Part shown: positions 1 through 64,000 of the stretch, piece after piece | Numbering within the stretch: the stretch's first letter is position 1 | How the letters are laid out: each line of letters starts with the position of its first letter | Source of the DNA: Enoplolaimus lenunculus | Taxonomy: Eukaryota | Reading direction: 5' to 3' | NCBI GenBank assembly: GCA_030248215.1 | Contig: JASANG010000621.1 | Location: forward strand, 1 to 64,000 | Length of the DNA: 64,000 bases | Program-made: the position numbers and the translations under genes | Notes under the pieces: model-generated | Database searches by the model: none | Told to the model about the DNA's origin: nothing | The model's input: only the letters and a program-made list of their open reading frames with translations

Positions 1-971
1 AACTAATCTAAACCATTTGGGTTCGTTTTTCAATTAAAAATTAATTAAAAATTCTATGGTTTTAAAGAAAACAAAACGGTAATAAAGTCAGCTTAGAAGC
101 ATGCGAATTTATACGAAACGAGATCCTGCGCTAGATTGGGCTGGAAGAAGATAGAGGATAAGTTCTGAGGTTCAAAATTGGTGTTGATTTCTGTTGCTAT
201 AGCGCAGGGTGGCAGTTCCATGCTTTTAATAGTTGTAACTTGATGTAGAAAAACATATTCAACAAATCAGCACAATCAAATGTACTTTCATAATGCACAG
301 AATAAGCGTAATATAAATCATAAAACTAATCTAAACCATTTGGGTCTCTTTTTTAATTGAAAATTAATTAAAAATTCTATGGTATTAAGGAAAATAAAAC
401 TGTAATAAAATCAGCTTCGAAGTACGCGAATATATACGAAACGAGATTCTGCGCTAGATTGTGTAGAAGAAGATAGAGGATATGTTCTGAGGTTCAAAAT
501 TGGTGTTGATTTCTGTTGCTATCGCGCAGGGTGACAGTGCCATGCTTTTTAAATAGTTGTAACTCAATGTAGAAAAACATATTTAACAAATCAGTACAAT
601 CATATGTACTTTCATAATACGCAGAATCAGCATAATGCAAATCATAAACTAATCTAAACCATTTGGGTTCGTTGTTCAATTAAAAATTAATTAAAAATGT
701 TATGGTATTAAGTAAAATAAAACGGTGGATAAATTAGTTTCGAAGCGCGAATATATACGAAACAAGATTCTGCGCTAGGTTGAACAAGAAGAATATAGAG
801 CAGAAGTTCAGAGTTTCCAAGTTTGTGTGGATTTCTGTTGCTATAGCGCCGTGGGTGAATATCTGGCGGTTCCATGCTTTTTAAATAGTTGTAACTGAAT
901 GTAGAAATACATATTTAACAAATCAGTACAATCAAATGTACATTCATTAATGCACATAATCAACGTTATAT
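1..971. repeat. ~323-bp tandem repeat array, left part
   Basis: Unit marker AACTAATCTAAACCATTTGGG recurs at about 1, 325 and 647; the array resumes at 4283 after an insertion. Confidence 0.85.
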
Positions 972-1712
972 TGTTACGGTTGCGACCAACGGGTACCTCA
1001 ACGGCCGAATCCGAGTGGTACCCCTCACTGGTGTTCGTGCCAGTGGGTCTACCTAGTAAGCTTCTTGTCCAGAGAATGATGATCCCCCTAGCGTAACATC
1101 GGTTTTTGAGAGTCACAAAATTCCGACATCGCCGTACACCTAAGATCTCACGAACACTCATATGCGTGGTCAAGTCTCACTACCAACAATGAGTTTATCA
1201 CTATGGTTATCATTTCAGGCTGTGTGTTTGCAGGCAATTCCTATGGTGAAACTCAGTGGTTCTTGTTAGAGTTGGGTTAACACTTGGTTTCTTTCTGAAA
1301 TTAACGGTTTTCTCGGGTGATCTATTCTGACCCTGAAGAATTTAAATATTTAGGCTATCAACCTGTTTTACAGAAAGGCAGATCAATCCTTGTCTGCGGG
1401 GTTTTATTTAGTTACAGTCAGTCTGACTCGCGTCAGCACTGTTTCACTAATTAAATGTCAGCCATGGCTCTAGGCCAAAAATTATCTTAGTTGCTCTGGG
1501 TTCAGTATTGTGCGGGGTTCACGTTATAACTGGGGCAGGTTTGACACGATTTGCCCCATGTTGATTCAACGTCAACGTTAAAATTAGAGCACTCATATCG
1601 GATGAAAAGACAAAACTCGAATGCCATATGACATTTACTTACAAACCAAAGCTGTCAGAAGACCAACGTGTACAAGAATCGGCATGTCACGTGACAATAA
1701 GGGACATTTATG

Positions 1713-1851
1713 CGAATATCATATGATATTCCAAAATTACAACGAATATCATATGATATTCCATAATTACAACGAATATCATATGATATTCCAAAATTAC
1801 AACGAATATCATATGATATTCCAAAATTACAACGAATGTCAAATGATATTC
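1713..1851. repeat. 30-bp tandem repeat (~4.5 copies) with a palindromic core
   Basis: Unit ACGAATATCATATGATATTCCAAAATTACA; GAATATCATATGATATTC is a perfect 18-bp palindrome; no spacers. Confidence 0.9.
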
Positions 1852-3004
1852 AGCGGGACAATGTAATCTTCGGGAGCTAATAAATTATGTCTCTCAAACG
1901 TTATAACGCGTGCGTTTCGCTCACGCAACGTCCTACAGTAATAGTTAACTGCACGGATTATACAACTTTTGCGTAGACGGTGTAGCGGAACATTTTTATA
2001 CCGTCAATATTTACCTTGAATGTCCCACTCAACGGCACAATAGCTATCTAATGCCTGGTATATAGATGGCTTGCTTAAAAAAGTAATATATTTCGCAAAA
2101 TTTGAGGATTCTTCATAATTTAGTTTTTCCTTCCAAAATTTCGATTTCCCGCCAAAATTTGAATTTCTACCCCAAAATGTGCATGTTTTCGCCAAAATTT
2201 GATTTTGCCGCTGAAATTTAAATTCTCCCACTACAATTTGAATGTTCCCGCTAAAATTTGAATGTATAAATTGCTGGAAGAAAATTTAACGGATAGGCAC
2301 TGGAAAAGGCTAGTATCTCTAAGAAACTGGCATTGCCTTTACCATGAGTCAACCGTCTAACCGATTTTCACCTTGATCCAAATATGGGGGACTAACCATT
2401 ACTGGTACCCCGCAAGTTATGTTGCGAAGGGACATGTCCAAGCGCGGTAGAGAGTCCTAGATTCACCCTACCAGGGTTCTTGTCTGCCTAATCGAAAGTG
2501 CGGGCATGAGACCTATACTGCTTAGCGAAGCTTTATTCCTAGGGCCACTGTCTCGGTACCTGGGCGCGTCAAGCCTTTCATTCATACGCTCCTGAAACAG
2601 TCACATGTGCGTACCGTTTAACATAGAGGTGGGTTACGGCATGAATATTTCCTGGATTGACTGGGAATTCTCTGTTGAGAGTCCTATTTAGGATAGTCCA
2701 GTTCAACCGCGTCTGTTCACAATTGTTCTATTATTCCTATAATCCTAGGCCTAGGTCCCTATCAGGCAGCACATTCAGCAGTTTCATTGTCAACGGGGCT
2801 GCTATACCTTACAGTTTAGTTTCATGGACATGGCTAGAATCGTCTGAAGACATGGGGTATATAGAAAATGTTATTGGTATACAGGGCCTTAGCTCTTTTG
2901 ATTGACAGCTTCTTAATGCTTAGCATTAGTCAGATTTGGCCTCCCTGCTCCGTTGATACTCACAATTTCTTTTCTGGCTTGTGATAGTTTGCAAAAATCG
3001 AGTC

Positions 3005-3210
3005 TTAACCCTTTCTGACAAGAATATTTTCAATTTCATATGAGATGTAATTTCAAGGTAAGATTCGATCCCCAGTGTCACGGGTGAGAGGCGTTTACGA
3101 TGACCACTGAGCTATAGGAGCTTGACGCTCGAGTCCGAGTAGGCTCTCACGTCTTGTGGAGATTTTGCACTACGCATATACGTTATAAATGTTAAACACT
3201 TCTCACAATG
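3005..3210 (-). mobile_element. Partial copy of the TTAA-flanked, tRNA-containing element family seen at 46236-47066
   Basis: Starts TTAACCCTTTCT; shares GCTATAGGAGCTTGACGCTCGAG..GGCTCTCACGTCTTGTGG; A-box TAGCTCAGTGG on the minus strand. Confidence 0.7.
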
Positions 3211-4282
3211 TGTGTTTTGCTCATACATTATTGTATTTAGCTGCTCATAGTATACTCTATGAGTGATAGGTTTCGCAGCCAATGAGATTATATGCAAAAC
3301 AGACGTGATTGAGCAATGCGATTGGTTAGGGGAGTACAACTGCAAAGAGCCAATAGAAGTCCACACAAAGAGAAATCTGTGGCTGTGAGAACCAATAAGA
3401 AGACACAAACAACCCACTATACGGCCTCTGATTGGTTTACGAGGTCTACGCAAGTTTTAATGCGCAAAAAATCAACAAAACCAAATGAGACGACACTCAG
3501 GTTCCGTGACACTAGAAACTGCGACATATATCGTGCGGCACTACATTATTTAATCAGTTGGAATACGCAATTTTCCTACCCAGGTGGTTAACACAAACCT
3601 GTGTAAAATGTACAAGTCTTTAACTCTATGGTTTCTGGTATAGCGCCAAAACACAATTTCAACGTAATTTCTGCATCATTTCTGCGATTCTCGTAATAAA
3701 ATTTCAACCTAACCTAAGCAACACGCGCCTTAAATACTGTCGGTAAACTCAGGGGTCCAAAGATTTGTAAGCACCGACGGATTCTGATACCGCCGTATTT
3801 ATGATGAGAGAAAGGGGTATATCGCCTATACACGCGCGCTATTCCCTAGACACCTTTCCCCGTCAGTTTCTATAAATTGAAAACAGCACATAGGCTCTGT
3901 AAAACCCAGATTTTTCTTTAAAACACATTACCAGTACACATTACAAACTGTACGTGTCGCACGGAGCTGTGGGTGTGAAACGGCCGTTTTGGACCCTAAG
4001 TCAGGGTGTCTTTCTTATTAGCAACGATGTGCTTCATCGAATGGTACCACTCTTATGCGGGGTTAACGTTTTAAATCGGGCAGCTTGGTACACGTTTACC
4101 CCCTATTAGACTATTAAGAAACGTTTTGTAAGTAATAATAATAATAATAATAATAAAACCATAATGATATGGACGAGACGTATGGAAACGATGCAGCAAA
4201 TGTCTTAAAGCCCGAACTTATCGCTAGCCATTGCCATTACAGGTTACTACAAAAATGTACAATTAAAAATGTTTCCTTGACA

Positions 4283-5450
4283 ATATAACCTTAGACTAAT
4301 CGAATTCATTTGGGTTCGTTTTCCAGCTTACTATTGTTTTAAGCAAAAGACTACGGCAAATAAAATCGGCTTCGAAACATACGAATATATAGGAAACAAG
4401 ATGCTGCTCTAGTTTAAGCTAGAAAAAGATAGGAAAGAAGTTCTGAGGTTCAGAATTGGTGTTGATTACTGTTGCTATAGCGCAGGGTGACAGATCCATG
4501 CTTTTTTAATAGTTGCAACTCAATGTAGAAAAACATATTTAACAAATCAGTACAATCAAATGTACTTTTATAATACGCAGAATCAGCGTAATATAAACCT
4601 TAAACTAATCTCAACCAATTGGGTTCGTTTTTTAATTAAAAATTAATTAAAAATTTTATGGTTTTAAACAAAACAAAACGGTAATAAAGTCAGCTTCGAA
4701 GCATGCAAATTTATACAAAACGAGATTCTGCGCTAGATTGGGTAGAAGAAGATTTATGTTGCTATAGCGCAGGGTGACAGTTCCATGCTTTTTTAATAGT
4801 TGTAACTCAATGTAGAAAAAATATTCAACAAATCAGTACAATCAAATGCACTTTCATAATACGCAGAATCAGTAATAATAACGCACAACAGCGTAATATA
4901 AACCATTTTAAACTAATTAACTATTGGGTTCTTTTAAAAAAAAAAAATTTTAAGCAAAAGACTACGGCGAATAAAATCGGCTTCGAAACATACGAATATA
5001 TACGAAACAAGATGCTGCTCTAGTTTAAGCTAGAAAAAGATAGGAAAGAAGTTCTGAGGTTCAGAATTGGTGTTGATTACTGTTGCTATAGCGCAGGGTG
5101 GCAGTTCCATGCTTTTTTAATAGTTGTAACTCAATGTAGAAAAAATATTCAACAAATCAGTACAATCAAATGCACTTTCATAATACGCTGAACTTACTAT
5201 TGTTTTAAGCAAAAGACTACGGCGAATAAAATCGGCTTCGAAACATACGAATATATACGAAACAAGATGCTGCTCTAGTTTAAGCTAGAAAAAGATAGGA
5301 AAGAAGTTCAGAGGTTCAGAATTGTTGTTGACTTCTGTTGCTACAGCGCCGTGGCCAAATAGGAAGGCGGTTCCATCTTGTTTTATCGTTGTAACTCAGT
5401 GTAGACATACATATTTGACAAATCAGAACAATCAAATGTACTTTCAATAA
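4283..5450. repeat. ~323-bp tandem repeat array, right part (rearranged copies)
   Basis: Same unit as 1-971 (GTTGCTATAGCGCAGGGTG, AACAAATCAGTACAATCAAATG). Confidence 0.85.
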
Positions 5451-5629
5451 TTTTTAGCCTAGGAGCATATTCCACATAGCTAGTAGACAATATTGTCTCG
5501 CATGAAGCTACAATTTATTGGGTTGACGTGGAATGTTTACATCTTTGTCTGATGTTTTCGTAATAAGCATTACAGAACGTAAACATATGTTGCCAGAAAA
5601 CATGCAATATCAGCATACAATCTTTCTAA

Positions 5630-6155
5630 TGGGTCATCCACGTTATACTGTCTACGGTACTGAAAAAATTGTCCCCACGTACGAGCCCCTAAGTCTGTAA
5701 TTTTATTGTTTCCAAATTACATGTCCAAATGTCACTCATGTCCTGTGTAGACCCTGCTGACAACTCGCACTCTCTCTAAACGGCCTATGCTTGGTCACGT
5801 TGCCGTCCATACCAATACTAAATTGTCAATACGTTATTTAAAGGACAACTGTTTTGTCCAGAGTCTGTCAGAAGGGACTCAGCATATTTCATAACACAAA
5901 GTTTGTCGGAAGGATCTTTGCTTTGCAATTACACAAGGTCTGTTCGAAGGAACTTGTATTGTCAGAGACTGTGTCCAGACAGTGTCTGCATTGTCTTTAG
6001 TCCCTTCGAAGGACCTGCTTTCAAAACCCACTATCTAGTTACACCTTCTGTGAAGTCGTTATAGCGTAAGGACATTGTCGTTTTGTCCCGCCTTTAAAAC
6101 CAGGTGTGTGGACAATTTTTTACAGTAGCGTAGACAGTATTATGTGGATGACCCA
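5630..6155. mobile_element. PIF/Harbinger-like MITE
   Basis: ~45-bp TIRs (TGGGTCATCCAC...GTGGATGACCCA), TAA on both flanks; second copy at 10086 sits after TTA. Confidence 0.8.
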
Positions 6156-6694
6156 TAAGCTACCACTGAGTAAACTGTCATGAAACTTTAATGGCATCGA
6201 TGATTGTCAAATTTAACATTCCTAGGATAATCAGCTCTGAACTGTTCAACAATCCAATGTTCAACACAGATAATTTTTTTTCAAGTTCATAGAACGTAAA
6301 CTACGTTTATATGTCATTTTCATTTATTTAAATTTGTTGTATGTGCGAAAAATATTCTGAAGGTTTTGGTGCTGGAAAAACCACTTTTTATTCGCAGGCA
6401 CATGCTGTAAACCTTGAAGACTACACTTATTCGTAATTTTCATACTCGTGTTTTTATCTTATCATGCATTTAGATACATTAAAAGGCTGGAACGATGCCC
6501 AATATACTTAGTTTGGGGCGTTCTAGTTTTAATATATAGATTTGTTTGTTAAAATTTGTTCCAAAATTATAGCCAGCTATACAAATGAGCTACAAAATAA
6601 AGCGACCGGGCAAAATAATGTGTAAAAAACATCACCCTGTTAAAATACGATACAAAATGCACGAGCAATTTGGTAATATTTTTGATTTTGGCCC

Positions 6695-9403
6695 GGCAAA
6701 TTCAAATTTTGTCGGTAAATTCGAATTTTGACGCGAAATTTGAATTTTGGCAGAAAATTCAAATTTCGCCGGGAAAAATTAAATTTTGGCGGGAAAACTT
6801 AAATTTTGGCAGGAAAACTTAAATTTTGGCAGGAAAACTTAGATTTTGGCGGGAAACTTTGATTTAGGTGGGAAATTCAAATTTTGGCAGTAAAATTTAA
6901 ATTTTGACGAGAAAACTTAAATTTTGGCGGGAAATTCAAATCTTGGCTTGAAAACGGGAAAACATAGATTTCGGTGGGAAATCCAAATTTTGGCGGTAAA
7001 ATTTAAATCCTGGCTTGAACATTCATGTTTTGGCGGAAAATTTAATTTTTGGTGCGAAATTCAAATTTTGGCGGGAAATTCAAATTTTTGCGAGAAAATT
7101 CATATTTCAAGTTTTGGCATGAAATTCAAATTTTGAATTTTGCATGAAATTCAAATTTTGAATTTTGGCGGGTAAACTTAAATTTTGGCGGGAAATTCAA
7201 ATTTTGGCGGGAAAATTCAAATTTTGGCGGTAAATTTGAATTTTGACGCAAAATTCAAATTTTTGCGGGAAAATTCATATTTTGGCGGGAAAATTCAAAT
7301 TATGGCAGGAAAACTTAAATGTTGGTGGGAAATCCAAATTTTGGCGGTAAATTCAAGTTTTGACGGGAAATTCGAATTTTGGCGGGAAATTTAAATTCCG
7401 TCAGGAAAAATTAAATTTTAGCGGAAAAACTTAAATTTTGGCGGGAAAACTTAGATTGTGGTGGGAAATCCAAATTTTGGCGGTAAAAAATTTAAGTTTT
7501 GGCGCGAAATTCAAATTTTGGCGCAAAAATTTAAATTTAGGCGAAATTCAAATTTTGACGAGAAAACTTAAATTTTAGCGGGAATTTCAAATCTTGGCTT
7601 GAAAATTTAAATTTTGGTGCGAAAATCCAATTTTGGCGGAAATTCAAATTTTGGCGGGAAAATTAATATTTCAAGTTTTGGCATGAAATTCAAATTTTGA
7701 ATTTTGGCGGGTAAACTTAAATTTTGGCGGGAAATTCAAATTTTAGCGGGAAAATTTAAATTTGGGCGTGCAATTCAAATTTTGGCGGTAAATTTGAATT
7801 TTAGCGGGAAAATTCGTATTTCAAGTTCTGGCATGAAATTCAAATTTTTAATTTTGGCGGGTAAACTTAAATTTTAGCGGGAAATTCAAATTTTAGCGTT
7901 AAAATTACAATTTGGGCGTGCAATTCAAATTCTAGCGGTATATTTGAATTTTGGCGGCAAAACTTAAATTTTGGCGGCAATTTCAAATTTTGGCGGAAAA
8001 ATTTAAATTTAGGCGAAATTCAACTTTTGACGGGAAATTCAAACTTTGGCGGGGAATTCAAATTCCGTCGGGAAAAATTAAATTTTGGCGGGAAAACTTA
8101 AATTTTGGCGGGGGGAAAACTTAGATTGTGGTGGGAAATCCAAATTTTGGCGGTAAAAAAATTCAAATTTTGGCACGAAATTCAAATTTTGGCGGAAAAA
8201 TTTAAATTTAGGCGAAATTCAAATTTTGACGAGAAAACTTAAATTTTAGCGGGAATTTCAAATCTTGGCTTGAAAATTTAAATTTTGGTGCGAAAATCCA
8301 ATTTTGGCGGAAATTCAAATTTTGGCGGGAAAATTCATATTTCAAGTTTTGGCATGAAATTCAAATTTTGAATTTTGGCTTGTAAATTTAAATTTTGGCG
8401 GGAAATTCAAATTTTAGCGGGAAAATTTAAATTTGGGCGCGCAATTCAAATTTTGGCGGTAAATTTGAATTTTTGCGGGAAAATTCGTATTTCAAGTTTT
8501 GGCATGAAATTCAAATTTTGAATTTTGGCGGGTAAACTCAAATTTTGGCGGGAAATTCAAATTTTAGCGCTAAAATTTTAATTTGGGCGTGCAATTCAAA
8601 TTTTAGCGGTATATTTGAATTTTGGCGGCAAAACTTAAATTTTGGCGGCAATTTCAAATTTTGGCGGAAAAATTTAAATTTAGGCGAAATTCAACTTTTG
8701 ACGGGAAATTCAAACTTTGGCGGGGAATTCAAATTCCGTCGGGAAAAATTAAATTTTGGCGGGAAAACTTAAATTTTGGCGGGAAAACTTAGATTGTGGT
8801 GGGAAATCCAAATTTTGGCGGTAAAAAAATTTAAATTTTGGCGCGAAATTCAAATTTTGGCGGAAAAATTTAAATTTAGGCGAAATTCAAATTTTGACGA
8901 GAAAACTTAAATTTTAGCTTGAATTTCAAATCTTGGCTTGAAAATTTAAATTTTGGTGCGAAAATCCAATTTTGGCGGAAATTCAAATTTTGGCGGGAAA
9001 ATTCATATTTCAAGTTTTGGCATGAAATTCAAATTTTGAATTTTGGCTTGTAAATTTAAATTTTGGCGGGAAATTCAAATTTTAGCGGGAAAATTTAAAT
9101 TTGGGCGTGCAATTCAAATTTTGGCGGTAAATTTGAATTTTTGCGGGAAAATTCGTATTTCAAGTTTTGGCATGAAATTCAAATTTTGAATTTTGGCGGG
9201 TAAACTCAAATTTTGGCGGGAAATTGAAATTTTAGCGCTAAAATTTTAATTTGGGCGTGCAATTCAAATTTTAGCGGTATATTTGAATTTTGCCGGAAAA
9301 TTCAAATTTTTGCGGGAAAATTCTAAATTTTGGCGACAAAACTTAAATTTTGGCGGCAAATTCAAATTTTGGCGGAAAAATTTAAATTTAGGCGAAATTC
9401 AAC
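6695..9403. repeat. ~20-bp minisatellite with ~670-bp higher-order repeat
   Basis: Unit approximately AATTCAAATTTTGGCGGGAA; variant TTAGATTGTGGTGGGAAATCC recurs at about 7451, 8121 and 8789; short reverse-strand patch at about 2090-2265. Confidence 0.92.
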
Positions 9404-9486
9404 TCTGCCATTTTTCGAACATGTCAAGAAAAGACTGTAAAGAAACAACATACTAGCTAAATAGTGTGAAAATAATTACTCGGTGC

Positions 9487-10085
9487 TGTACAGATGTCAA
9501 TACACCCAGCGACTCGAAATCTTACTAGATTTAAGTTTTGGGCAGCTGGAATCACATTTCTATGAGGATTTGTGAGTACTCGTGCTGCACTGAAATTTTG
9601 GGGTTACGATCTGGCGGAGAGACCCTGGACAAGCTGGTGTCGGTAGGCACAGCTTTGCTGCGGAAGGCTCTGTGGCGAAACATGCAGCCGTTGAATTTTC
9701 GAAGTCCAAGAGATCGCTGCGGGCCAATGTGCACAAGTTCGATAATCGCTGTAACTCGGAAAGTTGTGCAGACTTCTCGGATCGGTCCGGTATGGGTTGT
9801 GAGCGCTTTTGTAGCCCGGAGAGCTTAAAAGGTGCTCTAAAAGGTCAGTATAGTGTCTCTCCGAACCAATAATCGTGTTTTTGGACGCAAACGGTAGTTT
9901 TGAATTGTCGAAATTTCGCAAACTATCGCTTCGATCTGAATTTTGCCAAATTCAGATGTCGTGATGTAAAACTTTGTAATAGGGTTTTAAATGTGCTGAA
10001 TTTGTTAGAATGCGTCAAAAATTGCCCAATTCCACCCAAATTGCTGTTTTCCGTGTGTATAAAAACCTATTAAAAATTTCGATTA
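9487..10085 (+). mobile_element. Truncated LTR, same family as 59440-61978
   Basis: Starts TGTACAGATGTCA and is collinear with 59440-60042 up to AAATTTCGATTA, where a MITE is inserted. Confidence 0.8.
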
Positions 10086-10578
10086 TGGGTCATCCACGTT
10101 ATACTGTCTACGCTACTGTAAAAAATTGTCCCCACGTACGAGCCCCTAAGTCTGTAATTTTACTGTTTCCAAATCACATGCCCAAATGTCACTCATATCC
10201 TGTTTAGACCCTACTGACAACTCGCACTCTCTATGGGCGACCTATGCTTGTTCACGTTGCCGTCCATACCCAAGCTAAAATGTCAATACGTTATTTAAAG
10301 GGCAACTGTTTTGTCCAGAGTCTGTCAGAAGGGACTCAGCTTATTTCACAACACAAAGTTTGTCGGAAGGAACTTTGCTTTGCAATTATACAGGTCTGTT
10401 CGAAGGAACTCGTATTGTCAGACACTGTGTCCAGACAGTGTCTACATTGTCCTTAGTCCCTTCGAAGGACCTGCTTTCAAAACCCACTATCTATCTACAC
10501 CTTCTGTAAAGTCTTTATAGCTTAAGGACATTGTCGTTTTGTCGCGCCCTTAATACCAGGTGTGTGGACAATTTTTTT
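10086..10578. mobile_element. Harbinger-like MITE copy, cut in its right TIR by the large LTR element
   Basis: Close copy of 5630-6120; the last ~35 bp of the right TIR are replaced by TGTAACACAGCG. Confidence 0.85.
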
Positions 10579-12542
10579 TGTAACACAGCGAACCCAGAAA
10601 TTCAAATCGATCGGCACTCCGGGGAACGACTTCCTAACTAAGTTCGAAGGTTACCAAAGCAAACACAAACGGCTAATTCTCTTACAATAAAAAATGACAC
10701 GGGGCGCCTACTGAATCAAATCAAGTTGATAACCCCACGCCCAAAATAGACTCCGTACACAATATTCAGAAAACTCCGCAGAGCACAAATCGTGCTAACG
10801 CAAAATTCGCTACGTACCACTGACGCCCCAAAATTAAATAAATTTGTAAGATTACGGCACCTTTGCAGGGTAGGCTCATAACAACGCACCAAAAATTATC
10901 CTGTGGCACCCTGATTCCACTTCGATACTAGAAATATTCCGAATTAGCACAAAAATAAACCACTGTTTACCAACAAATTTTCCACTAATTTCCAAAAGAT
11001 ACAATTCACGACGAGAAATTTATGCGAACTAGTGCTCACTCACAGCACCGAACCTGTTAAAACTCTCTAAGTGTCGTTAAAAACAAAATAAGTGATTGAA
11101 TAATTTACGGATTCCTTACGGAAATAACTCGTATGCGCGCGCTCTATTGTATACGCAAGTACAACCGCTAAAATTCTCGAACAGACCTCTTGTCTGACAC
11201 CACAAATTCCCAAAATCTATGCACTTATATTTAACGCAAGTTTCTACAAAACTTCCACTGCACCACGATTTCAGTTAAAATGCTACAACTCTAACTCAAA
11301 AATTATCGCACACAGCGGTTCTTAACTAATCTTAATACTTCCCGTACAAACTAAGTAAACGCCTTTAAGCGCTCAACAAAAATCAAAATCGCGCGTCTCT
11401 ATACGTCGCTAAACAATCGGACAGCATATCACACCCGTACAACTCTGAGCCCCCAAACCCAACCTGTTCTACTCTTATATAGTCGTGAACCGAAAGGTTA
11501 GCTGAATTCTAAGAATCTTATACTACATTTTTAAAATTCCTCCAAATTTCTGAAAAACTAATAAATTTTACTTATCTACAGTTTTTCTTACAAATTTCAA
11601 CTTAAAAATTTTGTTAAAATCTAACAAAAACCTGTTTTGTCTAAAAAATCTAGTTTTTAGATGAAAATTTAAACTTTTAAATCGGTTAAAAAATCTAAAT
11701 TATGTTGTTTTGACCCTAGTAATTTATTTTAAAAACAAAATTGATCTTTCAAATCGCATAAAAAGTAAAAAAATCCACTATTTTGACGAAAATCCGTAAT
11801 TTTCAAAACAAAATTTTAGCTAAAAATTTACAAAAATTTACATAAAAACTAAGTTTTGACCAGAATTTATAAATTTCAAAACAAATTTTATTTTTTAAAT
11901 TAAAATTTTAAAATAACTTCTAATATTTTGTCTTCAAATTAAAATTTGCAATCGTTTTAATTCTAGGAATTAAGCCTACCAAAATTTCCAAAAAGGGGAT
12001 AATTTCAGTACTATTTCACAGATATGGAATTTTCTCTGTTATACTATGCTACAAATTGTATCTCGGAAATAAAACCTTGATTTTAAGGTACAAATTTATT
12101 CCTTTTTATGGTTTCAAACATGATGAACCTGGCCTAAAAATTGCAATTATAGCAAGGACAAAACTCAACTAAAACGACTGCAAACAAAAAACTACAATCT
12201 ATCCGCACCGCATAACTCCTGCGCCTACTGTAAACCTAACCCGTGTATAAAAACTAAAAGCATAAAATCGCGGAGGCAAAAAAATATATATTGCTGGCTG
12301 TATAACCCAACAACAACAACAACAATAAACAACAACAACAACAATAAACAACAACAACAATATTACTACAACAACAACAACAATATTACTACAACAACAA
12401 CAACAATATTACTACATGTATGTATGCACACATACAATTGATACACACTACACAAGCATCACTACAGGGTAATAGGTATAAAAAATTTTAAAATTTCGAA
12501 ACGGGGGTATTCTAAGAATTTCAGCTACCCCCCCACTCTACA
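10579..12542 (-). repeat. 3' LTR (1964 bp)
   Basis: Minus strand reads TGTAGAGTGGGGG...GTGTTACA; 10579-10840 and 11434-11830 align to the other LTR; contains a (CAA)n tract at about 12307-12415. Confidence 0.85.
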
Positions 12543-12560
12543 CTCTCCTCACTTTATTTT
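12543..12560 (-). other. Polypurine tract
   Basis: Minus strand AAAATAAAGTGAGGAGAG directly precedes the TG of the 3' LTR. Confidence 0.8.
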
Positions 12561-14315
12561 GAGCGAGCTCCTGCGAGTTAACTTAAACTACTTCCTAAAA
12601 CAAAAAAAACTACCACAACCCCAAAAATATACTTACCAATCACAGTCGAAGCCTTTGGACCATGATCCGAGGCGCTTCACCAAATATTGGCCTGTCATTC
12701 GATAGCTATCGTCAACCGCTTAACCATTAAAATGTAGAGTTAATCAACTGAACTTCCTAAAATAAGAATTCCTAAAAATACAACAACAATAATATTAAAT
12801 TATAGACAAAATTTAGCTTTGCGTTTAAGAAATTGGTGGCTTCCTTACGGAAAGCAATGTTTCCGAAAAATAACAGAACACTATTTACACACCGAATCCA
12901 AGTATATTTTAACTCACCAGCTGTTCGCTAAAAAATGCCTAAAATACATCGACGATTACACAACATAATATTTAAACTGTACACAAAGAATTAAGTTAGA
13001 TAAGTAAGGAAACACATTGGCTGCCTTACGGCTACAGTAATTTAATTTTCAATAAAGTAGCTAATGACTCAAACTAAATTTTTTTTTTTTTTAGTTTTAA
13101 GTTTCTCTTCCTTTCATTTCTTTTGTTTTGTTTTATTAATTTACAATTGTACATACCCGTATTAAAGCTCACGCTAGGTAAGCCAAACTTACTATGTCTA
13201 TACATTCCAACACTTTTTAAGACTTGTTGGTATAAAAATTACATGATCACCCTGAAATAAAATACAATGTATATGATTAACATTAAAGCGATATATACAG
13301 CATTGGTAATATTTGACAAAATTATGGCTTCCTTGCGGTCATAAATGTTTTTGTAATAACTAAAACATTGCATTTTACATAGCTAATCGACGTGTTATAA
13401 TATGTTCGAAAACAATAACTAAAATACCATCTACAAAAGTACATTAATTACTCTCTGTACATTGAGGCACATGGAGTAAATAATAAGTAAACAAATTGAC
13501 TCCCTTACGGGTTCAAATACCAGATATGAGAAAAGAAAATAAAAAGTATTTTTATTTAGTTTTATTTATTTAATTTTTTTAATCTTACGCCCAAAGATAT
13601 ATATTTTTTTACATATTTTTTTGTTTATTTTTGTTTTGCATATAATTTACAAATATGTACATAGTTGCTTTACACCACGTAATCGAGGATAGATACTTAC
13701 AGTCACTGCAAGTTGATAAGCTTTCTAATTACACTAATCAAAACAATTAATCCAGACACAATAAAAATTCCTCACCATGCTGCCATTGTTCGCCCACATA
13801 TCTTTGCCGGATCACCCATTGACTGTCTCATATAAGCTGCTTTTCCGATGATTGCTAAAACAGGTATTTTAAAATATAAAAACATCTAGTTCATAACATG
13901 AAACATAAGTTAAAGAACGTAGGGCTCCCTTGCGGGCATATGCTACAACTGAACTCACCATTGAAACGAGATAAAAATTTTGCATATCAGTACCAAAATA
14001 GACTCATTGCAGATTTATGCATGAGTGATTAGTAATTGTTCGGTCAACTTAGAAAGCTGTCTGTGCGCACGCCATTGTTTGAAACACTAAAATGGTAGTA
14101 TATGGAAATAGGCAACTCTATGATTTCCTTACATACTCATTAATTGAATTGTATGGCTCCCGTATGGGTAAAACGCCTATAGTATTTAAATGGCTAAGCT
14201 AGTTCAAACATAGGCAAAACCTGTGTTGTTATTTTTTTTATTATAAAACTCAAACTGAAATTATCCTTACAATAACATGGTAACACTGTGATTAGTGACT
14301 AACATTAACGAAGCA

Positions 14316-14903
14316 CTATTCAACATAGCAGTACACAATGTTAAAAACATTCGGTCGCGAAATCAAAGGTGCTCGTGGTATTAGTTTTTTTCTTGAAACA
14401 AGTTTTTTATTACTTAATTCTACCCGCAAACGCATTAGCATATGACCCATTTCATTTCTTCCTGGCCAGCTAGCTGGACATGCGAACTGTGGATCAAATT
14501 TAGTTACTCCAGTTCCCCAAAATGAATCATATTTATTAGTTTCTGCTATAAGGCAAGTTCCTGTATCAACCAATGCATCTCTAAGCGTAGGGTGTTGACA
14601 AAACTTCGCATAAACCGCTTTTTCCATAACACGGAGCTTGTCTTTCTTCCACCCTGCAATCAATCGCCTACCTACAAAAGTTCTTAACATTAATTTTTGT
14701 TCAATGGCCATCAGTCGTTTTGCTTGTTTAGGATCACTAGTCTTTAATATTTCTTTAGCTAACTGCAACCTACCAAGTTCTTTGGCTTTAGTGTATTGGT
14801 AGAAATGCTCCACTGATGCATAACCTTGGCCATCAATTACAATCGGAACTAAATATAAGTTTGAAAACACATGAGATGACCCGATAAACGGAACTATAAT
14901 CAT
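14316..14903 (-). CDS. NADAR/YbiA-family hydrolase (195 aa from first ATG; frame open to 15002)
   Basis: Family motifs FSNLY..PIVIDG..YASVEHFYQ..KA, W....LRVMEKAVYAKFCQHPTLR..L..TG, IAE...D.FWGTG and W.GRN.MG.MLM.LR. Confidence 0.9.
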   Translation of the reverse strand: MIIVPFIGSSHVFSNLYLVPIVIDGQGYASVEHFYQYTKAKELGRLQLAKEILKTSDPKQAKRLMAIEQKLMLRTFVGRRLIAGWKKDKLRVMEKAVYAKFCQHPTLRDALVDTGTCLIAETNKYDSFWGTGVTKFDPQFACPASWPGRNEMGHMLMRLRVELSNKKLVSRKKLIPRAPLISRPNVFNIVYCYVE

Positions 14904-15161
14904 GTTATTTGTGCTTAATCTACGAGGAAAGGTATAAACTAACCTAATGGAATATATTGAGAATATGGCCAACCAGCGTTGATGGTAAATCCGCACAGCC
15001 AAATCCTACCGCAACCTCCAGTGAAATTTATTGCAGTTAATGGAATTAAGCAACAGTTGAGATTAGAGCAGCTGTTGAAATGTCCAGAATATAGGCACGC
15101 GAAGCGTAATTATTATGCGATGACTAATGTTATGTTAGGGATATATAGGCAGTAATATAGT

Positions 15162-18100
15162 TTATCGCGATGCTGGTAATGGATTAGCTAAATTAATCCG
15201 CATATGTATGAACCGTTTTACTGCCGGAGCCATTGGCTCAATCCAGGCGTTCGCTTCGCTACACTCTCTAATAGACTCACGGACCAGAGGCTGATCAAGG
15301 AAGTGCAACGTGTTGCATACAAAGAAATTAGCTTTTCTGGCCCGCGTAATAGTAACGTTCACTCGCCGATACTCAGATAAGAAGCCTAGCGGGTGTGGCT
15401 GACCCGCTGCGTCTAATGATGGGAGTGACCGGACGAGAGAAATGATCATATAATTTCTCTCGTCCCCTTGCCAGACATTAGCACATCCGATTTTTATGTC
15501 TGGATATTCCCTACCTACCATCTGTTTGAGCAGTTCCGTCTGAATTGCATATGCTGCATTGATTCCAATATCCGCCGGTGGCACCCCACCCTGGTGTACC
15601 AGCAGCTCAACCAACTTAGTTACCGCCATCAGTTCATGTCTATTGTACAGACTCACACCATGGTACGCCTGTTGCCCTTCGATATGCCAGATCACAATGG
15701 GTTGCCCAAAGGGGATTTGGCGAACGCTAGGCCAGTCGGTGTGTTGCAACCACTGGTCAGCGGAACAAAGCAAGGGCGTTTCAGTATACACCACGCGATT
15801 TGGCGGTTCCAGTAGTGCTGGCACTGAACGGTAATTTTCACGTAGTTGTATTACTCGGCAGTCAGTACTGTTTTTCGCTAATGTCAACAATAACTCCATC
15901 CCTGATTCTTCCGCGCCGAATTGCCACAAAACCCTGTTGGTGACATATGCCGGTAGCTGGTGCACGTCACCCATCAAGATAACTTGACCGGCCACTGCTA
16001 ACGGTAGAACCACCGACATGCGCGGTAAGTCCACTGAGGCGGCCTCATCGATTGCTATTACGTCGAAAACGCCATGACCGTAATTGGGCTCGTTTTTACA
16101 ATGATGAAATGCGTCTAAATTGTTCACAATGTCCATAATAGCCATATCCATGGTGCACACAATGATTTTATGATATAACAAAGCACCAGATGACTTAAGT
16201 TCCCGCTGCCCGTCTTGTTCGGTGGTGTTAGGATCGCTTCGCGTCGCGCAGTACGGCTGTAACACTGGATCAATGAGATTCATGTCGTAGTTGCGCCGTA
16301 GGTAGCGCACGACGACTCCGGGTGGTATGACCTCGTTGTTACTAAGGGACTGTAAATTTTGAACCAGTTTTAGCGCGAGAATATTTGCAGCAGCGTTGGT
16401 GCTTGTGACACACAAAAAACGCTTCTCTGGATTGCTCCATGACAATGCGGAAAGAATGCGGGCAAGGGTGCTGGTTTTTCCTGTTCCGGGAGGTGCGCGA
16501 CAAAGACTAACTTTTACACCCTGAATCAGTGCGGTAAAAACTTGTGACTGGTTATAATTTAACCAGTGTTGTACATACTCGTCAGTCGTTCTGGTCGTTC
16601 GCCACTGTATGGGTTTCTGATTCAGTTCATTCCTAAGGCCACAAAAAAGCAAACCATACCACGACCTCCAGGCGGCAAAGAAACGTTGTCGAAATTGTAT
16701 ACGGCGGCTGTTCGCCAGGACTTGAGCATCAGCGGTCGGTTCGACAGACGCTGATGACGTGGATGATTGCTCCGAAGTGTCAGGCATTTCAATATCCCCT
16801 TCCGGTTGCTGCGGTAAACTCGGAAGCTGTGGCTGCTCGATCACACAGTTTAATAGTGAAATTAAATATTCCAGTGCAGGACCCATCATTGGAACCAATT
16901 GAACGTCTCGTAAGTTTCGAAGGTTGGGACCATCATAGAATATGTTTCGCGTTCCTTTGTTCAGTTTGATGACGACCATGGTGTGATTGATGTTAATAGG
17001 CTGTGAACCGACTACTGCGACGACTATCTTGACTTTCCAGTCCGATTGTACTAAATTAGCCAGGCGCGTGAGTCGAAGGTTGCGAAATTCGTTGGTGTCC
17101 ACTGTAACCGTCAAGAACATGGAATCGGGTGGCGATTTCTCAAACTCGTATAAATCGGAGCTTCCGCTATTCGCAATGGTTTCGAAATCACTAGCTACAG
17201 TTGGTGATACCGTAGTCACCGTCGCCTTTGGAGGGTCGTCTTCCTCGTACTGAACCTGGCCTAATAATTCTGCAAGTACGCGGTGAGGCAAATTGTTAAA
17301 GGTTACAGGTCGAGTCGGGTCAAGGATTGCCAGGATATCGTTCTTATTAGGTGTACTAGGCAGAGGCTCTGGTGCATCTGCCGCCACCAGCCGGTGATAA
17401 ACCGGGCGTTCGACCAATGTCTGAGCTGGTGCTATGGCGAACTGATACCAGATTTCAAAGTATGGTGATAGGTGCGGTATAGTTATCTTGGTTGGTTTCA
17501 AACAACGATTCACAGTTGCAGGGTCTTTTCGCTCGTTCGGTACGCCAAGAGCAGATTGTGGAACCAGCGACAGGTGCCCAGCCTGCTGTTCTGCACTCGA
17601 TTTACGAATCAGCGCTTGCAAGGCCTCATCAATTTTCTCATCGAGATATAAGTCGCGGAAATCCCATTGGATTATCGTCGTGAACGGGGCAAATTTGTTT
17701 ACTCGGCGACGTGATTGATACTGAACCCACATTTGTAGCTCGTAGTAGTGTAACCCAAGCCGACCCTCACCGGAAATGGTCACGTGAAATGTGGGTGATT
17801 GGTTACGTGCACGGGGCATTACGGGACTAAATACAACGCCGTCCGGAACGATACAGTTTGGGGTACGTGGTATAAACAGTTGAAAGGGCTGCCGATCCGT
17901 AGTGGTAGCGTCGAATAAAAGAGTGGATACCTGGTCAAAGTCCGACAGTCCTTGGATGACTGGCAATGCTGGAGCTTCAGGCGCCCAAGGTGCGCCGAGA
18001 TGAAAACTGGCCTGTCCATTGTCTGCTCCAACACATTCAATCAACACCTGAGCACCATACATCGAGTTTTTAAGCTCAGTGATGCTGCCGATCCTGCGTC

Positions 18101-18542
18101 TTTCAATCCACTTCTGGTGTTCAACCAATGCTACCCCCACCGGACTAAATCGAAATTTCTGCACTTCAATGCTGACCATATGAAACGGAGTCCACAAATG
18201 ACTGGGGCCAAATATAACCGTTCGGCATACAGGACATAAAGTCATTGGACTCTGGGGCAAATTCTTAGGCCAAGCTACGTACTGGAGCTGCTCTGCTAAT
18301 CGCTCCCAAAGCGCATGATCTAGTGGACTGGAATCGTCTGTTAAACCCAATTCGCATAGAGCTGGGCGCAGAGCATCAATAGGTAAATAGGCCGAAAGAC
18401 AGTTCAGTGCTGCGGATTGGCTGTAGGGGTGAAGCGTCTCGCGAATTAAAGATGTAGCAACGAGATTGGACAAAGCCGGAGGAATGCCAAGTCGAGCACT
18501 AAACTCCACGACGGGGTTAGGGCTACCAGCAGCAGAATTCAT
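15162..18542 (-). CDS. Upf1-like superfamily 1B helicase (1126 aa, intronless)
   Basis: Walker A APPGTGKT, Ia TSTNAAANIL, Walker B IDEAA, III GDVHQLP, LRENYRS, YNRHE, V WQGDERNYMIISLVRS, VI RRVNVTITRAR. Confidence 0.92.
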   Translation of the reverse strand: MNSAAGSPNPVVEFSARLGIPPALSNLVATSLIRETLHPYSQSAALNCLSAYLPIDALRPALCELGLTDDSSPLDHALWERLAEQLQYVAWPKNLPQSPMTLCPVCRTVIFGPSHLWTPFHMVSIEVQKFRFSPVGVALVEHQKWIERRRIGSITELKNSMYGAQVLIECVGADNGQASFHLGAPWAPEAPALPVIQGLSDFDQVSTLLFDATTTDRQPFQLFIPRTPNCIVPDGVVFSPVMPRARNQSPTFHVTISGEGRLGLHYYELQMWVQYQSRRRVNKFAPFTTIIQWDFRDLYLDEKIDEALQALIRKSSAEQQAGHLSLVPQSALGVPNERKDPATVNRCLKPTKITIPHLSPYFEIWYQFAIAPAQTLVERPVYHRLVAADAPEPLPSTPNKNDILAILDPTRPVTFNNLPHRVLAELLGQVQYEEDDPPKATVTTVSPTVASDFETIANSGSSDLYEFEKSPPDSMFLTVTVDTNEFRNLRLTRLANLVQSDWKVKIVVAVVGSQPININHTMVVIKLNKGTRNIFYDGPNLRNLRDVQLVPMMGPALEYLISLLNCVIEQPQLPSLPQQPEGDIEMPDTSEQSSTSSASVEPTADAQVLANSRRIQFRQRFFAAWRSWYGLLFCGLRNELNQKPIQWRTTRTTDEYVQHWLNYNQSQVFTALIQGVKVSLCRAPPGTGKTSTLARILSALSWSNPEKRFLCVTSTNAAANILALKLVQNLQSLSNNEVIPPGVVVRYLRRNYDMNLIDPVLQPYCATRSDPNTTEQDGQRELKSSGALLYHKIIVCTMDMAIMDIVNNLDAFHHCKNEPNYGHGVFDVIAIDEAASVDLPRMSVVLPLAVAGQVILMGDVHQLPAYVTNRVLWQFGAEESGMELLLTLAKNSTDCRVIQLRENYRSVPALLEPPNRVVYTETPLLCSADQWLQHTDWPSVRQIPFGQPIVIWHIEGQQAYHGVSLYNRHELMAVTKLVELLVHQGGVPPADIGINAAYAIQTELLKQMVGREYPDIKIGCANVWQGDERNYMIISLVRSLPSLDAAGQPHPLGFLSEYRRVNVTITRARKANFFVCNTLHFLDQPLVRESIRECSEANAWIEPMAPAVKRFIHMRINLANPLPASR

Positions 18543-18940
18543 AATTAAAGAGCGTTGATAATTACGGCGCCTTTACAGGCAAAATGTCGCTGCTAAACTC
18601 GTAATGTTACTGTTGTTGATATATGATGACTATGGGTCCCTTACGGGTAAAACATTGCTGCAGCCAGCAGTACATAACTTTGACAGTTGAAGGTCGATGA
18701 TAATAAAACGTAACAACTATGGATCCCTTACGGGTACACAGCGCTGCCACAAGCAACCATATTAATAGCAGTTGAATGCTGATATTATTGCTACTACTTT
18801 TAATACGTAATAATAATAATAATAATGTAATTTGACAGTTACGGGTCCCTTACGGGTTATAACTACTTTGTTTATTTCAAACGACACGACATCGTGCGTA
18901 GTCCCGATCGCCAATGACATTAATGCTATGGAAATTGTGA

Positions 18941-21900
18941 TTACAACGGAAAATGGCTAGAGCCACGAGCGCGTAAATTATACCGATGCATTGCCCGAGG
19001 TACGGGCGCAGTGGTTTCCTGGTGCTCCTGTTCCCTTGCATCAATGTCACTAGATGCCGTTTCCATAGCAGAGTCGTTACCGTTTGATACATACTGCAAT
19101 TCATGATTGCTGGATAAACCGGGATTTTTATCTACTTCTAATCCGTTCTCAATATCTACGTCCATATTTGCCTTCGTACTGCAGGTACCGGTTTCATCTT
19201 GACGTAATTCAGGTACATAAGGACCATAAAAAGGTTTAATGCGTTCTACATGCACCCTTTTATGTTGCTCCTTAGGGTTAGTTATGGATTGCAAAACAAC
19301 ATCAGGAAATACTAACTCTATGATTTCATAAAGACCGTGCCATTCTTGTCCTAATTTCTTAGTTTTTCCTTTCTTTTGAAAAGGCACGTGCAATAGGACC
19401 TTTTGTCCCTCAAAGAAATGCGGTTCCGCGGCACGACGATCATGATAAAATTTCATGTGATCTTGGGCTGACTGTATGTTTTGCTTAGCCAACGCCCATG
19501 CTGCTTTAAGGGTAAGTTGCAAATCCCTAAAGCAATCTTCTTCATCTAAGTAATTGACGTTACTAATTGGCAATGCTACATCAATTGGCAGCCGTGGTTG
19601 TCTCCCATAAACTAATTCAAAGGGGCTAAGCCGTGTAGATTCGTTAACACTTACTCTATAAGCAAAACAAGCAAACGGAACGAACTCATCCCAAGTGCGT
19701 TGAGCACTGTCTATGTATTGAGAGACCATGTTCATTAAGGTACGATTTATTCGTTCCACCACCCCATTGGTTTGGGGTCGATAGGGTGTTGTAAAAACTT
19801 TTCGGGTTCCTGTAATTTTACAAATTTGGTCAACTAATTCGCTTCGAAAATTAGGTGCATTGTCACTAATTAATTCACATGGGGCTGAATGGCGACAAAC
19901 TACCTCAGTCATAAACAATTTTGCAATAGTAGTGGCTTTTTGATCAGGAGTGCAAATGGCCTCGGGATATTTTGTAAAACGATCAATAAAAATTACCACG
20001 TATTTGTTCCCATTATAGGTTTGGGGTAATGGGCCAAGAACATCCACATGATATGAAAAATTGGGCTGCGTAGTAGGAATTGGATTCAATGGTGCCTTAG
20101 GCCTGGCCGGTCCAGTTTTACGCTTACTGCACTCGATGCAAGCCTTGCACCAATTTACTACGTCACGGTACATCCCATCCCAAAAATACTTGGGTAATAA
20201 CTTTTGATATGTCTTGGCAACACCAAGGTGTTGTCCACCAACAACATCATCATGATGTGCTGATAGTAATTCTTCACGCATAGAGAAAGGAACAACTAAT
20301 TGTTCCCAGAGTACACCGGGTCGATATTTGGGTATAGGATAATGATGGTACAAAACTCCATTTTTTACTACATAACGTGGCTGGATTAATGCAAAGTGCG
20401 AAGCCAGCTTTGCATCATCCGGGTTTTTACCAAATTCAATATATTCCTTTAAAGCCTTAATCTCTGGGTCCTGCTCTTGTTTTTCCGCAAACGGAATAGT
20501 TGATGGTAGGTCCTGCTTGTTGGAAGTTTCACTTAAGGCAACTGCGTATGCAAACTTAATATCTTCCTCATCAGAACCTTCTTCTAATTTAGAAATTTCA
20601 GTACGAGAAAGGGCATCAACATGCGACATATTTTTACCCGCTCGGTGTTCAACATTAAAATCGTATTCACTTAAAGCAAGTGCCCAACGCTGTAATCTTC
20701 CCGATGCATTCTTATTAGTTAATAACCATCGAAGGGCTGAGTGATCAGTTATTATAGTCACATGCTGTCCGTATATATAATTACGAAAATACTTCATAAA
20801 ATAAACAACAGCTAATGCTTCCAATTCAGTAGTGGTGTAATTCCGTTCAGCTTTTTGAAGCAAACGACTACCATAAGCAATAGGATGGGCTCTGCCCTCG
20901 TTATCTTTTTGAGATAACACAGCTCCAATTGCCTTACCGCTAGCATCTGTTTCCAAAATGTATGGCTTGCTGGGATCGGCTATTTGCAAAATTGGAGGAG
21001 ACATAAGTTTAGATTTTAATAATTGAAATGCTTTTTCAGCCTCTGAATTCCATTTAAAAGGTTTCAAGGTGCTAGTAAGTTGACTAAGTGGCTTAGCAAT
21101 TGCTGCGAAGTCTTTTATAAAACGACGGTAATAACTGCAAAACCCCAAGAAACCTCGCACACCAGTAATATCATTCGGTATAGGGTAATGTTCAACTGCT
21201 TCAATCTTTTTCGGATCTGGCTTCAAGCCTTCAGCAGAAATAATATGACCTAAATATGGAACTTCTTTTCTTAAAAAGTTACATTTAGCTGGTTTAACTT
21301 TAAGACCGACATCCCTTAATCGTTCAAATACAAGACGCAAGCGTCTAATGTGCTCGTCAAAAGTTTCAGAAAACACGCATATATCGTCTATATAGATAAG
21401 GCAGACACGCTCAACTAATCCACGAAGGGTGGCCTCCAGTGTACGTTGAAAAGTAGCAGGAGCGTTGCATAAACCAAAAGGCATTTTAGTAAATTGATAC
21501 AAACCAGCTGGGGTAATAAAAGCAGTTTTCTCAATTGAATCAGAAGCCATAGGGACTTGCCAATATCCTGATATTAAATCCATAACACTAAAATACTTTG
21601 CTTTCCCTATACACTCCAGTAAATCATTAATATTCGGAAGTGGAAAACAATCCTTCTTAGTCACGGCATTTAATTTTCGGTAATCAATACAAATGCGCAA
21701 AGACTTGCCGTCTTTCTTTTTAAGTACAACCATTGGACTAGCCCAGGGGCTTGTTGAGGGCTCAATGATTCCGTAACGTAGCATGTTGCCTAACTCTGTA
21801 TCCACCTTATCCTTAGATTGAAAAGGCACCCGATAAGGTCTCTGCTTAATAGGCACTGCATCCCCAGTGTCAATTGAATGTTCAACTACTGATATAGTTC

Positions 21901-24900
21901 CACAATCGTAATCATGCTTTGCGAAAACATCGTTAAATTCCAAAAATAATTCAATCAACTTTGACTTTTCGATTCCCGAAATTTCAGACTCCTCTAATTT
22001 TAGATCAGCTATCAAATCAAAATGTGGTTGACAACTAACAGATTGTAAGTTCAATACAGTAGGTAAAACACAAGTATCTAAGGGTTCTATTCGACCAACA
22101 GTCATGCCCTTATACAGCCGAACGGGACAATTCGACATATTAAGTAATCGCAAAGGAATAACTAAGTTATCCGCATCACTTAATATTAATTCAACTGTGT
22201 TTAAACCGTATAACTGAATAAGCTTATAATTTGGTTCAAAATACACATCACCCTCATGTCCAAACCCTTTTACTTCGCAGGGTATAAGCACCTCTGATCT
22301 TGAAGGAATAAGTGTAGTATCTGGCAAGAGTACATTTTGGCTTGACCGATATCCCATCTTTAACTGCATTTTTCCAAGCTTAACAATGCCTGTTGCGTAA
22401 TCTAGACTTATAGTGCCAAATTGTCGTAGTAAATCAACCCCTAGTATTGCTGGGTGGGCGCATTCATCTGATACATACACATGAAAAGGTAGGGATTTGG
22501 AACCTATTTCAATTTGTACTTTAATAGCACCTTTCAGGGGTAATGCATGACCAGTAACTCCAACAGCGGTGGTGGCGGGTACTGGAACCAGACTAGTTTC
22601 GGGTTTATTCAATTTTCGAAAAGTTTCTGATGACATAACAGTAATATTACTTCCAGTATCGATAACTGCTCGTACAGGTATATCATTCATGTAAATTTCA
22701 ATGTCCGAAAGAGAGGGTCCTAAAGTCAAAACAGTCTCCGCTACGGTATGACTCGGAGAAAGGCTGGTTGAAAACTGTAATGCACGTTTCCGTTTGCTAC
22801 ATAAAAATTTTGATGGTCCAATAACAGTTGAATGTATAGGCAATTCCAACGTTTCAGTTTCAGGGGAAGTACATATTACTTCCACAGGGGTTGACCTTTC
22901 TTGTCCATAAGATTTACAACAGCAACGCAAACACTTAAACCATTTGCCATACCAGGCGTATATAACACATATACCCACTACCAACATGACCAACCCGACA
23001 GCTATATAACTTAATAAATCGCTATAGGGTAAATTGAAATCAGCACTAGGTGTAAAAGACAAAAGCTCCCTTTTTAATCGGGTACGAGTCAAATTAGACT
23101 GATACTCTACGTTTTCTAAGCTTCCCCACACTGGCGGTGGCACTACGTCTTGATGTAGAGTGAAATTGTATTGAACATCAGGTGAAATTTCAAAGTTAAG
23201 AGCGGGTCTAGAGGTCGACATAAGCACGCGGTCTCCAACAATCAGCATACTAAAATTTTCAAAAGGCATAAACATAACCCCGCGCTCCGGTACACGCATA
23301 GTCTCAATTACAGATGAGGAGACCAATTTTTTAGTCCTTGTGAGCTTGACAGTTGGTTCCGAAGTACGCAAAAGTAATCCAACCCGAGTGGTTTCAATAT
23401 GGGTGCCTGCAAACATTTGTTTAACTTCCATTGCACATGTATTATTATGCACTACGGCTTGGCGCATTCCTCTAAAACAGCTGTCCGCTTCGCTAGTTGG
23501 CAAAGCTTCCATCCCACAGTACCATAAACCAATACGCTTGTCACAAGCTTCGGACTTTACTTCGTGATAATACCCCTTACTAAACATACGAGCATAAGTT
23601 ACAAACTTAGGCAAAGCTAATCGGGCAATTATTTGTTTTGAAGGAATGTTAAAACCGACGTTTATAACCTTCATAAGCGGCAACACGTTCTTAATTCGTA
23701 TTAGGGGGATTTCCAAAATTATTCCAAATTTTGTTTCTCGAATATCTAGTAGCACGGGATAAACCTTAACAAAGTGGTAGAATAATCCGGGATCATGTAT
23801 GTATACTGAATTTCGCAATGTTGGCTCCTGTTTAACAAGCTTTTTAATTTGAGACGCAGACAGAATTGCGACAGATAAGCGACCGCTATCACTAGCAAGG
23901 ACTAATGCATCCACTACTTTACGTACTCCATTTATAAACTGATTTGATTGAGAAATAAAATGCGAAATCGTTACCGATTCTGTTAAACTGCAGGTCATTG
24001 TAATTCGGGTTTGTTCTACATATTTCTGTATCTCATGGGTTATTGCGAAAACTCGCTGTTGGTTAATATTCAGTTTATGAATTGCCTCCGAATTTTCAGT
24101 GATTTCGTCATTCAAAAGTCGAACACTTTTCTGGAGGGCCAAAATTTTTGGTTCCAAATGTGACAACTTAATACTATTGGCAATTCCAAGTCCGGTGCCC
24201 ATGATCGAAGTCAAACCAGTCAAAAGCAGGGGGACAAAGCGGCGATTACGACCCGAAGTAACAAAACTACAAGTGAATGGCTTTTTCTCACACATGTCTC
24301 TCATTAGCTCTTCATAAAATGCAGAGTCGATGGTATCCTCATAGTTATTAGCCAAATCCGAAAGTGCCTGTTTCTTAATCATGCTAAATAAACGCTGTTG
24401 ACCAGTGCAATTACAAAAAGTAGGTGTACCACCTTGAAAAACAAGAGGAGAGCATGGCTTAATTCGGTCTTGTCCAGCATGCACAACTACAGGCAGGTAA
24501 ATGGATTCACTTGCGGTTAACACTAGACCCTCAGGTATAAGCCCAACCCCAACAGAAGGAAAAATTTTTGGTTGTAATTGATGTAATGTTTGCGTTAAAC
24601 TAGAATCAACACGACCCGTTAAACTAAATATGAGTGCAATCACACAACAAAGTAAAATATTCCATGGCTTAAGTGGAGGAACTTTGCACCTACTTGATCG
24701 TCTAGGACAGTTACTTCGAACCGGTGGTTTATCTGTAACAGCTTCATTCAAATTTAAAGAAGCAGGTTCAGTTTGGGTAAATTTAGCAACATGATGTGTA
24801 GCCTGGATGGCTCCGACAAAATTGGGAAACGATTTTTCCACTAGGAGGGCATTTTGACTACGCAAAGTAGCAAGCTCTTTCTTAAGACGATCAATTTCTT

Positions 24901-26104
24901 GCTTAGAATCGCATCCAGAATTAACAGCTTTTGCATCATTAGATACTAGAGTAGTAGCTACAACGGCTTTGTTAGGCGGGACTGGTGATAAAGTTGGTAA
25001 ATTTGGGATATTAGGCCGCGCAGGGCGGTTAAAGTTCGATGCCGGAAAATTTGGCCGATAAGTCGACCGTCCAAAATTATTTTGAGTTTGGAGTCTGTTA
25101 TTCCGAGGAAAATTTCCGTTACGTAACAAACAGGCCATTGCTAAATGTCCAACTTTCCCACAATTATAACACTTCGGACCGCGAGGGGAAAAATTTTGAG
25201 CCAAATCGGGACGTGGATTTTGAAAGTTTCGATTTGGTGGGCCCCTATTTGGTGGACCTCGGTATCCGTTAGAAGGTTGGGGTCTGTTCCGTGGCTCAGG
25301 ATGCCTAAAGGTGTTTCTGCGCATGTTCTGTATAAGCTGCTTTTGATTATTTGCCAGCAGCTGGACTCCCCGAGCGAGCGTATGCAAAGTCTGCTTTGGA
25401 GCAGGCACGGACATGTTCAAAGGATCAACGCCTGTCGGTTTTCCACAGAGTAAAGACTGCATATCTAGGCGCTGAGCTAAGTCCTCCGCTTCCTTAAGCG
25501 TTTTTGGCATATCCCGAAAAACTTCTAGCTTAGCTTCAGTTGGAAGTAAACCGCCGAAAAATCTATGTATAACTCTACGGTCAAACGCGGCGTTGTCCAA
25601 ATTAGGATAAACACTTTTACAAGCATTCTTAATACCCTTTAAATAAGCTGCAACACTTTCACCAGGCAGCTGATGTCGCTGCTCAAGCGCTGCTTCATGG
25701 TACATAGTCCACTCAGTGGTTGTCAATTGGGCCTCTAAAGCCGGTACTAAATCAGTAAAACGGCGCTTAGATTGTTCAGGTACTCGCTCATATGCATCCT
25801 TAGCACGATCTTTTAAATAGGCAGGCAACACCTTAAGTTTCATATCATCATCAATTAAACGGGCATTACAATAAGTATTAAAAGTATCAATCCAACTTTT
25901 AAAATCAGACCCGGTTAAATCTCCCCGAAAAAATGTAATTGATAAATCAGGTTCAGTACCCAATCTTACACGTTGGGATATTAAATCAAAATCGTCACTT
26001 AATCCTCTTAAGCCATCATCTACACGATTAGCAAGATCTTTCACAACAGCATCTAGCTGAGCTATGTTCCTAGTTATATTTTCCATGTTTGGGTTTTGTA
26101 ACAC
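18941..26104 (-). CDS. Gag-Env-Pol polyprotein (capsid, CCHC knuckle, class I fusion glycoprotein, protease, RT, RNase H, integrase)
   Basis: In order: CYNCGKVGHLAMAC; hydrophobic WNILLCCVIALIFSL; RNRR/FVPLLLTGL; TM YIAVGLVMLVVGICVIYAW; VIDTGS; YIDD; ETDASG; HHCC zinc motif and DDE core (DVLGPL, ISDNAP, GVVER). No stop or frameshift. First ATG is at 26086 and the frame is open further upstream. Confidence 0.95.
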   Translation of the reverse strand: MLQNPNMENITRNIAQLDAVVKDLANRVDDGLRGLSDDFDLISQRVRLGTEPDLSITFFRGDLTGSDFKSWIDTFNTYCNARLIDDDMKLKVLPAYLKDRAKDAYERVPEQSKRRFTDLVPALEAQLTTTEWTMYHEAALEQRHQLPGESVAAYLKGIKNACKSVYPNLDNAAFDRRVIHRFFGGLLPTEAKLEVFRDMPKTLKEAEDLAQRLDMQSLLCGKPTGVDPLNMSVPAPKQTLHTLARGVQLLANNQKQLIQNMRRNTFRHPEPRNRPQPSNGYRGPPNRGPPNRNFQNPRPDLAQNFSPRGPKCYNCGKVGHLAMACLLRNGNFPRNNRLQTQNNFGRSTYRPNFPASNFNRPARPNIPNLPTLSPVPPNKAVVATTLVSNDAKAVNSGCDSKQEIDRLKKELATLRSQNALLVEKSFPNFVGAIQATHHVAKFTQTEPASLNLNEAVTDKPPVRSNCPRRSSRCKVPPLKPWNILLCCVIALIFSLTGRVDSSLTQTLHQLQPKIFPSVGVGLIPEGLVLTASESIYLPVVVHAGQDRIKPCSPLVFQGGTPTFCNCTGQQRLFSMIKKQALSDLANNYEDTIDSAFYEELMRDMCEKKPFTCSFVTSGRNRRFVPLLLTGLTSIMGTGLGIANSIKLSHLEPKILALQKSVRLLNDEITENSEAIHKLNINQQRVFAITHEIQKYVEQTRITMTCSLTESVTISHFISQSNQFINGVRKVVDALVLASDSGRLSVAILSASQIKKLVKQEPTLRNSVYIHDPGLFYHFVKVYPVLLDIRETKFGIILEIPLIRIKNVLPLMKVINVGFNIPSKQIIARLALPKFVTYARMFSKGYYHEVKSEACDKRIGLWYCGMEALPTSEADSCFRGMRQAVVHNNTCAMEVKQMFAGTHIETTRVGLLLRTSEPTVKLTRTKKLVSSSVIETMRVPERGVMFMPFENFSMLIVGDRVLMSTSRPALNFEISPDVQYNFTLHQDVVPPPVWGSLENVEYQSNLTRTRLKRELLSFTPSADFNLPYSDLLSYIAVGLVMLVVGICVIYAWYGKWFKCLRCCCKSYGQERSTPVEVICTSPETETLELPIHSTVIGPSKFLCSKRKRALQFSTSLSPSHTVAETVLTLGPSLSDIEIYMNDIPVRAVIDTGSNITVMSSETFRKLNKPETSLVPVPATTAVGVTGHALPLKGAIKVQIEIGSKSLPFHVYVSDECAHPAILGVDLLRQFGTISLDYATGIVKLGKMQLKMGYRSSQNVLLPDTTLIPSRSEVLIPCEVKGFGHEGDVYFEPNYKLIQLYGLNTVELILSDADNLVIPLRLLNMSNCPVRLYKGMTVGRIEPLDTCVLPTVLNLQSVSCQPHFDLIADLKLEESEISGIEKSKLIELFLEFNDVFAKHDYDCGTISVVEHSIDTGDAVPIKQRPYRVPFQSKDKVDTELGNMLRYGIIEPSTSPWASPMVVLKKKDGKSLRICIDYRKLNAVTKKDCFPLPNINDLLECIGKAKYFSVMDLISGYWQVPMASDSIEKTAFITPAGLYQFTKMPFGLCNAPATFQRTLEATLRGLVERVCLIYIDDICVFSETFDEHIRRLRLVFERLRDVGLKVKPAKCNFLRKEVPYLGHIISAEGLKPDPKKIEAVEHYPIPNDITGVRGFLGFCSYYRRFIKDFAAIAKPLSQLTSTLKPFKWNSEAEKAFQLLKSKLMSPPILQIADPSKPYILETDASGKAIGAVLSQKDNEGRAHPIAYGSRLLQKAERNYTTTELEALAVVYFMKYFRNYIYGQHVTIITDHSALRWLLTNKNASGRLQRWALALSEYDFNVEHRAGKNMSHVDALSRTEISKLEEGSDEEDIKFAYAVALSETSNKQDLPSTIPFAEKQEQDPEIKALKEYIEFGKNPDDAKLASHFALIQPRYVVKNGVLYHHYPIPKYRPGVLWEQLVVPFSMREELLSAHHDDVVGGQHLGVAKTYQKLLPKYFWDGMYRDVVNWCKACIECSKRKTGPARPKAPLNPIPTTQPNFSYHVDVLGPLPQTYNGNKYVVIFIDRFTKYPEAICTPDQKATTIAKLFMTEVVCRHSAPCELISDNAPNFRSELVDQICKITGTRKVFTTPYRPQTNGVVERINRTLMNMVSQYIDSAQRTWDEFVPFACFAYRVSVNESTRLSPFELVYGRQPRLPIDVALPISNVNYLDEEDCFRDLQLTLKAAWALAKQNIQSAQDHMKFYHDRRAAEPHFFEGQKVLLHVPFQKKGKTKKLGQEWHGLYEIIELVFPDVVLQSITNPKEQHKRVHVERIKPFYGPYVPELRQDETGTCSTKANMDVDIENGLEVDKNPGLSSNHELQYVSNGNDSAMETASSDIDAREQEHQETTAPVPRAMHRYNLRARGSSHFPL

Positions 26105-26296
26105 AAGGTGGGAGTTACTATCGAGGGGTTCAGAAAATTCAGAATCGTCGTCGCTGGATTCTAAGACACCAGTACTGCGTAATTTGTATCGAGCCGTTAT
26201 TTTTACAAAACAAACTGAACGTTCTTTAAAAGGGTAAAGGTTAGCACTCGGACAAAATTTTCGACCAAAGCTCGTTTACCGGTTAAGAAAACTGGT

Positions 26297-26314
26297 ATCT
26301 CGGTGGGACCTCCA
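26297..26314 (-). other. Primer binding site, tRNA-Gln
   Basis: TGGAGGTCCCACCGAGAT lies 2 nt from the 5' LTR end and is complementary to the metazoan tRNA-Gln 3' end (ATCTCGGTGGGACCT-CCA). Confidence 0.88.
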
Positions 26315-26316
26315 AA

Positions 26317-28323
26317 TGTAACACAGCGAACCCAGAAATTCAAATCGATCGGCACTCTGGGGAACGACTTCCTAACTAAGTTCGACGGTTACCAAAGCAA
26401 ACACAAACGGCTAATTCTCTTACAATAAAAATGACACGGTACGCCTACTGAATCAAATCAAGTTGATCTTCCCAAGCCCAAAATTGACTCCGTACACAAT
26501 TCAGAAAACTCCGTATAGCACAGATCGTGCTGACTCAAAATCCACTACGTACTACTGACGCCCCAAAATAAAATAAGAAATGCAAAATTATGGTCCCTTT
26601 ACAGGTGCAATTCCAAATAAATTGCTAAATAATGACTTCTCGGAAATAGTATAGTTCTACTCCAAACACAACGACTCCCCTTAAGTAATCAAGTCAGCCT
26701 AATATCAGAATTTTAGGCCAGGAAATTAAAAAAGAATCAAATAGTTCAACACCACCAATATACACTTCTCGATAATTACCAGTTTCAACTTAGGGTCCAA
26801 AAATATGCGAAGTACTCTTTGCACGAAAAAAATCAAAATTGCGTAACTCTTGCAAAAAAATAAATCAAGTAATTTAATAACTACGGCTTCCTTACGGAGC
26901 AAAGTCGTAGCTGCGCGCAGTTTGCTATAAATCACCAAGGAAGTACCTAAATTTGCTACAATTGTCCCACCAGCAATTTTTTTCAACAAAATTTAACTTA
27001 AGTAGGCAGAAAATTTCTCGCCTACTACGGGCTCCCAAATACTCAAAATATCCTCTACGCGTACTATTCACCAAGTATCCCACGACACAACTTAACGCGC
27101 AACCGTAAATTTTATATAAACACAGGCACCCTAAGTTCAAAACAATTCGCATAAATCGCCGGTACTAATTCTCCGATAAGAAATTGGGCAGCGGTTCGCT
27201 CCCGTACAACTCTGAGCCCCCGAACCCAACCTGTTCTGCGCTTATATATTCGTAAACCGAAAGGTTAATTGAGTTCTAGGAATTTTATGATAAAATTTTA
27301 AATTCTTTCAAAAATGTTGAAAAACCACTAAATTTAACTTAAAAAAGATTTTCTTAAAATTTTCTAACTCAAAATTTTGTTAAAATCGAACAAAAAGCTG
27401 TTTTGTCTTAAAAATTCAGTTTTTAGAAGAAAATTTAAACTTTTAAAATAGCTCAAAAATCTAAAGTATGTTGTTTTGACAGAAGTAATTTATTTTAAAA
27501 ACAAATTTGATCATTCAAATCGCATAAAAAGTTGAAAAAAGTACTATTTTGACGAAAATCCGTAATTTTCAAAACAAAATTTTAGTTAAAAATTTTAAAG
27601 AGTTCTTAGAATCCTAATGTTGTGGCTTCGAATGGTTGTTTCAAGGTTCCTACAATTCTCAGAACTGTCATTCTTTAACTTCTTAAAAAGGGGCTACTCG
27701 ACCACCATTCTGGACTTAGATTACAATTTTATACTACAAAATATTAAATAACATGTCCTAGACTTCTCGCAGTAGTGCATATCCATCAGGAAGCTGATAT
27801 TGATATCCGACTATAGACTAAGCCTGATTTACCCAATACCCCGCTTATTTTTACGCAACTACCACATAATCCGACAAATTCAATTTCTCACATATGTGAG
27901 CATTCATACAATTCGATATTCTACATGAAAGCTAAAGTAATGAGCAATAATTACACTACTTGCCTACACAACACTGCACTTGCAAGTGTTCCAAAGTGCA
28001 CTGGAATAAATATACACACAAACAGATGTATGAACAATTGTTTAAGTCCTTTCAGTAGGTCCAATAGCAATATAACAGCACAAATCTTCCCAATAGCACC
28101 AACCTCAACTGTACACAATAATTAAAACACACGCACATATACAAATGTATAATACATGAACACACTAATTGTATATGTATACACAATATGTATACACATA
28201 TATATTGCACCATACACATCAATAAAATGGGATAAACTTAAAAAATTTCCTCCGACGTTACAAAAAGGGGGTTTTAAAGTCACACCAGGGTATCCTAAAA
28301 ATTCTAAAATCCCCCACGCTACA
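26317..28323 (-). repeat. 5' LTR (2007 bp)
   Basis: Minus strand reads TGTAGCGTGGGGG...GTGTTACA; abuts the PBS; aligns in blocks to 10579-12542. Confidence 0.85.
27200..27250 (-). promoter_or_regulatory. Putative LTR core promoter (TATA box and initiator region)
   Basis: TATATAAG at 27241-27248, mirrored at 11474-11481, followed ~30 nt downstream by GCTCAGAGTTGTACGGG conserved in both LTRs. Confidence 0.6.
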
Positions 28324-29485
28324 ATATACCGTACGGTAATAGCATATTAGCAGTCAAATATTCAATGTTTTCATCTCAGACTCAGCTTTTGTAGTAGCTG
28401 CCTATAAAGCCCACTCTCAACTGTAGTGGACAGCATCACAATTTTGTATGATTACGTGGAAGTTGAAAAGGTTAATAGTAAATTATTTTGCCGGAAAACT
28501 CAAGGGAATGAGCTCGAAAAATTAGCAAATTAGTTGGGTGAATTTTGGGGAGATTTTTGGAAAATTTAAAGGGTTTTGAATAGGAAAACAAAATGCGCGA
28601 GAAAAAATAATCCAGAATACGAGGAATAACAAATATAGGCACAGTGTACTTAAGGCGAAACGACACATTTATAAACTAGTAAAATCGACTTTAATCAAAC
28701 AGACACAAAGTAACTAAGGGCGGGGAACTGTGGTTGCAGGGCAACCGTAAGACTCCTGCATGACAAAGTTAAAATAGAAATTTTAATGTCATGTTTCTTC
28801 AACCCGCCTCATATCATATAAATCAAAAGTAGAATTTGATATTTGAAATTTTAAGTTTATGTTTTCCGGTGTAGCATATAATAACTTGTAACAACTCCCC
28901 TGAAAACTCACTCTTTCAATATTATGTATGTTACGAATACAACGTAACGGCTGTTGTTTATGTTACGGTAGAGTAATGAAAAATGTAAAAACATTTTTTA
29001 GTCAAATTGACATCATGAAGCGCCGAATTTAACTTCGAATATCCTGGTGTTTTTCATATCCGGATGTCCTGTGCCCATCTACGTAATTTATAACTAATTT
29101 TGAGCGTGAAAATAACAAACCTTTCTTTATTTCTATAACGCAAATAGAAACAGAAGCAGATGCCGATTTTTATCAGAAATATACCGTTGACACTTAGAGC
29201 GCAACACTGCCTTCAGCTCTTAAAACTACAAAATCTTAATTCTACAAAATCTAGGCTACCGTGGGTGGCACACACGACCTTTATAATTAACAAAGCAATG
29301 GTCCTATAATTAAGTTATGTACATGAAGTTTTTCCTAACGCCTCCATTAGCAACTTTTATAAATTTTATCGGAATTTACCTTGCTAGGCTATGAGAGATT
29401 TCGACAAATTTTTGTTATAATTATACATACTGTATGGATTTGTTAATACAGGGCAAATGATAAATTTCTATTGTTAAGGTATATA

Positions 29486-32400
29486 ATGCGTAGATCTATT
29501 CTCACAATTCTTCATTTGGTGATGTTGATAGCAGAAACATTAAGCCATGCCGGTCATCATAAACGCCAACAAAAACTGCTCATTGTTTCGTTCGATGGTT
29601 TCAGATGGAATTTGATTGAGGTACTGTTTTAATTGTTTGTAGCTTGCTGTAATCAGCACTTGTTAAATAAATTGCATGAAATTTTGCATACAAAAGTAAG
29701 CGGTCTTCTTGCTTGTTGGTTGTTGGTGTTGGTACTATACGGTCTGCACGACCCCTGTTTGAAGTTTTGCCAAAGTTAATGACCACGCCGGGAATCGAAC
29801 CTCGGCCCTCTTGCGCTCGAGCCAAGCATGCTACCACTACACCACGCAGTCGTTGCAACAACTTCTTATACCGGTATATGTGCACAGGCATGGCAACTTG
29901 TGCTTTACATACACTTACGTGCACATATACCGACATCCCTCTTTTTTACAGGCGGTCGTCTCGGACCGTGAATACAACTACCCGAATCCATGGGCTTGCT
30001 GTTTGCAGTGCCCATCTCGGTGGGACCTCCATGTTGGTACTATACGGTCTGCACGACCCCTGTTTGAAGTTTTGCCAAAGTTAATGACCACGCCGGGAAT
30101 CGAACCTCGGCCCTCTTGCGCTCGAGCCAAGCATGCTACCACTACACCACGCAGTCGTTGCAACAACTTCTTATACCGGTATATGTGCACAGGCATGGCA
30201 ACATTTGCTTTACATACACTTATGTGCACATATACGGACAGTTGGCACCGTTGCTTGCCGTTAGGTATCTATTTTTACGAATACAAATATTGTTTGCAGA
30301 AACTTCCACGTGTCAACAATTTTACGAGATTTGCTCAACATGGAGGCATGATTGCACCAAACGGTATTAAAAATGTGTTCGTAACCAAAACGTTCCCTAG
30401 TCATTACACAATTGCAACTGGTCTGTACGAAGAATCATCTGGAATTGTGGCAAACAGTTTTTGGGACCCAGACTACCGCAAGGTTGTTCATTTACAAAAG
30501 AATTCAGATCAAAATTTAACGCATCTGTTTCTTGGTGAGCCCATTTGGGTGACTTATATTCGTCAAAAGCATCGTCCTTTCGGAGTTGGATGTTATATGT
30601 GGGTCGGGTGCTCGTTTTGGATTAAGGGTAAGTTAGACGTGTTACTCTTATTAGTATCGGTTTTCGATTTTTGTTGTGATGCTATCCACTATGCTTGCTT
30701 GTACTTTGCTACGCCTAGGATTTGTTAATTGGAGTTTTCTGCGGACTAGGGTTCTTTCTTACCACGCTTCTTTAGGAAGCCAAATGGCCGCTCCGCAGTG
30801 CTTAAGCGTAATTGAATTGTTAAGTAAGGACTCAATTTCGCCTAAGCGTAAAGAACGCAATTCTACTAAAGTCCGGGAGATAAAGACGACTCTGCAAACG
30901 CAACAAGGCCTGCGGAGTGAGAGTTAAGAATTAGGAAAATGAGAGCGAAATAGGAGCCCGGACGATCCAGAAAAAGGGAAAGCTAAGGGAGGGTGATTTA
31001 AAAAATAAAAAGTAAAAACCCTGAATTTCAAGGTAAGATGCCACATGTAATTAGCATTTTAACCGTCTAGCTCTAAATTACCAAATGTTAGCAGGATTTT
31101 AAGAGCGATTACAGAGCAAATAATTGTTCAAGCAGGCGGAATCTAACTGCCGTGTTTCTCTGTCTGAAATAAAGCTAATATATAGGTAAAACGATCATTT
31201 GGTTGGTTAATGCGTAAACAAAACATGAGTTTTCTTTTCGTTTAAACTATACACCCAATTGAGGTTTAGCTTTAAAATGTTGGCTGTTGGGCGTATGAAA
31301 TTGGTTTGGCGCTGCTCGAGATATGTTTTATGGTTAAATCATTTTTTATGTCTGTCCATCGTTTTTCTATTTTTAAGGAATTCATCTTAAATTAAGTCCT
31401 CCATACAGCACTATGGTTCCGTGGCATCAAAGGGTTGACACTGTAATTAACTGGTACAACCACAACGGTATTGATCTCGGTTTATTGTATTTTAATGAGC
31501 CTGACAGCACTGAACACGAATATGGGCCAAACTCGCCTGAGGTGACACGCAAAATGATGGAAATTAACAATTATGTTGGGTATTTGTTAGATCAGGTACA
31601 ATTTAGAGCAGTTATAGTAACAGTAATGATTTTGAAATATGGCCATACAAATATTCTATGATTACAGCCGAGCGTATCTTCTGGTTGAGCGAAGCGTTTT
31701 ATGTTTTGTCGTCGTTGGACGAAAGGCGGATGACCGCCCGACGACAATCTCAGCAACAACTGAGCGGATTTTGAGAAACTTTTTGTTTGAAAGCTTATTA
31801 TCCTGCAGTGATTATCTCGCATTGGGGTTTGAAAATTTTAAGCCGTTCATTAGCTACAGGGTAGTATGCATAATTGGTTAAGCCTGAATTTGGAGTTTTT
31901 ACAGTATTTCACTAATTATTAGGGTTAGAAGCAATCTAATTTGACAGTACTTATATACTTATTACTTTGTGTGGTTAATTTTATTGTTTTCAGTTGGAGT
32001 TCTTTGATTTGGATATCAATATTATCATAATGGCAGATCACGGGTTCACAACTATTGCTGGTGTGACAGACATAACAATTGATCCGCGTCTATTTAGCAC
32101 GACTGTAGAGAAGGATGACTTTTGGCATGTAGAGCCGTTGCCAGGTATCTTAGAGTTACTGCTTGAGCTTATCTAGAAGATGAGTGAAACCAAGAGTGGA
32201 TGATGCCCACCACCTTGCAGAAGAGTGTGCAACTGCTTGGGCTGTGCATGGTATTAAATGTACCAGCACGCGTTGCATTTTTGTTCGACCGCCCTCAATC
32301 GGGAGGGGGGGTTAAGCAAGAGATTAACAATAAAGTATGCTTCAGTACACCTCCCCCCTCATTTAAGGGGGGGGTCAACTATGTTGTTTAATCACACTTG

Positions 32401-33421
32401 CGTTTATGACTATATTAACACAATAATTTTACTAAGATATAAAACTGCATACAGACCCCCTAAACAAGGTGGGGGGTAGGCCAAAAGCACAACGCGTGTC
32501 GGGTACATTCTTTAATACATAGAATGTACCCAGTTGCACACTCTTGTTATAAAAAGTGATCATCCACTCTTGGTGAAACTAAGTGTTTGATTCTGTTTTT
32601 TTAATTTGAACACCAAGTCGGTATTGATTGACGGTGCATTTTGTGACGGAATTTTGAACTAATAATGGAAGCGTGCACTGGGTGCAGTGGGCTCCGTAGA
32701 TTTCCTGATTACAACTGAATTGTGTTAAACTACTATTTCTGTTGCTTTTGCAACTTCTGTTGTTAGGGTTTAATGTTTATCAAGTAATGGTCGGCAGCTA
32801 TTTCTAAAATTTTAATACTCGTTTCTCTCATTATTGGCTTGAGCTAAATGATTTTCTATCAGGATTGTAAGCTTTATTTTAAGTTTAGGAAAACTCAACG
32901 AAACTCTCGATTATTTACGTCGAACGCCACACGTAAAAGTTTATGAAAAACCTGAAATCCCGGCCGAATATCATTATTCAAATAGCGACCGTTTGCCAGA
33001 AGTGGTTGTTTTGGCAGATTACGCATGGGTGATTGTTAATTCGAACAAGTGTGAGCTTAAGTTATGACGTATTAATTAAAATCTGAGGTTGCAAGCTGTC
33101 ATGTATTTGCCACACTAGCTAAGGTTGGCTCTGGCTGTGTTACTTCAGATATGAGTTACCAGAGACATAAGTGCATATATCATACCAGAGTCGAAGTTTG
33201 AGGTCGGGTTGAACCCGTCTTGAAATGTATATTTCTATTAAATGTATATAAGTTCTGTTGATGTTTAAGTTTTTGACAACCAGTATTTTTCTTTGAAGCA
33301 ACAGAATAATGATATTATTCTAATCATACGCGAGGCACACACGAATAAAATTTTTTTCATTTTTAAAAATTATCGCACAAATAAATGCAATAACAGTTAT
33401 AATAATATTAATATTAATAAC

Positions 33422-33454
<33 letters not shown>

Positions 33455-36443
33455 TAATATTAATAATAATAAAAATAAAATAATACTAACTAAAGATAAA
33501 GCCCTGTTCACACGAACAAAGTTTTGCAGCGAGAGCTCCCAAATTCACCTTGCACGAGTAACTTGCATGCAAGTGCTTGCATTTCATTCTTTGCGTATGT
33601 TCATAATAAATAAATTGCAGCTGTAGGTTATCCGAATGAATTTTCGAACTAAACTGGCAGCTGCAAATTTCAACAGCGAGAAACATTCACGCATAAAAAA
33701 AGTTTTGCTCGAAAATTCTGGACTAGAACACGCTTTCGAAGTCCAATTTCTATTTGGTTATTAATGGATGTAAACTAAGTTCGGACATCACCGCCGTAGA
33801 TTGTGAAATATCAAACAAGTGTGATATTTGTATTGCAGGAACTGAATAGTACTCTAATCATATTCGAGTAACATACGGATATGAAATATTTTTGCTTAAA
33901 AATTATTGACTGAAGCGAAACTTCGAGGGAAAATTGGGGTTTCGCGAAGCGTTTAATTTTTGTACTTGGGTCGAAAGTAGGTGTCCGTCCGAAAAGAATG
34001 TCAAGAGCCGCTGGACCGATTTTGATGTTATTTGTCTGTCCGTTCGAATAGAATCTCACGAACGGCTGAACCGATTTTGATACTTTTTTGGTTGAAAGCC
34101 AATTATTCTGGAGTGTTAACCTCGCATTGGGGTTTTAAAATTTTAAGCCGTTTATTAGCTACAGGCTAATTTGCATAATTAATTAAGCCTAAATTCGTAC
34201 TTTCAACATTGTTTCACTAATTATTATAGTTGCATGCAATCTAATTTCAATATTAAAGGGTTTTTGGGTGCAAGGAATAGCTAATAGATAATATACATAT
34301 TAATATAGTTTATAAGCCTAAAGTAGGACTTGTTACAATATTTCGCCAATTATTAAGGTTAAAAGCAGTCTAATTTCAGCAATAAAGGGTATTTGGGTGC
34401 GAGGAATCTGAATAAATTGTGTACAAACCCTCAAAACCGATAATCGGACAGTTAGATAATAGTTAATTTGCATATTTAGATTAATTTGACAAGACAAAAT
34501 TAGGACTTAATTTATTTCAATAAATTATTATGGTGACTGAAGGGTTTTTTGGTGCAAGGAATCTGAATAAATTGTTTGCAATCTTCCAAAACCGATAAAT
34601 AAATAGTTAGTAACTAATTTGCATATTACCTTAATTGCTTGCGTTTGTTCGAACTTCGCTCAATATGTAGTCCCGCTACCACTGGTTTGGGTTACAAGCA
34701 ATCTAATTTCAGTACTAAAGAATTTTTGGGTACGAGGAATCTGAATAAATTGTGTACAACCCGTCAAAACCAATAATTGAACAGTTAGCTTATAGCTAAT
34801 TTGCATATAAGCATAATTGATAAGCCTAAATTCGGCGTTTTTACAATATTTCACTAATTATTAGGGTTACAAGCAATCTAATTTCAGCAATAAAAGGTTT
34901 TTGGGTGCGACGAATCTAAATGAATTGTCTACAAAACCTTGAAACACGATAACCGAATAGTTAGCTAATAGCTAATTTGCATATTTGCTTAATTGATAAG
35001 CCTAAATAATGACTTTTTAAATTATTTCAATAGTTATTAGGGTGACTGAAGGGTTTTTGGGTGCGAGGAATCTGAATAAATTGTTTACAATCCTCAAAAA
35101 CCGATAAATGAATAGTTAGTTAATAACTAATTTGCATATAAGCTTAATTGCTTAAGTGTGTTCGAGCTTCGCTCAATACATGTAGTCCTACTACTACAAC
35201 TGCTTGACAGTTATATATTGCAGAAAAACAGCAATATTAATAATTAAACATTGGTGTATATATCTTAATTGCTGCTCATGATTATTTTGCTAATCGGTAT
35301 TTTCTGTTGGTTTCCAGCAATTGAATGGTATACTAATGGTACACGAGGAACACATGGATATAACAACAGTATGCACGATATGTGGCCAGTGTTTATGGCA
35401 CGCGGCCCTGCTTTTGATCAGGCGCTGCGGCATGTACCAGATGGATTTCAAAGCATCGATGTTTACAATTTGATGTGTGCTATTCTTGGACTCAGTCCTG
35501 CTCCGAATAACGGATCAATGGAACGCGCGATGATGTTACTGAAACGGGAGTATCGCCCTAAAGGGTTATTTAGTTTGACAGGGCTGGCAAGTGTGTCTAC
35601 GGGACTGTTTACAGGTACGTTTGGAGTAACAGCCAGATATCTGGCTTCGACAAAAAAATTGACATCCGGCTCCGGTCTGTTACTGTTGCTTTTGTCACCG
35701 CTTTGTATAATGTTACACTCTAGTTTCGATACGTTTTAAGAAGTGTTTTGGTATCTTGCGTGCCCTAAAGCAACACTAAATTTGGATTAGAATGTCTAGT
35801 TTGAACATGAACTAAATTTGAAATATATAGCTTATTTCTATGCTATTTTTGACAATCGATGTTGGAGGTGTGCTGATCATGCGCACTATATCTTATTGTT
35901 CACATCGCATAGCGCGAACTATGGAAATTTTAGTTCTGTTTACTCACTCGGGTATTTTATGAGTTAAGTAAAACCAATATTTTAATACTTTTCCTTGTTT
36001 GTTTAGTTAGCTTTTTCATTTCAGTGGTACTAGCGTGCCTGTGTGCGATTGTTTTTGTACTCGTAATGGGATTTATGTATGTGGTGCGTCGCCGGAGACA
36101 CATTCGGTACTCATCAACTGATATTCCGCCTGGGATGGCAATTGGTGTCGGTATGCCGATTGCTACCAAGCGACCACCGTCAGAAAGGTACTCTCTACTT
36201 CGATCTGGTAGCAATGCAGATTTAAACTCGGACGGCGATGACTTAAGCTCAAGTAGCGAAGATGAGCTCGGCCCTCCAGTTTTGAAAATGAACCAGGCGT
36301 TGGGTGGAGTGCCTGCGGGTGCTAGTGACTTAGGGAAAAGTGACGGAAGTCGAACTGGAAACGAGAGGAGTACAGAGAATTGTGGTGTGCCGAGACAAAC
36401 TGATAATTCTTTCCAAACAGGAGGAAAAGAAGGACTCCTTTGA
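29486..36443 (+). CDS. ENPP4/5/6-like ectonucleotide pyrophosphatase/phosphodiesterase, type I membrane protein; exons 29486-29620, 30300-30627, 31378-31595, 31994-32144, 32889-33050, 35318-35614, 36007(or 36025)-36443
   Basis: Signal peptide; motifs LLIVSFDGFRW, TKTFPSHYTIATGLY, YFNEPDSTEHEYGP, IIIMADHG, GTHGYNN; C-terminal TM helix; GT-AG introns with consistent phases. Confidence 0.9.
29727..30240 (-). mobile_element. TRIM (miniature non-autonomous LTR element) with tRNA-derived LTRs, in ENPP intron 1
   Basis: Near-identical 209-bp TG...CA repeats at 29727-29935 and 30032-30240; TSD GTTGG; PBS 30014-30031; PPT 29936-29947; 96-bp internal region. Confidence 0.93.
32190..32573. mobile_element. 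Non-autonomous TIR element
   Basis: CCAAGAGTGGATGAT...ATCATCCACTCTTGG termini with TGAAA duplicated on both flanks; further internal inverted repeats. Confidence 0.75.
33908..35195 (+). mobile_element. Helentron/DINE-1-like non-autonomous rolling-circle element (boundaries approximate)
   Basis: TGTCCGTCCG and AACGGCTGAACCGATTTTGA near the 5' end; internal subrepeats (GGGTGCGAGGAATCTGAATAAATTG); 3' CTTCGCTCAA followed by a GTAGT-NNN-ACTAC hairpin; complementary TTGAGCGAAG seen in the fragment at about 31685-31950. Confidence 0.6.
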
Positions 36444-37688
36444 CGGAGTGTGGTATTTTAAACTACTTGTAGAACTATCATCAGTAGGGTTGTTTTGATC
36501 AGGGGTGTTATGTGCAACAATGTGTAGCACCTATCACCAGCTAGAAACAGCTGTCGTAAGGCGCAAGATATCAGCGAGCTTTGGATCTAAAATTTTACAC
36601 AGTAGCGTGACAGAGTAATCCAAATATGACGTGTTATATCTCGCAGCTTAGTATTTTTTATCTTAAAACAAGCGCCACTAATGCGTCATTCACTTTAATT
36701 TTAGTGAAGGGGAATCAAAAGTGGTTTAGGGCTATTCTAACTCTTAGCACACAAAATTTTGTGTAAAGTGTTAGGGTGACCTAATATGTTTTTTGTCTCA
36801 GGATTACACCAACTCTTGGCACGCAAAATTCTGTGCCAAGTGTTGGGGCAATCCTAAGGCGCAAAAAGTTTATTTGTATGTATGTAAACAAAATCAGTGT
36901 TTTTATCGTCAGAAGTGGTTTTAAAGTTCAAATAAGTTCATATTTTTAAACTTTAGGCTGAGCCTGCTTTAGGCTTTTAGGCTAGGCTAAGGCATCGAAA
37001 AAGGGTTTGCCGAAGATTTTAGGTAGACAACAAGTGACTGTAATCACCCAGAACTGGATAAACGAATTTTGTTTCAGTCAGTTCACATCAAGAACACATT
37101 CGATTTCTTTATAAACCTGTTTTAATTCCCGAAACATAAGACACACCGTGAAATAAATAGCACAATGACTGAATGCAAATATTCTTAATCATTGAAACAC
37201 GCTAGTGTTTACACTATATGTTTCAAGCATCGAGAATGCACACTTTTTGAAAGTTTTGCAGAATGTTCTCTGCAGGAAAGCAGAGCTGGAATGAGGTAAC
37301 CTGCGTATAGAATATCCTAATTAGCCGCTTCGACACCATACACAAATTGGACAGCTAAACGTCTCATTTAAAAGTTTGAATTTTGTAATTTTTCGAAACA
37401 ATCGTATTACAAATCTGTAATTACCATAGCTAGTCGATATTATTCTGTGATGCTAATGACACCGTGCGATAGATTTCGTGTCCTTGCGATGTTTGTTCTA
37501 CTGAAATTTCCAACTAAGACAGTAATATTTTGTAATAACCTCCCATGCATTATAGCTTAGAACAGGCTGCTTTTTGGTGGATTGCAATGGAGCAAGTGTA
37601 CGCTTTAGACATATTTTGTTTAGGCTTAGGCGTACGCTTAGGAGTAGTCTTAGCATAAAACCTCACCGTATCCCATGTAAAAGAAAGA

Positions 37689-38627
37689 AACTAGGTAAAA
37701 GTGCCCCTAGAAGGGACAGATTGTGATATGTTCCGTTTAAAGCATGTGAAAGGGGAGTTTAAACAAGGGTTAGTTAGACCATAGATCGGTAGGTAATGCT
37801 TATAATATTAGCTCCATAACTTCTATGAAAATAGTTGTCATCTATATCTTCGACGGTCTGTCTTTCAGTGTTAACACGCTTGCGGTCAGTGAAACAAGAA
37901 ACATATGGGCCCAACGAACTTTCATCTGTTAAGCTATAAATCGACACTATGGGTTTTCAAGGCGTTCTAAAGTACAACTCTCAACATGCCTTTCGTATAA
38001 CATTCAGTTGCTTTTTAAAGTTATTTCAACTGAGCGCCAGCAGAACATGTTCTTTGAAATATTTAGTAACGTTTGAATGGTATTTTCTAGATGAATAGCT
38101 TAAATATGTCACGGCACAGAACACAATTTGGAATAGTTTCTCGACTTCACATCATCAAATTGTCATGGTAAAGATAGGTAAAATAGTCGAGCACGTATGC
38201 GTGACATTTTTTATTCCATAATCAATAGACGCAATTTGTAATCTTGCAATATTGAAGTATTTACTAATCAAGTTTTAGAAACATAATATTTTAAAACTCA
38301 AAAAATATCCTCTTCCAACGAAGAATGCTAGATTAGATCACTTATAAACTAAACATTGTGAAACCCAACAAACGCTAAAATTAAGCTGATAGGTGATGTC
38401 TGTTTAGCCTATATGTTTCTTGTTTCACTGACCGCAAGCGTGTTAACACTGAAAGACAGCCGTCAAAGATATAGATGACAACTATTTTCAGAGAAGTTAT
38501 CGAGCTAATATTATAAGCATTACCTACTGATCTATGGTCTAACTAACCCTTGTTTAAACTCCTCTTTCACATGCTTTAAGCGAAACATATCACAATCTGT
38601 CCCTTCTAGGGGCACTTTTACCTAGTT
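37689..38627. mobile_element. Foldback element with ~220-bp TIRs
   Basis: 37689-37908 is a close reverse complement of 38408-38627 (AACTAGGTAAAAGTGCCCCTAGAAGGGAC...). Confidence 0.88.
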
Positions 38628-39109
38628 GTTTAATATGCTTTTCATTCAGTGTATTGGCCATATGTTTAATAGTTTGGTATTATGTGATATCAATATCTAT
38701 AAACAACGTGTCTTTCGCATTCATTCCAGTGCTTTAAATAAATTATTTTTGTTATAATGGCTGTGAGCATATACGGCGGTGTATGTATCTGCTAAAATAG
38801 TTTTGTTTGGTCAGTGGGTTTGTTCAAGGAAGAAATAAGTTGCTTGAAACTTGGAGATGAACAAATTTTACCAAAGCATTATGCTTGGCTTATCAATAAT
38901 TCTTCCAGTTTTGCATATAGGGTCGGTTGAGAATCTGTAGTAAACAGTTGTGCGTCAAACAGGCAACTGAATCTGTAATCGTACTTAAGCACAATTTGCC
39001 AGGGTGCAACCGAAATGGCAAAATACTCTAGGAAGAAAGAAACCGGAAAGTAAAAATACCGGAACCGCTTGGTGCAGTTGCGACATATTAGTTACTGAAA
39101 AATTCTTAA

Positions 39110-40020
39110 CTATTTACTAAGCGTTTTATGTTTTATACTTGGGGTCGAAAGGTGGATGTCCGTCCGAAAAGAATCTCAGGAACGGCTGAACCGATTTTGA
39201 TAAACTTTTTATGTTTGAAAGCCTATTATTCTGGGGTGTTAACCTCGCATTAGGGTTTTAAAGTTTTAAGCCGTTTATTAGCTACAGACTAATTTGCATA
39301 ATTAATTCAGCCTAAATTAGAACTTCACAGTATTTCACTAATTATTACAGTTAGAAGCAATCTAATTTTAGCACTAAAAGGTTTTTGGGTGCGAGCAATC
39401 TGCGTAGACTGTTCACAAACCTCCAAAACCGATAATTGAGCAGTTACCTAATAGATGATTTGCATATTAGCATAGTTTATAAGCCTAAATTAGGACTTTT
39501 TACAATATTTCACTAATTATTAAGGTTAAAAGCAATATAATTTCAGCACTAAAGGGTTTTTAGGTTCGAGGAATTTGAATAAGTAGTTTAAAAGCATCCG
39601 AAACCGATAATTAAATAGTTAGCTAATAGGTAATTTGCATATTAGCTTAATTGACAAGACAAAACTAGGACTTTTCACATTATTTCAATAATTATTAAGG
39701 TTTACTGAAGGTTTTTGGGTGCGAGGAATCTGAATAAATTGTTTACAAACCTTGAAAACCGATAATTGAATAGGTAGCTAAAATAGCTAGTTTGCATATT
39801 ACCTTAATTAACAAGACAAAATTAGGACTTTTTGAATTATTCCAAAAATTATTAGGGTGGCTCAAGGGTTTTTGAGTGCGAGGAATCTGAGGAAATTGCT
39901 TACAAACCTTCAAAACCGATAAATGAATAGTTAGCTAATAACTAATTTGCATATTACCTGAATTGCTTAGTGTGTTCGAGCGTCGCTCAATAAATGTAGT
40001 CCCACTACGACTGGTCACTG
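39110..40020 (+). mobile_element. Second copy of the Helentron/DINE-1-like family (boundaries approximate)
   Basis: Collinear with 33950-35195; ends CGCTCAATAAATGTAGTCCCACTAC. Confidence 0.65.
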
Positions 40021-41341
40021 GTGTAAACGTATAGTAAAAATAGACGGAAAGCGGATTTTGAAGTATGAAAGTTTCGGCTAATGCGTAACAGTAGTATATA
40101 TAAGTACATTTTGAAGCCTAAGTATAATTAACTTAGACCTACGCTTAAGCAAAAAATTTGTGTAAAGCTTAAACCTCTGTTGCAGTCTCACAGAAATACG
40201 TTCCGCCTCTGGTCATTACACGGCTCAAAGGCATGCAAATTGTAAAAGGGCATTGTAAAATTGTAAATGAAAAATTAACGGAAGCAGTGAAATTTTTAAG
40301 ATTATACAAGAATTTAGTAATTTTTATATTTATTCCGTATCGACAATCGCAGCGTATATCGAAATATTGTGAAATATGTAAGCACGCGATTTGCAACTAT
40401 TCTGAGTATAAAAAGAACTAATTTTCCAGTATTTCTATGACGTAAACGGACACCGATTTTTACTGGAAACTGAAACGCGTATCCGGTAACATCGTGAATG
40501 AATAGTAAAAATCGTACAAAAAATTAATCTTCAACTTTCAATACTCAAAATTATCAACACTGGAAGTAGACTGTGAAAAATACTTGATATCCCTACGGTA
40601 ACTGGAATTATAGTTGCTTCGGCTATTCACACATGCATAAGTTTTTGCTATGGAAGCTTGCATCTGCATTGGGCTTACGTTTTACAAGCTTAAAATTCGT
40701 GCTGATTGCCCTTACACGTTTAGGCACCGGAAAAAACAACCGGAAACGCTTTTGCTCTATTTTTCTCATGGTTTGAAACACGGAACAACATTTTACAGAT
40801 ATATTAATTGTAGCAAAAACTAAGGAAATGGTTTTCCTTACGCGTTTCCTCTATAACGAGCTTCGTCCAATAGTGTGAGTTTATATAGGGTTAAGTAGTC
40901 GCCTACCCTCGACACCTATATCTCAGCGAAGTTCCGAGCGAGAGGTTATTCCGAGCTCGGGGTAGGTATCGTCCAGACTAAGTTGGGGAAAACTAGGCGT
41001 AGGGCAAGTATGCATGATTGACATAAGCATATGTACGTGTGTACAACTCATGGTCTTACTCTGCCAAGTATATTTAAGTGTTATTGATTTTATGACTTAT
41101 AAAGAAAATAAAAGGGGTAGATAGTACCTCACTTAGTCCCCACCAAGCGGGTGGCTCACCTACGCATGAGCAGGGGAGAGAATTTACTAATTCTGACAGA
41201 ATTCAACACCGGTGTAAGTAGTTTATTGAAAATCTATAAAGCTAAGCGCCTTTTGCGGCTGAAAATAGATAGAAAACATAACATAACATAAACCATTAAC
41301 ATATATCCTACTATCACGTTGTCACCTAAATGTTTACCTAG

Positions 41342-41584
41342 TCAACCATTTACCTCTTGCGTGCGCGAATCAGATTTCGCATCAGCTTCAGCCGAAGTTC
41401 CTGGTTGAGGCGATTCGGGACCGGATCGGCTCCCAGTATCTCTGGGCCGAAACGGCTGAGCCTTTGGATCGAGCTTAGATGGAGAGCTCCGAGGCGAAAC
41501 TACATCAGCTTCTGGCTGGACTGGAAGCGGACTATCTGTCACGACTTCAAGCTTTGAGGTTATTGATGAGTCTTTTCGAGACAT
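41342..41584 (-). CDS. LTR-encoded small Ser/Pro-rich protein with PAM2-like motif
   Basis: ATG-initiated 80 aa with SKLDPKAQPFRP; positional counterpart at 60831. Confidence 0.5.
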   Translation of the reverse strand: MSRKDSSITSKLEVVTDSPLPVQPEADVVSPRSSPSKLDPKAQPFRPRDTGSRSGPESPQPGTSAEADAKSDSRTQEVNG

Positions 41585-41728
41585 TTTATAACAAGTATTA
41601 ATTAAAACTAATTTTGACTAGTTGTATAGCACCTGAATGCAATTGGGTTAAAACCCAGTATAGTAACTCTATCCGGAAAAGGAGATTTGAATCCGAAATC
41701 CGAAAACCTATTGAACTTTATTATTATA

Positions 41729-41929
41729 CTACAAATTAACGCTTACCGTGACTTCTGGGATCTCTGCCGGTGGAACCGGTAAAGGATGGAGATCCGGCTG
41801 ATCAAGTGACAAGCCTACCCAGCAGGGTTGATGCAGCACGGTCCACCCGCACCAGTCAAGGCCAGCCGCCCATGACCAATTGCGTGTTATTTGAACATAG
41901 AACTCAGCTGCAAATAGCTTATGCGACAT
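41729..41929 (-). CDS. LTR-encoded Trp-rich micro-ORF/exon
   Basis: RNWSWAAGLDWCGW...CWVGLS...PLPVP...IPE aligns with the 60471 peptide; ends at a GTAAG donor. Confidence 0.55.
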   Translation of the reverse strand: MSHKLFAAEFYVQITRNWSWAAGLDWCGWTVLHQPCWVGLSLDQPDLHPLPVPPAEIPEVTVSVNL

Positions 41930-44900
41930 ACTAGAAACTTTCAAGCGTGACTTAACCGTTACTAGCAATCCCAATGAAAACCCTTGTATTCAAATCCCTG
42001 GAAAATAAAGCATAAACATCTTTGCCGTTAAATCAAAACTCTTATTTCGCAGACTGATTCTAATTATTCCGAAAGTTCAAAGACCCCTAATGAAAAATTA
42101 TTTACAAATTTGCATAACCGGTCCCATAACTCGGGACCGATTGCCCGTAAATTACATGAAAATCACATATTCCAATCATAGAAAACAACATGAAAAACAC
42201 ACACAACAATTCAAACTTCACTACTATTCGCCATATAACTACCAGCCATGACAGTTACATGAATAATTTTAGCCAATCGCAACCAACTGTTGCACGGCAA
42301 CGCTTTTTAAACTATCCAATCAGAGACTGCCAACGTAGCGAAATGTGTAATCTTAGTAGCTACTAAGATTTCATCAAAGAATGTAACCTTTTGATAAATA
42401 ATTAATATTTTAGAGTTTTTAGGGTGAAAGGTAAGTTTTCTAAAAATGCATTGCCCCTCATTCCGTGTATACATCCGGCAGTAGTACGAGCTCTGTGCTA
42501 CTTACCAACCATTACCCACTCACATACTCACCCAAAACCTTGTGTGCATGCAGACACAGTCTCCACAGCATTAGACCTTCAAGAACCGCAAAATACAGAC
42601 TCAGAACTCACCGGACAACACAGTCACAATCCAGTGACCGTGTGTACGGGGTTCTGCTTTTACCAAGGTGTAACAACAGGTTCCTGCGGCTCGCGGTGCC
42701 TCTTCACATCAAGATGTCTGCATCCCGGCTCAGAGACTATATTTCCCAGCTTCACGAGCCGTGGTCACATTGGTATCTTTACAAATAGTATATACTTGTT
42801 TGGTTGAATATGCTAGCGGTTTTTGCTGTTTGTGTTCACTGTATCCGGAATAGAGCTAACCAGGACGCGTATACAATTCCTATTTACTCAAGTGAGGCCT
42901 TGTTTGACTCAGGATAGTTTTAGTTCGAACGGAATTTCACTTTCGTCTGAAACTCCGACATTATTTCTGTGCCGAATCTCCGACAGAATGTAATTCCTAT
43001 ACTGAAATTCCGCCATTTTCGATTATGTACGTGTGCTTTTTTGTAATAATAATTTCACGTTCAAACTAATTCTGTTCCACCTTGATTTTTAGAGCAAACT
43101 TTCTGTTCGATCTTGATCTAGGGCATTGAGAGAGATCGAAAATGGATTGGAAATCCACCTAATTCGGAGAATTGTACTTTATGTTGGAAGCAATACACCT
43201 AGAGCTGCCTGCGTAAAATAAGGCATAAAAACCTACTCCGTTTCATAACTAGAACTAAAACCATAAAGTATTCAAAAGAAAAATTACGGTTCCGACGAGA
43301 AAATTCAATTCGAACTTCAATTCCGACAATAATATTTTTCAGTTGAGACCTTTAGATTTAGCATCCATCAACGTCTTTGTATTGAGACATGGGTGTACAT
43401 TTTTCAATTTTTCCTCTTTATTAAGGAAAAAGCGAAAAACAGTAAATTTTACGGAAAAAACTAACACTGGTTGTAATCATAGACTATTACACTGGCAAAT
43501 TATTAGCGTACAATTTTGCATAAACAAAAGCCGCAAACTACGTCTAATGGTATATAAAGAATGGTTATGTAAGTTAGCGGATCGTTCAGATGATGGTTTA
43601 ATGAATGTGTAAAGTTTAACGATTGTTACCATAGAGAATTTCAATACCGAAACTCCTAAAATAATATGTATCCGTCTAAATTTCTACAGGAACCGGAAGC
43701 CGATTTGCCGCAGTATATTTTATATAAAATTTCATAACTCTAGACAAATGCTGTCTCCATATTGTTCAGAAATTGTAAAACTCCAAGTTCTTCATGTTAC
43801 CAAACTTCAAAAACAACACACTCTGACATTGAATTTTCACCAACGTTAAACAGGTGAAATTTGTAAGAAATTTGAAAAAAGTTCGTTACAGAGGTGCACG
43901 CGTTCATTAATACCGTAGTACTTAGGTATTCTGTAATTATCTTTTGATTTGTAGACCGTATTTTTGAGTGTGTCTCACGTTTTTAGTAGAATTTTTTCTC
44001 GTAATTAAATTTTTTAAAATTTATTAAAATTGTGATCAAATATGTAACTCAGCAACTCTCCTAGTGAGGTATTTTATACCAGTGCACGAAAACGCAAACT
44101 TGACCGCAGAATCAGTGTACAGTATACATGCAAGATGTGGTGAAGTGGCAGATTCAAGAGTTTCCGATGCAGAGATTATTTTTCGTATTAAACTGAAACT
44201 TTTGCGGTTAGCTAAAACTTGAAACTGTTTTATAGATTTTTAATGTTTTAAGCTGTTTTAGCTCTTTAGCTGTAGCACGAAATCCTCTTTGAGATGTGCC
44301 TAAATTCTGTTTAATCCAGCCACCGGCTCACGAAATGCAAATATTTCTCCAAGTTCCCCCTGAAAACCGAGCAATGGTAACCCCGTTAAAATTCCACCAA
44401 AATTCCTAAAAGCCGCGCAATCCTGTTAACCCCGTTTAGAATTATGCACGAAAATTCCCAAGTCGTGCAATCGTTACCCCGTTATAATTACACCAAAATT
44501 CTGTCAAACTAACCCCGTTAGAAAGGCTTACTCCGGTAAAAGAATACTGAGTCTAAACTCGTTAGAATCTGGAGACTTTATCCAAAACTGCTGATTTCAA
44601 AGATTCTCCCAATTATTCCATAAGCTCCAGTATATAAAATACCGTGCAGTCTCCGGCGCAATAAGCAACCCCAAATAAAACAATATTTACTTTGGTTTCC
44701 TTCACATCTCCAGCCTTCGTGGCAATTTTTATTCCAACTGACTCCGTCCAATAAACCAAAATACTACAATCTTTCAAAAATTCCACTAAATTCTGTAAAC
44801 AATAATGCAAAAACAAAAGAAAATATCCGCAAAATCCAAGTCAGCTGATCTGATGCTACTAATTCCGGTGTTGGGCTACCCTTCTGGGTGTCTCGAACTA

Positions 44901-46235
44901 ATTTGCATCCTTCGACCGGCCCCCAAATTGGAGCTCCGTACGGCCACGCAGGGCCCGGGTGAAACTAACATTGCGGCACAGCCACCATGAACTCGGTTTT
45001 GTACTTTTTACGCCCTAAAACAACACCTAAGCTTGACTTAAGTTCTAAGAGAAACTTGGCGGAGCCATTGACTCCCATAGGCGTAGTTTGGGGTTTAGTT
45101 TTAGTTTATATTTTAGTTTTAGTTTGAAATATGGTATTGAGAGTGGCACAGCCGCCTATAGTCGGTGCAAAATTTATAATTCAAATCTCAAATTTTAGTA
45201 CGTGATATCATACAAGACGCTAACGAGTACCAACCACAGTCCACAACTTTGTAGATATTTCCAAATGATGAATATCATCTGATATTACAGTACATACGGT
45301 GGATACCACATCAGCATAGCAGACAACTCAAAATTTTTTAATTTGATAGCGGGCTAACGTGCAAACAAGATGTTACCGATTAGTGTAAAAAAGACAAGAC
45401 CAAGATTGGACATTAAAAACCAACGGAAAAACCTGTTTTCTGGGTTTTTTTTGCTTTTTCCGAAAGAATGGAAAAACAACAAACTTTCTGTAAATATATT
45501 TAATTTTGCAAGCCAAACTTGCCCAACAACGGCAAACGTTGCAATTTTGTTTGTCTCTGGATCCTTGAATTATTTAGTAATTTCCGTTTGATTGGATATA
45601 CTAGACGTTTTTTACTGCTCGTGTTCACAGTATCCATGTTGAAGCTGAATTGGAGGCAGAAATAATTTCTACTACATGCCTTAGTTTTCTCATGATTTTT
45701 GTTATATTGAAACCATTACTGTATAATATATTTTCATTTTGTGCTTTTTGCTTTATCAACGTTTCAGCTGAATAATGTGTATTTTTGAACTAAACTTTGA
45801 TCAATTTTTTGTAAACAATGAAATTAAGTACTAGCCCTGTTAGTAGATTTTGGTCGATTCTATTGTTGTCGAAAAACCAACCCTGGACAACACATGTTCC
45901 GCGCTGTCTCAGTTATACCGTAAACCTCGCAGCTATCAACAGGTTGGGGCTGCTAAATGAAAACTTACATCGTAAAAATGTTTAATACTAAGGGCTGCGA
46001 AAGAAATATATCCAGTCTATTCTTGAAGTCGCCAGTACTCAGTTGAAAAATGACTTATATTATATAGAAAATATAGAACTCAACTAAGCAATTAATCGGC
46101 AATAGGTATCAAATTCAGGCGGAATTTCTACTTTTGCCATTTCTGGCATCGAAAACATTTACGATCCAGTAAAAGCCCAAAAAGCTGTTCAGCCAATAAA
46201 ATTTCTGGGCAATTAAATAATAGAATTTAGTTTAA

Positions 46236-47066
46236 CCCTTTCTCACATGAATATTTTCTATTTCCCCTGAGACCTACTTTTATGCTAGGATTCGAACTGC
46301 AGTGACTGGAGTGGGAGGCGTATACCATCACCACGCAGCTGTAGGAGCTTGACGCTCGAGCCCGAGGGGGCTCTCACGTCTTGTGGTGATTTAGTACTAT
46401 GTATACGTGTTGCAATTGTTAAACACGGTGCGATATATACTATTTAACGTATGTACAGTGCGCTGAGTTGCCTACAGGCAACTCAATGTGAGAAGAGGTT
46501 ATAGATAGTAAACTGAAAATTTTTCGCTTAACCCTTTCTCACATGAATATTTTCTATTTCCCCTGAGACCTACTTTTATGCTAGGATTCGAACTACAGTG
46601 ACTGGAGTGGGAGGCGTAGGTATACCATCACCACGCAGCTGTAGGAGCTTGACGCTCGAGCCCGAGGGGGCTCTCACGTCTTGTGGTGATTTAGTACTAT
46701 GTATACGTGTTGCAATTGTTAAACACGGTGCGATATATACTATTTAACGTATGTACAGTGCGCTGAGTTGCCTACAGGCAACTCAATGTGAGAAGAGGTT
46801 ATAGATAGTAAACTGAAAATTTTTCGCTTAACCCTTTCTCACATGAATATTTTCTATTTCCCCTGAGACCTACTTTTATGCTAGGGATCGAACTCCAATG
46901 ACTGGAGTGGGAGGCGTATATTATCACCACTCAGCTATAGGAGCTTGACGCTCGAGCCCGAGGGGGCTCTCACGTCTTGTGGTGATTTAGTACTATGTAT
47001 ACGTGTTGCAATTGTTAAACACGGTGCGATATATACTATTTAACGTATGTACAATGTAAGAAGAGG
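46236..47066 (-). mobile_element. Three tandem copies of a piggyBac-like MITE containing a tRNA-derived segment
   Basis: Units start TTAA-CCCTTTCTCACAT at 46236, 46532 and 46832 and end ATGTRAGAAGAGG-TTA; A-box TAGCTGAGTGG and B-box AGTTCGATCC on the minus strand. Confidence 0.75.
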
Positions 47067-47358
47067 TTAAAACCAAAAACATTTGGTTATAAACTTAAGC
47101 ACTGTTGCTTTTTGTAAGTTTACTCAAAAGACAGATGATTATATTAAATTGGTAAAAAGTAAATCATGAATAAACTTATTCAAATATTAATTTTATACAA
47201 TTTTGTACCACTCAAAGTGATCGTTTTGATCTTGTCAAGTTCAGGTGAACGCATTTTGAACAGCGGCGTGACCACAACTTCATTAATGAAGGGTGAAAAT
47301 TATTTAAATCGCAAGCGCGGCTAATGAGTATAAAATCTAAAACAAGGAAAAATACCTA

Positions 47359-47798
47359 CTGTATTGACCCGAATAAGAGGGGGAAAGGTAATAAGAGGGG
47401 GGTTTCTGTTTTGAGTCCAATTCAATTCGAGTCCGTATCCGTAATAAAAGAGTCCGTAAGTGGATAGAGTCCATAAACCCAAATTAGAGTCCATAAATGT
47501 CAAATAACCCTAATTGTAGCGCATAAATGACTGCAGGACCAAATAACTTGAGCTCGAAACTTTAAAGCGTATTTAAATTTTGAAAGTACACTCCTAAGTA
47601 TAACCTTGTATTATCGCTGACACAAGACAAATAAACGTCTAATTCAACGGATAATTGCAGTAACGGATATATATCAGTAACGAAGGGCGGCGGAGCGTGG
47701 GTTAAAAATAAATAACAGTCTGTAACCGAATAACAAGGGGGGTTCCCTCTGGAGAGGCCAAATGAATATCAGTCCCCCTCTTATTCGGGTCACTACAG
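47359..47798. mobile_element. Tc2/pogo-like MITE (other copies 50308-50643, 58552-58995; partial at about 55690-55865 and 56650-56960)
   Basis: TA-CTGTATTGACCCGAATAAGAGGGGG...CCCCCTCTTATTCGGGTCACTACAG-TA. Confidence 0.82.
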
Positions 47799-48150
47799 TA
47801 TTTAGCAATATTTCTATCGGGACTTTCCCAAACACTTAGGCCTAAACTTAACTTAATGAAAAGGGTTTTAAAATTTTAAGCCGAAGCCATTGCTGCCTAA
47901 AACTTAACCCTTAAGCTAAATGATTGGAGAACGTGTACAACAACCTACTTTAACTGAGAGGGGGTCGGTGTGCTCGTTCCCCAATAATGACCAAGTAGGC
48001 TAATATGATTAGCAGCCTCGAATGCCCTATTAGGCGGATGCCTGAATCTGTAAGTCATTGGGTTTACCGAAAACTTGAATGCTGATTGGGAGAGCGCGAT
48101 GCACATGGATTTCTTTCTGGATACAGCCGTTGTTGCCCTATGCTATTCAT

Positions 48151-48460
48151 CAGGGTACAACCGGAGGTGTGCTTCCGGCTCCGGTTCCGGTAGAATTTTT
48201 GCCGGATGTTCCAGCAATTTCGGTAGTAGAATTTTGCATAATGTTGCAAAATTTATCTGTTTAGCGTGTTTCGTTCTACTTTTGTCACAATGTTCAGGAA
48301 AGAATTTCCGAAATTTCGCAGAAAATGAGCGTAAAACGAAACAACTTATTGCAGATATTGGCTAAAATTAACTAATTAACCATCATTTTTACTACCTAAT
48401 TGCGCCTCACCTCCGGCCCAGGCTCCGGCTCCGGCATTTTTCACCTCCGGTTGCACCCTG
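48151..48460. mobile_element. hAT-like MITE
   Basis: CAGGGTACAACCGGAGGTG...CACCTCCGGTTGCACCCTG TIRs with a perfect 8-bp TSD CTATTCAT. Confidence 0.88.
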
Positions 48461-48559
48461 CTATTCATGATCTTATGTGAGGTAATTAGTTACGCAGAGG
48501 ATTAGTTTTAGATACCTCAATCTACCCAGATCCGCGTTCACTTTCAAAAATACACCAAC

Positions 48560-51500
48560 ATGGGGTTTACAGGCAACCTAAGCGACCCTCGCCAGCCTCG
48601 ACAACAACAACCTTTTGGCAATGCTCAGTCGTTCCATCCGCTGGTGGTCCTTGTGTCCCGTGTTCGAGCAATTGTCGGCCGTATTCAATGCTTTGGACGT
48701 CGCAAGACGAGTGTCAAAGTAGTCTTAACTGCCTACTTGGTGATAATGCACGGTCTATGGAACCTAGCGGTAAGTAAATTTTTGAGTGCCCGTATTTGCC
48801 ACTGTATGTTAATATAGTACCTACCTATCATCAGTTAGTAATCGGTTGTTTTACAAAATAATGACGACAACTGTTGAATCTGAGAGTTATAAGATATAGT
48901 CCTACGGCGATCAGACAGTGTTTTTCACGATTTATGATTTGATAACTAATTTGGCGCGTTGGCAACCATACAGGATGGTGCCAAATCAGTCATGCAACCA
49001 TAATTCGTAAGCTATTTGGTGGGGAATAATCAGTTGAAATCATGAGAACTGAGAAGCTCAAATAGGCAAAACATTTCAAAATCGGACTATTTTGGACGAA
49101 CGCCGGCTTGGAAAGAATAACCTAAAAGACCCGGCTTTTCAAACACTGTCGTTTTTTATTTTTAATTTTAAATACAAGTCTGCAAAAAGTTGGCGCAGCG
49201 ACTAATCTGCACAAATAGTACTTACTGAGTTTAATATAATGACAAATTTATTCAGACTGTATGCGTTTTGCAAGAAGTTTCACTTGTTAAAATTTCAGCA
49301 CCAATGCCCGCAAAAGCGATTGTCGAAATTACAACACAGGGTCACACAGAACAACTGCAATGGGCATGCAATTCATACACGCTTCTGTGCGAAGCATGTT
49401 CTCCTTCAATGGGCACATGCCCTCCTGTAAAGTATACGTACTCTTCTTTTGCCGAATGTCGACTGTTTAGTCTGTGTTCAAATAATTTATCACTGCAACC
49501 AAGTGATGAGATACGTCGCAGTGTTGCTGAAAACAACGAAATTGACCTGTGGTCAACGACTGGTACAAATTACACAAAATGTCAACGCGCAGTATTAATT
49601 AACAATTTATCAAACATAACGCAGTACTACAAAGTCTCAACATGTTGTGAGAACTTCTTTAAGCTCAAGCGTCATAGCTTAGGCGTAGGCTTAGTCGAAG
49701 GTAAAGGTTAGCCTTAGGCTTATGGCTTACGCTTAGGGCTTAGATTAGGTAAGCTTTGTCTTCAAGCAATACCTAAGCCCATAACTCTGTGCCGGAGAAA
49801 GCAGCATGACCCTATTGGCTTAAAGAAATGTTATATATTGAACTTTATACATAATGTGAGTTTAATAATTTTTTAGCATATCTACGTTTGTGTCCCTTGA
49901 CTCTCTGTGATACACCAATGGCTTTTAAATTGGCACCGACAAAAACGATCGGTTCGCAAGAAGGACCACTGTGGGCACACCCTTATCGGCGGTTGTTAAA
50001 ATTAAAAAAATAATTTAGTTTTTATTTTTACCAGAAACCAATCAACACTGTTGGATATGTTACAACGGCAGTTGCAGAGGCGCGTCGGATTTAATGTGCA
50101 ATTCAGAGGACAACGTTTCGTTTCAAACACTTTCTGGATGCATCGAAATGTGTAATGCGAATATTCCAGGTATCTGGTGTATTTTATCAAACATTGTTCA
50201 TATTTTTATACATTAAGTTCAAGTGACTCCACTGATTGCAACTGTAGGAGTGTAGAGCGCGACAAAAGCTTTGACCTGCACGAAGAAATGGGGGACAATT
50301 GCCTCTACTGTAATGACCCGAAAAAGAGGGTGCGGGGTAATAAGAGGAGGTTCCCATTTTGAGTCCCAATCAATAGGAATCCGTATCCCTAATAAGAGTC
50401 CGTAAGCGGATAGAGTCCCTAAATCCTAATTAGAATCCATGAAGGTTAGTTATACCCAATTGTAGTGCATAAATGACTCCAGGACCAAATAAAATTGAGT
50501 TCGAGTCTTTAAGGGGTACTTAAATTTTGGAAGTACATTCCAAAGTATAATCTTTCTTAATCGCTCAAGCTATTGAAACAAGAGAAATAAACGTTTAATT
50601 CAACGGATAGTTTCAGTCCCCCCTCTTATTCGGGTCACTACAGTACATTCCTATATACTCTTACTATCCAGCAGATTTTCCTGAATACACATCTGTTTTG
50701 GGCCCGTACACAGAGCAGGGCCAAGTGGGGTGAGTTCCTAGAGCAGGGCCGAGTGAAATGAGTTCTTTTAAAAATATTTTAGCCCATGTACAAAAGATTA
50801 ACACCACTTGACAGTCATGTGAAATACTATTGCTGAAATTTAATCAATCAACCTCCATGCATGTTGTACTGGTTAACCTTTAGCTATGTCTGTTGTCTTC
50901 TGAAAACAATCAGTTTAATTTTCAAAGTATGGTATTAACCAATCCCTTGGTGCTAAAGTCATCTAAAATCCCCGCGTATTCTTTCTGAAATTTATCTGTC
51001 CCAAGCTTATTTAGCTTGCTACAGTTCCAGACTGTTTTGCGCCTCTCATGAAAACAAATTCAACTTTAATTTTCAGAGTGCAGCATCAACGAACGCCTTT
51101 ACATGGACGAATGCGGCCCTTTTTGTGATTGCAGCGAATACGTTATGAACCGTGGAGCATGTGCCCAATTGTGTTTTGAGCAACCGCAATGTTTATGTAA
51201 ACCTGGTTACGTTTACCGGTCGCTATCGGCAATGCGCCAGTGTGTCCCAGCTCATTCGTGCTGGGTTTCAAAGCGCACAGTTAGTCCGTCTGGTACGTTG
51301 TGTTTGGGGTTGTTGTTTATTTTCTCTCCACAAAATTCCTTCATTAAATCAACTCAAATAATAAAATAGGTTTGCTCCAGGTTTTATATGTAGCGTTAGA
51401 CACCGCCTTAGCCCCAGGCATAAACCGTCTGTATACAATGAACAGGAGTAATAACATAGGTTTAAGCTTAGGCTTCAATGTACACTGCAGAAAACGGTGA

Positions 51501-54500
51501 GTTAAATTGACTCTTTCCGAAATAGGCTTTTCTGGACTACACAAACTGAGTCAAATTCGACTCCGCCAGAGTCAAACGTGCGACTCAGTGAGTCGAATTT
51601 GACTCTGGCGGACTCGAATTTTGACTGAATTTGAGTAGCCCCCAAAAGCCTATTTTGAAGAGAGTCAAAATGACTCACCATATTTTGCAGTGTAGAGTTA
51701 GTCTTGACTAAGACAGATTTTAGCGTCAAACTCACATTAGTGTAGAGAACATAAAACTGTTTTCATGTTCGACTCACTTCTATTAGTGCGTATTTCAAAA
51801 ACATCAACTGATGTTTTATCATTGCATTTTAATTTAAATATTAAAAACCTTAAATCTGTTGAGTTTCCTATATTTTTGTTCAACAGAGGGACACTGAACA
51901 CTCTCATTTTATCATATGTTACACCCTGGTTCCAAATCAAACCGAACAGAGATATTTGCTATTGTTTTCAAAATAAACCGTGCTGGTCGACACTAATCTT
52001 CCGTACCATCCGGATCTAATCCAACTAAGGCACCTCTAGAAAACGCATAACTTACACGAAACCCGTAATCAGCGTAACATGCAAAAGCAAACTAAAAAAT
52101 TCAGGATGGGAATGATGGATTTTGAAACGGTTAACGAACGGTGATCAGCATTTTAGGGGTTTCAGGCAGTCACCAAGGTCCACTGGCGCCCATCTGGCTA
52201 CGCGGCCCTAGTATATAGCTTATACTTTGATAATATTTTAGACTACTGCTGGATTCCTGATTCTGGCAAACATTGCATGTTATTATTCGGCCTTGATTGT
52301 TCAAATTTACCTCGTACAATATTTTTCTACAGCTCGCTCAAAGAGTGTATGCAAAGTATTGGTAGTGATTTGAAAACTAATAACACGGGTATATTTAAAA
52401 TTAGCTTTAAATGTGAAAAATAACTGGAACGGATGATACTTTTTGGACAAGTATGTGCCACTGAGTAGGCTCATTTGTTGAAGAGAAATTTGAATGCGCT
52501 GCACACATAGGGCTGCTAATTGAAAAGAAGCTATCTTCAAATTATTTCAAAGTAAACAAATACCAGGCTCTTATTACACTTCGAGCAGCATTTTAAGTAA
52601 AAGCCTGTTCTTAGTCTTAAGCTTATGATTGCGCATAGGTTAAGCGTAGTAAAAACGTTAAAACTAAATGCACTGGAAATTTATAAAAAGGTCCAAATAT
52701 TAATGTCTATTTTTAGACTGCGGACCTAACGAAATGTTATACGACGTCGGGTGCGGTCCGTACTGTTACTGCAATACTGCAACTGAGTCAACGCTAGTCA
52801 CGCATAGAAACGACCCAATGGTTAAACATAACGCACCTCACGCAACGTGTCCTGCGCTGTGTTTTGCAGTTCCAAAATGTTTATGCAAACCTGGCTTTGC
52901 GTACAAGTTTAAAGGCAGTGATCAGTGTATTCCTGAGACATCATGTCCGGTTTCTTTTGACAACAGATTGCATTCGAATTCTATACATGGTAGGTCCCAT
53001 CTTAAGATCAGGGGGAACGTTTTTCGGCGTACATTGGCCCACTCAAGACTGTGCCCATCGGGTTGTCGTGGTTTCCTCCAAAACCAAAATTCGAATATGC
53101 GCTTTTACAAAATTCGGAGCCGCGAGATCAATTTTGGCTCTTATATACTTCCCCTACATTTTGGTACCTGTGTATGAATATGCTACCAAAACGGCTTAAA
53201 TTTAATTTCAATGCAGAATTTAATACATAAATAGGTATTACTGAAAAATATCTAAAACTGAGAGATTGGGTTTTGTACAATTTCTGCTTTGGCTTAGGAA
53301 CAGGCCTTGCGCTTTCCCCCCCATTATTTATAGTAAGCTATATATAGCTAAGTTTGAATGAACTTAAATTTCCATTAGGGGGCTACCCCCCGCAACCATC
53401 GTAACTTCAAAGGCATTCCAAGCAGAATTTAGTCTCGCCGCCCACAAAGCTCCGAGCACTGATCTGTTCTTTATGCTTGAGAGCAAAACAAAAAGTCAAA
53501 GTTATTCACTGCTGTTACAATAGTAAATTTTTTAGTGCAGGAGAATAAACTTAAAGTTACGGGAGGGTTCACGTGGCTGTTGCCCTTCGGTGACAGCAAT
53601 GAAAGATAGTTGTTCAATATGTGGGAGGTGTTTAAGTACAAGATGTGCAAAGCGAGACTGTGTTCCTAGTTTCAGCAGAAAGTGCAGCTGAAACAATTTT
53701 TTAGTTTTAACTATTTCTCAGTTTTACATATGCAGAACTTTGTTTTGAAAGAACATTTGATCTATTTTTACGGCGTATTCTTACAAAACTGTTGCGGCTA
53801 TAAGGTGTGGGAACCGTTCAAGAGTGGAAATTGTTTTGACTTCTGCAATGCGACAAGTGTTTTTCCAAAGAAAATGGAGCCTTTTGTTGGTTGTCTGAAA
53901 ACAGGTACGTAGACAGAGGGGAACCAGGCAGATCAGTCTCCCTTCTGGAAGAATTTCGATTCCTCTCATAAAAATTTCAACTTTACTAAAGTCGTCGAAA
54001 ACCCTTGTATGCCACAACTGTAAGACATTTAGTCTCCTTAGCAAGGTAAGCTGAACGCGGGCCTTTCTCAAATTTTGAGAAGGAATATATGTCTGTTTCT
54101 TTGTATACACCTCTGGCATCTACCTACATTTACAGCTGTGACAGAGGTTTATTCTAGAAACCGATATCGCTAATTCAATACCAGATCGATCGCTTGCACG
54201 TCATGGAACCAGAAACTCGATTCCGAAAATGCCATCAGCAACTCCGCCTCCAAAATACACAGCCGCGACAAGCGCACCTGTGCCGCAAATACAAAAGCAG
54301 CATGCGATGCGAACGTTTAGACCTTCGCTAATGCCTGTAATCCCGACGAAACGGCCAAAGCTTAGCATCGATCTCAGTTTGGATTCTTTACCGGGTACAG
54401 GTTTGAATCAAAGCTTGTGCCTGCTTATTGTAGAATTATTGTAATGTTCAAACACTATAGAAATTGCTAATTTGAAATTTGAAATCGGTTGGAACCGGCG

Positions 54501-55355
54501 CCGAACAAACGACTAAAACACTTGTTCTTAGCTTTAAATTTAGCAAACCGCTAATAAAGCACGGAATAAAAATAAAAAAACCAACCCAAATAGAAATGAG
54601 CGTATTAATTGGTAGGGCTAAGGCTCTATTCGCCTTAAGTCACAATACGCCACATTTGGAACTTTCGCAAGCAGGATTTCACCTTCCATTGATCAGTTTA
54701 TCTAGGAGTTTTAAGTTTTTCAATTGGTACCTCACATAAGAAATCTGCATTTCGAAATTTCTATAGAACGTAACCGCCCCGTTTATCAAATCTAGATACG
54801 TCCCTTGATGGAGCTTTCGCACGCAATAAAAACCTACCCCATACGGCTGTATCCAGATTTCGGAAATGGAGCGGTTACGTTCTATTTACAATTTCTAAAT
54901 GAAGATTTCTTACCTAAAACTCCTGTATAAGAAGATCAACGGAAGGTCGAACCCTAAAACAAGTTATTGCGTCCAGTAGGCTAACCTATCTTACTTGATT
55001 AGCTAAAACTGTTTTTTCAGCGAACCAGCGATTTGTTCCCATTGTCCGACGTGATATTGGACCAATGACATTTACATGTGAGCGACAGCCAATGAGAACA
55101 CATTGTCGCTCCACAGGCCGCCGTAGTCAATATACGACCCGATGGTACGCCCTGAATGGCCAATGCGTTTCGTATCCATTTGGTTACTGTCGAGGCGAAC
55201 GGGTTGCGTTAATGAAAGAACTAAGAACCAAAACAGATTGTGTTCGATTGTGTTTACAGACGCCTGCTAGGATTTCGTTAGTTCAACCACCTGCACTAAA
55301 CAATAGAATCAGTTTACATCCGGCATACTTTAGAGGACAGAGGCAAAATTTGTGA
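48560..55355 (+). CDS. Multi-exon cysteine-rich protein with two TIL domains and degenerate Kunitz-like modules; exons about 48560-48769, 49256-49562, 49877-49951, 50035-50169, 51077-51292, 52717-52949, uncertain 53.7-54.4 kb, 55021-55355
   Basis: ECSINE...CGPFCDC...CAQLC...CLCKPGY...CVPAHSC and DCGPNE...CGPYCYC...CPALC...CLCKPGF...CIPETSC fit TIL spacing; RWYALNGQCVSYPFGYC...TKTDCVRLC is Kunitz-like; phases are consistent except in the 53-54 kb part. Confidence 0.65.
51483..51692. mobile_element. Palindromic MITE with CACTG termini (degenerate copy at about 62215-62400)
   Basis: TA-CACTGCAGAAAACGGTGAGT...ACTCACCATATTTTGCAGTG-TA; internal GAGTCAAATTCGACTC palindromes. Confidence 0.75.
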
Positions 55356-56135
55356 TTACCATATTTTGAAGAAATAGGAGTTTTGATTACTACTATAGAA
55401 GGCGTCCCATAAGCTCAATGAAGGTTTAGATTTTGCATTATTTTTTGTTCAGCCTTAAACTTAAGCTTAGTAGTTATTAAACTAATAAGGCTTTCACACA
55501 GGCATGGGCTTACGTTTAGGACCAGTTTTAGCCTTCTGGCCCTGGCTGGCCCATGTTACTTTTAGGGCCGTCTTAGTTTCTGGTGGGTCTGCAAAAGAAT
55601 AGGCTTACATTCTAGACATTTTTTGCTTACGCTTATTTGCACACGATCCGCCAGTGACCCACACGCGGGCGCAATTTTATGAATTATGTACGAGGCAACT
55701 TAAGTACGCTTTAAAGTTTTGAACTCAAGTTTGTTTGGTCCTGTAGTCATTTATGCGCTACAATTTTGACATTTATGGACTCTAATTAGGGTTTAGGGAC
55801 TTATCCGCTTACGGACTCTTATCAGGGATACAGATTCCTATTGATTGGGACTAAAAATGGGGACCCCAGTAGCAATTTTTCACAAAACATTTAGGGAGGT
55901 GCAACTTTGAAAAAAATTTACAAGCGAAATTAGCGAGAAGCCAAACTTAAACTTGCGTTTACATCGCTTTGGAAAGATGTATTTTGGTCTCTATATTGAG
56001 TGTGCAGCCTACTACGAGACTTCTGCATGCCGACTATGCCCCTCTTAAACCACATGGCATCGCTACCTTTTTGTATTATTAATATAAACAGTAGCTCAGG
56101 CGAAATCTTTCGAGGTGTTTTTTTAGAGCCGCCCC

Positions 56136-56565
<430 letters not shown>

Positions 56566-58346
56566 TTTTAATGCCGATGCAAACGTTACTTCTGGTTCCT
56601 TTACTAAAAACTCTTTTTTTTTGGTTTTGCCCGAAAAGTTAAGTAGGGTTGTGACTCGAATAAGAGGGGGACTGATATTTATTTGGCCTCTCCAGAAGGT
56701 ACCCCCCTTGTTATTCGGTTACGGACTGATATTTAATTTTAACCCGCGCTCCGCCGCCCGTCGTTACTGATATATATCCGGTACCGCAATTATCCGTTGA
56801 ATTAAACGTTTATTTGTCTTGTGTCAGCAGCTTGAGCGATAATACAAGGTTATACTTAGGAATGTACTTACAAAATTTAAGTACACTTGAAGGTTTCGAA
56901 CTCAAATTTTTTGGTCCTGGAGTCATTTATGCGCTACAATTAGGGTTAATTGACTTTTAAGAACGCGGTTACGGACTGTAGGAAAAACGAAAATTTGCAT
57001 CCGGAGCATGCCGAAATATTCTTAAATTTGGCGAAGAAACATCCGTTCTCACACTTGTATTCGTGCCAAATTTGAATCTTGGAAGAACAATGGAATACAG
57101 TCGAGCAGGCCTATGCAAGAGCTCTATTATGGTTCGATACAGAATCTGCGAACCAAATTAAATAAACTACAGATACCAAGGAGCAGAAAAGAACCGGAAA
57201 CTTAGCGAAGAACCTGCGAAGGCGATTCTGGAATATCCTGAAACAACCAATAATCATTCGCATTGATTTTGCAAAATTTAACCAAAATTACTCAGACAGG
57301 TCTGGGGTTCAGCGAGCAACGAGGCCGGAAAAATTTTGATGACGCTCAGGAGTTATTTTTTGAGGGGGCAAAACAAAGCCTTCCAAATGCGTTAATCATT
57401 AGCGACTCTATTTTGAAGAACATTGACTTCCAGTGCCTAGCTATAGCCATAAACCGACATATTAGAAGGCTAACTTTAACTGGTGCAAAAATGGAAGACA
57501 TCATGTCTGCTGCGCCTTGTTCTTATTTTCACGGGAACTATTAATAAAGCGCCAAGAACGGGAAAGCAAAATTAGGCCCTTTAGCGGCTGATCAAAAAAT
57601 ACTAAAATTCGAGCATAACTTTCACAAGAAATGCCCGTTTGCATGGCTGCACTTGAGTTGGGTGCCAAATCGCGCTAGTTGTATGAGCGCTAGAATTAAA
57701 TTCGCACATTACTAGATTTAACTGTAAGCTGAGTGAGGCTTAAAGTTGTCTAAAGAAGGCGTGAATGTAATGTTTATAAATTCCAGAAAATATTTTGAGG
57801 CATGAGTTGAACTGACCATGATTTTAAAATTATGCGCAGCGGCTGTTGGAGTGTCGTTATTGAAATATATTCGGTATTGCAAATATCCGTTGAATTAAGC
57901 CTTTATTTGTCTTGTATCAAAACGTTGAGCGATAATGTAAGGTTATACTTAGCAATGTACTTTCAAAACTAATAGCCAATAATTCTTGCTATCGTGCCTC
58001 AGTTGATATCCAATAAAAATAACTAAATTCCGAAATGGGGAGGCTGGAAAGGTCATTCACGGTACTCCCGCAGTATTCCTGTAGTTAAGCAATAGCAGTA
58101 TTATATATAGTGTATTTTTCGGGAAATAAAATGCTCAATCACCAGGTGCGTTGCATATTAAAATGTTGCTAAATAGCGCGAAACCACGTGCGAAGTTGCT
58201 GTTTTTGTTTTAGAAGCATGAATGCCTTGCGACTAGCGTTGAAGCTCGTCGTCTGCTTCCTCCACAAATGATGGAGCTGTATGAAACTCTACCGACAAGA
58301 CATGCGAATGGAATAGTCAGTTTAAGCTTTAGACTAACTTGTTTGC

Positions 58347-58453
58347 GTAGGCTTAGGCTAAGGCTCATCTTTATAGTTAGGCTTAGGCTAAGGCTCATCT
58401 TTACCGTTAGGCTTAGGCTAAGGCTCATCTTTACGGTTAGGCTTAGGCTTAGG
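58347..58453 (+). repeat. 30-bp tandem repeat built on TTAGGC
   Basis: TTAGGCTTAGGCTAAGGCTCATCTTTACCG, about 3.5 copies. Confidence 0.85.
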
Positions 58454-60470
58454 AATATAATTATACTACTGTTCCGAACCTGTTCCATACATAGGTCGTA
58501 CCAATTTTGCGACGTTTTTCACTTTGAAATCACATACGGAGAATTTAAATGCTGTAGTGACCCGAACAAGAGCGGGGGTACTGATATTTATTTGGCCTCA
58601 CCAGAGGGTACCCCCCTTGTTATTCGGCTACGGACTGTTATTTATTTTTAACCCGCGCTCCGCCGCCCGTCGTTACTGATATATATCCGGTACTGCAATT
58701 TTCCGTTGAATTAAACATTGGTCTTGTGTCAGCGGCTTGAGCGATAATACAAGGTTATACTTAGGAATGTACTTTCAAAATTTAAGTACGCTTTAAGGTT
58801 TCGAAATCAAATTATTTGGTCCTGGAGTCATTTATGCGCTACAATTAGGGTTAATTGACATTTATGGACTCTAATTAGGGTTTAGGGACTCTATCCGCTC
58901 ACGGACTTTTATTTGGGATACGGACTCCTATTGATTGACTCCTATTGATTCGGACCCAAAATGTGGACCCTTCCCTCTTATTCGGATCAATACAGTATAC
59001 GACTTTAGTTTTAGTGCTCCATATAATATAGTTTAACAAATATAACTTCAAATTTAGTAGGAATAGTTACTGTCACAATTTTTAAATGCTCTAATACATT
59101 ACTGTACCACAATTTATAAGTGATCTAATACATTGCTGTACACCTTTATTTATCTATTTATGCGTGAAAAATGATACACAAACCAAAATTTGATAAAACA
59201 CCCGGCCCATGTATACTTGACTTCCGTCCGAAAATCCCACCGTTCCACCTAAAAAATTGATAACTCTTGTTTGTGGTGAGGTTTTGGGATTTTGTGATTT
59301 CAGAATTCATTGGAAGCAATTCCTTTGGCTTAGTCTTAGGCTTTTGGTTCAGGATTAGGCAATTCTTTGGCTCAAGATTAGGTCTAAGAATAGGCAAGGC
59401 TCCGTCTTAGGCTTAGGATTAAGCAAGGTTACGTCTTGTTGTACAGATGTCACAGCAGCCAGCGCCTCTAAATCTTAGTAGATTTAGGCTTTCGGCAGCT
59501 GGAATCACATTTCTATGAAAATGTGTGAGCTCTCGGGCTGCCCAGAAATTCTGAGAATAATATCTCGGCGGAAAGACCCCGTGCAAGCTTGTGTCGGTAG
59601 ACACAGCTTTGATTCGGAAGGCTCTGAGCCAAAATACGCAGCCCTTGAAGTTTCGGTGTCCCGGAGAGTTGCTACGGGCATGTGTGCACAGGTTGGACAA
59701 TTGCTGAAAATCGAAATGTTCAGCAGACTTTTCAGATCTGTCCGGTTGGAGCTGTAAGTGCTCTCGCGGCCCGGAAAGTATGAAAACAGTTCTGAGTAGG
59801 TGATATTGTGTTGATTTGAAACTAATTTCAGTGTTTTTGGGTCAAAAATAGTAGTTTTGGATAACTTGAATTTCGCGAAATATCATTTTCATCTGAATTT
59901 TACCAAATTCAGATATTTTGGCTGTAAAAGTGTGTAATAGGTTTGTAAATGTGCTGAATTCGATAGAATGCGTCTAAAAACGCTAAGTTCTACCTAAATT
60001 TTCGTTTTCTGCGTATGTGAAAACCTATAGAAATTTCGATTACCACCGAAATTTATTATAACTATTAGCTAGCTATTGAATATATCACTTGTACAGGCTT
60101 GTTTCGCGAGTAATGGAATGGCGTGTTTATGCATACGTGTAACGGCAGTTTTGTTTTGAATTTTCCTAATACGTGTGTTAATTTTGAATTTAATAAGATT
60201 ACGTGGTTTTCTTTGATTATTGAAAACACTTTTGTAGGAGTTTAGGATAAACCGAAACCGGTTATGCAAATAGGGTCGTAATCTGTATAGTTTATCCTTC
60301 TCCCTGTTTTTACCGTAGTCCGCGGCTCACTTGGTAGAATTCTGACCAGTGCTTAGATTTCCTTTATTTGGGTCGCTTTCGCGGGTTTTCATTACGTTGG
60401 GTAGTTTAGTGATTTTTCTTTGTTTTCTTACAAACAGTTTTGCAAAGCGACTTTGAGTTTGAGTAGCAGA

Positions 60471-60650
60471 ATGCAGAATTTTCGGGGTGTGAATAACTCC
60501 CAGCGGCAGCAGCGGAGTTGGACCTGGGCGACCGGCGTCAACTGGTGTGGTTGGTCAGCGGCGGACTCACCTTTCTGGGCGGGATTGTCACAAACCAATC
60601 AACGGATTCGGCCGTTACCACGGCCCGAATCGGTCATCCCCGAATTACTG
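60471..60650 (+). CDS. LTR-encoded Trp-rich micro-exon
   Basis: MQNF...RSWTWATGVNWCGW...FWAGLS...PLPRPESVIPELL, then a GTAAG donor; homologous to 41729-41929. Confidence 0.55.
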
Positions 60651-60830
60651 GTAAGAGTTATTTATTTACTGGCTTACACCATGGTCCTTGCTTTACACCG
60701 GTGTTTAACTGCCCTCGAGATTATCGAGAAAGTCAAAGCGGGCTTGTAAATTTTTGTATTGTTTGTTTTTAGCCGTGGAGTAGAATTATAACTAGTGTCA
60801 CTTATAGGCAACTAACTTTACTCGGTTGAA

Positions 60831-61010
60831 ATGGCAAGGAGTACACCATCATCCCCGTTAAATCCCGAAGCTGATGAGTTTCAACCTTCCACCTCTGGGG
60901 TTCGGTGGGCGGTAGCTCACTTAACGCCAGAGGTTGAAGCCGAGCTCGAAGCTCTACAAAAGCGTAACGCCGAGGAGGATGCGTTGGTAAGGTTTATTCG
61001 GTTTCTTTAA
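60831..61010 (+). CDS. LTR-encoded 59-aa ORF with canonical PAM2 motif (absent from the ORF track)
   Basis: Hand translation MARSTPSSPLNPEADEFQPSTSGVRWAVAHLTPEVEAELEALQKRNAEEDAL, GTAAG donor at 60987, unspliced stop at 61008-61010. Confidence 0.55.
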   Translation: MARSTPSSPLNPEADEFQPSTSGVRWAVAHLTPEVEAELEALQKRNAEEDALVRFIRFL

Positions 61011-61984
61011 TTCGGGTGTACTTGTTGCCAGAATTTAGGTGTTCGTTTTCTTAACCCAGTGTTACGTGTAGTTTTTGCTAATAAACTAATAGGTTGAGTT
61101 TATGCACATAGTATTTACTTCATACACACACGTTTAATTATTCAATTTGATTTCGGGTCCGGGACTACCGCCCCGTGTCTTTGTATCTATCGTCCTTGAG
61201 TTAACCCGCATTTTTCTCGTATCTCTGAGTGCTCACGCTGGTCACAAATGCGCTGAGCCTGGGTTGATCTGAATTACCTGAGTTCTTAAATGTTGTAATT
61301 CAGGTGCTAGCCGAATTCGTGCACCTGAAGCGTTTTACCGGCCAATAGTCGAGTTTTAGCCAAGTTGAGTTTTCCGCGGAATTTTATATCAGCAGTTGGC
61401 CACTGTTATTTTTGATTTCGAGTAGAATTTAGGGAATGTGATTGGAATCGGTTATTCGTAAATTTGCGTCGCGTATAGAATTTGGATATCAGTGTCGCGA
61501 TGATAACTTTTGCGTGAAACTTAATTAGTTGGAAATTTGCGGCGCTCATAAATCGCCGTTATTCGCGCCGCCCTGATTTTTATCCGACTGTCACCCGGTA
61601 GAGTGACAGCGTGTACTTTCTAGTCAGATTCGCTGGCGGGATCTTACAGTGAACTTGTGTCGATTTGCCCGCATTTTTCCGTGATTTGCAACTTGAGGAA
61701 GCGCTTAAGCCTAGGGTGCTCGGCTGGACTCTTCCTCTTCAGTGGATTGCTTTTGGGCTAAGTGATGTTGCTGTCCTGAAACATGGGTGCATTTCGACTC
61801 AACTACACTGGAGTGAAAGCTATTTTAGCGGATCCTCGTGATTCCCTGTGTTGGTGACTTTGGAACGAACCTACCCCAGTCATGGGCCTAGCATAGCGCA
61901 ACGCATTCGATCATTTTCTATCCATAAGCAGAAAGTTGCCGAGGGTAGGCGGCGCCTCTTTTTACTTTCTGACTTATACTTGTG

Positions 61985-62890
61985 CTTAGGTTTAGTATTA
62001 CGAGTTTAGGCGTAGGATCTGGCGCAAAGCGTAGATATATGAACTTTAGAGTGACCTTGCCTTAGGCTTCGGTTTCCATTTAGACTACGGCTTAGGCTTA
62101 AGCTTTTGTTTAGGTTTAGGCTGTAAGCCTAGGCTTAAACTGAGGCTTTAAATATAGGCTTTGGTGAAACATAGATTAAATCTTAAATGGCCCTAGGCTA
62201 AATCTTATACTTTAAAAATAGTGTCTAATTGACTCTCCGAAATAAACTTTTCCGGACTACACAAACTGAGTCAAATTAGCCTCCGCCAGAGTCAAATTCG
62301 ACTTAACAGAATCGCTCAGTGAGTCGAATTTGACTCACTTTGTGTAGTCCCGAAAAGCATATTTCTGAGAGAGCCAATTTGACTCACCATTTTTTGCAAT
62401 ATAGGCTTAGGCTTGGGATTTAGTAGTAGGTTTATGTTTTGGCAAGCATAGACTAGACCGTAAATGGCATAGGCTTAGGCTTTAGGATGGGCTTTGGTTT
62501 AAACAAAGATTGCGTTCTAAACGACTCTTGGATTAAATCTTAGGCTTCGGATTCGGCTTAGATTTAAGCTTAAGTTTCAGGATTCCATCTTCGACCATAT
62601 CCTGAAATCCCAAAATCGCAGTAGGTACGTTTAGGCTTAGGCCTTAGTAATAGGCTTTGGTTTAAACATAGTCTATATCTTAAATGACCCATGGGCTAAA
62701 CTTAGACTTAGTCTTAGGCTTATTCTTAGGTTTGGGCCTCAGTATCGGTTAGTCGTAGATTATACCGTAAATGGCATAGGCTTAAAAGCGTATGTTTTAG
62801 GAATGGGGTTTGGTTTATACAAAATTAGATCCTAAATGTCCTTTTGGCTAAATCTTAGGCTTAAACTTGAGCTTAGTTTAGACTTAGGCT
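61985..62890 (+). repeat. Degenerate interstitial TTAGGC-rich sequence
   Basis: Many TTAGGC/TTAGGT/TTAGAC hexamers; similar patches at about 36950, 37620, 49680 and 59330. Confidence 0.7.
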
Positions 62891-62904
62891 TTATGAGCAG
62901 CCCA

Positions 62905-63090
62905 CCTTCGACAATATCCCGAATTCCCACGTTCGACAATATCCCGCAATCCCAAAATCCTACCGTCGGCCAAATCCCGAACTACCAATAACCTACTTTC
63001 GACCGCATCTCGAAATACCAACATCCCAAAATCCCACTTTCCACCATATCCCGAACTCCGAAAATCCCACGTTCGACCATATCTCAAAAT
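62905..63090. repeat. Degenerate ~30-bp tandem repeat
   Basis: TTCGACMATATCCCG...ATCCCAAAATCC repeated about 6 times. Confidence 0.7.
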
Positions 63091-64000
63091 TCCACCTTCT
63101 TGTGATGGGATGGTGGGATTTTGGGACGGCAGTGAGGTTTACATAGGCCAAACACTCAAACCGCATTTGCGTATTAACTATAACACGGCCATTCGTAGAA
63201 GTGTACGTCAGCAGACGTTTTACTTATATTGTCCGCTAAAAATTTTATCGAAATCCAAAAAAATAAAAAAGACCACAGAGAACATGCAGTTTGCCACGGA
63301 AAGGCGATAATTTTAGTCCTCACCGTGGGGTAACTTCCGCATTCGAAGTTTATTTTCATTAACTAAATTTTTGTGCAAAATCCGTTTTATAATGAAAATT
63401 TGTGCCGTTTAGAATTTTCAACAGAATGTTATATACGGCAACGCTTTTACAAAATTACTTACATAGTAAACCTGACTTTTAGCAGGTAATCAAAGTTGAG
63501 AACAGTAGTTACCTGGGCGGCGAATAATTGTCAAATCTCAAAAAGATATAAGTACAAAACAGCACCAAATCGGACAAACTTTACACTTTACGCAATGGAT
63601 AACGAAAAATGAGACAATATATACAGAAATAAAAATATAAAGCACCGCATTTTGTACATATAAATGATATAACTGGCCATCAGAATAAGTCATAAGGGAA
63701 GAGCTAAAATTTGTTGCCATACATGAAAATCGGTTCTCGTTTCCTGTTATGCCATCGCCAGAAATTCTGGTATTCATGCTCATAGATTTTATGCAATTGC
63801 TAATATGGTCCACTTCTTTGATACTTAGGTTCTGCATATAAACAACTAACAAAATCAACATCCGACTTGTAAAAAGTTTAAATTTTCGCGAAATTTCAAG
63901 AAACAAAAGGAATATCATCAGTTATTTAATATCCGTTTTCCGTTTCCGCTATTTTGACCGATATCCGCTTGCGTACTTTTTACAATTCGTTTATACCATG

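What the first reader, a model, noticed from the sequence alone, without database searches (positions are those of the whole stretch)
10579..28323. Complex 17.7-kb Gypsy-type endogenous virus: Gag-Env-Pol plus Upf1-like helicase plus NADAR inside one pair of LTRs
Seen: LTR, PBS(Gln), 2387-aa polyprotein, 1126-aa SF1 helicase, ~195-aa NADAR, 1.8 kb non-coding, PPT, LTR; all ORFs are intact, intronless and co-oriented. Known: typical Metaviridae encode only gag, pol and sometimes a 3' env, while SF1B helicases and NADAR domains are found in large RNA viruses (nidoviruses) and in cellular RNA-surveillance and ADP-ribosylation conflict systems. Inference: this is an enveloped retroelement lineage with an accessory counter-defence module. 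I do not know of a described element with this gene set.
Basis: partly seen in the sequence, partly recalled or inferred. Interest (0 to 1): 0.95.

Follow-up and report, generated by a model that had tools for sequence, protein, structure and literature searches.

The report
Enveloped retroelement carrying helicase and NADAR
A retrovirus-like jumping gene, likely of a nematode, carries a predicted paramyxovirus-type fusion protein inside its main polyprotein plus two extra intact genes (an RNA helicase and an enzyme of a type that removes ADP-ribose) that likely help it escape host defences; the copy seen here is likely a patchwork of two insertions.

Summary
The anatomy is real, on the minus strand: LTR, tRNA-Gln PBS, a 2381-aa Gag-Env-Pol ORF, a 1126-aa SF1B helicase, a 195-aa NADAR, PPT, LTR. 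Contigs from three DNA runs bridge pol to the spacer and helicase to NADAR, and show diverged and frameshifted helicase copies, so the cargo belongs to a repeated family.

Corrections:
- The LTRs are not twins (64% overall), there is no TSD, and the flanks come from different sites. This copy is a recombinant or a mis-join.
- The helicase forms its own clade; its closest cellular hits are MOV10/Armitage/SDE3-type rather than UPF1.

Additions:
- The Env looks class I, F-type (language-model match plus anatomy; the fold failed). All 36 published nematode entries carry gB-type Env.
- A distant Gypsy Pol is fused to a possibly related helicase.
- A covarying GYAA hairpin occurs 14 times, only in non-coding parts.

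NADAR in Gypsy and viral helicases in insect LTR elements have separate precedents; my searches found no paper on this combination. Counter-defence is the likeliest role but is untested.

The parts
26317..28323 (-). 5' LTR, 2007 nt, TG...CA; TATA-like site near 27248
26297..26314 (-). Primer-binding site; its first 12 nt are the exact complement of the tRNA-Gln end listed for several Caenorhabditis elements
   Evidence: supplement rows
18941..26086 (-). Single Gag-Env-PR-RT-RH-IN ORF, 2381 aa
24737..26086 (-). Gag with CCHC knuckle (aa 305-316); homologous to the Gag of P0016 and P0014
22952..24658 (-). Env: internal signal-like stretch aa 477-495, RNRR furin-type site aa 613-616, hydrophobic fusion-peptide-like stretch, heptad repeat, 10 ectodomain Cys, transmembrane helix from aa 1024; predicted class I F type
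   Evidence: fold failed
18941..22700 (-). Pol: protease, RT (YIDD), RNase H, integrase
18543..18940 (-). Pol-helicase spacer with AATAAA (18876) and 4 hairpin copies (18840-18856, 18718-18734, 18631-18647, 18563-18579)
15162..18542 (-). Intronless SF1B helicase, 1126 aa; N-terminal C2H2-like motif (aa 103-121); Walker A/B and downstream motifs intact
14904..15161 (-). Helicase-NADAR spacer: AATAAA at 15032 and a pyrimidine-rich AG acceptor-like site shortly before the NADAR ATG
14316..14903 (-). Stand-alone YbiA-type NADAR, 195 aa; last-strand glutamate aligned with that of E. coli YbiA
12543..14315 (-). 1.8-kb 3' non-coding region with 6 hairpin copies (starts 14168, 13936, 13511, 13339, 13032, 12851); no stop-free frame over 54 codons
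12543..12560 (-). Polypurine tract abutting the 3' LTR
10579..12542 (-). 3' LTR, 1964 nt, TG...CA; homologous to the 5' LTR only in blocks; 2 hairpin copies (11122, 10869) matching 26898 and 26605 in the 5' LTR
10083..10577 (.). MITE-like element cut by the 3' LTR inside its right inverted repeat (intact copy at 5626-6159)

Best explanation
This is a repeated Ty3/gypsy retroelement, likely of a nematode, whose single Gag-Env-Pol protein holds a predicted class I (F-type) fusion protein and which carries two extra genes, an SF1B helicase and a NADAR, that likely protect its RNA and cDNA from host defences. Shown: gene order, domains, intact catalytic motifs, linkage of pol to the spacer and of helicase to NADAR in run contigs, and a covarying hairpin confined to non-coding parts. 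Inferred steps: (1) the internal signal stretch and the transmembrane helix would thread Env into the ER, leaving Gag and Pol in the cytosol, and furin would prime Env; (2) helicase and NADAR would be made from separately processed mRNAs, by trans- or cis-splicing with alternative poly(A) sites; (3) the helicase would remodel or shield the element's RNP in competition with the host MOV10/ERI-6/7 silencing helicase; (4) NADAR would strip ADP-ribose from element nucleic acid; (5) the hairpins would be protein-binding marks on element RNA. The copy in this window is likely a recombinant or mis-join of two insertions, with the join likely in env. Odds: cargo belongs to the element about 0.9; Env is F-type about 0.85; counter-defence role about 0.45.
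For: Linkage: run X1 has a contig over 13709-15356 (NADAR into helicase, 1 difference) and one over 18624-19629 (spacer into pol, 1 difference); 30 of 30 bins are covered in 3 of 3 runs. Diverged helicase copies exist (99 differences in 684 nt with no gap; 79 in 499 nt) and so do 1-nt-deleted ones, as expected of a transposon family. The hairpin ties both LTRs to the spacer and the 3' region: 13 copies at score 8 or more, all sense, 0 in 11.1 kb of ORFs, shuffles at most 1; 9 matches against 0.14 expected; 41 of 42 cells paired with 7 two-sided changes, 0 of 500 shuffles. P0168 is a Gypsy RT-RH-IN polyprotein ending in an AAA_11/12 helicase that groups with this helicase clade at 94/85. Env: the best Atlas clusters are paramyxovirus-type F0 at 0.96, 220 of 256 features, with furin site, fusion peptide and heptads. 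Helicase: 37 of 49 next hits carry the MOV-10 barrel; the top viral fold match is annotated SDE3. ERI-6/7/MOV10 silences nematode LTR elements (PMC7084138, abstract). NADARs reverse guanosine ADP-ribosylation (PMC11125620, passages) and are proposed counter-defence factors in animal RNA viruses (PMC9503650, passages).
Against: No TSD, discordant LTRs and unmatched flanks. The runs are 2 samples of 1 study and may include the source of the assembly. Depth over pol and gag is about 1.5 to 6 times that over the helicase (not a copy number), so many relatives may lack the cargo or carry it more than 15% diverged. F-type Env has no Pfam or PDB sequence hit and the Atlas recognition value was below its threshold (1517 against 2300). 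The P0168 grouping is unstarred, joins long branches, and its RT is only 35% identical. The helicase lies outside crown MOV10 (100/98), and solved-structure searches, which listed no MOV10 entry, rank IGHMBP2, UPF1 and DNA2 first. The hairpin definition was made from these copies, and a lower stem is not supported (P 0.35). There are no functional data.
Confidence: 0.6

Rival explanations
1. Same element, but the cargo serves replication rather than defence: the helicase unwinds the long, structured genomic RNA for export, packaging or reverse transcription (possibly docking on the hairpins), and NADAR helps process element RNA.
For: Hairpins lie in the leader, after pol and in the 3' region. 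The helicase is Pol-fused in P0168. RNA processing is the role suggested for the Ectocarpus Gypsy NADAR (PMC12477816, passages). [quoted passage not shown]
Against: Close Pol relatives P0014 and P0016 have no helicase in their polyproteins, and most Gypsy elements replicate without one. The NADAR keeps the YbiA-type glutamate.
Confidence: 0.25
2. The 17.7-kb unit is an assembly or amplification artefact that places unrelated pieces, or host genes, between two different LTRs.
For: Discordant LTRs, no TSD, mismatched flanks. An adapter-like loose end in run X3 suggests an amplified library (adapter identity recalled). 17 of the 19 listed sites where all X1 contigs differ from the window lie in 23832-25717.
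Against: This explains the mosaic 5' end, not the cargo. Pol-spacer and helicase-NADAR are bridged in high-depth contigs; a PPT abuts the 3' LTR; the same hairpin occurs in both LTRs and the interior; host genes in the window are split by introns while the helicase is not.
Confidence: 0.08
3. The element, or this locus, is host-domesticated and the helicase and NADAR act for the host, for example in antiviral defence.
For: Intact ORFs between diverged LTRs; proposed for insect retrotransposon SF1 helicases (PMC6338049, main text).
Against: Near-identical high-depth contigs plus decayed copies suggest a recently mobile family; the recombinant flanks explain the LTR divergence.
Confidence: 0.07

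Closest known systems
GAG-ENV-POL Ty3/gypsy 'errantiviruses' of Nematoda, Bryozoa and Platyhelminthes (Chary and Hayashi, PMC13524379; Sacco et al. 2022, known to me only as cited there)
   Same: Env placed between Gag and Pol; tRNA-Gln PBS identical over 12 nt to several Caenorhabditis entries. Close Pol relatives P0014 and P0016 have the same layout and the same C-terminal YNLRxR motif.
   Different: All 36 nematode entries are gB-type, and the text says these phyla carry only that type; here Env looks F-type and has no similarity to the Env of P0014 or P0016. LTRs are about 2 kb against about 140-470 nt where listed. No helicase or NADAR is mentioned (0 occurrences of 'helicase'), though that survey did not look for further ORFs.
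Ectocarpus Gypsy lineage with YbiA-family NADAR in Pol; oyster Tx1 ORF1 NADAR (PMC12477816)
   Same: YbiA-type NADAR carried by a retroelement.
   Different: There it is fused to Pol or ORF1; here it is a stand-alone ORF behind a helicase in an env-bearing animal element.
Viral SF1 helicase (SF1H) domains in insect TRAS/Jockey LINEs and fused to dipteran and hymenopteran LTR-element proteins (PMC6338049)
   Same: SF1 helicase as retroelement cargo; weak silencing-suppressor activity reported.
   Different: Those derive from plus-strand RNA viruses and are fused domains; this is a 1126-aa stand-alone AAA_11/AAA_12 protein with no Viral_helicase1 hit, nearest to MOV10-type cellular helicases.
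MOV10/Armitage/SDE3/ERI-6/7 helicases
   Same: SF1B core; they dominate the best cellular hits.
   Different: Outside the MOV10 clade; no MOV-10 Pfam domains; own N-terminal C2H2-like motif shared with P0134 and P0208.
Bdelloid rotifer LTR elements with enzymatic ORF3s (PMC5408684, abstract)
   Same: Extra enzyme ORFs downstream of pol; paramyxovirus-like env in one lineage.
   Different: Different enzymes (GDSL esterase, DEDDy exonuclease), and env and enzymes are alternative ORF3 types there.

Membership tests
Metaviridae (Ty3/gypsy) | Pol order PR-RT-RH-IN | tested here: met
Metaviridae (Ty3/gypsy) | Gag with nucleocapsid knuckle; PBS and PPT delimiting the internal region | tested here: met
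   definition in PMC7879559
Metaviridae (Ty3/gypsy) | Two homologous LTRs, identical at insertion, with a target-site duplication | tested here: inconclusive
   Homologous in blocks only, no TSD, flanks from different sites; this reflects this copy, not necessarily the family
Genus Errantivirus (ICTV) | env downstream of integrase | tested here: not met
   env lies between gag and protease
GAG-ENV-POL errantiviruses (PMC13524379) | Env between Gag and Pol | tested here: met
GAG-ENV-POL errantiviruses (PMC13524379) | HSV/gB-type Env | tested here: not met
   Atlas top hits F0, none gB; furin site, fusion peptide and heptad anatomy; no match to the class III-like Env of P0014 or P0016
GAG-ENV-POL errantiviruses (PMC13524379) | Pol falls in a published nematode clade | not testable with these tools
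   The published Pol sequences are not usable as session sequences; my RT-RH tree placed the query with P0016, P0018 and P0054 at 94, unstarred
Class I F-type fusion proteins | Signal peptide, furin site, fusion peptide, heptad repeat, transmembrane anchor | tested here: met
   feature list from PMC13524379 passages and recall
Class I F-type fusion proteins | F fold | tested here: inconclusive
   Single-sequence model pLDDT 33.7; fold search meaningless
SF1B (UPF1-like) helicases | AAA_11 plus AAA_12 core with intact motifs and SF1B fold | tested here: met
MOV10/Armitage/SDE3 | Nests in the MOV10 clade and carries MOV-10 Pfam domains | tested here: not met
   separate clade, adjacent only if the root lies among the other SF1B rows
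YbiA-family NADAR | NADAR fold with glutamate in the last strand | tested here: met
   Pfam E 3e-32; Glu aligned with E. coli YbiA; criterion from PMC11125620
YbiA-family NADAR | ADP-ribosyl hydrolase activity | not testable with these tools
   needs an enzyme assay
Known Rfam RNA families (hairpin motif) | Match to a covariance model | tested here: not met
   three chance miRNA matches (E above 1), none on the motif; a resemblance to SRP helix 8 is recalled only

The most novel reading that the evidence does not exclude
A 'complex' enveloped metavirus lineage of nematodes that swapped its class III envelope for a paramyxovirus-like class I fusogen, captured a relative of the host's own anti-retroelement helicase (MOV10/ERI-6/7) and an ADP-ribose eraser, and expresses them as an operon-like accessory module controlled by a repeated GNRA hairpin: the invertebrate counterpart of lentiviral accessory genes.
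Probability: 0.35. Interest if true: 0.9.

Novelty: new variant of a known kind. Interest (0 to 1): 0.74.

Why it matters
It would extend Gag-Env-Pol elements to a second fusogen class in the same slot, which points to envelope exchange. It would give a compact, testable case of a retroelement carrying two candidate counter-defence enzymes, one related to the helicase family that silences LTR elements in nematodes. A retroelement NADAR under selection would also argue that invertebrate hosts ADP-ribosylate retroelement nucleic acid. The covarying hairpin is a new cis-element candidate for how downstream ORFs of a long LTR element are expressed or its RNA is packaged.

Tried and rejected
No genome is held, so copies, TSDs and dN/dS could not be read from an assembly. 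No RNA holder was listed; this is no evidence on expression. The Env fold from a single sequence failed; Pfam and PDB sequence searches gave no fusogen hit. The Atlas search of the helicase N-terminal 640 aa gave nothing above 0.77, and most of that part stayed low-confidence in the model.

Scans for loci of the helicase family: viral contigs gave 7 generic distant helicases and none with a narrower alignment; metagenomes gave none of 231 candidates. Pol in viral contigs gave none. The Pol scan of metagenomes kept 80 of 577 loci; 0 of 80 held the helicase, NADAR, Env or hairpin, but they are distant (30-50%) and mostly short, so this does not test the family. The NADAR search gave one hit, 39% identical, origin unresolved.

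Whole-spacer folding was not above shuffles (z 0.15), and an extended lower stem of the hairpin was rejected. An old single insertion with eroded LTRs was rejected because the flanks do not match. Synonymous against non-synonymous counts used only the 40 listed of 1211 sites (22 against 18; helicase 2 against 2), too few and too selected to use. Sacco et al. 2022 is not held. The search returned irrelevant papers. Repbase, Dfam and GyDB cannot be searched here. No complex prediction was run.
Full report
1. Observation. The element lies on the minus strand. Three uninterrupted, co-oriented ORFs are present: 26086-18941 (2381 aa), 18542-15162 (1126 aa) and 14903-14316 (195 aa). Pfam gives protease, RT, RNase H and integrase in Gypsy order, AAA_11/AAA_12 for the second ORF and NADAR (E 3e-32) for the third; Gag has a CCHC knuckle. 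A PBS follows the 5' LTR and a purine tract precedes the 3' LTR. The first 12 nt of the PBS are the exact complement of the tRNA-Gln end listed for several Caenorhabditis elements in the supplement of PMC13524379. With tandem TTAGGC repeats in the window (nematode telomere unit, recalled) this suggests a nematode host, which is not established.

2. The LTRs are not a twin pair. They match at 1360 of 2116 columns (64%; five shuffles 50-52%; the 3' LTR was entered one base short), with blocks of 84% over 423 nt and 90% over 292 nt. There is no TSD. The 3' LTR interrupts a MITE-like element inside its right inverted repeat; an intact copy lies at 5626-6159, and the expected 37-bp remainder is absent from the 1.2 kb beyond the 5' LTR. 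In run X1, 19 of the 40 listed variant sites differ from the window in all contigs, and 17 of these lie in 23832-25717 (40 of 1211 rows shown). Reverse transcription makes identical LTRs (established knowledge), so this copy is likely an ectopic recombinant of two insertions or a mis-join, with the frame kept through env.

3. The cargo belongs to the element. Three DNA runs (2 samples, 1 study, possibly including the source) hold 0.79-0.95 of the sampled words. Laid on 13500-26400, all 30 bins are covered in each run. One contig spans 13709-15356 (NADAR into helicase) and one 18624-19629 (spacer into pol), each with 1 difference. Diverged helicase copies (99 differences in 684 nt, no gap) and copies with 1-nt deletions occur, as do internally deleted derivatives.

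4. A repeated hairpin ties the parts together. A 3-bp stem with a GYAA loop and a CCRTA-like tail occurs 14 times: 2 in each LTR, 4 in the pol-helicase spacer and 6 in the 3' region. Thirteen score 8 or more, all sense, none in the ORFs; shuffles reach at most 1, and 2 matches lie in the 46 kb outside. A fixed pattern gives 9 matches against 0.14 expected. 41 of 42 cells pair, 7 with changes on both sides, 0 of 500 shuffles. The definition came from these copies, only 3 pairs are involved, and a lower stem is unsupported (P 0.35). Rfam has no match. An RNA mark is likelier than a DNA site because the stem covaries while the loop and strand are fixed (inference).

5. Env. Between Gag and protease lie a signal-like stretch (aa 477-495), RNRR at 613-616 followed by a hydrophobic peptide, a heptad repeat (72% hydrophobic at a/d), 10 cysteines and a transmembrane helix from aa 1024. 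The best Atlas clusters are paramyxovirus-type F0 (0.96, 220 of 256 features), though the recognition value was below threshold. Pfam and PDB sequence searches found no fusogen and the single-sequence fold failed. Two of the three best RT-RH matches, P0016 and P0014 (54-56%), have the same layout. Their Env regions are homologous to each other (E 1e-28) but not to this one, and P0014's matches a Monjiviricetes fusion family below cut-off. PMC13524379 (abstract, first part of section 5, section 14, passages, all 36 nematode rows of supplementary file 1, 15 rows of file 2) reports only gB-type Env for Gag-Env-Pol elements.

6. Helicase. All core motifs are intact. The core folds confidently and matches DNA2, IGHMBP2 and UPF1; nidoviral helicases rank below these in the PDB search and below an SDE3-annotated protein in the viral one. 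Among 1.84 billion representatives two unnamed proteins stand out, P0133 and P0134 (E 3e-67 and 1e-50). In a 40-row tree (40 of 156 cores) the query groups with them at 99/91, with P0208 at 100/97 and with P0168 at 94/85, outside a MOV10-like clade (100/98); several of these branches are long. 37 of 49 next hits checked carry the MOV-10 barrel. The query, P0134 and P0208 share an N-terminal C2H2-like motif. P0168 is a Gypsy polyprotein with the helicase fused after integrase; its RT is only 35% identical, so such cargo recurs in a distant lineage. The contexts of P0133, P0134 and P0208 are unknown.

7. NADAR. It aligns with E. coli YbiA (E 6e-12) and keeps the last-strand glutamate that marks the YbiA family (PMC11125620, passages).

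8. Mechanism. Shown: anatomy, linkage, motifs. Inferred: Env is threaded into the ER from within the polyprotein. The downstream ORFs use processed mRNAs, since AATAAA follows each stop within 65-130 nt and an acceptor-like AG precedes NADAR (weak, as AATAAA occurs 9 times in 2429 nt, and no clear acceptor was found before the helicase). The helicase likely competes with or shields against the host MOV10/ERI-6/7 pathway, which silences nematode LTR elements (PMC7084138, abstract). NADAR likely removes ADP-ribose, as proposed for animal RNA viruses including nematode nidoviruses (PMC9503650, passages). A replication role is the main rival.

9. Novelty. Precedents exist for each part separately: Gag-Env-Pol order (PMC13524379), NADAR in Gypsy (PMC12477816, passages), viral SF1 helicases in insect LTR elements (PMC6338049, main text) and enzyme ORF3s (PMC5408684, abstract). 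ICTV criteria were read in full (PMC7879559). Searches found no paper on this combination, on F-type Env in this position, or on a MOV10-related helicase as cargo. Sacco et al. 2022 and the repeat databases could not be seen, and five other supplementary files of PMC13524379 were not read. Earlier AI notes record similar cargo in other genomes; they are leads only. Verdict: a real, new variant of a known kind; interest 0.74.

Noticed in passing
window 5626-6159 and 10083-10577: 534-bp MITE-like element with 54-bp inverted repeats; the second copy is cut by the 3' LTR.
   Followed up: yes
window 30400-36450 (+): Exon-like ORF pieces of a host gene resembling an ectonucleotide pyrophosphatase (label recalled, from translations).
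   Followed up: no
window 52704-53177 (+): Cysteine-rich exon resembling a TIL protease-inhibitor domain (label recalled).
   Followed up: no
window 58348-58453; 6685-9402; 56138-56561: 30-nt tandem with TTAGGC-like units; a 2.7-kb 19/20-nt satellite; a 424-nt poly-C tract (possible artefact).
   Followed up: partly
window 20229-25592 and 24878-25523: Run contigs skip 5362 nt and 644 nt: likely internally deleted, non-autonomous derivatives of the family.
   Followed up: no
window 13885-13700 (-): A 37-codon frame followed, after a stop, by a short hydrophobic stretch, with splice-like signals nearby; possibly a small membrane-protein remnant.
   Followed up: no
L015 9155-10971: A metagenomic Gypsy element followed directly by two co-oriented deoxynucleoside-kinase ORFs.
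   Followed up: partly
L030 5650-7785: A Gypsy pol followed directly by a 712-aa ORF with a TatD DNase domain.
   Followed up: partly
protein P0014 (not a locus): Gag-Env-Pol relative with a 4038-aa frame that includes a PHAX RNA-binding domain after integrase.
   Followed up: partly
protein P0168 (not a locus): Gypsy Pol fused to a complete AAA_11/AAA_12 helicase.
   Followed up: partly

Follow-up and report, generated by a model that had tools for sequence, protein, structure and literature searches.

A repeated GYAA-loop RNA hairpin in the non-coding regions of a large Ty3/gypsy-type LTR retroelement

The non-coding regions of a large LTR retroelement, found within a 64,000-nt stretch of contig (the window), carry 14 copies of an 18-nt predicted RNA module, in which a stem of 3 bp containing CC:GG is capped by a GYAA loop and followed by a junction of 3 nt and a conserved C-R-U-A-R tail (Table 1). 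The sequence data support this motif as a probable selected RNA structure, because it is biased to one strand, excluded from coding DNA, altered by compensatory stem changes, and retained in two divergent LTRs. An earlier, sequence-only reading had described a repeated hairpin element with an outer stem; a selected structure is supported, and the outer stem proves more variable than that reading suggested. The motif bears on the means by which very large LTR elements with additional ORFs could select, protect, and export an unspliced RNA whose 3′ UTR runs to many kilobases, and on the role of the Upf1-like helicases that such elements have captured. A motif of 18 nt, present in 14 copies and obeying a clear pairing rule, provides a direct handle for probing, reporter mutation, and use as bait.

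The host element

The PR-RT-RH-IN order, TG...CA LTRs, primer-binding site (presumably tRNA-Gln-like), and polypurine tract place the element within Ty3/gypsy. The two LTRs share only two well-aligning blocks (84% over 423 nt and 90% over 292 nt), and a TATA-like TATATAAG common to both suggests a transcription start near 27215. A simple recent insertion, with near-identical LTRs and a target-site duplication, is not what is observed, as LTR blocks are 50–97% identical and no duplication was seen; the copy is therefore probably a recombinant or an assembly join. The SF1 helicase of ORF2 is apparently intact, and its best solved relative is UPF1 (E 2.7e-19). A search with the N-terminal part of ORF2 found no relatives, and its single-sequence fold was unusable (pLDDT 34). 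The 3′ UTR behind the gag-pol stop is ~7.5 kb long.

Table 1. Features of the element and copies of the motif, with positions in the window
Feature	Position	Strand	Details
Whole Ty3/gypsy (Metaviridae-type) LTR element	10579..28323	-	17.7 kb; TG...CA termini; no target-site duplication
5′ LTR	26317..28323	-	~2.0 kb
Primer-binding site	26297..26314	-	18 nt; begins TGG
gag-env-pro-pol, one ORF	18941..26086	-	zinc knuckle, F-type-like env segment, protease, RT, RNase H, integrase
ORF2	15162..18542	-	N-terminal ~650 aa without relatives, then Upf1-like SF1 helicase core (AAA_11/AAA_12)
ORF3	14316..14903	-	NADAR-domain protein
Polypurine tract	12543..12560	-	
3′ LTR	10579..12542	-	~1.96 kb
Motif copy, 5′ LTR	26881..26898	-	UCC-GUAA-GGA-AGC-CGUAG
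Motif copy, 5′ LTR	26588..26605	-	CCU-GUAA-AGG-GAC-CAUAA
Motif copy, pol-helicase spacer	18839..18856	-	CCC-GUAA-GGG-ACC-CGUAA; 85 nt past pol stop
Motif copy, spacer	18717..18734	-	CCC-GUAA-GGG-AUC-CAUAG
Motif copy, spacer	18630..18647	-	CCC-GUAA-GGG-ACC-CAUAG
Motif copy, spacer	18562..18579	-	CCU-GUAA-AGG-CGC-CGUAA; ends 20 nt upstream of ORF2 ATG
Variant copy, 3′ UTR	14151..14168	-	CCC-AUAC-GGG-AGC-CAUAC; non-GNRA loop
Degenerate 15th site (14132), not among the 14	14118..14135	-	loop and tail, without stem
Motif copy, 3′ UTR	13919..13936	-	CCC-GCAA-GGG-AGC-CCUAC
Motif copy, 3′ UTR	13494..13511	-	CCC-GUAA-GGG-AGU-CAAUU
Motif copy, 3′ UTR, 2-bp stem	13322..13339	-	ACC-GCAA-GGA-AGC-CAUAA
Motif copy, 3′ UTR	13015..13032	-	GCC-GUAA-GGC-AGC-CAAUG; other fold predicted in context
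Motif copy, 3′ UTR	12834..12851	-	UCC-GUAA-GGA-AGC-CACCA
Motif copy, 3′ LTR	11105..11122	-	UCC-GUAA-GGA-AUC-CGUAA; counterpart of 26881..26898
Motif copy, 3′ LTR	10852..10869	-	CCU-GCAA-AGG-UGC-CGUAA; counterpart of 26588..26605

Placement and strand bias

All 14 sites listed in the sequence-only reading were recovered on the minus (element-sense) strand, either exactly or 1 nt off, with the distribution it had claimed: two in each LTR, four in the pol-helicase spacer, and six in the 3′ UTR. The first copies behind the pol and ORF3 stops lie 85 nt and 148 nt downstream, and neither U3 nor the region behind the ORF2 stop contains any. Its description of the loops as GNRA/GYAA holds for 13 of the 14 copies and fails for the variant at 14159, whose loop is AUAC. 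The site at 13331, given there a CCC/GGG stem, instead has two base pairs and an A·A mismatch.

That reading had also proposed 5′ splice sites as the explanation that could displace a hairpin element. A role of the GTAAG cores as splice donors or U1-binding sites is barely credible, since the copies do not combine GT with a good U1 match. GT begins the loop in 10 of 14 copies and GTAAG occurs in eight, but four have no GT, the donor consensus is matched at 4–6 of 9 positions while two other sites reach 8/9, the GT is held inside a hairpin loop, and six copies lie past the last ORF.

Placement within the spacer raises the idea of a fold that enables expression of downstream ORFs, either by internal initiation or by blocking 5′–3′ decay to leave subgenomic RNAs. 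Four copies fill this 400-nt spacer up to the ORF2 start, no strong splice acceptor was found upstream of ORF2, an AATAAA lies 23 nt ahead of the first spacer copy, and in 6 of 14 copies a complement of the loop follows in the next 20 nt, versus 1.3 expected (a post hoc count). We nevertheless consider this explanation decidedly unlikely, as ORF3 has no preceding copy, the gag ATG is 516 nt from the nearest one, and six copies follow the last ORF. Additionally, a pseudoknot is hardly feasible for a 3-bp stem with a loop of 4 nt, and in many cases the downstream complement matches the tail rather than the loop.

A strict 3-bp hairpin pattern matched 12 times in sense and never in antisense within the 6,530 nt of non-coding element sequence, compared with a mean of 0.03 and a maximum of two in shuffled non-coding sequence. 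The same pattern was absent from both strands of the 11,215 nt of coding sequence, and the 46,255 nt of window flank gave one sense and no antisense match. This bias bears on whether a transcription or chromatin factor recognizes the copies in double-stranded DNA, as a palindrome (NCC-n4-GGN) or as an 11-bp direct repeat (CCRTAR-n5-CCRTAR). Core and tail indeed share 57 of 84 letters when compared at an 11-nt period, and gypsy insulators, whose clustered sites occupy LTR and UTRs, supply a precedent. However, this is very unlikely given that all 14 copies keep to a single strand, that changes in one arm are matched in the other, a coupling not required by a dimeric DNA binder, that no covariation links the two repeat units (P = 0.30), and that U3, the expected enhancer location, has none.

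Covariation and conservation

The compensatory stem changes noted previously are borne out. Watson–Crick pairs make up 41 of the 42 core pairs, with seven double changes, and none of 500 shuffles reached the observed core pairing. Stem covariation was significant by permutation among 12 copies with LTR duplicates removed (P = 3e-5), and among eight sites chosen by their 3′ side alone, leaving the 5′ arm unused (P = 0.0019). Because no motif-bearing relative was obtained, the covariation rests on paralogues inside one element, amounting to about five independent changes.

Both LTRs retain both of their motif copies within a 640-column block of 52% identity, where the 26895/11119 copy is the best-conserved 18-mer (16/18) and the second copy has a GUAA loop in one LTR and GCAA in the other. 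Flank similarity between different copies exceeds background only in the LTR pairs and in 13029/12848. In the loop, middle pair, and tail the sequence itself is held beyond what pairing demands, which fits a recognition site.

These patterns also speak to a neutral origin, in which the copies would be remnants left by a short repeat that spread within the element and whose 11-nt unit yields the motif automatically. The single motif match among prokaryotic sequences lies in a bacterial minisatellite, unrelated to the element, whose 11-nt unit reproduces core and tail. Random decay would break pairs, yet they are kept, and the motif is the conservation peak of its LTR block while the flanks are unrelated, making neutrality highly improbable. 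Short-repeat spread may thus explain the origin of the motif but not its maintenance.

Occurrence elsewhere

A covariance model, as suggested with the sequence-only reading, was built from the copies and applied to the window: the 14 copies scored 24.8–32.9 bits, as expected by construction, and no other window site exceeded 11.8. Leave-one-out matrix scores were 11–25 for 13 copies (14165 was left out), against 12.4 for the best unrelated window site. Rfam covariance models gave no match over any copy at E<=5. A hammerhead (CUGANGA/GAAA absent) and a Helitron 3′ end (CTRR absent) were rejected, and BTE and s2m were dropped on inspection of their characteristic features.

An RT search of metagenome contigs returned 26 loci with 30–50% RT identity, none of which carried the motif (best E 0.69); most are short and end in or near pol, and given their divergence and small size these loci do not weigh against conservation. 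Viral contigs searched with the RT and helicase yielded no relative, and the tandem-motif pattern matched no stretch of them. The single-motif pattern matched ten viral loci, of which nine represent one homologous site and one is an isolated match. The nine sites lie antisense to an RdRp-like ORF, which we take to be leviviral-type, where the motif arises from codons encoding L-R-x-P-Y-G-K. These loci were set aside as coincidence. No RNA dataset was listed among the public runs that carry the sequence. Contigs from three DNA runs (two samples, one study) span 13700–19400, with pieces ~90% identical over part of the spacer. Forty of 351 differences were examined, with none in a core and one in a junction (18723, AUC to ACC). 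This comparison, confined to 13700–19400, is uninformative on core conservation. A targeted literature search found no report of repeated GNRA hairpins in LTR elements.

Predicted folding and the outer stem

By prediction, 13 of 14 copies form a GNRA loop on a paired stem, and in all 14 the sense RNA hairpin is more stable than its antisense or DNA form. Core pairing in a 154-nt context falls below P = 0.5 in three of 14 copies, z scores of −1.4 to +0.7 indicate no unusual stability of the local folds, and RNAalifold over the copies retains only the 3-bp core. The outer stem claimed earlier persists as a statistically supported trend, as tails pair better with their own than with swapped partners (P = 0.0016) and TAYG lies upstream of 7 of 10 CRTA copies versus a background of 0.23 (P = 0.002). 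Its register, however, is variable, with a linker of 0–25 nt; in a fixed register 48% of cells pair, and local folding places the tail in a nearby outer stem at P > 0.5 in two of 14 copies (18731 and 13933).

The identity of loop and stem would suit a protein-free tertiary contact equally well, with the GYAA loop of one copy docking into the CC:GG stem of another and thereby compacting or dimerising the RNA. By sequence, both partners are present: GAAA and GNGA loops are absent, and all 14 stems keep the CC:GG doublet, even with a register shift. Typical tetraloop receptors sit inside longer helices, whereas these doublets close the loop itself, in stems of just 3 bp. Docking also leaves the conserved tail unexplained. 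GYGA/CU:AG variants, which would be informative on loop/receptor covariation, do not occur among the 14 copies. According to the relevant sections of PMC7913685, CC:GG doublets prefer GYAA with a Kd of ~0.8–4 µM, matching the loop class and doublet seen here, although that preference is only 3–4-fold. Known receptors lie in separate, longer helices, unlike these stems. Overall, self-docking appears unlikely.

A proposed landing site for one protein

The reading we favor, with confidence evenly balanced, is that the 14 sites would together tag the long unspliced RNA for multivalent binding by a protein. The sequence-only reading had likewise suggested a protein-binding element, with a role in packaging, export, or helicase loading. 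The hairpin would form in element RNA, its tail often pairing back upstream to create a variable internal loop, and 14 copies of one predicted RNA module would offer repeated landing sites for one protein, with several low-affinity sites providing avidity. This protein would most plausibly be encoded by the element and mark the RNA as its own. The zinc knuckle and the SF1 helicase are candidate element-encoded readers. The weakest part of the proposal is the partner itself, which may be Gag, selecting the genome into particles, or alternatively the ORF2 Upf1-like helicase, loaded on 3′ UTRs and shielding the RNA from decay.

Several observations run against a landing site. First, one copy lacks a GNRA loop and one extra site lacks a stem. 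Second, the local folds are ordinary, and copies are absent behind the ORF2 stop and in U3. Finally, retroviruses normally keep their packaging signals within the leader, which counts against a packaging-type landing site.

More broadly, we speculate that oversized envelope-bearing retroelements could possess an RNA self-recognition code, in which the GYAA/CC:GG module is read by their own Upf1-like helicase (or by self-docking), sparing the genome from nonsense-mediated decay and folding the 16-kb RNA for packaging. This is unlikely; if true, the captured helicase ORF of such elements would gain a defined RNA target.

Comparison with known RNA signals

The motif can be compared with known multi-copy viral RNA signals. 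In ssRNA viruses, packaging-signal-mediated assembly relies on dispersed packaging signals, which are many short degenerate stem-loops. The same hallmarks, multiple degenerate stem-loops sharing a loop motif along the genomic RNA, can be read from the element sequence. Unlike those signals, the copies here avoid coding sequence, bear a conserved 3′ tail, and belong to an LTR retroelement.

A second parallel is the Rous sarcoma virus RNA stability element, which, as described in the relevant parts of PMC4764554 and PMC5580461, is a cis element right behind a stop codon of unspliced RNA with a 7-kb 3′ UTR and shields it from UPF1. Here the first copies lie behind the pol and ORF3 stops, with none behind the ORF2 stop. 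However, the viral element acts through PTBP1 binding sites rather than a repeated GNRA hairpin (PMC4764554, PMC5580461). The present element has copies in its leader too, as well as a Upf1-like helicase ORF of its own.

Envelope and errantivirus affiliation

The env segment lies between gag and pol, as in GAG-ENV-POL errantiviruses and NERVs, and contains a signal-like hydrophobic stretch, an RNRR site, and a TM segment at residue 1084. Its Atlas features score 0.94 to Fusion_gly, with recognition under the tool's threshold. No Monjiviricetes_fusion/gB match was found in env, whereas the pol relatives P0075 and P0129 have one, and env shows no similarity to the env of either; an HSV/gB-type (class III) env is thus not indicated. 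An F-type env is only a lead, because the single-sequence fold model failed (pLDDT 33, unusable). In the relevant passages of PMC13524379, which do not mention an RNA motif, GAG-ENV-POL errantiviruses, including nematode NERVs, share the env position and a Ty3/gypsy pol with this element but carry HSV/gB-type ENV only, unlike the apparently F-type env here. The NADAR ORF is a further addition relative to those elements. Sacco and co-workers are said to have described, in 2022, nematode NERVs with an extra Upf1-like helicase ORF, a feature that ORF2 matches.

A dispersed, predicted hairpin motif in the non-coding RNA

The minus-strand Ty3/gypsy element carries 14 copies of an 18-nt predicted hairpin module (two in each LTR, four in the pol-helicase spacer and six in the 3′ UTR), and every site listed by the sequence-only reading is present in the sequence. 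We judge the module to be a real RNA motif under selection, apparently not described before, within an unusual element. Each sense-strand copy follows the consensus N-C-Y, G-Y-A-A, R-G-N, then a three-nucleotide junction, commonly A-N-C, and a C-R-U-A-R tail that has decayed in three 3′ UTR copies. The strict hairpin pattern occurs 12 times in sense and never in antisense within the 6,530 nt of element non-coding sequence (shuffle mean 0.03). The ORFs (11,215 nt) have no match, and the flanks in the window (46,255 nt) have one. Window-wide, a pattern of loop, 3′ arm and tail alone has 10 matches, each of them on the sense strand of non-coding sequence, while a covariance model scores the 14 training copies at 24.8 bits or more and everything else in the window at 11.8 bits or less. 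No Rfam family matches the motif. Outside the LTR pairs the flanks of the copies are unrelated, except downstream of two 3′ UTR copies (13029 and 12848), so recent segmental duplication does not account for the copies.

In the core, a 3-bp stem closing a 4-nt loop, 41 of 42 pairs are Watson-Crick: the outer pair is C-G in nine copies, U-A in three and G-C in one, the middle pair is C-G in all 14, and the inner pair is C-G in 11 and U-A in three. The stem changes are compensatory, as had been claimed (permutation P=3e-5 without the two 3′ LTR copies), in a set made up of paralogues within one element that holds about five independent changes. With sites picked without the 5′ arm, the count is 27 of 30 pairs (permutation P=2e-4), or 21 of 24 without the 3′ LTR (P=0.0019). 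The strand bias and paired changes together indicate that the motif would act as RNA rather than as double-stranded DNA. When each copy is folded in a 154-nt context, the core reaches a predicted probability of 0.5 or higher in 11 of the 14, but motif regions are locally no more stable than shuffles. Core and tail resemble an 11-nt direct repeat, the units of which do not covary (P=0.30), and a reading of the cores as splice donors is excluded.

The outer stem described earlier fared less evenly: a trend supports it, but its register varies from 0 to 25 nt and no consensus helix was recovered. Seven copies have a TAYG upstream, and their Y-R pair is C-G in three, U-A in three, U-G in one and never C.A, a split that alone is not significant. 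We read this stem as a conserved tail able to pair upstream. The motif is also spelled, with an outer stem in several cases, antisense to the RdRp coding region of nine RNA-phage-like contigs (L027, L029-L036), which we set aside as a codon-driven coincidence.

Possible readers of the motif

With its marginal 3-bp hairpin, fixed loop, middle pair and tail, and 14 repeats, the motif looks like a multivalent recognition site. We give even chances to its being a protein-binding tag, divided about equally between Gag, which would read the copies for genome selection, and the ORF2 helicase, which would read them to shield the message from decay; a host export factor takes a smaller share. The main rival is a protein-free docking of loop to stem, and the CC:GG doublet kept in all 14 stems, together with GYAA loops, is the preference given in PMC7913685. 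The layout of the copies partly fits the protein-binding tag: the inferred leader holds two, the first copies after the pol and ORF3 stops lie at 85 and 148 nt, and the gag-pol message would have a 3′ UTR of ~7.5 kb. Against this, no copy lies behind the ORF2 stop.

In its anatomy the motif resembles dispersed packaging signals or a retroviral stability element, and it would be a candidate for either class. The ~7.5-kb 3′ UTR would place the element in the same situation as Rous sarcoma virus, in which a long 3′ UTR needs a stability element according to PMC4764554 and PMC5580461. A targeted literature search found no report of repeated GNRA hairpins in LTR elements.

The element and its relatives

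Coordinates of features in the window
Feature	Position	Strand	Description
Ty3/gypsy element	28323-10579	minus	LTRs ~2 kb, TG...CA ends, primer-binding site, polypurine tract
5′ LTR	26317-28323	minus	identity to 3′ LTR a mosaic, about 50% to 97%
3′ LTR	10579-12542	minus	
env-like segment	22901-24730	minus	in frame, gag-to-protease interval
ORF2	15162-18542	minus	Upf1-like helicase, orphan 650-aa N-terminus
ORF3	14316-14903	minus	NADAR domain
U3 A/T runs	27270-27640		~10-bp period; also in matching 3′ LTR part
tRNA-Ser(CGA)-like pair	29780-29851, 30085-30156	minus	305 nt apart
Minisatellite array	6545-9400		19-20-nt unit, higher-order repeats ~670 nt
Inverted minisatellite patch	~2060-2260		upstream of the array
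C-rich/poly-C run	~56130-56650		very long

One frame of 2,444 codons encodes a zinc knuckle, protease, RT, RNase H and integrase, and its gag-protease interval holds a segment of ~600 aa that includes a transmembrane helix and a site resembling a basic cleavage site. By its language-model features this segment resembles paramyxovirus-type F proteins (0.94, 207/256 features, a recognition below the tool's threshold) and is a candidate F-type (class I) env. In contrast, GAG-ENV-POL elements of Nematoda, Bryozoa and Platyhelminthes are described with a gB-type env only (PMC13524379); rotifer LTR elements with extra ORFs and an F-type env are already known (PMC5408684). The host of the present element is probably an animal.

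A literature search judged by titles found no LTR retrotransposon with both an Upf1-like helicase and a NADAR ORF. A CxxC...H...H motif is visible by eye in the ORF2 orphan N-terminus. The closest pol relatives, named or unnamed, share at most 48% identity; among them are several gag-env-pol proteins that carry a class III fusion domain. One relative of 4,038 aa (P0069; 48% identity, gag-env-pol order) has a PHAX RNA-binding domain after integrase, a further captured RNA-handling module in this group. Within the element TTTCAG occurs three times in sense and 13 in antisense, a skew that suggests avoidance of splice acceptors.

All three ORFs are open despite the LTR divergence. Since LTR identity is a mosaic (two blocks are 84% and 90% identical, the motif-bearing one 52%) and no target-site duplication was found at the element ends, the LTRs probably represent two subfamilies joined by recombination, or an assembly join. 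In both LTRs the two motif copies sit at matching places, and the first copy has the highest conservation of any 18-mer in the 52%-identity block (16/18). The U3 A/T runs show autocorrelations of 0.20 and 0.17 at lag 10 and negative values at lags 15 and 25, a pattern resembling that of nematode PATCs.

Elsewhere in the window, the tRNA-like pair overlaps, in antisense, an open frame that has a Phosphodiest (phosphodiesterase) match, and the poly-C run is possibly a sequencing or assembly artefact.

Follow-up and report, generated by a model that had tools for sequence, protein, structure and literature searches.

A stand-alone YbiA-type NADAR gene is carried as cargo by an envelope-bearing Ty3/gypsy retroelement

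NADAR domains have already been published in two kinds of retrotransposon, within the Pol of a Gypsy lineage of Ectocarpus and within ORF1 of Tx1 LINEs of the oyster Crassostrea gigas (PMC12477816). The element described here resembles both in that a retrotransposon carries a YbiA-type NADAR; the text of that paper cited here does not assign a function to the domain either. In the Ectocarpus and oyster elements NADAR is fused into Pol or ORF1 (PMC12477816); ours is a separate 3′ ORF that follows a helicase ORF, its loop is lengthened, and its carrier is an animal element with an envelope. Nematode Ty3/gypsy elements of the GAG-ENV-POL type have their envelope between gag and pol, as here (PMC13524379; Sacco 2022 cited therein). 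This gene order is known from nematodes, bryozoans and flatworms, the nematode elements of the survey carry only gB-type envelopes, and its main text never mentions NADAR or a helicase (PMC13524379). In the window, the gag-env-pol order together with TTAGGC repeats and weak TIL and BPTI_nem matches, described below, makes a nematode the probable host. Our element differs from the surveyed ones in an envelope that looks F-type, which we treat as a lead only, and in two accessory ORFs after pol. The LTR elements of bdelloid rotifers likewise place enzymatic cargo downstream of pol, as an ORF3 that usually has a spliced message of its own; the enzymes are a GDSL esterase and a DEDDy nuclease, and NADAR is not mentioned in the text cited (PMC5408684). 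Viral SF1 helicases have been reported in insect LINEs (PMC5563155). The literature searched, which did not extend to subscription papers or Repbase entries, contained no stand-alone, helicase-paired, loop-remodelled NADAR within an element that bears an envelope. The new part is thus the free-standing, helicase-paired form of the gene; that NADAR occurs in retrotransposons is already known.

The element lies on the minus strand of the window, by which we mean the whole 64,000-nucleotide stretch of Enoplolaimus lenunculus DNA that was analysed. Its order is LTR, PBS, Gag-Env-Pol ORF, Upf1-like helicase ORF, NADAR, non-coding DNA, PPT and LTR (Table 1). The PBS is one that we take to be assigned to tRNA-Gln. 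The long frame encodes a Gag with a CCHC knuckle, an envelope-like segment, protease, reverse transcriptase (YIDD), RNase H and integrase, and the best PDB match of the Pol portion is Ty3 Gag-Pol (E 2.7e-121). The order protease-RT-RNase H-integrase and the TG...CA LTRs abutted by PBS and PPT are traits of Ty3/gypsy elements, and by these coding and terminal features the element is of the Ty3/gypsy (Metaviridae) type. NADAR sits between helicase and PPT, as the first-pass annotation had it, though 1.75 kb of DNA without long ORFs separates it from the PPT. The two LTRs are about 75% identical (1358 of 1807 aligned columns, in an alignment whose ends were displaced by ~2 nt); they are well conserved in two blocks only, one of 292 nt at the U5 end (89.7%) and a central one of 423 nt (83.7%). 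No target-site duplication was found in the flanks of the element. Mismatched LTRs and the missing duplication, alongside ORFs that are all open, make it probable that this copy arose by recombination between two related copies or is a mosaic of the assembly, and not that it is a fresh insertion. The LTR mismatch concerns the history of the copy and not its class.

Table 1. Positions of the element's features in the window
Feature	Position	Strand	Remarks
5′ LTR	26317..28323	minus	~2.0 kb, TG...CA
PBS	26297..26314	minus	starts TGG, 2 nt inside LTR end
Gag-Env-Pol, single frame	18941..26275	minus	2444 codons, first Met 26086
Envelope-like segment, Gag to protease	22946..24658	minus	same frame as Gag and Pol
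AATAAA-like hexamer after pol	18876	minus	
CCGYAAGG hairpin, 3 copies, pol-helicase spacer	18621..18870	minus	starts 18855, 18733, 18646
Upf1-like superfamily 1B helicase ORF	15162..18572	minus	1136 codons, first Met 18542, stop 15162
AATAAA after helicase stop	15027..15032	minus	~110 nt before NADAR acceptor
Candidate splice or trans-splice acceptor TTTCCTCGTAG	14920..14930	minus	G at 14920, 16 nt before NADAR ATG
NADAR gene, stand-alone, YbiA-type	14903..14316	minus	195 aa, ATG to stop
AATAAA-like hexamer after NADAR	14242	minus	
CCGYAAGG hairpin, 5 copies after NADAR	12825..13950	minus	starts 13935, 13510, 13338, 13031, 12850
PPT	12543..12560	minus	abuts 3′ LTR
3′ LTR	10579..12542	minus	~1.96 kb
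CCGYAAGG hairpin, one per LTR	starts 26897, 11121	minus	

The envelope-like segment contains a furin-like RNRR at residue 676, followed by a hydrophobic peptide, and a transmembrane-like stretch from residue 1084. In the ESM Atlas it was placed with F0 clusters at 0.96, with a recognition of 1510, which is below 2300. No fusion-protein match was obtained in PDB or Pfam; an F-type assignment is a lead only.

The NADAR ORF sits in a stop-free frame (15005..14316, minus strand) of a length that did not occur in any of 1000 shuffles of the 2.6 kb around it. The protein scores 111.9 bits against Pfam PF08719 (E 4.8e-32; gathering cut-off 35.1) and matches E. coli YbiA with E 6.1e-12; the NADAR family set is common to all 30 of its 30 ESM Atlas matches. 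Structure prediction and a comparison of catalytic residues, both proposed in the first-pass annotation, gave a YbiA-type fold with all three catalytic positions kept. The model was built on a 67-sequence alignment and has a pLDDT of 92.2 (a single-sequence fold reached only 36.8); the domain spans residues 1-165 and the C-terminal tail is of low confidence. It shows the helical core and two small sheets of the YbiA fold. The model superposes on the NADAR of Phytophthora nicotianae (8BAU) with Z 19.3 and an rmsd of 2.1 Å over 158 residues, and on YbiA (2B3W) with Z 18.2; the best unrelated structure gave Z 3.6. Sequence identity to these two proteins is 25% and 34%, respectively. The DarT1-antitoxin NADAR of Geobacter (8BAT, BC4488 family) gave a Z of only 8.1; it shares with our protein the superfamily, the first Glu and the Lys. 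BC4488 NADARs have a distinguishing Asp, an N-terminal extension and an adjacent darT1 gene. In the element the Asp is replaced by Glu-121, the YbiA-family Glu of the last strand (E125 in 8BAU), the domain starts at Met1 with no extension, and no darT1 transferase gene lies beside it, the neighbours being the helicase ORF and non-coding DNA. Because residue 121 is Glu, sequence and predicted model together place the element's NADAR in the YbiA family and not with the DarT1 antitoxins; the earlier likening to those antitoxins had picked the wrong subfamily.

The protein also scores 101 bits, above the cut-off of 73.7, against TIGR02464, a family of N-glycosidases acting on riboflavin intermediates. 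To our knowledge animals do not make riboflavin; the genes next to NADAR are those of a retroelement, and no riboflavin biosynthesis gene is fused or linked to it. A match to a small-molecule N-glycosidase is nonetheless what would be expected if the enzyme destroyed a soluble NAD-derived signal or metabolite of host immune enzymes, an ADP-ribose derivative, and not a mark on nucleic acid. DarT1 antitoxins carry a basic N-terminal extension that presumably binds DNA, and the domain has nothing of the kind. Soluble targets have been proposed for many viral NADARs (PMC9503650). The same source assigns the NADARs of eukaryotic RNA viruses mainly to macromolecular ADP-ribose, and the literature consulted shows no small-molecule substrate other than the riboflavin intermediates; we regard a soluble target as very unlikely.

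The contacts of 8BAU with ADP-ribose have been described (PMC11543638). Alignments indicate that six of them are kept in the element's NADAR: E43 as E32, K50 as K39, W89 as W85, E125 as E121, D130 as D126 and W133 as W129. E32 and K39 thus correspond to the catalytic Glu and the phosphate-binding Lys. K75, near the contacts, is kept as K62, and R93 is replaced by K89. Every conserved column of the 67-sequence alignment (3 invariant, 12 near-invariant) is retained. The predicted fold, the catalytic Glu/Lys/Glu and the Trp/Asp pocket are shared with both 8BAU and YbiA; the element's protein differs from these two in its mobile-element context and in a longer helical segment in place of the adenine loop. 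The segment from Lys-62 to Trp-85 is 24 residues long; the usual length, seen in 114 of 175 aligned domains, is 15. It also lacks a Gly that 130 of 174 homologues have at the third position past the conserved Lys. In 8BAU adenine, ribose and pyrophosphate are bound by the loop G78-R79-x-V81-x-x-Y84-x-D86; the element's NADAR does not keep this loop in register, having nine extra residues at its position and a Gly-Arg shifted to 78-79. Here the model predicts a helix-turn-helix of helices 58-72 and 76-103. The first-pass description of the NADAR motifs as intact therefore holds for the catalytic residues and fails for this loop.

Such a loop could mean that the substrate has been altered or catalysis lost, in which case the protein would bind or decoy a partner protein or a target bearing ADP-ribose and would not cut ADP-ribosylated guanine. 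Of the 175 domains, three have the 24-residue length: the element's NADAR and a near-identical pair from a metagenomic cluster (P0015 and P0156, on contigs of <1 kb). The retained catalytic positions and pocket speak against this reading, as does the natural variation of the loop, whose Arg is present in 36% and Gly in 76% of 144 homologues. Homologues differ in the adenine loop, which belongs to a single structure (8BAU) and does not define the family. The metagenomic pair is 37% identical to the element's protein, ungapped from Met1, and P0156 retains Gly-Arg at the same shifted site. That the pair shares both the loop length and the shifted Gly-Arg suggests that the lengthened loop was inherited and did not come about by decay; in neither of the trees described below, however, does the pair group with the element's NADAR. 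A changed or lost activity is, in our judgement, quite unlikely; the unusual loop may hold a clue to the substrate.

Contigs from three DNA runs (two samples of one study, the best-matching run being possibly the window's own source) cover 30 of 30 bins of 13700-20000. One contig of run X1 (1649 nt, 13709-15356) carries the end of the helicase, the whole of NADAR and the 3′ flank with one differing letter, and further contigs join pol to the spacer and the spacer to the helicase. The second sample (X3) also covers the NADAR gene; 12 of 23 indels were listed, and all of these lie outside the gene. Helicase pieces of ~85% identity with single-base gaps are found among the contigs, so older, decayed relatives of the element are present. 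In run X1 the main NADAR contig has a depth of 349 and the diverged pieces 20-48, which hints at many near-identical copies, depth not being the same as copy number.

A motif, CCGYAAGG-[AGC]-A-[GT]-CC, occurs in 10 copies with at most one mismatch where 0.3 are expected, all on the sense strand of the element and all in its non-coding parts. It would form a hairpin with a GNRA-type loop, GUAA or GCAA, followed by A-[G/U/C]-C-C. Pairing is seen in 29 of 30 cells; the outer pair covaries (C-G in 5 copies, U-A in 3, G-C in 1) and the two inner pairs are invariant. A loop variant starts at 14167 on the minus strand. Searched against Rfam, the whole element gave no match with an E of 1 or below. 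The hairpins are possibly packaging, export or processing signals. Because contigs span the helicase end and NADAR, and because the two LTRs carry the same element-specific hairpin motif as the DNA next to the cargo, NADAR is real cargo of the element. This bears out the first-pass proposal of a NADAR gene carried by an LTR element, the intact ORF lying inside a Ty3/gypsy element.

Whether the cargo is of use to its carrier is a separate matter. NADAR could be a neutral passenger whose source was the host or some other mobile element, and which is intact only through recent expansion of the family. A broken NADAR fragment in the same window shows that local donors exist, and among the listed differences of sample S2 (40 of 639) three of the four differing NADAR codons change the amino acid and one is silent. 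The three changes all sit at variable columns. In the helicase the nine isolated sites scored gave two changed and seven silent codons, a five-site cluster at 17685-17706 having been left out; the contrast between the two genes is not significant (Fisher p 0.22). There is no sign of strong constraint on NADAR, and constraint is neither shown nor excluded. Several features of the gene sit poorly with a passenger. It is intronless, and its ORF starts exactly where the domain starts. It has its own candidate acceptor and poly(A)-like signals, and its third-position GC (0.29) matches that of gag-pol (0.31). It is at most ~45% identical to any match found, yet keeps every conserved column, and the local fragment is only 29% identical to it over 68 residues and has an ordinary short loop. 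We consider a neutral passenger highly improbable.

The search for relatives returned 9,957 representatives matching NADAR at E 0.001 or better; among the best 150, none is more than ~45% identical. Of 50 matches scanned for further domains, one metagenomic protein (P0075) has the domain at the C-terminus of a BEL/Pao-type Pol, four fuse NADAR to mRNA-capping enzyme domains and two have a zinc knuckle by Pfam. A pattern search found a CCHC knuckle directly upstream of the NADAR domain in 9 of 150 matches, and these proteins are probably LINE ORF1. Named matches include a hookworm and an abalone protein. FastTree analysis of 175 domains (2 of 176 proteins were dropped for short coverage) placed the element's NADAR in a 17-member group with BEL/Pao and CCHC-fused NADARs (support 0.835, inner node 0.0). 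IQ-TREE, run on 55 of these domains, put it with two unnamed proteins (58.7/84), away from P0156. The phylogeny did not settle the donor. Ronivirus and nido-like replicases are among the best structural matches in a viral library, as are proteins of giant viruses; these viral NADARs are 22-30% identical to ours and embedded in replicase polyproteins, and nothing points to one of them as donor. Viral contigs searched with NADAR, integrase and helicase, and metagenome contigs searched with the NADAR alignment, gave no related locus. A metagenome search with the integrase gave a single 1.5-kb contig, 31% identical and too short to include cargo.

NADAR is thus found in Gypsy Pol, LINE ORF1 and BEL/Pao Pol and as the separate gene described here, which amounts to repeated uptake by retroelements. 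This recurrence suggests that the retroelements of invertebrates are exposed to ADP-ribosylation of their own nucleic acids. We know of no host enzyme for ADP-ribosylation of retroelement nucleic acids. The small stand-alone NADAR is the easiest of the retroelement NADARs to express and assay.

The helicase ORF carries its motifs at residues 673-1080, with AAA_11 and AAA_12 domains, a Walker A and a DE motif. Its first 660 residues gave no family match and contain a CxxC near residue 113. The best matches are of the SDE3, Armitage and SMUBP-2 types at 26-28% identity, and the ORF encodes a Upf1-like SF1B helicase, with MOV10/Armitage/SDE3 and IGHMBP2 or Upf1 as candidate subfamilies. With matches only this close, a role against RNA silencing is just a guess. 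Its third-position GC of 0.48 exceeds that of the rest of the element (0.29-0.31) and therefore suggests a separate origin. A nidoviral source of helicase and NADAR together was considered and dropped: the 18 PDB matches of the helicase (E 1e-5) are of the cellular Upf1, SMUBP-2, Dna2 and Sen1 types and none is viral.

The first-pass annotation had marked a possible acceptor just upstream of the NADAR ATG, and such a sequence is indeed present. It is the most pyrimidine-rich of the eight scorable AGs in the helicase-NADAR spacer, which contains no ATG. For both the helicase and the NADAR ORFs, the most pyrimidine-rich AG of the spacer stands shortly before the ATG. The candidate deviates from what we take to be the nematode consensus, TTTCAG. 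An AATAAA lies within 150 nt of the stop of all three ORFs (chance 0.09-0.12 each, noticed post hoc), and the ~110 nt from hexamer to acceptor before NADAR presumably resembles the spacing in nematode operons. NADAR expression would require a processed message. Given an acceptor just before the ATG and a poly(A) hexamer this far upstream, that message may be a subgenomic RNA released by processing, much as in nematode operons.

These signals would also suit a gene that serves RNA processing itself, NADAR and helicase aiding capping, trans-splicing or end clean-up of the polycistronic transcript and not counter-defence. In nematodes the trans-splicing factor SNA-3 depends on its NADAR domains (PMC9303266), some NADARs are fused to capping domains as noted above, and the Ectocarpus authors proposed processing of the RNA intermediate (PMC12477816). 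On the other side, no SNA-3 was present among the named NADAR matches (30 were looked up, most of them nameless), NADARs are inactive on RNA with ADP-ribose at a phosphate end (PMC11833690), and most retroelements dispense with such a gene for RNA processing. Such a helper role seems to us unlikely.

We tentatively favour, at somewhat less than an even chance, an N-glycosidase that clears ADP-ribose from the element's RNA or cDNA and probably counters a host or microbial ADP-ribosyltransferase. From its sequence and modelled active site, NADAR would be an active hydrolase removing ADP-ribose from guanine or cytosine bases. Every NADAR subtype assayed removes N2-guanine ADP-ribose from DNA and RNA in vitro, and YbiA types also remove it from cytidine (PMC11125620, PMC11833690, PMC12945103); because the assayed subtypes do so, base de-ADP-ribosylation is the likeliest activity. 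YbiA types hydrolyse ADP-ribosylated guanine in vitro yet do not rescue DarT1 toxicity (PMC11125620). The substrate would be the element's own RNA or reverse-transcript DNA, and the likeliest beneficiary thus appears to be that RNA or cDNA. As to the opposing enzyme, animal N2-guanine transferases are known in the butterfly (pierisin) and the clam (CARP-1) (PMC12945103), and animal RNA viruses carry NADARs proposed to counter host ADP-ribosylation (PMC9503650). A PARP-based reading is weakened because NADAR does not remove the N1-guanine ADP-ribose made by human PARP15 (bioRxiv 10.64898/2026.03.31.715305). A host ADP-ribosylation defence against retroelements, which the first-pass annotation had drawn from the gene, is kept here as a hypothesis.

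NADAR and helicase together may form a counter-defence module. In its fullest form the proposal is an operon-like, envelope-bearing element with a two-gene counter-defence kit and GNRA-hairpin cis signals, in which a MOV10/Upf1-like helicase would act against RNA silencing and the loop-remodelled NADAR would erase a host ADP-ribosyl mark. We rate this combination as doubtful; if true, it would show that nematodes defend themselves against retroelements by ADP-ribosylation. The F-like envelope, helicase, operon-like signals and repeated hairpins make an unusual architecture that was not found in the literature searched.

The second NADAR fragment, at 56998-57380 on the plus strand and also recorded as about 56998-57291 (E 3.6e-15 with the NADAR profile), has two in-frame stops and lacks its middle. 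It is flanked by two 315-nt direct repeats (56648-56959 and 58554-58864), which also occur inverted near 47400-47800 and 50350-50620, and is followed by a leucine-rich-looking open stretch. Two tRNA-Ser(CGA) calls (29780-29851 and 30085-30156, minus strand) lie in a short duplication adjoining exons of a host nucleotide pyrophosphatase/phosphodiesterase near 30246-36443 (plus strand). A minisatellite array with a 19-20-nt unit occupies 6640-9400, and a C-rich 8-nt tandem array 56041-56700. The window also contains weak, sub-threshold TIL and BPTI_nem matches and repeats of TTAGGC, which we take to be the nematode telomere unit.

Follow-up and report, generated by a model that had tools for sequence, protein, structure and literature searches.

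Helicases have been described before as cargo of retrotransposons. According to the accessible text of two reports, insect LINEs (TRAS/R1, Jockey) and Copia elements carry viral SF1H helicases with intact motifs; these derive from plus-strand RNA viruses (Viral_helicase1), are present as fusions, and have been proposed to suppress silencing or remodel RNA (PMC5563155; PMC6338049). Another cargo domain, NADAR (YbiA family), is known from Ectocarpus Gypsy elements and oyster Tx1 LINEs, where the available part of that report has it as a fusion within Pol or ORF1 (PMC12477816). An Env between gag and pol is also on record. In the available sections of the respective papers, Burro/GYPSM1 of planarians has an in-frame F-like Env in this position along with accessory domains (PMC6431247), and the GAG-ENV-POL errantiviruses of nematodes, bryozoans and flatworms have only gB-type env (PMC13524379). 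No helicase or NADAR is described in these sections, and the main text of PMC13524379 does not contain the word 'helicase'. On the host side, the accessible text on MOV10 reports that it restricts retroelements (L1, Alu, retroviruses) and that its helicase motifs are required (PMC3475670); its N-terminal region is unlike the CH domain of UPF1, in the part of the source available (PMC12305709).

Here we describe an LTR element in a 64,000-nt stretch of DNA (the window). Like the insect elements it carries a helicase with intact ATP-side motifs, and like Burro and the errantiviruses it has a putative Env between gag and pol. Unlike the insect SF1H proteins, its helicase appears to be of cellular MOV10 type, is encoded by a separate ORF with its own putative zinc finger, and belongs to a Gypsy element; its NADAR, rather than being fused, is a third ORF behind the helicase. 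The literature covered, which takes in few subscription journals and leaves out Repbase, yielded no LTR element with a MOV10-type helicase.

Architecture of the element

The element and its features are as follows.

26317..28323, minus strand: 5' LTR (TG...CA), ~2.0 kb, with hairpin motifs at 26895 and 26602
26297..26314, minus strand: primer-binding site, two bases past the LTR
18941..26086, minus strand: ORF1, a single frame of 2,381 aa, order Gag (with a CCHC knuckle)-Env-protease-RT-RNase H-integrase
22943..24673, minus strand: aa 472-1048 of ORF1, the Env-like part (with two hydrophobic segments; Atlas features)
18543..18940, minus strand: ORF1-ORF2 intergenic region, carrying four hairpins of GNRA type (loops at 18853, 18731, 18644 and 18576)
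15162..18542, minus strand: ORF2, MOV10-lineage SF1B helicase, 1,126 aa (ORF, Pfam, trees, AU tests, fold match)
18180..18236, minus strand: C2H2-type zinc finger pattern, aa 103-121 (C103-x2-C-x8-H-x5-H121)
15246..16562, minus strand: helicase core, two RecA domains, aa ~661-1099 (model pLDDT mostly >85)
14316..14903, minus strand: ORF3, NADAR (YbiA-like), 195 aa (Pfam 113 bits; YbiA E 6e-12)
12848..13933, minus strand: 3' non-coding part, carrying five hairpins of GNRA type (loops at 13933, 13508, 13336, 13029 and 12848)
12543..12560, minus strand: polypurine tract
10579..12542, minus strand: 3' LTR, with hairpin motifs at 11119 and 10866 that have the two in the 5' LTR as counterparts

The helicase ORF thus sits between LTR plus primer-binding site and polypurine tract plus LTR, after the gag-env-pol ORF and before the NADAR ORF, which bears out an earlier description of it, made by inspecting the letters of the DNA (the sequence-only reading), as borne by a retroelement. 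The LTRs, primer-binding site, polypurine tract and PR-RT-RH-IN order identify an env-bearing Ty3/Gypsy element. The primer-binding site may match tRNA-Gln. The Env part has signal-like and anchor-like hydrophobic segments and no Pfam match; Atlas features liken it to an F-type fusion protein (0.96, with 220/256 in common), at a recognition value of 1523 that lies below the tool's 2300 mark. Among the 120 Pol relatives listed, none has AAA_11 or AAA_12 and none matches the Env part. The genomic RNA would be ~16 kb long, ~8 kb of it past the ORF1 stop. A pyrimidine-rich TAG upstream of the NADAR ORF may serve as a splice acceptor.

The host genome is animal-like as far as the window goes, which contains intron-bearing ENPP and TIL-domain genes.

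The helicase reading frame

A single frame of 1,126 codons is open and stop-free from 18542 to 15162 on the minus strand; the chance of such a frame is 8e-25. It is also the basis on which the gene is read as free of introns, as it had been from the start. The product matches AAA_11 (E 4e-15) and AAA_12 (E 4e-30) in Pfam, and human UPF1 aligns with aa 663-1099 (E 3e-19). Two RecA domains, these two Pfam matches and motifs Q and I-VI make it a UPF1-like SF1B helicase.

Compared with 155 other SF1B cores, the protein has the majority residue at Q665, K689/T690, N716, R746, T797 and D832/E833, and is also of majority type at Q862, Y904/R905, N967, Q1025/G1026/E1028, R1060 and R1067. The exception is T715, where 131 of the 155 have S and 20 have T. 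The sequence-only reading had called the SF1B motif set complete and intact; this is so for all ATP-side motifs, and it missed that motif V/Va departs from the consensus. Here the protein has A997 (P in 144 of the 155), A1021 (V or T in 146) and N1022 (E or D in 154). Changes at the same places are seen in all four members of the family introduced below (the window protein, P0134, P0135 and P0209), each of which has N at 1022. The altered positions presumably face RNA, as in UPF1 structures. The residues of the helicase predict activity as an RNA-dependent ATPase, and the kept ATPase residues favour an enzyme over a dead decoy. The decoy suggested earlier is therefore unlikely in its catalytically dead form.

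The possible zinc site noted in the N-terminal region holds up as a pattern. Shuffled sequences give it in 0.05-0.5% of cases, and CxxC-x8..14-H-x5-H recurs in the relatives P0135 and P0209 (P0134 begins further downstream). It occurs in 3/4 of the family, in 22/132 MOV10-clade matches and in 1/24 others.

As had also been observed, the GC content is visibly above that of the polyprotein (0.488 versus 0.402 for gag-env-pol). At fourfold sites, the helicase has 254/550 (0.46) and ORF1 302/1040 (0.29; Fisher p 2e-11), with 0.23 for NADAR. GC3s is elevated along the whole ORF, at 0.41-0.51 in seven windows of the helicase versus 0.23-0.38 in 15 of the polyprotein. Three host exons have a GC4 of 0.33 (n = 87), so the helicase GC does not point to the host.

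Relatives and placement

A full HMMER scan with the helicase gives 7,810 matches with the E cut-off at 0.001, and three with the cut-off at 1e-30. Word-based homologue searches return only 12 generic matches each and miss the family. Two ENA proteins without a name, P0134 and P0135, match the window helicase beyond the core, and P0209 joins them in the trees; all three are 25-28% identical to it. A recent, neutrally evolving retrocopy of a host gene, the case that the sequence-only reading had set against its own, does not fit with three relatives at this distance that have the motif V changes in common. The three may not be retroelement genes.

Full cores could be obtained for 160 of 163 proteins, and 132 of the 160 fall in the MOV10 clade. 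In a tree of 55 cores, with UPF1, IGHMBP2, SEN1-like, DNA2 and others as outside groups, the family of four is recovered at 100/99, the family plus P0169 at 99/94, and these together with 32 MOV10-clade rows at 100/99. UPF1 is represented by P0254 (744 bits to human UPF1) and P0162 (397 bits). Under a mixture model (28 rows) the corresponding values are 100/98, 91/85 and 100/99, and the grouping of the family with P0169 is not starred. AU tests on 22 rows reject placing the family with UPF1 (p 0.0002) or IGHMBP2 (p 0.003), and reject a position of P0169 within MOV10 that separates it from the family (p 0.02). They also reject nesting the family in the sampled animal MOV10 (0.001) or Armitage (0.0003) proteins, or nesting it there with P0169 added (0.03 for each); all of these trees and tests are weakened by the long branches of the family.

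Other measures are less specific. A family profile does not separate UPF1 (167 bits) from MOV10 single-helicase rows (137-205); it gives the ZNFX1 chain 73 bits. Walker A-B spacing is uninformative on the subfamily (124-142 in the family, median 116 in MOV10, median 147 in the others, with many unmeasured). The N-terminal 650 aa of the family have no sequence match to the N-terminal region of MOV10, and none of the four family members shows a Pfam MOV-10 domain, be it N, Ig-like, helical or beta-barrel. Because these four domains are undetected, we speak of the MOV10 lineage and not of an orthologue. Named cellular proteins do not exceed 36% identity among the best 150 matches over a real core match.

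The next relative of the family is P0169, a JGI protein of 2,875 aa that combines RT, RNase H and integrase with a helicase at its C-terminal end. Its RT region is 33% identical to ORF1, placing it in a distant Gypsy lineage, and its pre-core region is of MOV10 type (E 3e-16 with a MOV10 profile built here). The DNA context of the relatives was sought in viral contigs, with nothing beyond 7 generic loci at 26-27%, and in metagenome contigs, with one match of 44 aa only.

The AlphaFold model has a mean pLDDT of 63.7 and is confident for the core only; pLDDT is below 70 over the N-terminal 650 aa of the family, and a single-sequence model of aa 1-661 reaches 34.5. Ahead of the core, where UPF1-like helicases have a stalk and a 1B beta-barrel, the model has strands (aa 475-563) and a helix (605-637) at pLDDT ~40-68, without a profile match. 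In the model, the beta-rich, helical and beta-barrel parts would come in the same order as in MOV10, Armitage and SDE3, at low confidence. The top fold match in a viral library is an SDE3-named protein (E 3e-28), with nidoviral helicases behind (2e-19); the alignment input consisted of 71 sequences, mostly MOV10, which biases this comparison. Matches in the PDB are UPF1-family structures with no clear ranking among them, and Atlas features on aa 1-600 are uninformative (best 0.82).

Two other identities were rejected. A UPF1 orthologue is at odds with the AU test above and with the lack of a Pfam match to the UPF1 zinc-binding or 1B domain. A nidoviral or alphavirus-like SF1 helicase is at odds with the family profile (25-27 bits for nidoviral helicases, versus 167 for UPF1) and with the lack of a PF01443 match at E 0.1. 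The sequence-only reading had offered UPF1, MOV10/Armitage, ZNFX1 and ERI-7 as one family; the SF1B assignment stands and, among the subfamilies sampled in the trees, narrows to MOV10/Armitage/SDE3, and UPF1, IGHMBP2 and the nidoviral proteins drop out.

On the evidence of sequence comparison, then, the protein is very probably a helicase of the MOV10/Armitage/SDE3 side, sister to the sampled clade. It resembles MOV10, Armitage (MOV10L1) and SDE3 in the grouping of the SF1B cores and in the C2H2 finger pattern of some members; it differs in its sister position, the undetected N-terminal domains, the altered motif V/Va, the intronless gene and the location inside an LTR element. That element-borne helicases of this kind form a regular family is likely, at somewhat lower confidence. 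Capture through an RNA intermediate, as suggested earlier, is plausible.

Integrity of the copy

The two LTRs agree at 108 of the final 110 nt and align in two further blocks at 90% and 84%; about half is unalignable. The element flanks have no target-site duplication, and the LTRs are not the near-identical pair of a single insertion. The 3' flank is a repeat seen again at 5744-6121, which the 5' flank does not continue. Old age was considered as the source of the mismatch: at 5% random change, the helicase was left stop-free in 0 of 300 runs. Since neutral ageing is incompatible with three intact frames, the copy probably arose by recombination between two related insertions or was joined in assembly.

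Read support comes from three DNA runs that cover two samples of a single study; one run may be the source of the window. The helicase-NADAR junction is bridged by contigs in both samples, and one contig connects the end of ORF1 with three of the four intergenic hairpins. No bridging piece from pol to the helicase start was found among 24 of the 1,507 contig pieces. Read depth there is not usable as a copy number, and the five variants that reads show in the helicase, 3 of them synonymous (among 40 of 2,030 rows), are too few to use.

GNRA hairpins

The hairpin motif consists of a 3-bp stem, a GUAA or GCAA loop and a conserved tail. In 6,630 nt of non-coding sequence there are 13 on the sense strand and 0 on the antisense strand, compared with a mean of 0.05 and a maximum of 2 in 500 shuffles, for a pattern that was defined post hoc, after seeing the data. 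A stricter first search found 10, with 0.7 expected. Each LTR has two, the 398-nt gap from ORF1 to the helicase has four (the nearest 34 nt ahead of the helicase ATG), and five follow NADAR. The third stem pair, which the pattern does not require, forms in 12 of the 13, with C-G, U-A and G-C variants. Taken in full, the ORF1-helicase intergenic region is no more stably folded than shuffled versions of it (z 0.0). An Rfam search over 10400-28500 gives nothing at gathering level and three chance miRNA matches; in viral contigs the pattern has 29 single matches and clusters never go beyond two.

Possible roles

The explanation we prefer, with confidence that is evenly balanced, is an intact accessory MOV10-lineage helicase of an env-bearing Ty3/Gypsy element which, together with NADAR, would shield the element's own RNA. 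The ~8 kb after the ORF1 stop would be a likely target of NMD and small-RNA silencing. Made from a subgenomic RNA, the helicase could travel 5'->3' along this region, as MOV10 and UPF1 do, and strip host factors or structure off the element RNA; the sense-strand GNRA hairpins flanking the helicase-NADAR cassette may be loading or processing sites, and NADAR would remove ADP-ribose marks. A helicase that clears the element's own RNA is favoured because ~8 kb follows the ORF1 stop and because NADARs of RNA viruses have been suggested to act against host ADP-ribosylation, in the available text of PMC9503650. The antagonism of silencing or NMD, or remodelling of the genomic RNA, proposed in the sequence-only reading may thus apply, and a pro-element, counter-surveillance role comes slightly short of an even chance in our estimate, judging by sequence features. 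A more specific version remains tentative: an ancient capture by Gypsy of its own MOV10-family restrictor as a mobile module, separate as an ORF in this element and joined to Pol in a distant lineage, with RNA-binding motifs re-tuned, loading on GNRA hairpins and forming a two-gene counter-defence cassette with NADAR. MOV10/Armitage is central to host defence against retroelements, so an intact version owned by an element would, if true, be a restriction factor turned to the element's use. The protein also offers a natural variant for studying target choice by MOV10-type helicases, and the element a case for studying how elements with a long 3' region escape NMD and small-RNA silencing.

A purely replicative function, in which the helicase unwinds the long, structured genomic RNA so that downstream ORFs can be translated or the RNA packaged or reverse-transcribed, and has no part in anti-defence, is rather unlikely but the strongest competitor. 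The sister helicase fused to Pol in P0169 would enter the particle alongside RT, a ~16-kb genomic RNA with 13 repeated hairpins could call for unwinding, and the idea has already been raised for viral SF1H in insect elements, in the accessible text of PMC6338049. Against this, most Gypsy elements do without a helicase, as do the 120 listed Pol relatives by the AAA_11/AAA_12 measure, and the neighbouring NADAR is a conflict-type domain. It is quite improbable that the protein retains the restrictive activity of MOV10 and directs it at competitors (retroelements, RNA viruses), or that the host now profits from it: the family-wide motif V/Va changes and an N-terminus that has diverged throughout point to a change of partners or substrate, and the gene continues to reside in an element whose gag-env-pol frame is intact. 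This is so even though MOV10 inhibits L1, Alu and retroviruses via its helicase motifs (PMC3475670, accessible text) and an antiviral role has been proposed for retrotransposon helicases (PMC6338049, likewise).

Also improbable is a passenger, that is, a fast-evolving host or viral MOV10-like gene recently acquired, or joined by recombination or misassembly, and useless to the element. The GC4 difference from ORF1 and NADAR would then be incomplete amelioration, and the mismatched LTRs and absent target-site duplication fit such a join. However, both LTRs and the sequence past NADAR contain the element-specific hairpins, as does the stretch just ahead of the helicase ATG; the gene is intronless whereas host genes in the window have introns; no named cellular protein among the best 150 core matches comes close; and the AU tests reject nesting in animal MOV10 or Armitage, subject to the long branches. 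There is, moreover, a diverged copy of the helicase: a piece of 684 nt with 99 differences and 0 gaps.

A miniature LTR element in a host intron

Just outside the large Ty3/Gypsy element, a much smaller LTR element lies inside an intron of the ENPP gene:

29727-30240, (-) strand: miniature LTR element, TRIM-like
29560-33060 and 51070-53174, (+) strand: host exons of ENPP-type phosphodiesterase and TIL-domain proteins

Its two LTRs are each about 210 nt long and agree at 205 of 215 aligned columns, and it also has a polypurine tract and a 5-bp target-site duplication. The primer-binding site is the same as that of the large element, whose family may be the source of its mobilisation. Both LTRs contain a tRNA-Ser(CGA)-like sequence (ARAGORN, 29780-29851 and 30085-30156). 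Cassandra elements carry 5S RNA in their LTRs; the miniature element resembles them in having RNA gene-like sequence there, although in this case the sequence is tRNA-like instead.

Envelope and RNA repeat of the large element

22943-24673, (-) strand: env, F-type by Atlas features, in frame, with gag on one side and protease on the other
10866-26895, (-) strand: 13 sites of a GNRA-capped hairpin with a conserved tail

For the gag-env-pol gene order, the survey PMC13524379 describes only gB-type env, whereas our element combines the same order with an env that is F-type by Atlas features. The hairpin repeat occurs only on the element's sense strand, and structure drawings frequently show it forming an arm of a three-way junction; no known Rfam family fits it at gathering level across 10400-28500. 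Beside the element's 3' end, a 19-20-nt satellite unit is arrayed at 6640-9400, where it builds higher-order repeats that each span about 670 nt.

Relatives of the helicase

P0169, a JGI protein on a 13,436-nt contig and the next relative of the helicase family, is a Gypsy Pol with a MOV10-type helicase at its C-terminal end and long inserts separating protease and RT. In P0209, a member of the family, Walker B reads EE instead of DE and the conserved R746 (window helicase numbering) is replaced by W; this protein may be less active.

Elsewhere, a C-rich, homopolymer-like run at 55930-56770 (GC 0.65, strong skew) produces spurious long ORFs in several frames.

Follow-up and report, generated by a model that had tools for sequence, protein, structure and literature searches.

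In a 64,000-nt stretch of contig JASANG010000621.1 from Enoplolaimus lenunculus (hereafter, the window), we found a multi-copy Ty3/gypsy LTR retrotransposon that carries a paramyxo/pneumovirus F-type envelope protein (Env) between Gag and Pol. The Env is joined to both neighbors in one open frame, its F-type character is seen in both the sequence and the predicted fold, the element is present in multiple copies with env in place, and relatives have the same fusion. The explanation that we favor, and hold to be probable, is that Gag, Env and Pol are made as what is likely a single membrane-threaded chain, which host and viral proteases cut.

An envelope gene in frame between gag and pol

ORF1 is a single stop-free frame on the minus strand (18941–26275, 2444 codons) with the domain order Gag-Env-PR-RT-RNaseH-IN. 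Amino acid numbers refer to the stop-to-stop ORF, in which the first Met is aa 64 (26086). The element contains the following features:

26317–28323, minus strand: 5' LTR of 2.0 kb (minus-strand TGTAG...TTACA), with the primer-binding site after it
26297–26314, minus strand: primer-binding site (PBS), tRNA-Gln type, by sequence match
18941–26086, minus strand: ORF1 polyprotein Gag-Env-PR-RT-RNaseH-IN, 2381 aa from the first Met, without stop or frameshift
25130–25948, minus strand: Gag capsid-like region (aa 110–271) and CCHC knuckle (zf-CCHC E 0.0013 for the knuckle)
24830–24904, minus strand: coiled coil 3' of the knuckle, predicted from sequence
19286–22702, minus strand: Pol in Ty3/gypsy order, with protease (DTG), RT (YIDD), RNase H and integrase by Pfam
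15162–18542, minus strand: ORF2, 1126 aa, C-terminal Upf1-like SF1 helicase (Pfam AAA_12, E 3.5e-30, and AAA_11)
14316–14903, minus strand: ORF3, NADAR (YbiA-like) domain protein (PF08719, E 4.8e-32)
12543–12560, minus strand: polypurine tract (PPT), preceding the 3' LTR
10579–12542, minus strand: 3' LTR, 1.96 kb, 84–90% like the 5' LTR in two blocks and poorly alignable between them
11114–26897, minus strand: CC-GYAA-GG tetraloop hairpin (GNRA), ten dispersed copies by motif counts

The CCHC knuckle occupies aa 369–382 (25130–25171), and the Gag capsid region could be aligned to the Gag of relatives, some of which have Retrotrans_gag matches. By Pfam, Pol follows the PR-RT-RNaseH-IN order of Ty3/gypsy elements (Metaviridae), with the DTG protease at aa 1192–1288 (22412–22702). 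Between the knuckle and the protease lie ~590 residues with all of the Env features. An initial annotation of this DNA had proposed an Env embedded in frame at this place, and the uninterrupted frame, free of stops and frameshifts, bears this out. Its more detailed order also held, with a signal after the knuckle and the protease after the Env tail, but the parts are not directly adjacent: the signal begins ~155 aa past the knuckle, with the coiled coil in between, and the protease ~70 aa past the Cys-rich tail. Relatives with a gB-type (class III) Env have a similar coiled-coil stretch at the same place; the likeness is weak (best E 0.13, P0112), and any kinship that it may suggest is a lead only.

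Env is an F-type class I fusogen

Using a full HMMER scan of 1.84 billion representatives, we found 118 relatives of the Env at E ≤ 0.001, among them the glycoprotein of Guiyang lispivirus 2 as a direct sequence match (E 8e-20). A profile built from the window Env and 101 of the 118 relatives (102 sequences) matched hPIV3 F at E 4e-19 over profile positions 36–470, with the cleavage site and fusion peptide kept in register, and RSV F at E 1e-12. With a narrower profile of 14 close relatives, hMPV F still came first (E 5e-5). The Env is ~25% identical to its nearest relatives and ~12% identical to RSV F. Used alone against PDB sequences and the word-indexed protein database, it found nothing; Pfam gave no informative match, with only DUF155, COG5_N and FliH coiled-coil noise, and no Baculo_F match to the window protein at E ≤ 1. 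A language-model Atlas placed the Env with the Fusion_gly and Baculo_F clusters at 0.96, a placement of low recognition value that is weak when taken alone.

The predicted structure led to the same proteins. An alignment-based AlphaFold model of the Env reached a pLDDT of 75 (a single-sequence model, at 34, was discarded), mostly exceeding 90 over model residues 241–360 and falling below 50 at the fusion peptide and the start of heptad A. The model has domains I–III of the F fold, a second-heptad helix at residues 518–538 and a transmembrane (TM) helix at 549–584. With Foldseek, its match among solved structures was RSV F (E 8e-16, with a TM-score of only ~0.37), and among predicted viral structures (BFVD) lispivirid and arlivirus glycoproteins took ranks 1–9 (E 3e-24). 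With VIA-align, all 12 chains at Z ≥ 8, out of 48,161, were pneumo- or paramyxovirus F: RSV, hMPV and paramyxovirus F fell at Z 9.4–13.4, and the best was RSV F (Z 13.4, rmsd 6.7, 327 aligned). The initial annotation had called the Env a class I fusogen and proposed structure prediction with Foldseek as a check; profile and structure searches agree with that call, and from both we conclude that Env is an F-type class I fusogen of the paramyxo/pneumovirus kind.

We rejected a gB-type identity for the Env, which is positively F-type; Pfam gave no PF24664 match. No match to P0001 came from the gB Envs of P0107, P0108 and P0112, and the F profile matched none of the 120 proteins from the Pol search.

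Membrane features and predicted topology

The Env divides into five parts:

24608–24667, minus strand: internal signal/anchor segment (aa 537–556), from hydropathy and flanking charge
24239–24607, minus strand: F2-like subunit with RNRR at its end, aligned with the hPIV3 F2/F1 junction
23996–24238, minus strand: fusion peptide (aa 680–702) and heptad repeat A (aa 703–760), from the profile alignment and heptad columns
23021–23995, minus strand: F1 ectodomain core and membrane-proximal helix (heptad repeat B, aa ~1053–1073), from the model and structure matches
22916–23020, minus strand: transmembrane helix and CLRCCC tail, from hydropathy

The signal-like segment is only moderately hydrophobic (Kyte-Doolittle 19-mer peak of 1.89). 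The furin-type RNRR (aa 676–679, 24239–24250) is followed by FVPLLLTGLTSIMGTGLGIANSI, and two heptad columns of the region at aa 703–760 are mostly hydrophobic. Ten Cys and five N-sequons lie between the signal and the TM helix (aa ~1086–1109, hydropathy peak 2.79), and C227, C376, C385 and C398 are conserved in at least 90% of the 102 Env rows. The CLRCCC motif (aa 1115–1120) is likely palmitoylated, to judge from its sequence; at least two Cys occur at the tail position in 12 of the 16 fused F-type rows examined. All of the features that had been read from the letters, from the signal-like stretch to the Cys tail, are thus present on the minus strand.

For 85 of the 118 Env relatives, a basic cleavage motif is followed by a hydrophobic 20-mer, and with so many relatives alike the pattern goes beyond chance. 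An Env that no longer served cell entry and instead anchored Gag and Pol in the membrane or offered them a platform for assembly would not need these fusion features, yet the window Env keeps the cleavage site, the fusion peptide, both heptads and the conserved Cys; we therefore regard such a role as quite improbable.

Transmembrane segments are generally oriented by the positive-inside rule. Net charge is +5 before and 0 after the signal segment, and −2 before and +3 after the TM helix, and all five sequons fall between the two segments. Together, these predict a cytosolic Gag, a luminal Env and a cytosolic Pol on the Env tail, as had been suggested; Pol is not predicted to stay in the lumen. 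The call is based on hydropathy and charge, which stand in here for SignalP and DeepTMHMM. All eight F-type and all four gB-type relatives examined had a hydrophobic segment following Gag and a second one preceding the protease, with extra hydrophobic peaks in some relatives that make the parity of membrane crossings uncertain for those.

Multiple copies and relatives with the same fusion

We compared the interval 18900–26320 with contigs from three DNA read runs, which come from one study and at most two samples, and one of which may be the source of the window. In all three runs, summed contig depth over env was in the same range as over pol, and both near-identical and 85–90% divergent contigs spanned the Gag/Env and Env/PR borders. 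Some of the divergent copies, at low depth, have length differences indivisible by three, and in one a part of gag is missing; decayed copies thus exist beside the intact one. Forty of 957 variant places were classed, giving 5 silent and 3 non-silent in env, 9 and 4 in pol, 4 and 10 in gag and 4 and 1 in the linker; there were no stops among the 40, which are too few to infer selection.

Among the 118 Env relatives, a protease follows F in 13 and Gag precedes F in 9, with both in 7 and either in 15, and in none does the protease precede F. One relative, P0232, has an integrase C-terminal domain before F, which is the classical order. We dropped 20 short matches from 121 rows and built an Env tree of the other 101 (quick search with SH-aLRT support only). 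All 18 rows labelled as fused fell in one 30-row clade (SH-aLRT 99); the 18 include two near-copies of other rows, one of which was labelled via its cluster. The window Env is the deepest branch of this clade under midpoint rooting, and 37 of 38 stand-alone glycoproteins with signal peptides, that of the lispivirus included, lie outside it. One Env relative is filed under a bacterial metagenome-assembled genome, presumably from a contaminant contig. With 15 of 118 relatives from metagenomes fused and the fused rows in one clade, the F-type Env in the gag-env-pol slot apparently represents an undescribed lineage of at least 15 further proteins. A literature search, with most subscription journals outside its coverage, found no description of an F-type Env between gag and pol.

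These results bear on whether the arrangement could be an accident, that is, a viral glycoprotein gene that landed in frame by chance in a single gypsy copy, or a chimera of assembly. The two LTRs are mismatched and lack a target-site duplication, and no listed contig covers the whole of ORF1, all of which would suit an accident. Env depth close to pol depth in every run, contigs of both divergence classes bridging both env borders, the same fusion in 15 other proteins, and a fused-Env clade apart from nearly all stand-alone glycoproteins all argue against it. The element is multi-copy with env in place and is not an assembly accident, and the accidental origin as a whole, now largely refuted, keeps only a very slight probability.

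Long terminal repeats and accessory genes

The element has the TG...CA LTRs, PBS and PPT of Ty3/gypsy elements, and the termini are common to both LTRs. At this insertion, no target-site duplication was found and the flanks differ, so that this copy is likely recombinant or misjoined, a trait of the copy and not of the family. In simulations of random substitution, ORF1 stayed open in 7 of 200 trials at 1% and in 0 of 200 at 3%, and LTR divergence was accordingly rejected as an estimate of age. Decay to the level seen between the LTRs would have interrupted ORF1, and an old insertion is thus a less likely explanation of the locus than recombination between subfamilies or a misjoin. The flanking DNA holds intron-containing ENPP and TIL-domain genes of invertebrate type, which together with TTTCAG-like acceptors and the primer site suggest a nematode host.

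ORF2 has the helicase motifs GTGKT, DEAA and QGDER, and its best PDB match is UPF1 (E 2.7e-19); its N-terminal ~600 aa gave no usable Atlas match. NADAR domains such as that of ORF3 occur in brown-algal gypsy Pol and in oyster LINEs (PMC12477816).

The tetraloop hairpin lies on the sense strand of the element, with copies in each LTR and in two spacers, the 3' one and that separating ORF1 from ORF2, a distribution that ties the accessory ORFs to the element. We counted eight exact matches to CCTTACGG against 0.99 expected (a count that none of 100 shuffles reached), and 10 of 11 matches to CCTTRCGG were inside the element. Its outer pair covaries (CG in 6, UA in 3, GC in 1 and unpaired in 1 of 11 rows). 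Over 61 nt, the copies folded no better than shuffles (z of +1.1 to −1.7), and Rfam gave no match at E ≤ 1 over 10400–28500. A role as a packaging or export signal would be a guess.

A probable single-chain route of expression

In the explanation we favor, Gag would be synthesized in the cytosol, and the hydrophobic segment after it would insert into the ER, where signal peptidase would free Env from Gag. The Env ectodomain would be glycosylated, trimerize and be primed by a furin-like cut at RNRR; transfer would stop at the TM helix, leaving PR-RT-IN on the cytosolic side and attached to the Cys-rich tail of Env. With Gag and Pol then on separate chains, Pol must enter particles by some other means, most simply as the tail of the spike. 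It would reach budding particles in this form, where clustering would let the protease dimerize and release the enzymes, and the viral protease would also release Gag from its anchor. Enveloped particles would enter neighboring or germ cells by class I fusion.

With a single chain, Gag, Env and Pol would be produced in equal amounts. For the assembly of capsids, a strict 1:1:1 ratio is wasteful, and this counts against the favored explanation; excess Gag, if needed, could come from degraded surplus Env-Pol or from a shorter RNA. The problem of the Gag:Pol ratio would be solved if the single frame were mainly a storage format, with splicing or early polyadenylation giving separate Gag, Gag-Pol and Env messages and the full chain a minor product. 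In line with this, C. elegans Cer1 has one long ORF together with a spliced product (PMC10309623), and ORF1 has two GTAA donor-like words between the knuckle and the signal (25122 and 24714) and five YAG words before the protease. However, none of these sites has a strong consensus, and no strong donor/acceptor pair flanking env was found in ORF1. Four splice-word patterns were tried on ORF1: the two donor patterns showed nothing, while on the sense strand the acceptor word TTTCAG was absent where 3.6 copies were expected (a count matched by 6 of 300 codon shuffles), and a looser acceptor word occurred 5 times against 11.6 (4 of 300 as low). This depletion mildly favors an unspliced message. 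The one-frame Gag-F-PR fusion is moreover kept in relatives at ~25% Env identity, and a one-frame fusion is also found with gB-type Env. Finally, no env-skipping joint was listed among the DNA contigs of the three runs, where spliced copies could be retro-inserted, although contigs show presence and not absence. We consider a storage format unlikely, with a small chance of being right, and a single translated chain the better account.

Pol relationships and a possible exchange of env

Across RT-RNase H, the window element is 51–55% identical to four Gag-gB-PR-Pol proteins, 52–53% to four env-less elements and 37–45% to four F-type elements, a comparison biased by the choice of gB-type rows by Pol similarity and of F-type rows by Env similarity. 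Of the Pol relatives found that carry an env, Gag-gB-PR-Pol proteins were the nearest. In three Pol trees, drawn solely from gypsy-like database matches at 45–55% identity, the window element grouped with gB-type and env-less elements (97/88 with P0116; 97/97; 88/99). A constraint holding all F-type rows together was not rejected (AU p 0.089, 0.279 and 0.171). An env swap in the lineage of the window is thus possible from these sequences. The relation to lispivirid glycoproteins is real but deep, and it does not give the direction of transfer; at an Env identity of ~20%, no donor is identified.

More tentatively, the Env may be a swappable fusogen cassette: a nematode-type gag-env-pol backbone would have replaced its gB-like (class III) spike by a class I spike that lispivirids also have, and a widespread, undescribed lineage would package RT and integrase as the tail of a fusion trimer and not by way of Gag-Pol, with spike assembly triggering the protease.

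The most extensive survey of gypsy elements with an env links the gag-env-pol order only to gB-type Env and regards it as a trait of gB lineages (PMC13524379). An F-type lineage in the same order means that the polyprotein slot accepts two unrelated classes of fusogen, which bears on how often entry proteins are exchanged between retroelements and RNA viruses and on the origin of the paramyxo/pneumovirus-type F. The layout, as predicted, forces a route of Pol packaging unlike the retroviral Gag-Pol rule, and the Env adds a divergent natural branch to the F fold.

Comparison with known systems

The initial annotation took retroviral and errantiviral env to lie 3' of pol, and this premise does not stand, as elements with the gag-env-pol order have been described in Nematoda, Bryozoa and Platyhelminthes (Chary and Hayashi, eLife 2026, PMC13524379, citing Sacco et al. 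2022 for the flipped env order). The layout is thus known, and only the F-type fusogen in the slot appears new. The GAG-ENV-POL rows of that survey comprise 36 nematode, 10 bryozoan and 9 flatworm elements, all 55 with ENV_HSV, that is, gB-type; a tRNA-Gln PBS is given for 8 of the 36 nematode rows, and the 12-mer of the window PBS is identical to the Gln PBS of four Caenorhabditis elements (PMC13524379, supplement 1). For Romanomermis culicivorax, the survey gives five ENV matches in ENV-POL order, with no intact copy and no type stated. The window element is like these errantiviruses in its gene order, with env between gag and pol, its Ty3/gypsy Pol, its LTRs, its multiple copies and its tRNA-Gln PBS, and unlike them in that its Env is F-type and not gB-type.

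The non-canonical nematode ERVs of Sacco et al. (2022) reportedly have a continuous gag-env-pro-pol ORF with an env from an RNA virus, and are said to carry an accessory Upf1-like helicase ORF in some members and to be limited to Chromadoria. Their env is gB-type according to the later survey (PMC13524379), whereas the window element has an F-type env, a NADAR ORF and 2-kb LTRs.

With the F-type errantiviruses (Drosophila gypsy, ZAM and metazoan relatives, with a baculovirus F-like Env), the element shares the F-type fold, furin site and fusion peptide. Theirs is a separate env ORF after pol, whereas the window env is internal and in frame, and the ORFs 3' of pol encode the helicase and the NADAR protein, with no separate env. 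The glycoproteins of the Lispiviridae (Mononegavirales) gave the best structural matches in BFVD and, like paramyxo/pneumovirus F, resemble the window Env; in both groups they are encoded by genes of their own, begin with an N-terminal signal peptide and fall outside the fused-Env clade.

In the structural polyproteins of flaviviruses and alphaviruses, a capsid is followed by an internal signal and a luminal glycoprotein, and cytosolic proteins follow the last TM segment. The likeness of ORF1 to these would be an analogy of topology only, as the proteins are unrelated and theirs are class II fusogens. Judged by its genes and their order, the element works like a nematode-type gag-env-pol endogenous virus, yet without the gB-type Env of that group.

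Organization of the element copy

The Ty3/gypsy LTR retrotransposon carries the following features outside its Gag-Env-Pol frame (ORF1).

10579-12542 and 26317-28323, paired LTRs
15162-18542, minus strand, ORF2, an intact accessory ORF with an Upf1-like helicase
14316-14903, minus strand, ORF3, a stand-alone NADAR ORF within the LTR element
11114, 12843, 13024, 13331, 13503, 13928, 18639, 18726, 18848 and 26890, minus strand, dispersed GNRA-type hairpin CC-GYAA-GG
near 14165, minus strand, variant copy of this hairpin

The LTRs have matching ends and share two blocks at 84-90%; the stretch between these blocks differs. Because the LTRs are mismatched and no target-site duplication was found at the flanks, yet all three ORFs are open, this copy is likely recombinant or mis-joined. 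In ORF2, the helicase is preceded by ~600 amino acids of no recognised kind; we would guess that the protein counters or mimics nonsense-mediated decay on an RNA whose 3' region is very long. Another guess is that the NADAR ORF could reverse host ADP-ribosylation.

Hairpin copies are restricted to non-coding portions of the element, with a covarying outer pair and A-N-C-C coming next. The motif had zero Rfam matches (E<=1, positions 10400-28500) and is possibly a packaging or export signal.

Genomic surroundings

Host sequence flanking the element includes two plus-strand loci.

29447-36443, plus strand, multi-exon host gene for an ENPP-type phosphodiesterase
51070-51369, 52704-53177 and 54999-55355, plus strand, TIL-domain exons and a Cys-containing exon

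The ENPP-type product has a TM segment at its C-terminal end. Within intron 1 of its gene lies a 209-bp duplicate (98%), perhaps a SINE, with tRNA-Ser(CGA) called twice on the minus strand (29780 and 30085). The second group, with Pfam TIL matches (E 2e-4 and 2e-3) and no Pfam match for the Cys-containing exon, likely represents a host protease-inhibitor gene. Elsewhere lie an AT-rich minisatellite array (6640-9400; 19-20-bp unit) and a near-pure poly-C run of ~440 nt (~56130-56570), possibly a sequencing or assembly artefact.

Comparison with database relatives

Among relatives with a paramyxo/pneumovirus-F-like class I Env, P0187 and P0219 (n = 2) contain PAN/apple domains, which may be a receptor-binding addition. 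P0125, an F-Env-PR-RT polyprotein, is assigned at NCBI to a Nitrospirales MAG under the name 'pol polyprotein' and probably derives from a eukaryotic contaminant contig. Four unnamed proteins (P0107, P0108, P0112 and P0116) encode Gag, a gB-like (class III) Env, PR and Pol as a single frame; the protease domain appears to be present twice in P0116, and P0108 has a PHAX RNA-binding domain C-terminal to its integrase.

Follow-up and report, generated by a model that had tools for sequence, protein, structure and literature searches.

The window, by which we mean the whole 64,000-nucleotide stretch of DNA analyzed here, carries a complete TRIM on its minus strand at 29727..30240. The element lies antisense within the first intron of a gene for an ENPP4/5-like phosphodiesterase and ends 59 nt before the acceptor. 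This host intron (29621..30299, plus strand, GT..AG) is 679 bp long, or 160 bp when the element and one TSD are subtracted. Exon 1 of the gene starts at the ATG at 29486 and meets exon 2 at an in-frame junction; exon matches run from 29498 to 35586, with six exon-like matches corresponding to residues 38-415 of a 439-aa relative. The best ENPP matches were unnamed sequences (49-51%), and molluscs, a brachiopod, tunicates, and a frog matched at 39-46%; because the best-scoring named relatives are animals, the host is likely an animal.

On the other side of exon 1 lies a large Ty3/gypsy element (10579..28323, minus strand), which is separate from the TRIM and is considered below as its candidate helper. 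Two more high-copy repeats (28440-28835 and 28968-29231, whose summed depth reaches 40 and 250 times that of unique flank, respectively) stand between the gypsy element and the ENPP gene. Elsewhere the window holds a 19-20-bp minisatellite at 6642-9400, an 8-bp satellite at 56041-56770, a MITE-like element at 37689-38627 whose inverted arms measure 168 bp, and a 300-bp tandem pair at 46320-46918. A Pfam scan of 148 of the 220 short window frames returned only weak TIL (trypsin-inhibitor-like) matches, which were below the Pfam cut-off and fell in two plus-strand frames (51070-51366 and 52704-53174); the Atlas match stayed below 0.9.

Anatomy of the Element

The TRIM is 514 bp long (209-bp LTR, 96-bp internal part, 209-bp LTR) and has the ends TGT...ACA. 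Along the minus strand it is made up of the 5' LTR (30240-30032), an 18-nt tRNA-Gln primer-binding site (PBS, 30031-30014) that abuts the 5' LTR with a spacer of 0 nt, the internal part, a polypurine tract (PPT) of 12 purines (29947-29936) that abuts the 3' LTR, and the 3' LTR itself (29935-29727). The two LTRs are 98.1% identical, and their 4 differences sit at LTR positions 5, 18, 36, and 38. A first-pass annotation of this DNA had described a 209-bp LTR pair with few differences and a perfect TSD, all of which we recovered. Its view that the insertion is recent is borne out by the low LTR divergence (1.9%) and needs tempering in that the LTRs are not identical; the copy is young without being brand new, and the LTR differences fit post-insertion mutation. 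Element boundaries were set by the LTR pair, and on the plus strand GTTGG flanks both sides (29722..29726 and 30241..30245). Because the sixth flank base differs between the two sides, we take the TSD to be 5 bp, a length measured at this one site, where the left flank is itself GTTGG-repetitive and of low complexity.

We class the element as a TRIM on the basis of its length below 1 kb, its two LTRs, its lack of coding capacity, the PBS and PPT that bound the internal part, and a TSD together with dispersed copies. The sole Pfam match in an ORF crossing the element falls in host exon 2, and the internal region does not fold better than its shuffles (z -0.95). A tRNA-derived SINE (SINE2), which consists of a single head-body-tail unit, was ruled out by the presence of an LTR pair, a PBS, a PPT, and TG..CA ends.

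Within each LTR lies a tRNA-like unit of 72 nt, counting the discriminator base, at LTR positions 85-156 (minus strand; 30085..30156 in the 5' LTR and 29780..29851 in the 3' LTR). The two units are identical; that of the 5' LTR, with its A box at 30139-30149 and its B box at about 30095-30106, is predicted to act as Pol III promoter and to mark where the transcript begins, and that of the 3' LTR is the predicted R region. Upstream, each U3 folds into a hairpin on a 14-bp inverted repeat, which is perfect in the 3' LTR (29872..29932, minus strand; arms 29872-29885 and 29919-29932) and has one mismatch in the 5' LTR (30177..30237, minus strand), so that the earlier description of this repeat holds exactly for the 3' LTR only. 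The hairpin of the 3' LTR has a predicted energy of -28.3 kcal/mol (z -4.88) and that of the 5' LTR a z of -4.31, and in neither case did any of 200 shuffles fold equally well. In the RNA the hairpin would come directly after the PPT. As a miRNA it was rejected, the Rfam match being far below the gathering score.

Copies in Public Contigs

We surveyed copies of the element by comparing 29200-30031, at 80% likeness, with the contigs of three public DNA runs (X1, X2, and X3), which represent at most two samples from one study and of which the best-matching run is possibly the source of the window. In X1 and X2, which come from the same sample, summed contig depth over the LTR was about 8,000-14,000 times that of unique flank, and over the internal part 540-1,700 times, giving an LTR-to-internal ratio of 9-16. 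Such depths are not copy numbers, since short overlapping contigs inflate them, and we read them only as very many copies with LTRs in excess.

In all three runs loose contig ends with diverse, unrelated flanks were found at both LTR termini (29727 and 29935; agreement 0.36-0.40), which identifies both ends of the 3' LTR as family termini. Among the loose ends listed, the contigs at the two termini numbered 63 and 50 in X1, 56 and 55 in X2, and 37 and 39 in X3. The tRNA segment had a depth equal to that of the remaining LTR, a value that real tRNA genes or SINEs may have raised, and one join skipping about the tRNA segment (29771 to 29853) occurred in 2, 2, and 1 contigs of X1-X3, at single-copy depth. 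The first-pass annotation had staked its reading on the element being neither single-copy nor lacking the tRNA segment in its other copies; what we found is a high-copy family in which contigs cover the tRNA segment no less deeply than its LTR surroundings.

The contigs also bear on individual positions. At acceptor-stem position 4 (29848), about 98-99% of the depth carries the base that makes a Watson-Crick pair, and at LTR positions 36 and 38, the two of the four LTR differences for which the listing gives values, about 99% agrees with the 5' LTR, so the changes at these two positions are private to the 3' LTR of the present copy. Coming from the unique flank, contigs of X1 and X2 enter the LTR for 28 letters, where 31 are needed for a bridging count, and no empty-site join was found among the joins listed, with X3 covering the flank in part and at low depth.

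A further set of loose ends was seen at 29779 (24, 23, and 26 contigs in X1-X3), in which the same tRNA-like head runs on into about 30 nt of other downstream sequence; these contigs could represent a SINE or a sister subfamily of Helenus whose U5 is short. In other collections, relatives defined by a B-box plus Gln-PBS pattern numbered zero in the viral contigs searched. Three metagenome contigs with this pattern were discarded, having neither a tRNA nor an LTR pair and looking like chance matches in coding DNA.

The tRNA-Like Unit

Rfam family RF00005 matches the tRNA-like unit in both LTRs with 46.8 bits (E 8.5e-8), well over the gathering cut-off of 29, and ARAGORN calls both units Ser(CGA). 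The earlier report of a 71-nt cloverleaf-like sequence with A and B boxes and a paired acceptor stem is thus right as to the unit, the boxes, which are intact in both LTRs, and the stem, and it is revised in that the unit is 72 nt with its discriminator base and its cloverleaf has defects. The closing pair of the anticodon stem is a G.G mismatch, and a bulge or mismatch interrupts the T stem. The anticodon is of Ser type, yet the variable loop is short, where a long arm is normal for Ser tRNAs. The A box reads TGGTG, to which the generic A box still fits, and both TGG and GGTTC are present.

We consider the tRNA-like unit a likely Pol III promoter. The main alternative sees in it a passenger, either an old SINE head or a tRNA pseudogene caught in the LTR, with the element owing its transcription to Pol II starting in U3 or to read-through. 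Several features suit such a passenger: the cloverleaf is damaged, the 29779 contigs join a tRNA-like head to other downstream sequence and could be a SINE, and U3 contains a TATAAG. This motif had been noted before, and we confirm its presence, although the distance to the start of the tRNA-like unit is short (19-14 nt upstream of it). Against a passenger, both LTRs have kept intact A and B boxes, most of the family variants listed are found outside these boxes, and the tRNA/U5 part is free of differences between the LTRs, all 4 of which fall in U3 (a post hoc chance of about 0.025-0.06). Taken together, these observations make the passenger reading unlikely. Less likely by far is that the TRIM amplifies a functional tRNA-Ser(CGA) gene, for which the ARAGORN call, the paired acceptor stem, and the canonical-looking anticodon loop might speak, since the G.G in the anticodon stem, the T-stem defect, the short variable loop, a minimum-energy fold that is not a cloverleaf (z -1.17), the absence of a four-T terminator after the unit, and family variants within the anticodon arm all argue against a working tRNA.

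Comparison with Helenus, Ajax, and Cassandra

The first-pass annotation had proposed that the element is a tRNA-based analogue of Cassandra. The anatomy fits this description, but the class is not new, having been published as Helenus or TRIMp3: TRIMs of less than 1 kb with tRNA-derived sequence in their LTRs (Kojima, 2024, Biology 13:119; PMC10886601). Helenus elements are known from fungi, six animal phyla, and Selaginella, and multiple origins have been proposed for them; their sizes range from 311 to 1263 bp, and their LTRs outnumber their internal parts (Table S3 of PMC10886601). According to Kojima, Cassandra is the only experimentally validated TRIMp3, and for Helenus a function of Pol III has yet to be validated (PMC10886601).

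The element described here carries the tRNA-derived LTR sequence that gives Helenus its name and fits Helenus in size and in the excess of LTRs over internal parts. In the part of Data S1 of PMC10886601 available to us, bivalve Helenus consensus sequences have, as judged by eye, the same orientation and placement of the tRNA-like unit. Differences are found in the insertion footprint and the primer. At the one site measured, the TSD of our element has 5 bp, whereas it is 4 bp in every animal row of Table S1 with a value (two rows are n.d.) and 5 bp in fungi and Selaginella (PMC10886601). The primer here is Gln, whereas Helenus primers comprise Lys, Leu, Trp, Arg, His, Ile, Pro, Glu, and Ser (Fig. 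S2 of PMC10886601), a list from which Gln is absent; the terms "Gln" and the PBS motif had 0 matches in the supplement of that study (PMC10886601). In addition, the A box of most Helenus elements is TRGCY (PMC10886601), compared with TGGTG here, and the present element has a strong U3 hairpin as well.

Two other groups invite comparison. Ajax, a TRIM of animals, likewise combines a Pol III promoter in its LTR with a 5-bp TSD, but its boxes are derived from 5S rRNA and its PBS is Leu, where we find a tRNA-type unit and a Gln PBS (PMC10886601). Cassandra shares the Pol III unit in the LTR and an RNA that would start in the 5' LTR and end in the 3' LTR, and differs in being 5S rRNA-derived and restricted to plants (PMC10886601); 5S rRNA had no Rfam match in our element at E values up to 1 in 25000-32000.

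Since two traits of the published animal elements fail here, namely the 4-bp TSD and the listed primers, we file the element as a new Helenus family rather than under a named lineage. It is probably an independent lineage of separate origin. Our literature search found neither a nematode Helenus nor a Gln-primed one, with Repbase and subscription papers outside its scope.

Neighboring Gypsy Element and the Helper Question

The neighboring Ty3/gypsy element, all of whose parts are on the minus strand, has LTRs of 2007 bp (26317-28323) and 1964 bp (10579-12542), a Gln PBS (26297-26314) after a 2-nt spacer, and a PPT before the 3' LTR. One ORF (18941-26104) encodes Gag-Env(F-type)-PR-RT-RH-IN, and downstream of pol lie ORFs for a 1126-aa UPF1-like SF1 helicase with AAA_11/AAA_12 domains (15162-18542) and for a 228-aa NADAR protein (14316-15002). 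Its LTRs are 76% identical over aligned columns, reaching 84-90% in two blocks and barely alignable elsewhere, and no matching TSD could be read in its flanks. The element is probably a recombinant of two subfamilies, and its ORFs are open despite the LTR mismatch. The family is multi-copy in the contigs.

The label Gag-Env-Pol, given to this neighbor earlier, is upheld by the Env-like region (about 22960-24610), which sits between Gag and protease in the one ORF and has 119 relatives, several of them in Gag-Env-PR polyproteins; a profile of 32 sequences matches paramyxovirus-type F0 fusion proteins (class I) with a best E of 1.2e-10. The same Gag-Env-PR order recurs in metagenome relatives. 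An F-type Env between Gag and PR may be an undescribed arrangement, and may be more novel than the TRIM. A word-index search for Env relatives gave no match, the viral contigs searched held no locus related to the neighbor's Pol, whose matches were generic, and a fold of the single Env sequence was unusable (pLDDT 34).

The 3' UTR and LTRs of the neighbor also contain a hairpin motif, CC-GYAA-GG followed by RAGCC, about eight times on the minus strand (at about 11120, 12850, 13031, 13338, 13510, 13935, 14165, and 26897). Three pairs are predicted in it, one of them with compensatory changes, and Rfam returned no match over 10500-14400.

The PBS of the TRIM is the same as that of the neighbor in 18 of 18 nt, as had been claimed, and these are the 2 matches in the window at 2 or fewer mismatches, where 0 were expected (100 shuffles). 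In the available part of the supplement of PMC13524379, the 3' end of tRNA-Gln has a reverse complement identical to the first 12 nt of this PBS. A Gln-primed gypsy family is the most likely helper. That it is specifically the neighboring Gag-Env-Pol family, as the first-pass annotation had suggested, is possible and, in our view, doubtful. The comparison of termini, PBS, and TSD that it had called for shows a common PBS and common TGT..ACA ends, but the spacer of 2 nt in the neighbor contrasts with one of 0 nt in the TRIM, and the neighbor's insertion footprint is unreadable given LTRs of only 76% identity and no TSD. The family does offer open Gag-Env-Pol and integrase frames in multiple copies, and Kojima ties animal Helenus to gypsy elements through a common PBS (PMC10886601). 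Moreover, in the portion of PMC13524379 at hand, Gln priming is rare among env-carrying gypsy elements outside nematode Gag-Env-Pol elements, which make up 8 of 10 Gln rows, these rows being 10 of the 19 Gln elements counted there. Against the neighbor, however, the PBS is the complement of one host tRNA, so that any Gln-primed element has it, and the alignment of the LTRs scored 23 where shuffles averaged 25.7. In the internal part the best score was 27, which 32 of 500 shuffles attained as well; this weak match, located antisense within the helicase ORF, was set aside as chance. Neither the spacers nor the LTRs are decisive, because spacers vary within Helenus lineages and trans-mobilization does not require LTR homology (PMC10886601).

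The zero spacer of the TRIM instead fits nematode elements. As far as the accessible parts of the two sources show, Cer1 has no spacer between LTR and PBS (PMC3315495), and neither do 6 of 8 Gln-primed Caenorhabditis elements, read from table coordinates (PMC13524379). Within the same sections of PMC13524379, the Gln PBS and the Gag-Env-Pol order co-occur mainly in Caenorhabditis. On that basis a nematode host is a weak guess, and the Env type of the neighbor speaks against it. Nematode GAG-ENV-POL gypsy elements and Cer1 thus resemble the TRIM in having, in the material available, the same 12-nt Gln PBS abutting the LTR, and differ from it in being autonomous (PMC13524379; PMC3315495); they represent a candidate type of helper. 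The GAG-ENV-POL elements that Chary and Hayashi (2026) describe in those sections have gB-type Env only (PMC13524379), in contrast to the F-type Env and 2-nt spacer of the neighbor.

Proposed Mechanism and Significance

Taken together, we hold with good confidence that the element is a gene-less, high-copy TRIM of the Helenus type, likely transcribed by Pol III and likely dependent on enzymes from an autonomous LTR retrotransposon that is primed by tRNA-Gln. From the architecture observed, with its PBS, PPT, TSD, and A and B boxes in the tRNA-like unit, and from the dispersal of many copies, we infer the following steps of transcription and mobilization. TFIIIC and Pol III would start near the +1 of the tRNA-like unit in the 5' LTR (about LTR position 85), the unit thereby serving as a promoter and not as a working tRNA. 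Pol III would then read through the TRIM, whose sense strand is without a run of four T, and might terminate in the 3' LTR, at a leaky TTT that follows its tRNA-like unit, or else where the flank has its first T-run. The longest T-run in the sense strand is indeed a TTT, at LTR positions 162-164, and the first flank T-run lies 32 nt past the element; the depletion of four-T runs is not significant, as 1378 of 2000 shuffles were also without one. On such a transcript the tRNA-like part would become the repeated R region. The TRIM RNA would be packaged by the Gag of the helper, primed by host tRNA-Gln, and reverse-transcribed, and the helper's integrase would insert the product with a 5-bp stagger.

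The most far-reaching version of this picture is an independent animal lineage of TRIMp3 and the first in its phylum (possibly the nematodes), Gln-primed, with 5-bp TSDs and thousands of copies, that parasitizes a gypsy family with a paramyxovirus-F-like Env between Gag and Pol and whose Pol III RNA of about 430 nt travels as a satellite in enveloped particles; as a whole this version is a long shot. The type of element is already known, and the value of the finding is to that extent incremental. A probably separate origin within Helenus, where primer, footprint, and tRNA box differ, backs the repeated origins proposed by Kojima (PMC10886601), and the pattern by which animal Helenus elements have 4-bp TSDs would be broken if 5 bp holds in other copies. 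An abundant family of this kind would inflate tRNA gene counts, as one copy already yields two false tRNA-Ser calls by ARAGORN, and would scatter Pol III promoters into introns. The abundance of the TRIM makes it a good subject for a Pol III transcription test of any Helenus element.

Follow-up and report, generated by a model that had tools for sequence, protein, structure and literature searches.

Two elements in the window (the whole stretch of 64,000 nucleotides that was analysed), here called E1 and E2, scarcely resemble each other in DNA and carry the same pair of small reading frames, one rich in Trp (W) and one with a PAM2-like peptide (P). This raises the question of whether such frames are genes maintained inside long terminal repeats. 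The coordinates, 5-bp target-site duplications (TSDs) and peptides given for both elements by a first-pass annotation were recovered as described (Table 1). The basis for the reading preferred here consists of the element ends and TSDs, the copies, the exon layout, the conservation of W in its codon pattern, and the retention of exons next to replaced introns.

Table 1. Positions of the elements, exons and motifs in the window
Feature	Position	Strand	Remarks
E3	9487..10085	plus	Third copy, truncated; corresponds to the 5' 600 bp of E2-family elements at 76% identity
E1	40874..42783	minus	1910 bp, TG...CA; likely solo LTR
3'-end motif, E1	40897..40966	minus	Short stem around AGGGTAGG loop, common to E2
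Predicted last exon, E1	41222..41259	minus	Acceptor 41259, 11-codon tail, AATAAA 41227-41222
P1 exon	41354..41584	minus	77 codons, ATG to phase-0 GTAA donor at 41353; Ser/Pro-rich
PAM2-like motif, P1	41444..41473	minus	Motif match; no Pfam match
W1 exon	41747..41929	minus	61 codons, ATG to phase-0 GTAAG donor at 41746
15-bp block in E1 (ACCGGTTATGCAAAT)	42108..42122	minus	Exact match to E2; 193 bp upstream of W ATG
E2	59440..61978	plus	2539 bp, TG...TA; likely solo LTR
15-bp block in E2	60257..60271	plus	Exact match to E1; 214 bp upstream of W ATG
W2 exon	60471..60650	plus	60 codons, ATG to phase-0 GTAAG donor at 60651; acceptor-like site 60437
P2 exon	60831..60986	plus	52 codons, ATG to phase-0 GTAA donor at 60987; acceptor-like site 60772
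PAM2-like motif, P2	60858..60887	plus	Pfam PF07145, 14.9 bits, E 0.021, cut-off 20
Predicted last exon, E2	61059..61085	plus	Acceptor 61059, 3-codon tail, AATAAA 61080-61085
3'-end motif, E2	61870..61953	plus	Common to E1; fold z -0.71

Ends, copies and LTR status of the elements

E1 starts with TG at 42783 and ends with CA at 40874 on the minus strand, between identical 5-bp repeats at 42784-42788 and 40869-40873 (CTATT on the minus strand). E2 is flanked by CTTGT at 59435-59439 and 61979-61983, and its terminal TA is a one-letter departure from the TG...CA of E1. The insertion site of E2 is a TTAGGC-rich repeat, a type of repeat that hints at a nematode. An ENPP exon in the window shows ~37-49% identity to priapulid, chelicerate and mollusc proteins, a spread that does not place the host. 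Numerous sharp-ended copies of both elements occur across three DNA runs (X1, X2 and X3), which come from one study and at most two samples, possibly the window's own source. Loose contig ends were recorded at the 5' terminus of E2 (19 contigs at 59440 in run X1) and at both termini of E1 (8 contigs at 42783, 3 at 40874), the flanks agreeing poorly, and joints from 59437 to 61984 in relatives of E2 resemble an empty site. The third copy, E3, carries several 1-bp indels and contains neither a W nor a P exon.

No gag/pol or transposase was found inside E1 or E2, whose longest frames are of 133 and 140 codons, and a Pfam scan of four long frames in the two elements gave no match. Both hold an internal AATAAA. 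Neither a parent element nor a PBS or PPT was seen, the consensus lines at the loose ends being too mixed to reveal the latter two. A gypsy-like element of the window, whose LTR-like repeats span >1.2 kb, was rejected as the parent, its LTRs being unrelated to E1 and E2.

Solo LTR is the most parsimonious label for E1 and E2, and their assignment as LTRs is held with good confidence. There is only a slim chance that they are cargo elements, non-autonomous and with captured host exons, for example of a Ginger/TDD-like type. The lack of a visible parent, the gene-like intron-exon layout and a length of 1.9-2.5 kb, long for an animal LTR (271 nt in Atlas and ~490 bp in Cer1, in the accessible part of PMC10309623), agree with such elements, but the terminal inverted repeat extends over 3-4 bases and none was found beyond these. 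The directional layout with its internal AATAAA and common 3'-end motif, the failure of word-index and HMMER searches to find a host homologue of W, and the similarly long repeats of the gypsy-like element also argue against a cargo origin and for LTRs.

E1 and E2 likely belong to two deeply diverged retrotransposon families. Their DNA similarity is patchy, as had been annotated earlier: the top blastn alignment covers 74 bp at 69% across the W exon, and the further patches comprise 15 bp that match exactly and, close to the 3' ends, a match of 16/18. Compared in six frames, the elements reach a best local score of 149, against a mean of 44 and a maximum of 55 in 30 dinucleotide shuffles. The 15-bp block, which we take to be an octamer joined to a Grainyhead-like site, is likely a promoter element, and a conserved block at 42106-42322 in a divergent relative of E1 ends at it. 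At the 3' end of E1, a complementary CCTACCC is located ~50 nt upstream of the stem-loop (fold z -1.93), and E1 and E2 differ in both bases of one stem pair.

Exon layout and evidence for selection on W and P

The exon order is the same in both elements: W, which is Trp-rich and begins with ATG, is followed by P, which also begins with ATG, and then by a last exon bearing AATAAA; the order of the first two and the donors at their ends agree with the first-pass annotation, and all donors are in phase 0. GC content is 0.53-0.58 in the exons and 0.29-0.38 in the introns. A purine occupies position -3 in all four ATGs, and ATG is absent between acceptor and start, as in W1, where an acceptor-like site is present at 41998 and no ATG precedes the start. 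The AATAAA of the last exon is the only one in E2, whereas a second copy in E1, at 41722 directly past the W donor, suggests that W1 could end unspliced. Since E2 has no in-frame acceptor for fusing W to P, the two would remain separate there. The TTAGGC-rich repeats do no more than hint at a nematode, so that trans-splicing at these acceptors is no more than possible. No third W exon was found within the window, the next profile match having an E of 0.4, and summed depth over E1 displays no exon preference, with the top bin intronic in X1 and X2.

W1 and W2 are identical at 20 of 44 residues in a gapless alignment, and base identity at codon positions 1, 2 and 3 amounts to 27, 30 and 18 of 44, respectively (positions 1 and 2 versus 3, Fisher p 0.015). 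The corresponding dN of 0.46 and dS of 2.05 give a dN/dS of ~0.23 over a 44-codon segment whose start was picked by hand and whose dS is close to saturation. The W frame is the only one free of stops in both copies.

In divergent copies, alignability begins at the ATG and ends at the donor, and the introns are replaced. A divergent relative of E1 aligns over W1 (41735-41929) with 27 differences and no gap; its joint from 41929 to 42106 encloses 182 unrelated letters, has 195 letters on the short side, and has an edge that coincides with the A of the W1 start codon. Gaps in this contig number 0 in 195 bp of exon versus 12 in 453 bp of non-coding sequence (p 0.02). A divergent relative of E2 aligns gaplessly over W2 (60494-60656, 34 differences) and over P2 (60830 to 60933, 16 differences), and the joint between the two, with 155 unrelated letters, is bounded on one side by the end of the donor hexamer and on the other by the base preceding the P2 ATG; a further joint, 60071 to 60494, holds 444 letters. 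The joints from 60270 to 60471 and from 60630 to 60831 also end on the ATGs but have <30 letters on one side and were left uncounted. None of the 22 indel places listed (12 of 59 indels for E1, and 12 of 50, at 10 places, for E2) falls in the W or P frames. A divergent contig across 41436-41662 has 7 gaps, which are not among the listed places.

The dN/dS between W1 and W2, the alignment edges at ATG and donor, and the replaced introns together indicate that W is, as judged from sequence, under purifying selection, and it is very probably protein-coding. P is probably coding too, with evidence weaker than that for W. A fold common to both W exons can be drawn, in which both bases differ at 3 of the 24 pairs, and P2 contains a hairpin; it is nonetheless very unlikely that an RNA structure or DNA motif, rather than protein, explains the conservation, in view of the third-position excess, the low dN/dS, the conservation edges at an ATG and at donors, the single-strand W folds that differ between copies and are unremarkable (z -0.68 and -1.55), and the absence of an Rfam match.

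The first-pass annotation had proposed coding genes maintained by selection inside LTRs, and had named dN/dS near 1, frequent frameshifts and a DNA or RNA motif as outcomes that would speak against it. For W, the dN/dS is well away from 1, no frameshift appears in W or P among the listed places, and a nucleic-acid motif is improbable. The proposal is supported for the W exon, and divergent copies retain both exons next to replaced introns. It does not extend to the solo copies themselves. At 8 or more exon positions E1 or E2 departs from nearly all relatives, and the listed changes (3 synonymous and 5 non-synonymous) look neutral and resemble decay, suggesting selection on transposing lineages and not on the solo copies.

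These neutral-looking changes also agree with a different account, in which the cassette would be active solely as part of the 3' LTR in a full-length parent, through splicing from the 5' donor of that element as for MMTV sag or HIV nef, and solo E1 and E2 would be silent fossils. The acceptor-like sites before both W exons, the lack of a clear TATA box between the 15-bp block and W, and the precedent of sag in the 3' LTR of MMTV (from a reference title in PMC11569226) are in line with it. However, both families and their divergent copies keep the promoter-like block, which precedes the W ATG by 193-214 bp, and the last exon is followed by a poly(A) signal; a solo copy thus holds parts for its own transcript, and restriction to the 3' LTR is rather unlikely. 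The two accounts agree on the protein-level claims.

The PAM2-like peptide and searches for relatives

The sequence L-x-P-x-A-x-x-F-x-P is present in both P1 and P2, and no alignment between the two was found outside it. PAM2 motifs have Ala at position 7 and Pro at position 12 besides two key residues. The latter are Leu3 and Phe10 (accessible part of 10.64898/2026.01.10.698208), and all four are present in P1 as well as P2. The pattern L[NDS]P.A..F.P, fitted after the hits were seen, has two matches in a six-frame translation of the window, one per P frame, and none in 40 shuffles; the looser L...A..F.P occurs at the same two places, with 1.45 expected per shuffle.

The earlier identification of a PAM2 motif holds as to its residues in both P exons, and is weakened by the Pfam gathering score of 20 bits, which P2 does not reach and for which P1 has no match, and by a relative of E1 in which a 135-bp in-frame deletion of P1 codons 20-64 removes the motif (a single X3 contig, at depth 32). 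Binding of P to an MLLE domain is predicted, with somewhat better than even confidence. The sub-threshold or absent Pfam matches and the in-frame motif-less variant would also suit W and P as real proteins whose PAM2 likeness is due to chance or to another partner, such as the MLLE of UBR5/EDD, EDD being an MLLE protein besides PABP (PMC9753129, accessible part). This is improbable, as the loose pattern would appear in both P frames by chance with a probability of ~5e-7 from six-frame residue frequencies, for a pattern chosen after the fact, and the motif is the sole part of P common to both families.

Word-index searches, at near as well as at longer lengths, and HMMER over 1.84 billion representatives found no homologue of W, and a metagenome scan gave 133 pattern matches with none confirmed. 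A degenerate W codon pattern matched at least 151 loci (at least 120 metagenome and 31 viral), all rejected because the best downstream score was 10, as compared to 61 for W1 versus W2. The ESM Atlas gave nothing at or above 0.9 for W1 and no usable match for P2, NCBIfam was blank, and PHROGs gave a single match (E 0.08). The PDB sequence search had no match for P2, and the matches to a QSOX1 thioredoxin motif (E 0.5), MFAP4 (E 0.15) and an ankyrin repeat (E 0.07) were rejected because each query gave a different one. The WCG-x6-P-x-W spacing of the thioredoxin motif is a faint lead for W, and the AlphaFold2 model of W has a pLDDT of 45.

Proposed mechanism and comparison with known accessory genes

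The preferred reading, given an even chance as a whole, is an LTR-borne accessory cassette of selected W and P exons, in which the peptide of P competes for the MLLE domain of PABP. The transcript would start near the 15-bp block or be spliced in from upstream, and would use the acceptor before W or that before P, so that each ATG is the first after its acceptor. Both phase-0 donors would then join the common AATAAA last exon to yield two proteins of ~55-90 residues. P, Ser/Pro-rich in E1 and with an acidic C-terminal half in E2, would be a small disordered protein docking on host PABP and competing there with deadenylase-recruiting PAM2 proteins (PAN3, TOB, GW182-type), which would shield the element RNA from deadenylation; this last role is tentative. 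The step held with the least certainty is that W may be a Trp-based module binding a host factor of RNA decay or silencing.

In their accessible parts, PMC9753129 and 10.64898/2026.01.10.698208 describe PAM2 proteins as vying for one MLLE site, eRF3a antagonising PAN3 and TOB. PAIP2, eRF3, PAN3, TOB and ataxin-2 are among these proteins (PMC9753129), and P, as far as that text goes, is like them as a predicted small protein, Ser/Pro-rich or acidic, that bears a PAM2-like peptide. The W exons, with a G, S or T neighbour at 3 of 5 Trp residues each, are like the W-motifs of GW182 in the accessible parts of PMC5314787 and PMC4615383. Unlike GW182/TNRC6, each W exon has one GW and no UBA or RRM (no Pfam domain), and, unlike the GW182 silencing domain, the Trp cluster and PAM2-like motif are on separate, element-encoded ORFs. 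Given its fixed spacing, W is suggestive of a compact module rather than of additive low-complexity motifs.

HIV nef overlaps U3. MMTV sag is encoded in the 3' LTR, by the same reference title, and in the accessible part of PMC4615383 Nef binds AGO2 via GW motifs. By these excerpts, the cassette is like sag and nef as an accessory gene within LTR sequence, and like Nef in a Trp-based motif, in Nef directed at host silencing; unlike those vertebrate retroviral genes of one larger unspliced ORF, it has two micro-exons, introns and a poly(A) signal inside the repeat, is of an invertebrate, and shares no sequence similarity with them. The available portion of 10.1101/2025.03.14.642691 describes sORF1 and sORF2 of the Drosophila MDG1 group, with a short polyadenylated transcript; they are likewise a pair of small accessory ORFs of low dN/dS in an invertebrate LTR retrotransposon, but W and P differ in being inside a TSD-bounded terminal repeat, flanked by splice sites and ending at donors. 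CERV, which acts on the RNA of the nematode LTR retrotransposon Cer1 in C. elegans, is also a spliced accessory gene with an acceptor before its ATG, but it is made from five exons in the internal part of the element and is required for nuclear export, with no mention of PABP in the accessible part of PMC10309623. Precedents for accessory genes of elements exist in MMTV sag, the MDG1 sORFs and Cer1 CERV. In the literature searched, mostly without subscription journals, there was no PAM2-bearing transposon protein and no paper on a transposon-encoded link to PABP or PAM2; papers combining LTR retrotransposons with PAM2 were off topic by title or start of abstract.

In annotation, LTRs are treated as non-coding control regions, and solo LTRs are regarded as debris. 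If families that are unalignable in DNA have both preserved a spliced two-gene cassette, the repeat of an invertebrate retrotransposon can itself harbour accessory genes, as in complex retroviruses, and recombination would spread these genes as solo copies. The PAM2-type peptide, if true, would be a direct short-motif mimicry, by a transposon, of a central mRNA-stability hub. It is quite doubtful, yet conceivable, that the LTR works on its own as an anti-silencing gene and encodes a mimic, in two parts, of the GW182 silencing domain, in which W would soak up CCR4-NOT or Argonaute and P would occupy PABP. If so, each solo LTR could keep making decoys, and these would weaken the deadenylation that small RNAs direct at the element family and at host mRNAs.

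Ends, copies and class of the elements

At the DNA level, E1 (1910 bp) and E2 (2539 bp) resemble each other in patches only, namely 74 bp at 69% within the Trp-rich first exon (W), a 15-mer upstream of this exon that is identical in both, and a stretch close to the 3' end with 16 matching bases out of 18. Their best six-frame protein score is 149 as compared to at most 55 in 30 shuffles, a clear match at this level. The observation of the first-pass annotation that both hold a matching peptide pair in the same order is confirmed; the positions, 5-bp target-site duplications (TSDs) and patchy DNA likeness it reported were also found in the sequence. Three DNA runs of one study, representing at most two samples, hold 265, 230 and 161 E1-related and 1996, 780 and 594 E2-related contigs (likeness at least 80%). 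These relatives occupy many insertion sites with sharp termini, and empty-site-like joints span E2. The ends, TSDs, insertion sites, joints, internal poly(A) signal and the fact that no enzyme gene was found inside E1 or E2 fit an assignment of both as putative solo LTRs. Several 1-bp indels in the third copy mark the first 603 bp of the E2 family as non-coding.

Coordinates of the features in the window
Feature	Position	Strand	Remarks
E1	42783 (TG) to 40874 (CA)	minus	identical 5 bp on both sides
W1	41929-41747	minus	Trp-rich first exon of E1
P1	41584-41354	minus	second ATG exon of E1
E2	59440 (TG) to 61978 (TA)	plus	CTTGT copy on either side
W2	60471-60650	plus	Trp-rich first exon of E2
P2	60831-60986	plus	second ATG exon of E2
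W2 frame past donor	60651-60749	plus	32 codons, incl. hydrophobic stretch
Third E2-family copy, truncated	9487-10085		first 603 bp, 76% identity, several 1-bp indels
Gypsy-like element	10579-27600	minus
Its coding part	26275-14316	minus	one 2444-codon ORF, then helicase and NADAR ORFs
Its LTR-like ends	10579-11829; 26317-27595		three aligned patches, 78-90%; middle unalignable
TGG-starting PBS-like sequence	about 26314		follows upstream LTR-like end
CCG[TC]AAGG, ten copies	26897, 18855, 18733, 18646, 13935, 13510, 13338, 13031, 12850, 11121	minus	non-coding parts of gypsy-like element
Long 3' region of gypsy-like element	13850-12630	minus	several short stretches between acceptor-/donor-like sites
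Host ENPP4/5-like phosphodiesterase gene exons	29763-36443	plus	upstream of E1
Poly-C run, 424 bp	56138-56561		within dispersed-repeat copy

No parent of E1 or E2 was seen in the window; the gypsy-like element was ruled out as one, its LTRs being unrelated to theirs. Its domain order and cargo are unusual: the ORF is gag-like at the start and places an env-like stretch (no Pfam match) ahead of protease, RT, RNase H and integrase, and a 1136-codon superfamily-1 helicase ORF (AAA_11/AAA_12) and a NADAR ORF lie 3' of it. The patchy LTR-like ends suggest that it is a recombinant between two subfamilies. CCG[TC]AAGG is a candidate repeated tetraloop signal, all ten copies being on the sense strand, with one on the opposite strand elsewhere. 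The short stretches in the 3' region are possible further small exons. The host is an invertebrate, with no close relative in the homology matches; TTAGGC-rich repeats in the window are the one feature that suggests a nematode. The poly-C run is likely an assembly artefact.

Exon layout and coding character

In each element, 660-820 bp of 5' sequence precede the shared 15-mer, after which come an acceptor-like site and the W frame, which runs from ATG to a phase-0 GTAAG donor. An AT-rich interval of 162-180 bp, containing a second acceptor-like site, leads to the P frame (ATG to phase-0 donor); an intron of 73-95 bp separates this frame from several final codons and AATAAA, and another 350-900 bp extend to a shared stem-loop motif at the end. 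GC content is 53-58% in exons and 29-38% in introns; all four ATGs carry a purine at -3, and each is the first ATG past its acceptor. When W is joined to the candidate acceptors before P, a stop is met after 4-6 (E1) or 17-18 (E2) added codons; W and P are therefore separate proteins. A second AATAAA directly past the W donor of E1 allows an unspliced W1 message. Readthrough of an unused W2 donor is probably not conserved, since E1 stops after 5 codons and relatives cease aligning at the donor.

W1 and W2 can be aligned gap-free over 44 codons, counted from their first Trp up to the donor; 20 residues are identical, and base identity by codon position is 27/44, 30/44 and 18/44; conserved RNA structure is a weak alternative explanation of the W and P conservation. 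The dN/dS check proposed earlier, run on W1 versus W2 only, gave a ratio of ~0.23 (dN 0.46, dS 2.05), not near 1 and only rough, as dS approaches saturation and the 44 codons had been picked by eye. In a divergent E1 relative, 41735-41929 can be aligned gap-free, with 27 differences, up to the A of the W1 ATG; 182 unrelated letters and the 15-mer block (7 gaps in 217 bp) lie beyond, and its 5' block has 5 gaps in 236 bp (gap-free exon versus gapped blocks, p 0.02). A divergent E2 relative aligns without gaps over 60494-60656 and 60830-60933, the intron being replaced by 155 unrelated letters; one edge coincides with the last base of the donor hexamer, the other with the base before the P2 ATG. 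As to frameshifts, also proposed as a check, none of the 22 indel places among the rows listed lies in W or P (85 further rows stand outside this listing), but one E1-related contig has 7 gaps over 41436-41662. Also counting against coding are an in-frame deletion of P1 codons 20-64, motif included, in a contig of the third run, an intronic peak of summed depth on E1 in two of three runs, and the eight copy-specific exon changes among those listed (3 synonymous, 5 non-synonymous). W is concluded with high confidence to be protein-coding, and P with somewhat less. The interpretation of the first-pass annotation is partly supported: its claim of coding genes under selection holds for mobile lineages, on which selection worked; single copies decay.

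Putative products and related systems

No W homologue was found in any sequence library searched, PDB matches are weak and mutually disagreeing, and the structure model is unreliable. In W1 and W2 alike, three of five Trp adjoin a Gly, Ser or Thr, the feature by which CCR4-NOT-recruiting W-motifs are defined (PMC5314787). The spacing is fixed, however, and Cys, Gly and Pro are conserved, which is more suggestive of a compact module.

The accessory gene nef of HIV is located in the LTR. The same is described for MMTV sag (PMC11569226); the E1/E2 cassette shares this location, but its structure and sequence are unlike both. Drosophila MDG1 elements likewise carry paired small accessory ORFs, which however are unspliced and outside the LTR (10.1101/2025.03.14.642691), and the accessory gene of Cer1 is spliced (PMC10309623), as is predicted for the cassette, with other position, structure and sequence. 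Extra ORFs of plant elements are described at internal positions in a review (PMC7264820). The cassette works like sag, nef, the MDG1 ORFs and the Cer1 gene, yet belongs to none of these systems because position, structure and sequence differ. HIV Nef binds AGO2 via GW (PMC4615383). Unlike GW182, the cassette has no GW array, UBA or RRM, by which an identity as GW182 was ruled out; expression by the solo LTRs of a split decoy of the GW182 silencing domain is the boldest reading, and an improbable one.

The sole common part of P1 and P2 is L-x-P-x-A-x-x-F-x-P, which includes Leu3 and Phe10, the PAM2 reference positions (10.64898/2026.01.10.698208). The strict pattern is absent from the rest of the window and from 40 shuffles; 1.45 matches to the loose pattern are expected by chance. 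The PAM2 assignment of the first-pass annotation is upheld as a pattern in both P frames but not by the profile, as P2 scores 14.9 bits against PF07145 (cut-off 20) and P1 has no match. Nothing relevant on a transposon protein with PAM2 was found in the literature searched, whose coverage leaves out most subscription journals. Binding of the motif to MLLE, the poly(A)-binding protein domain that PAM2 peptides bind, is predicted with reasonable likelihood. PAM2 proteins, deadenylase recruiters among them, vie for a single MLLE surface, according to PMC9753129 and 10.64898/2026.01.10.698208. Holding little beyond the motif, P would act as a competitor at MLLE, and its most likely role, proposed tentatively, may be the shielding of element RNA from deadenylation.
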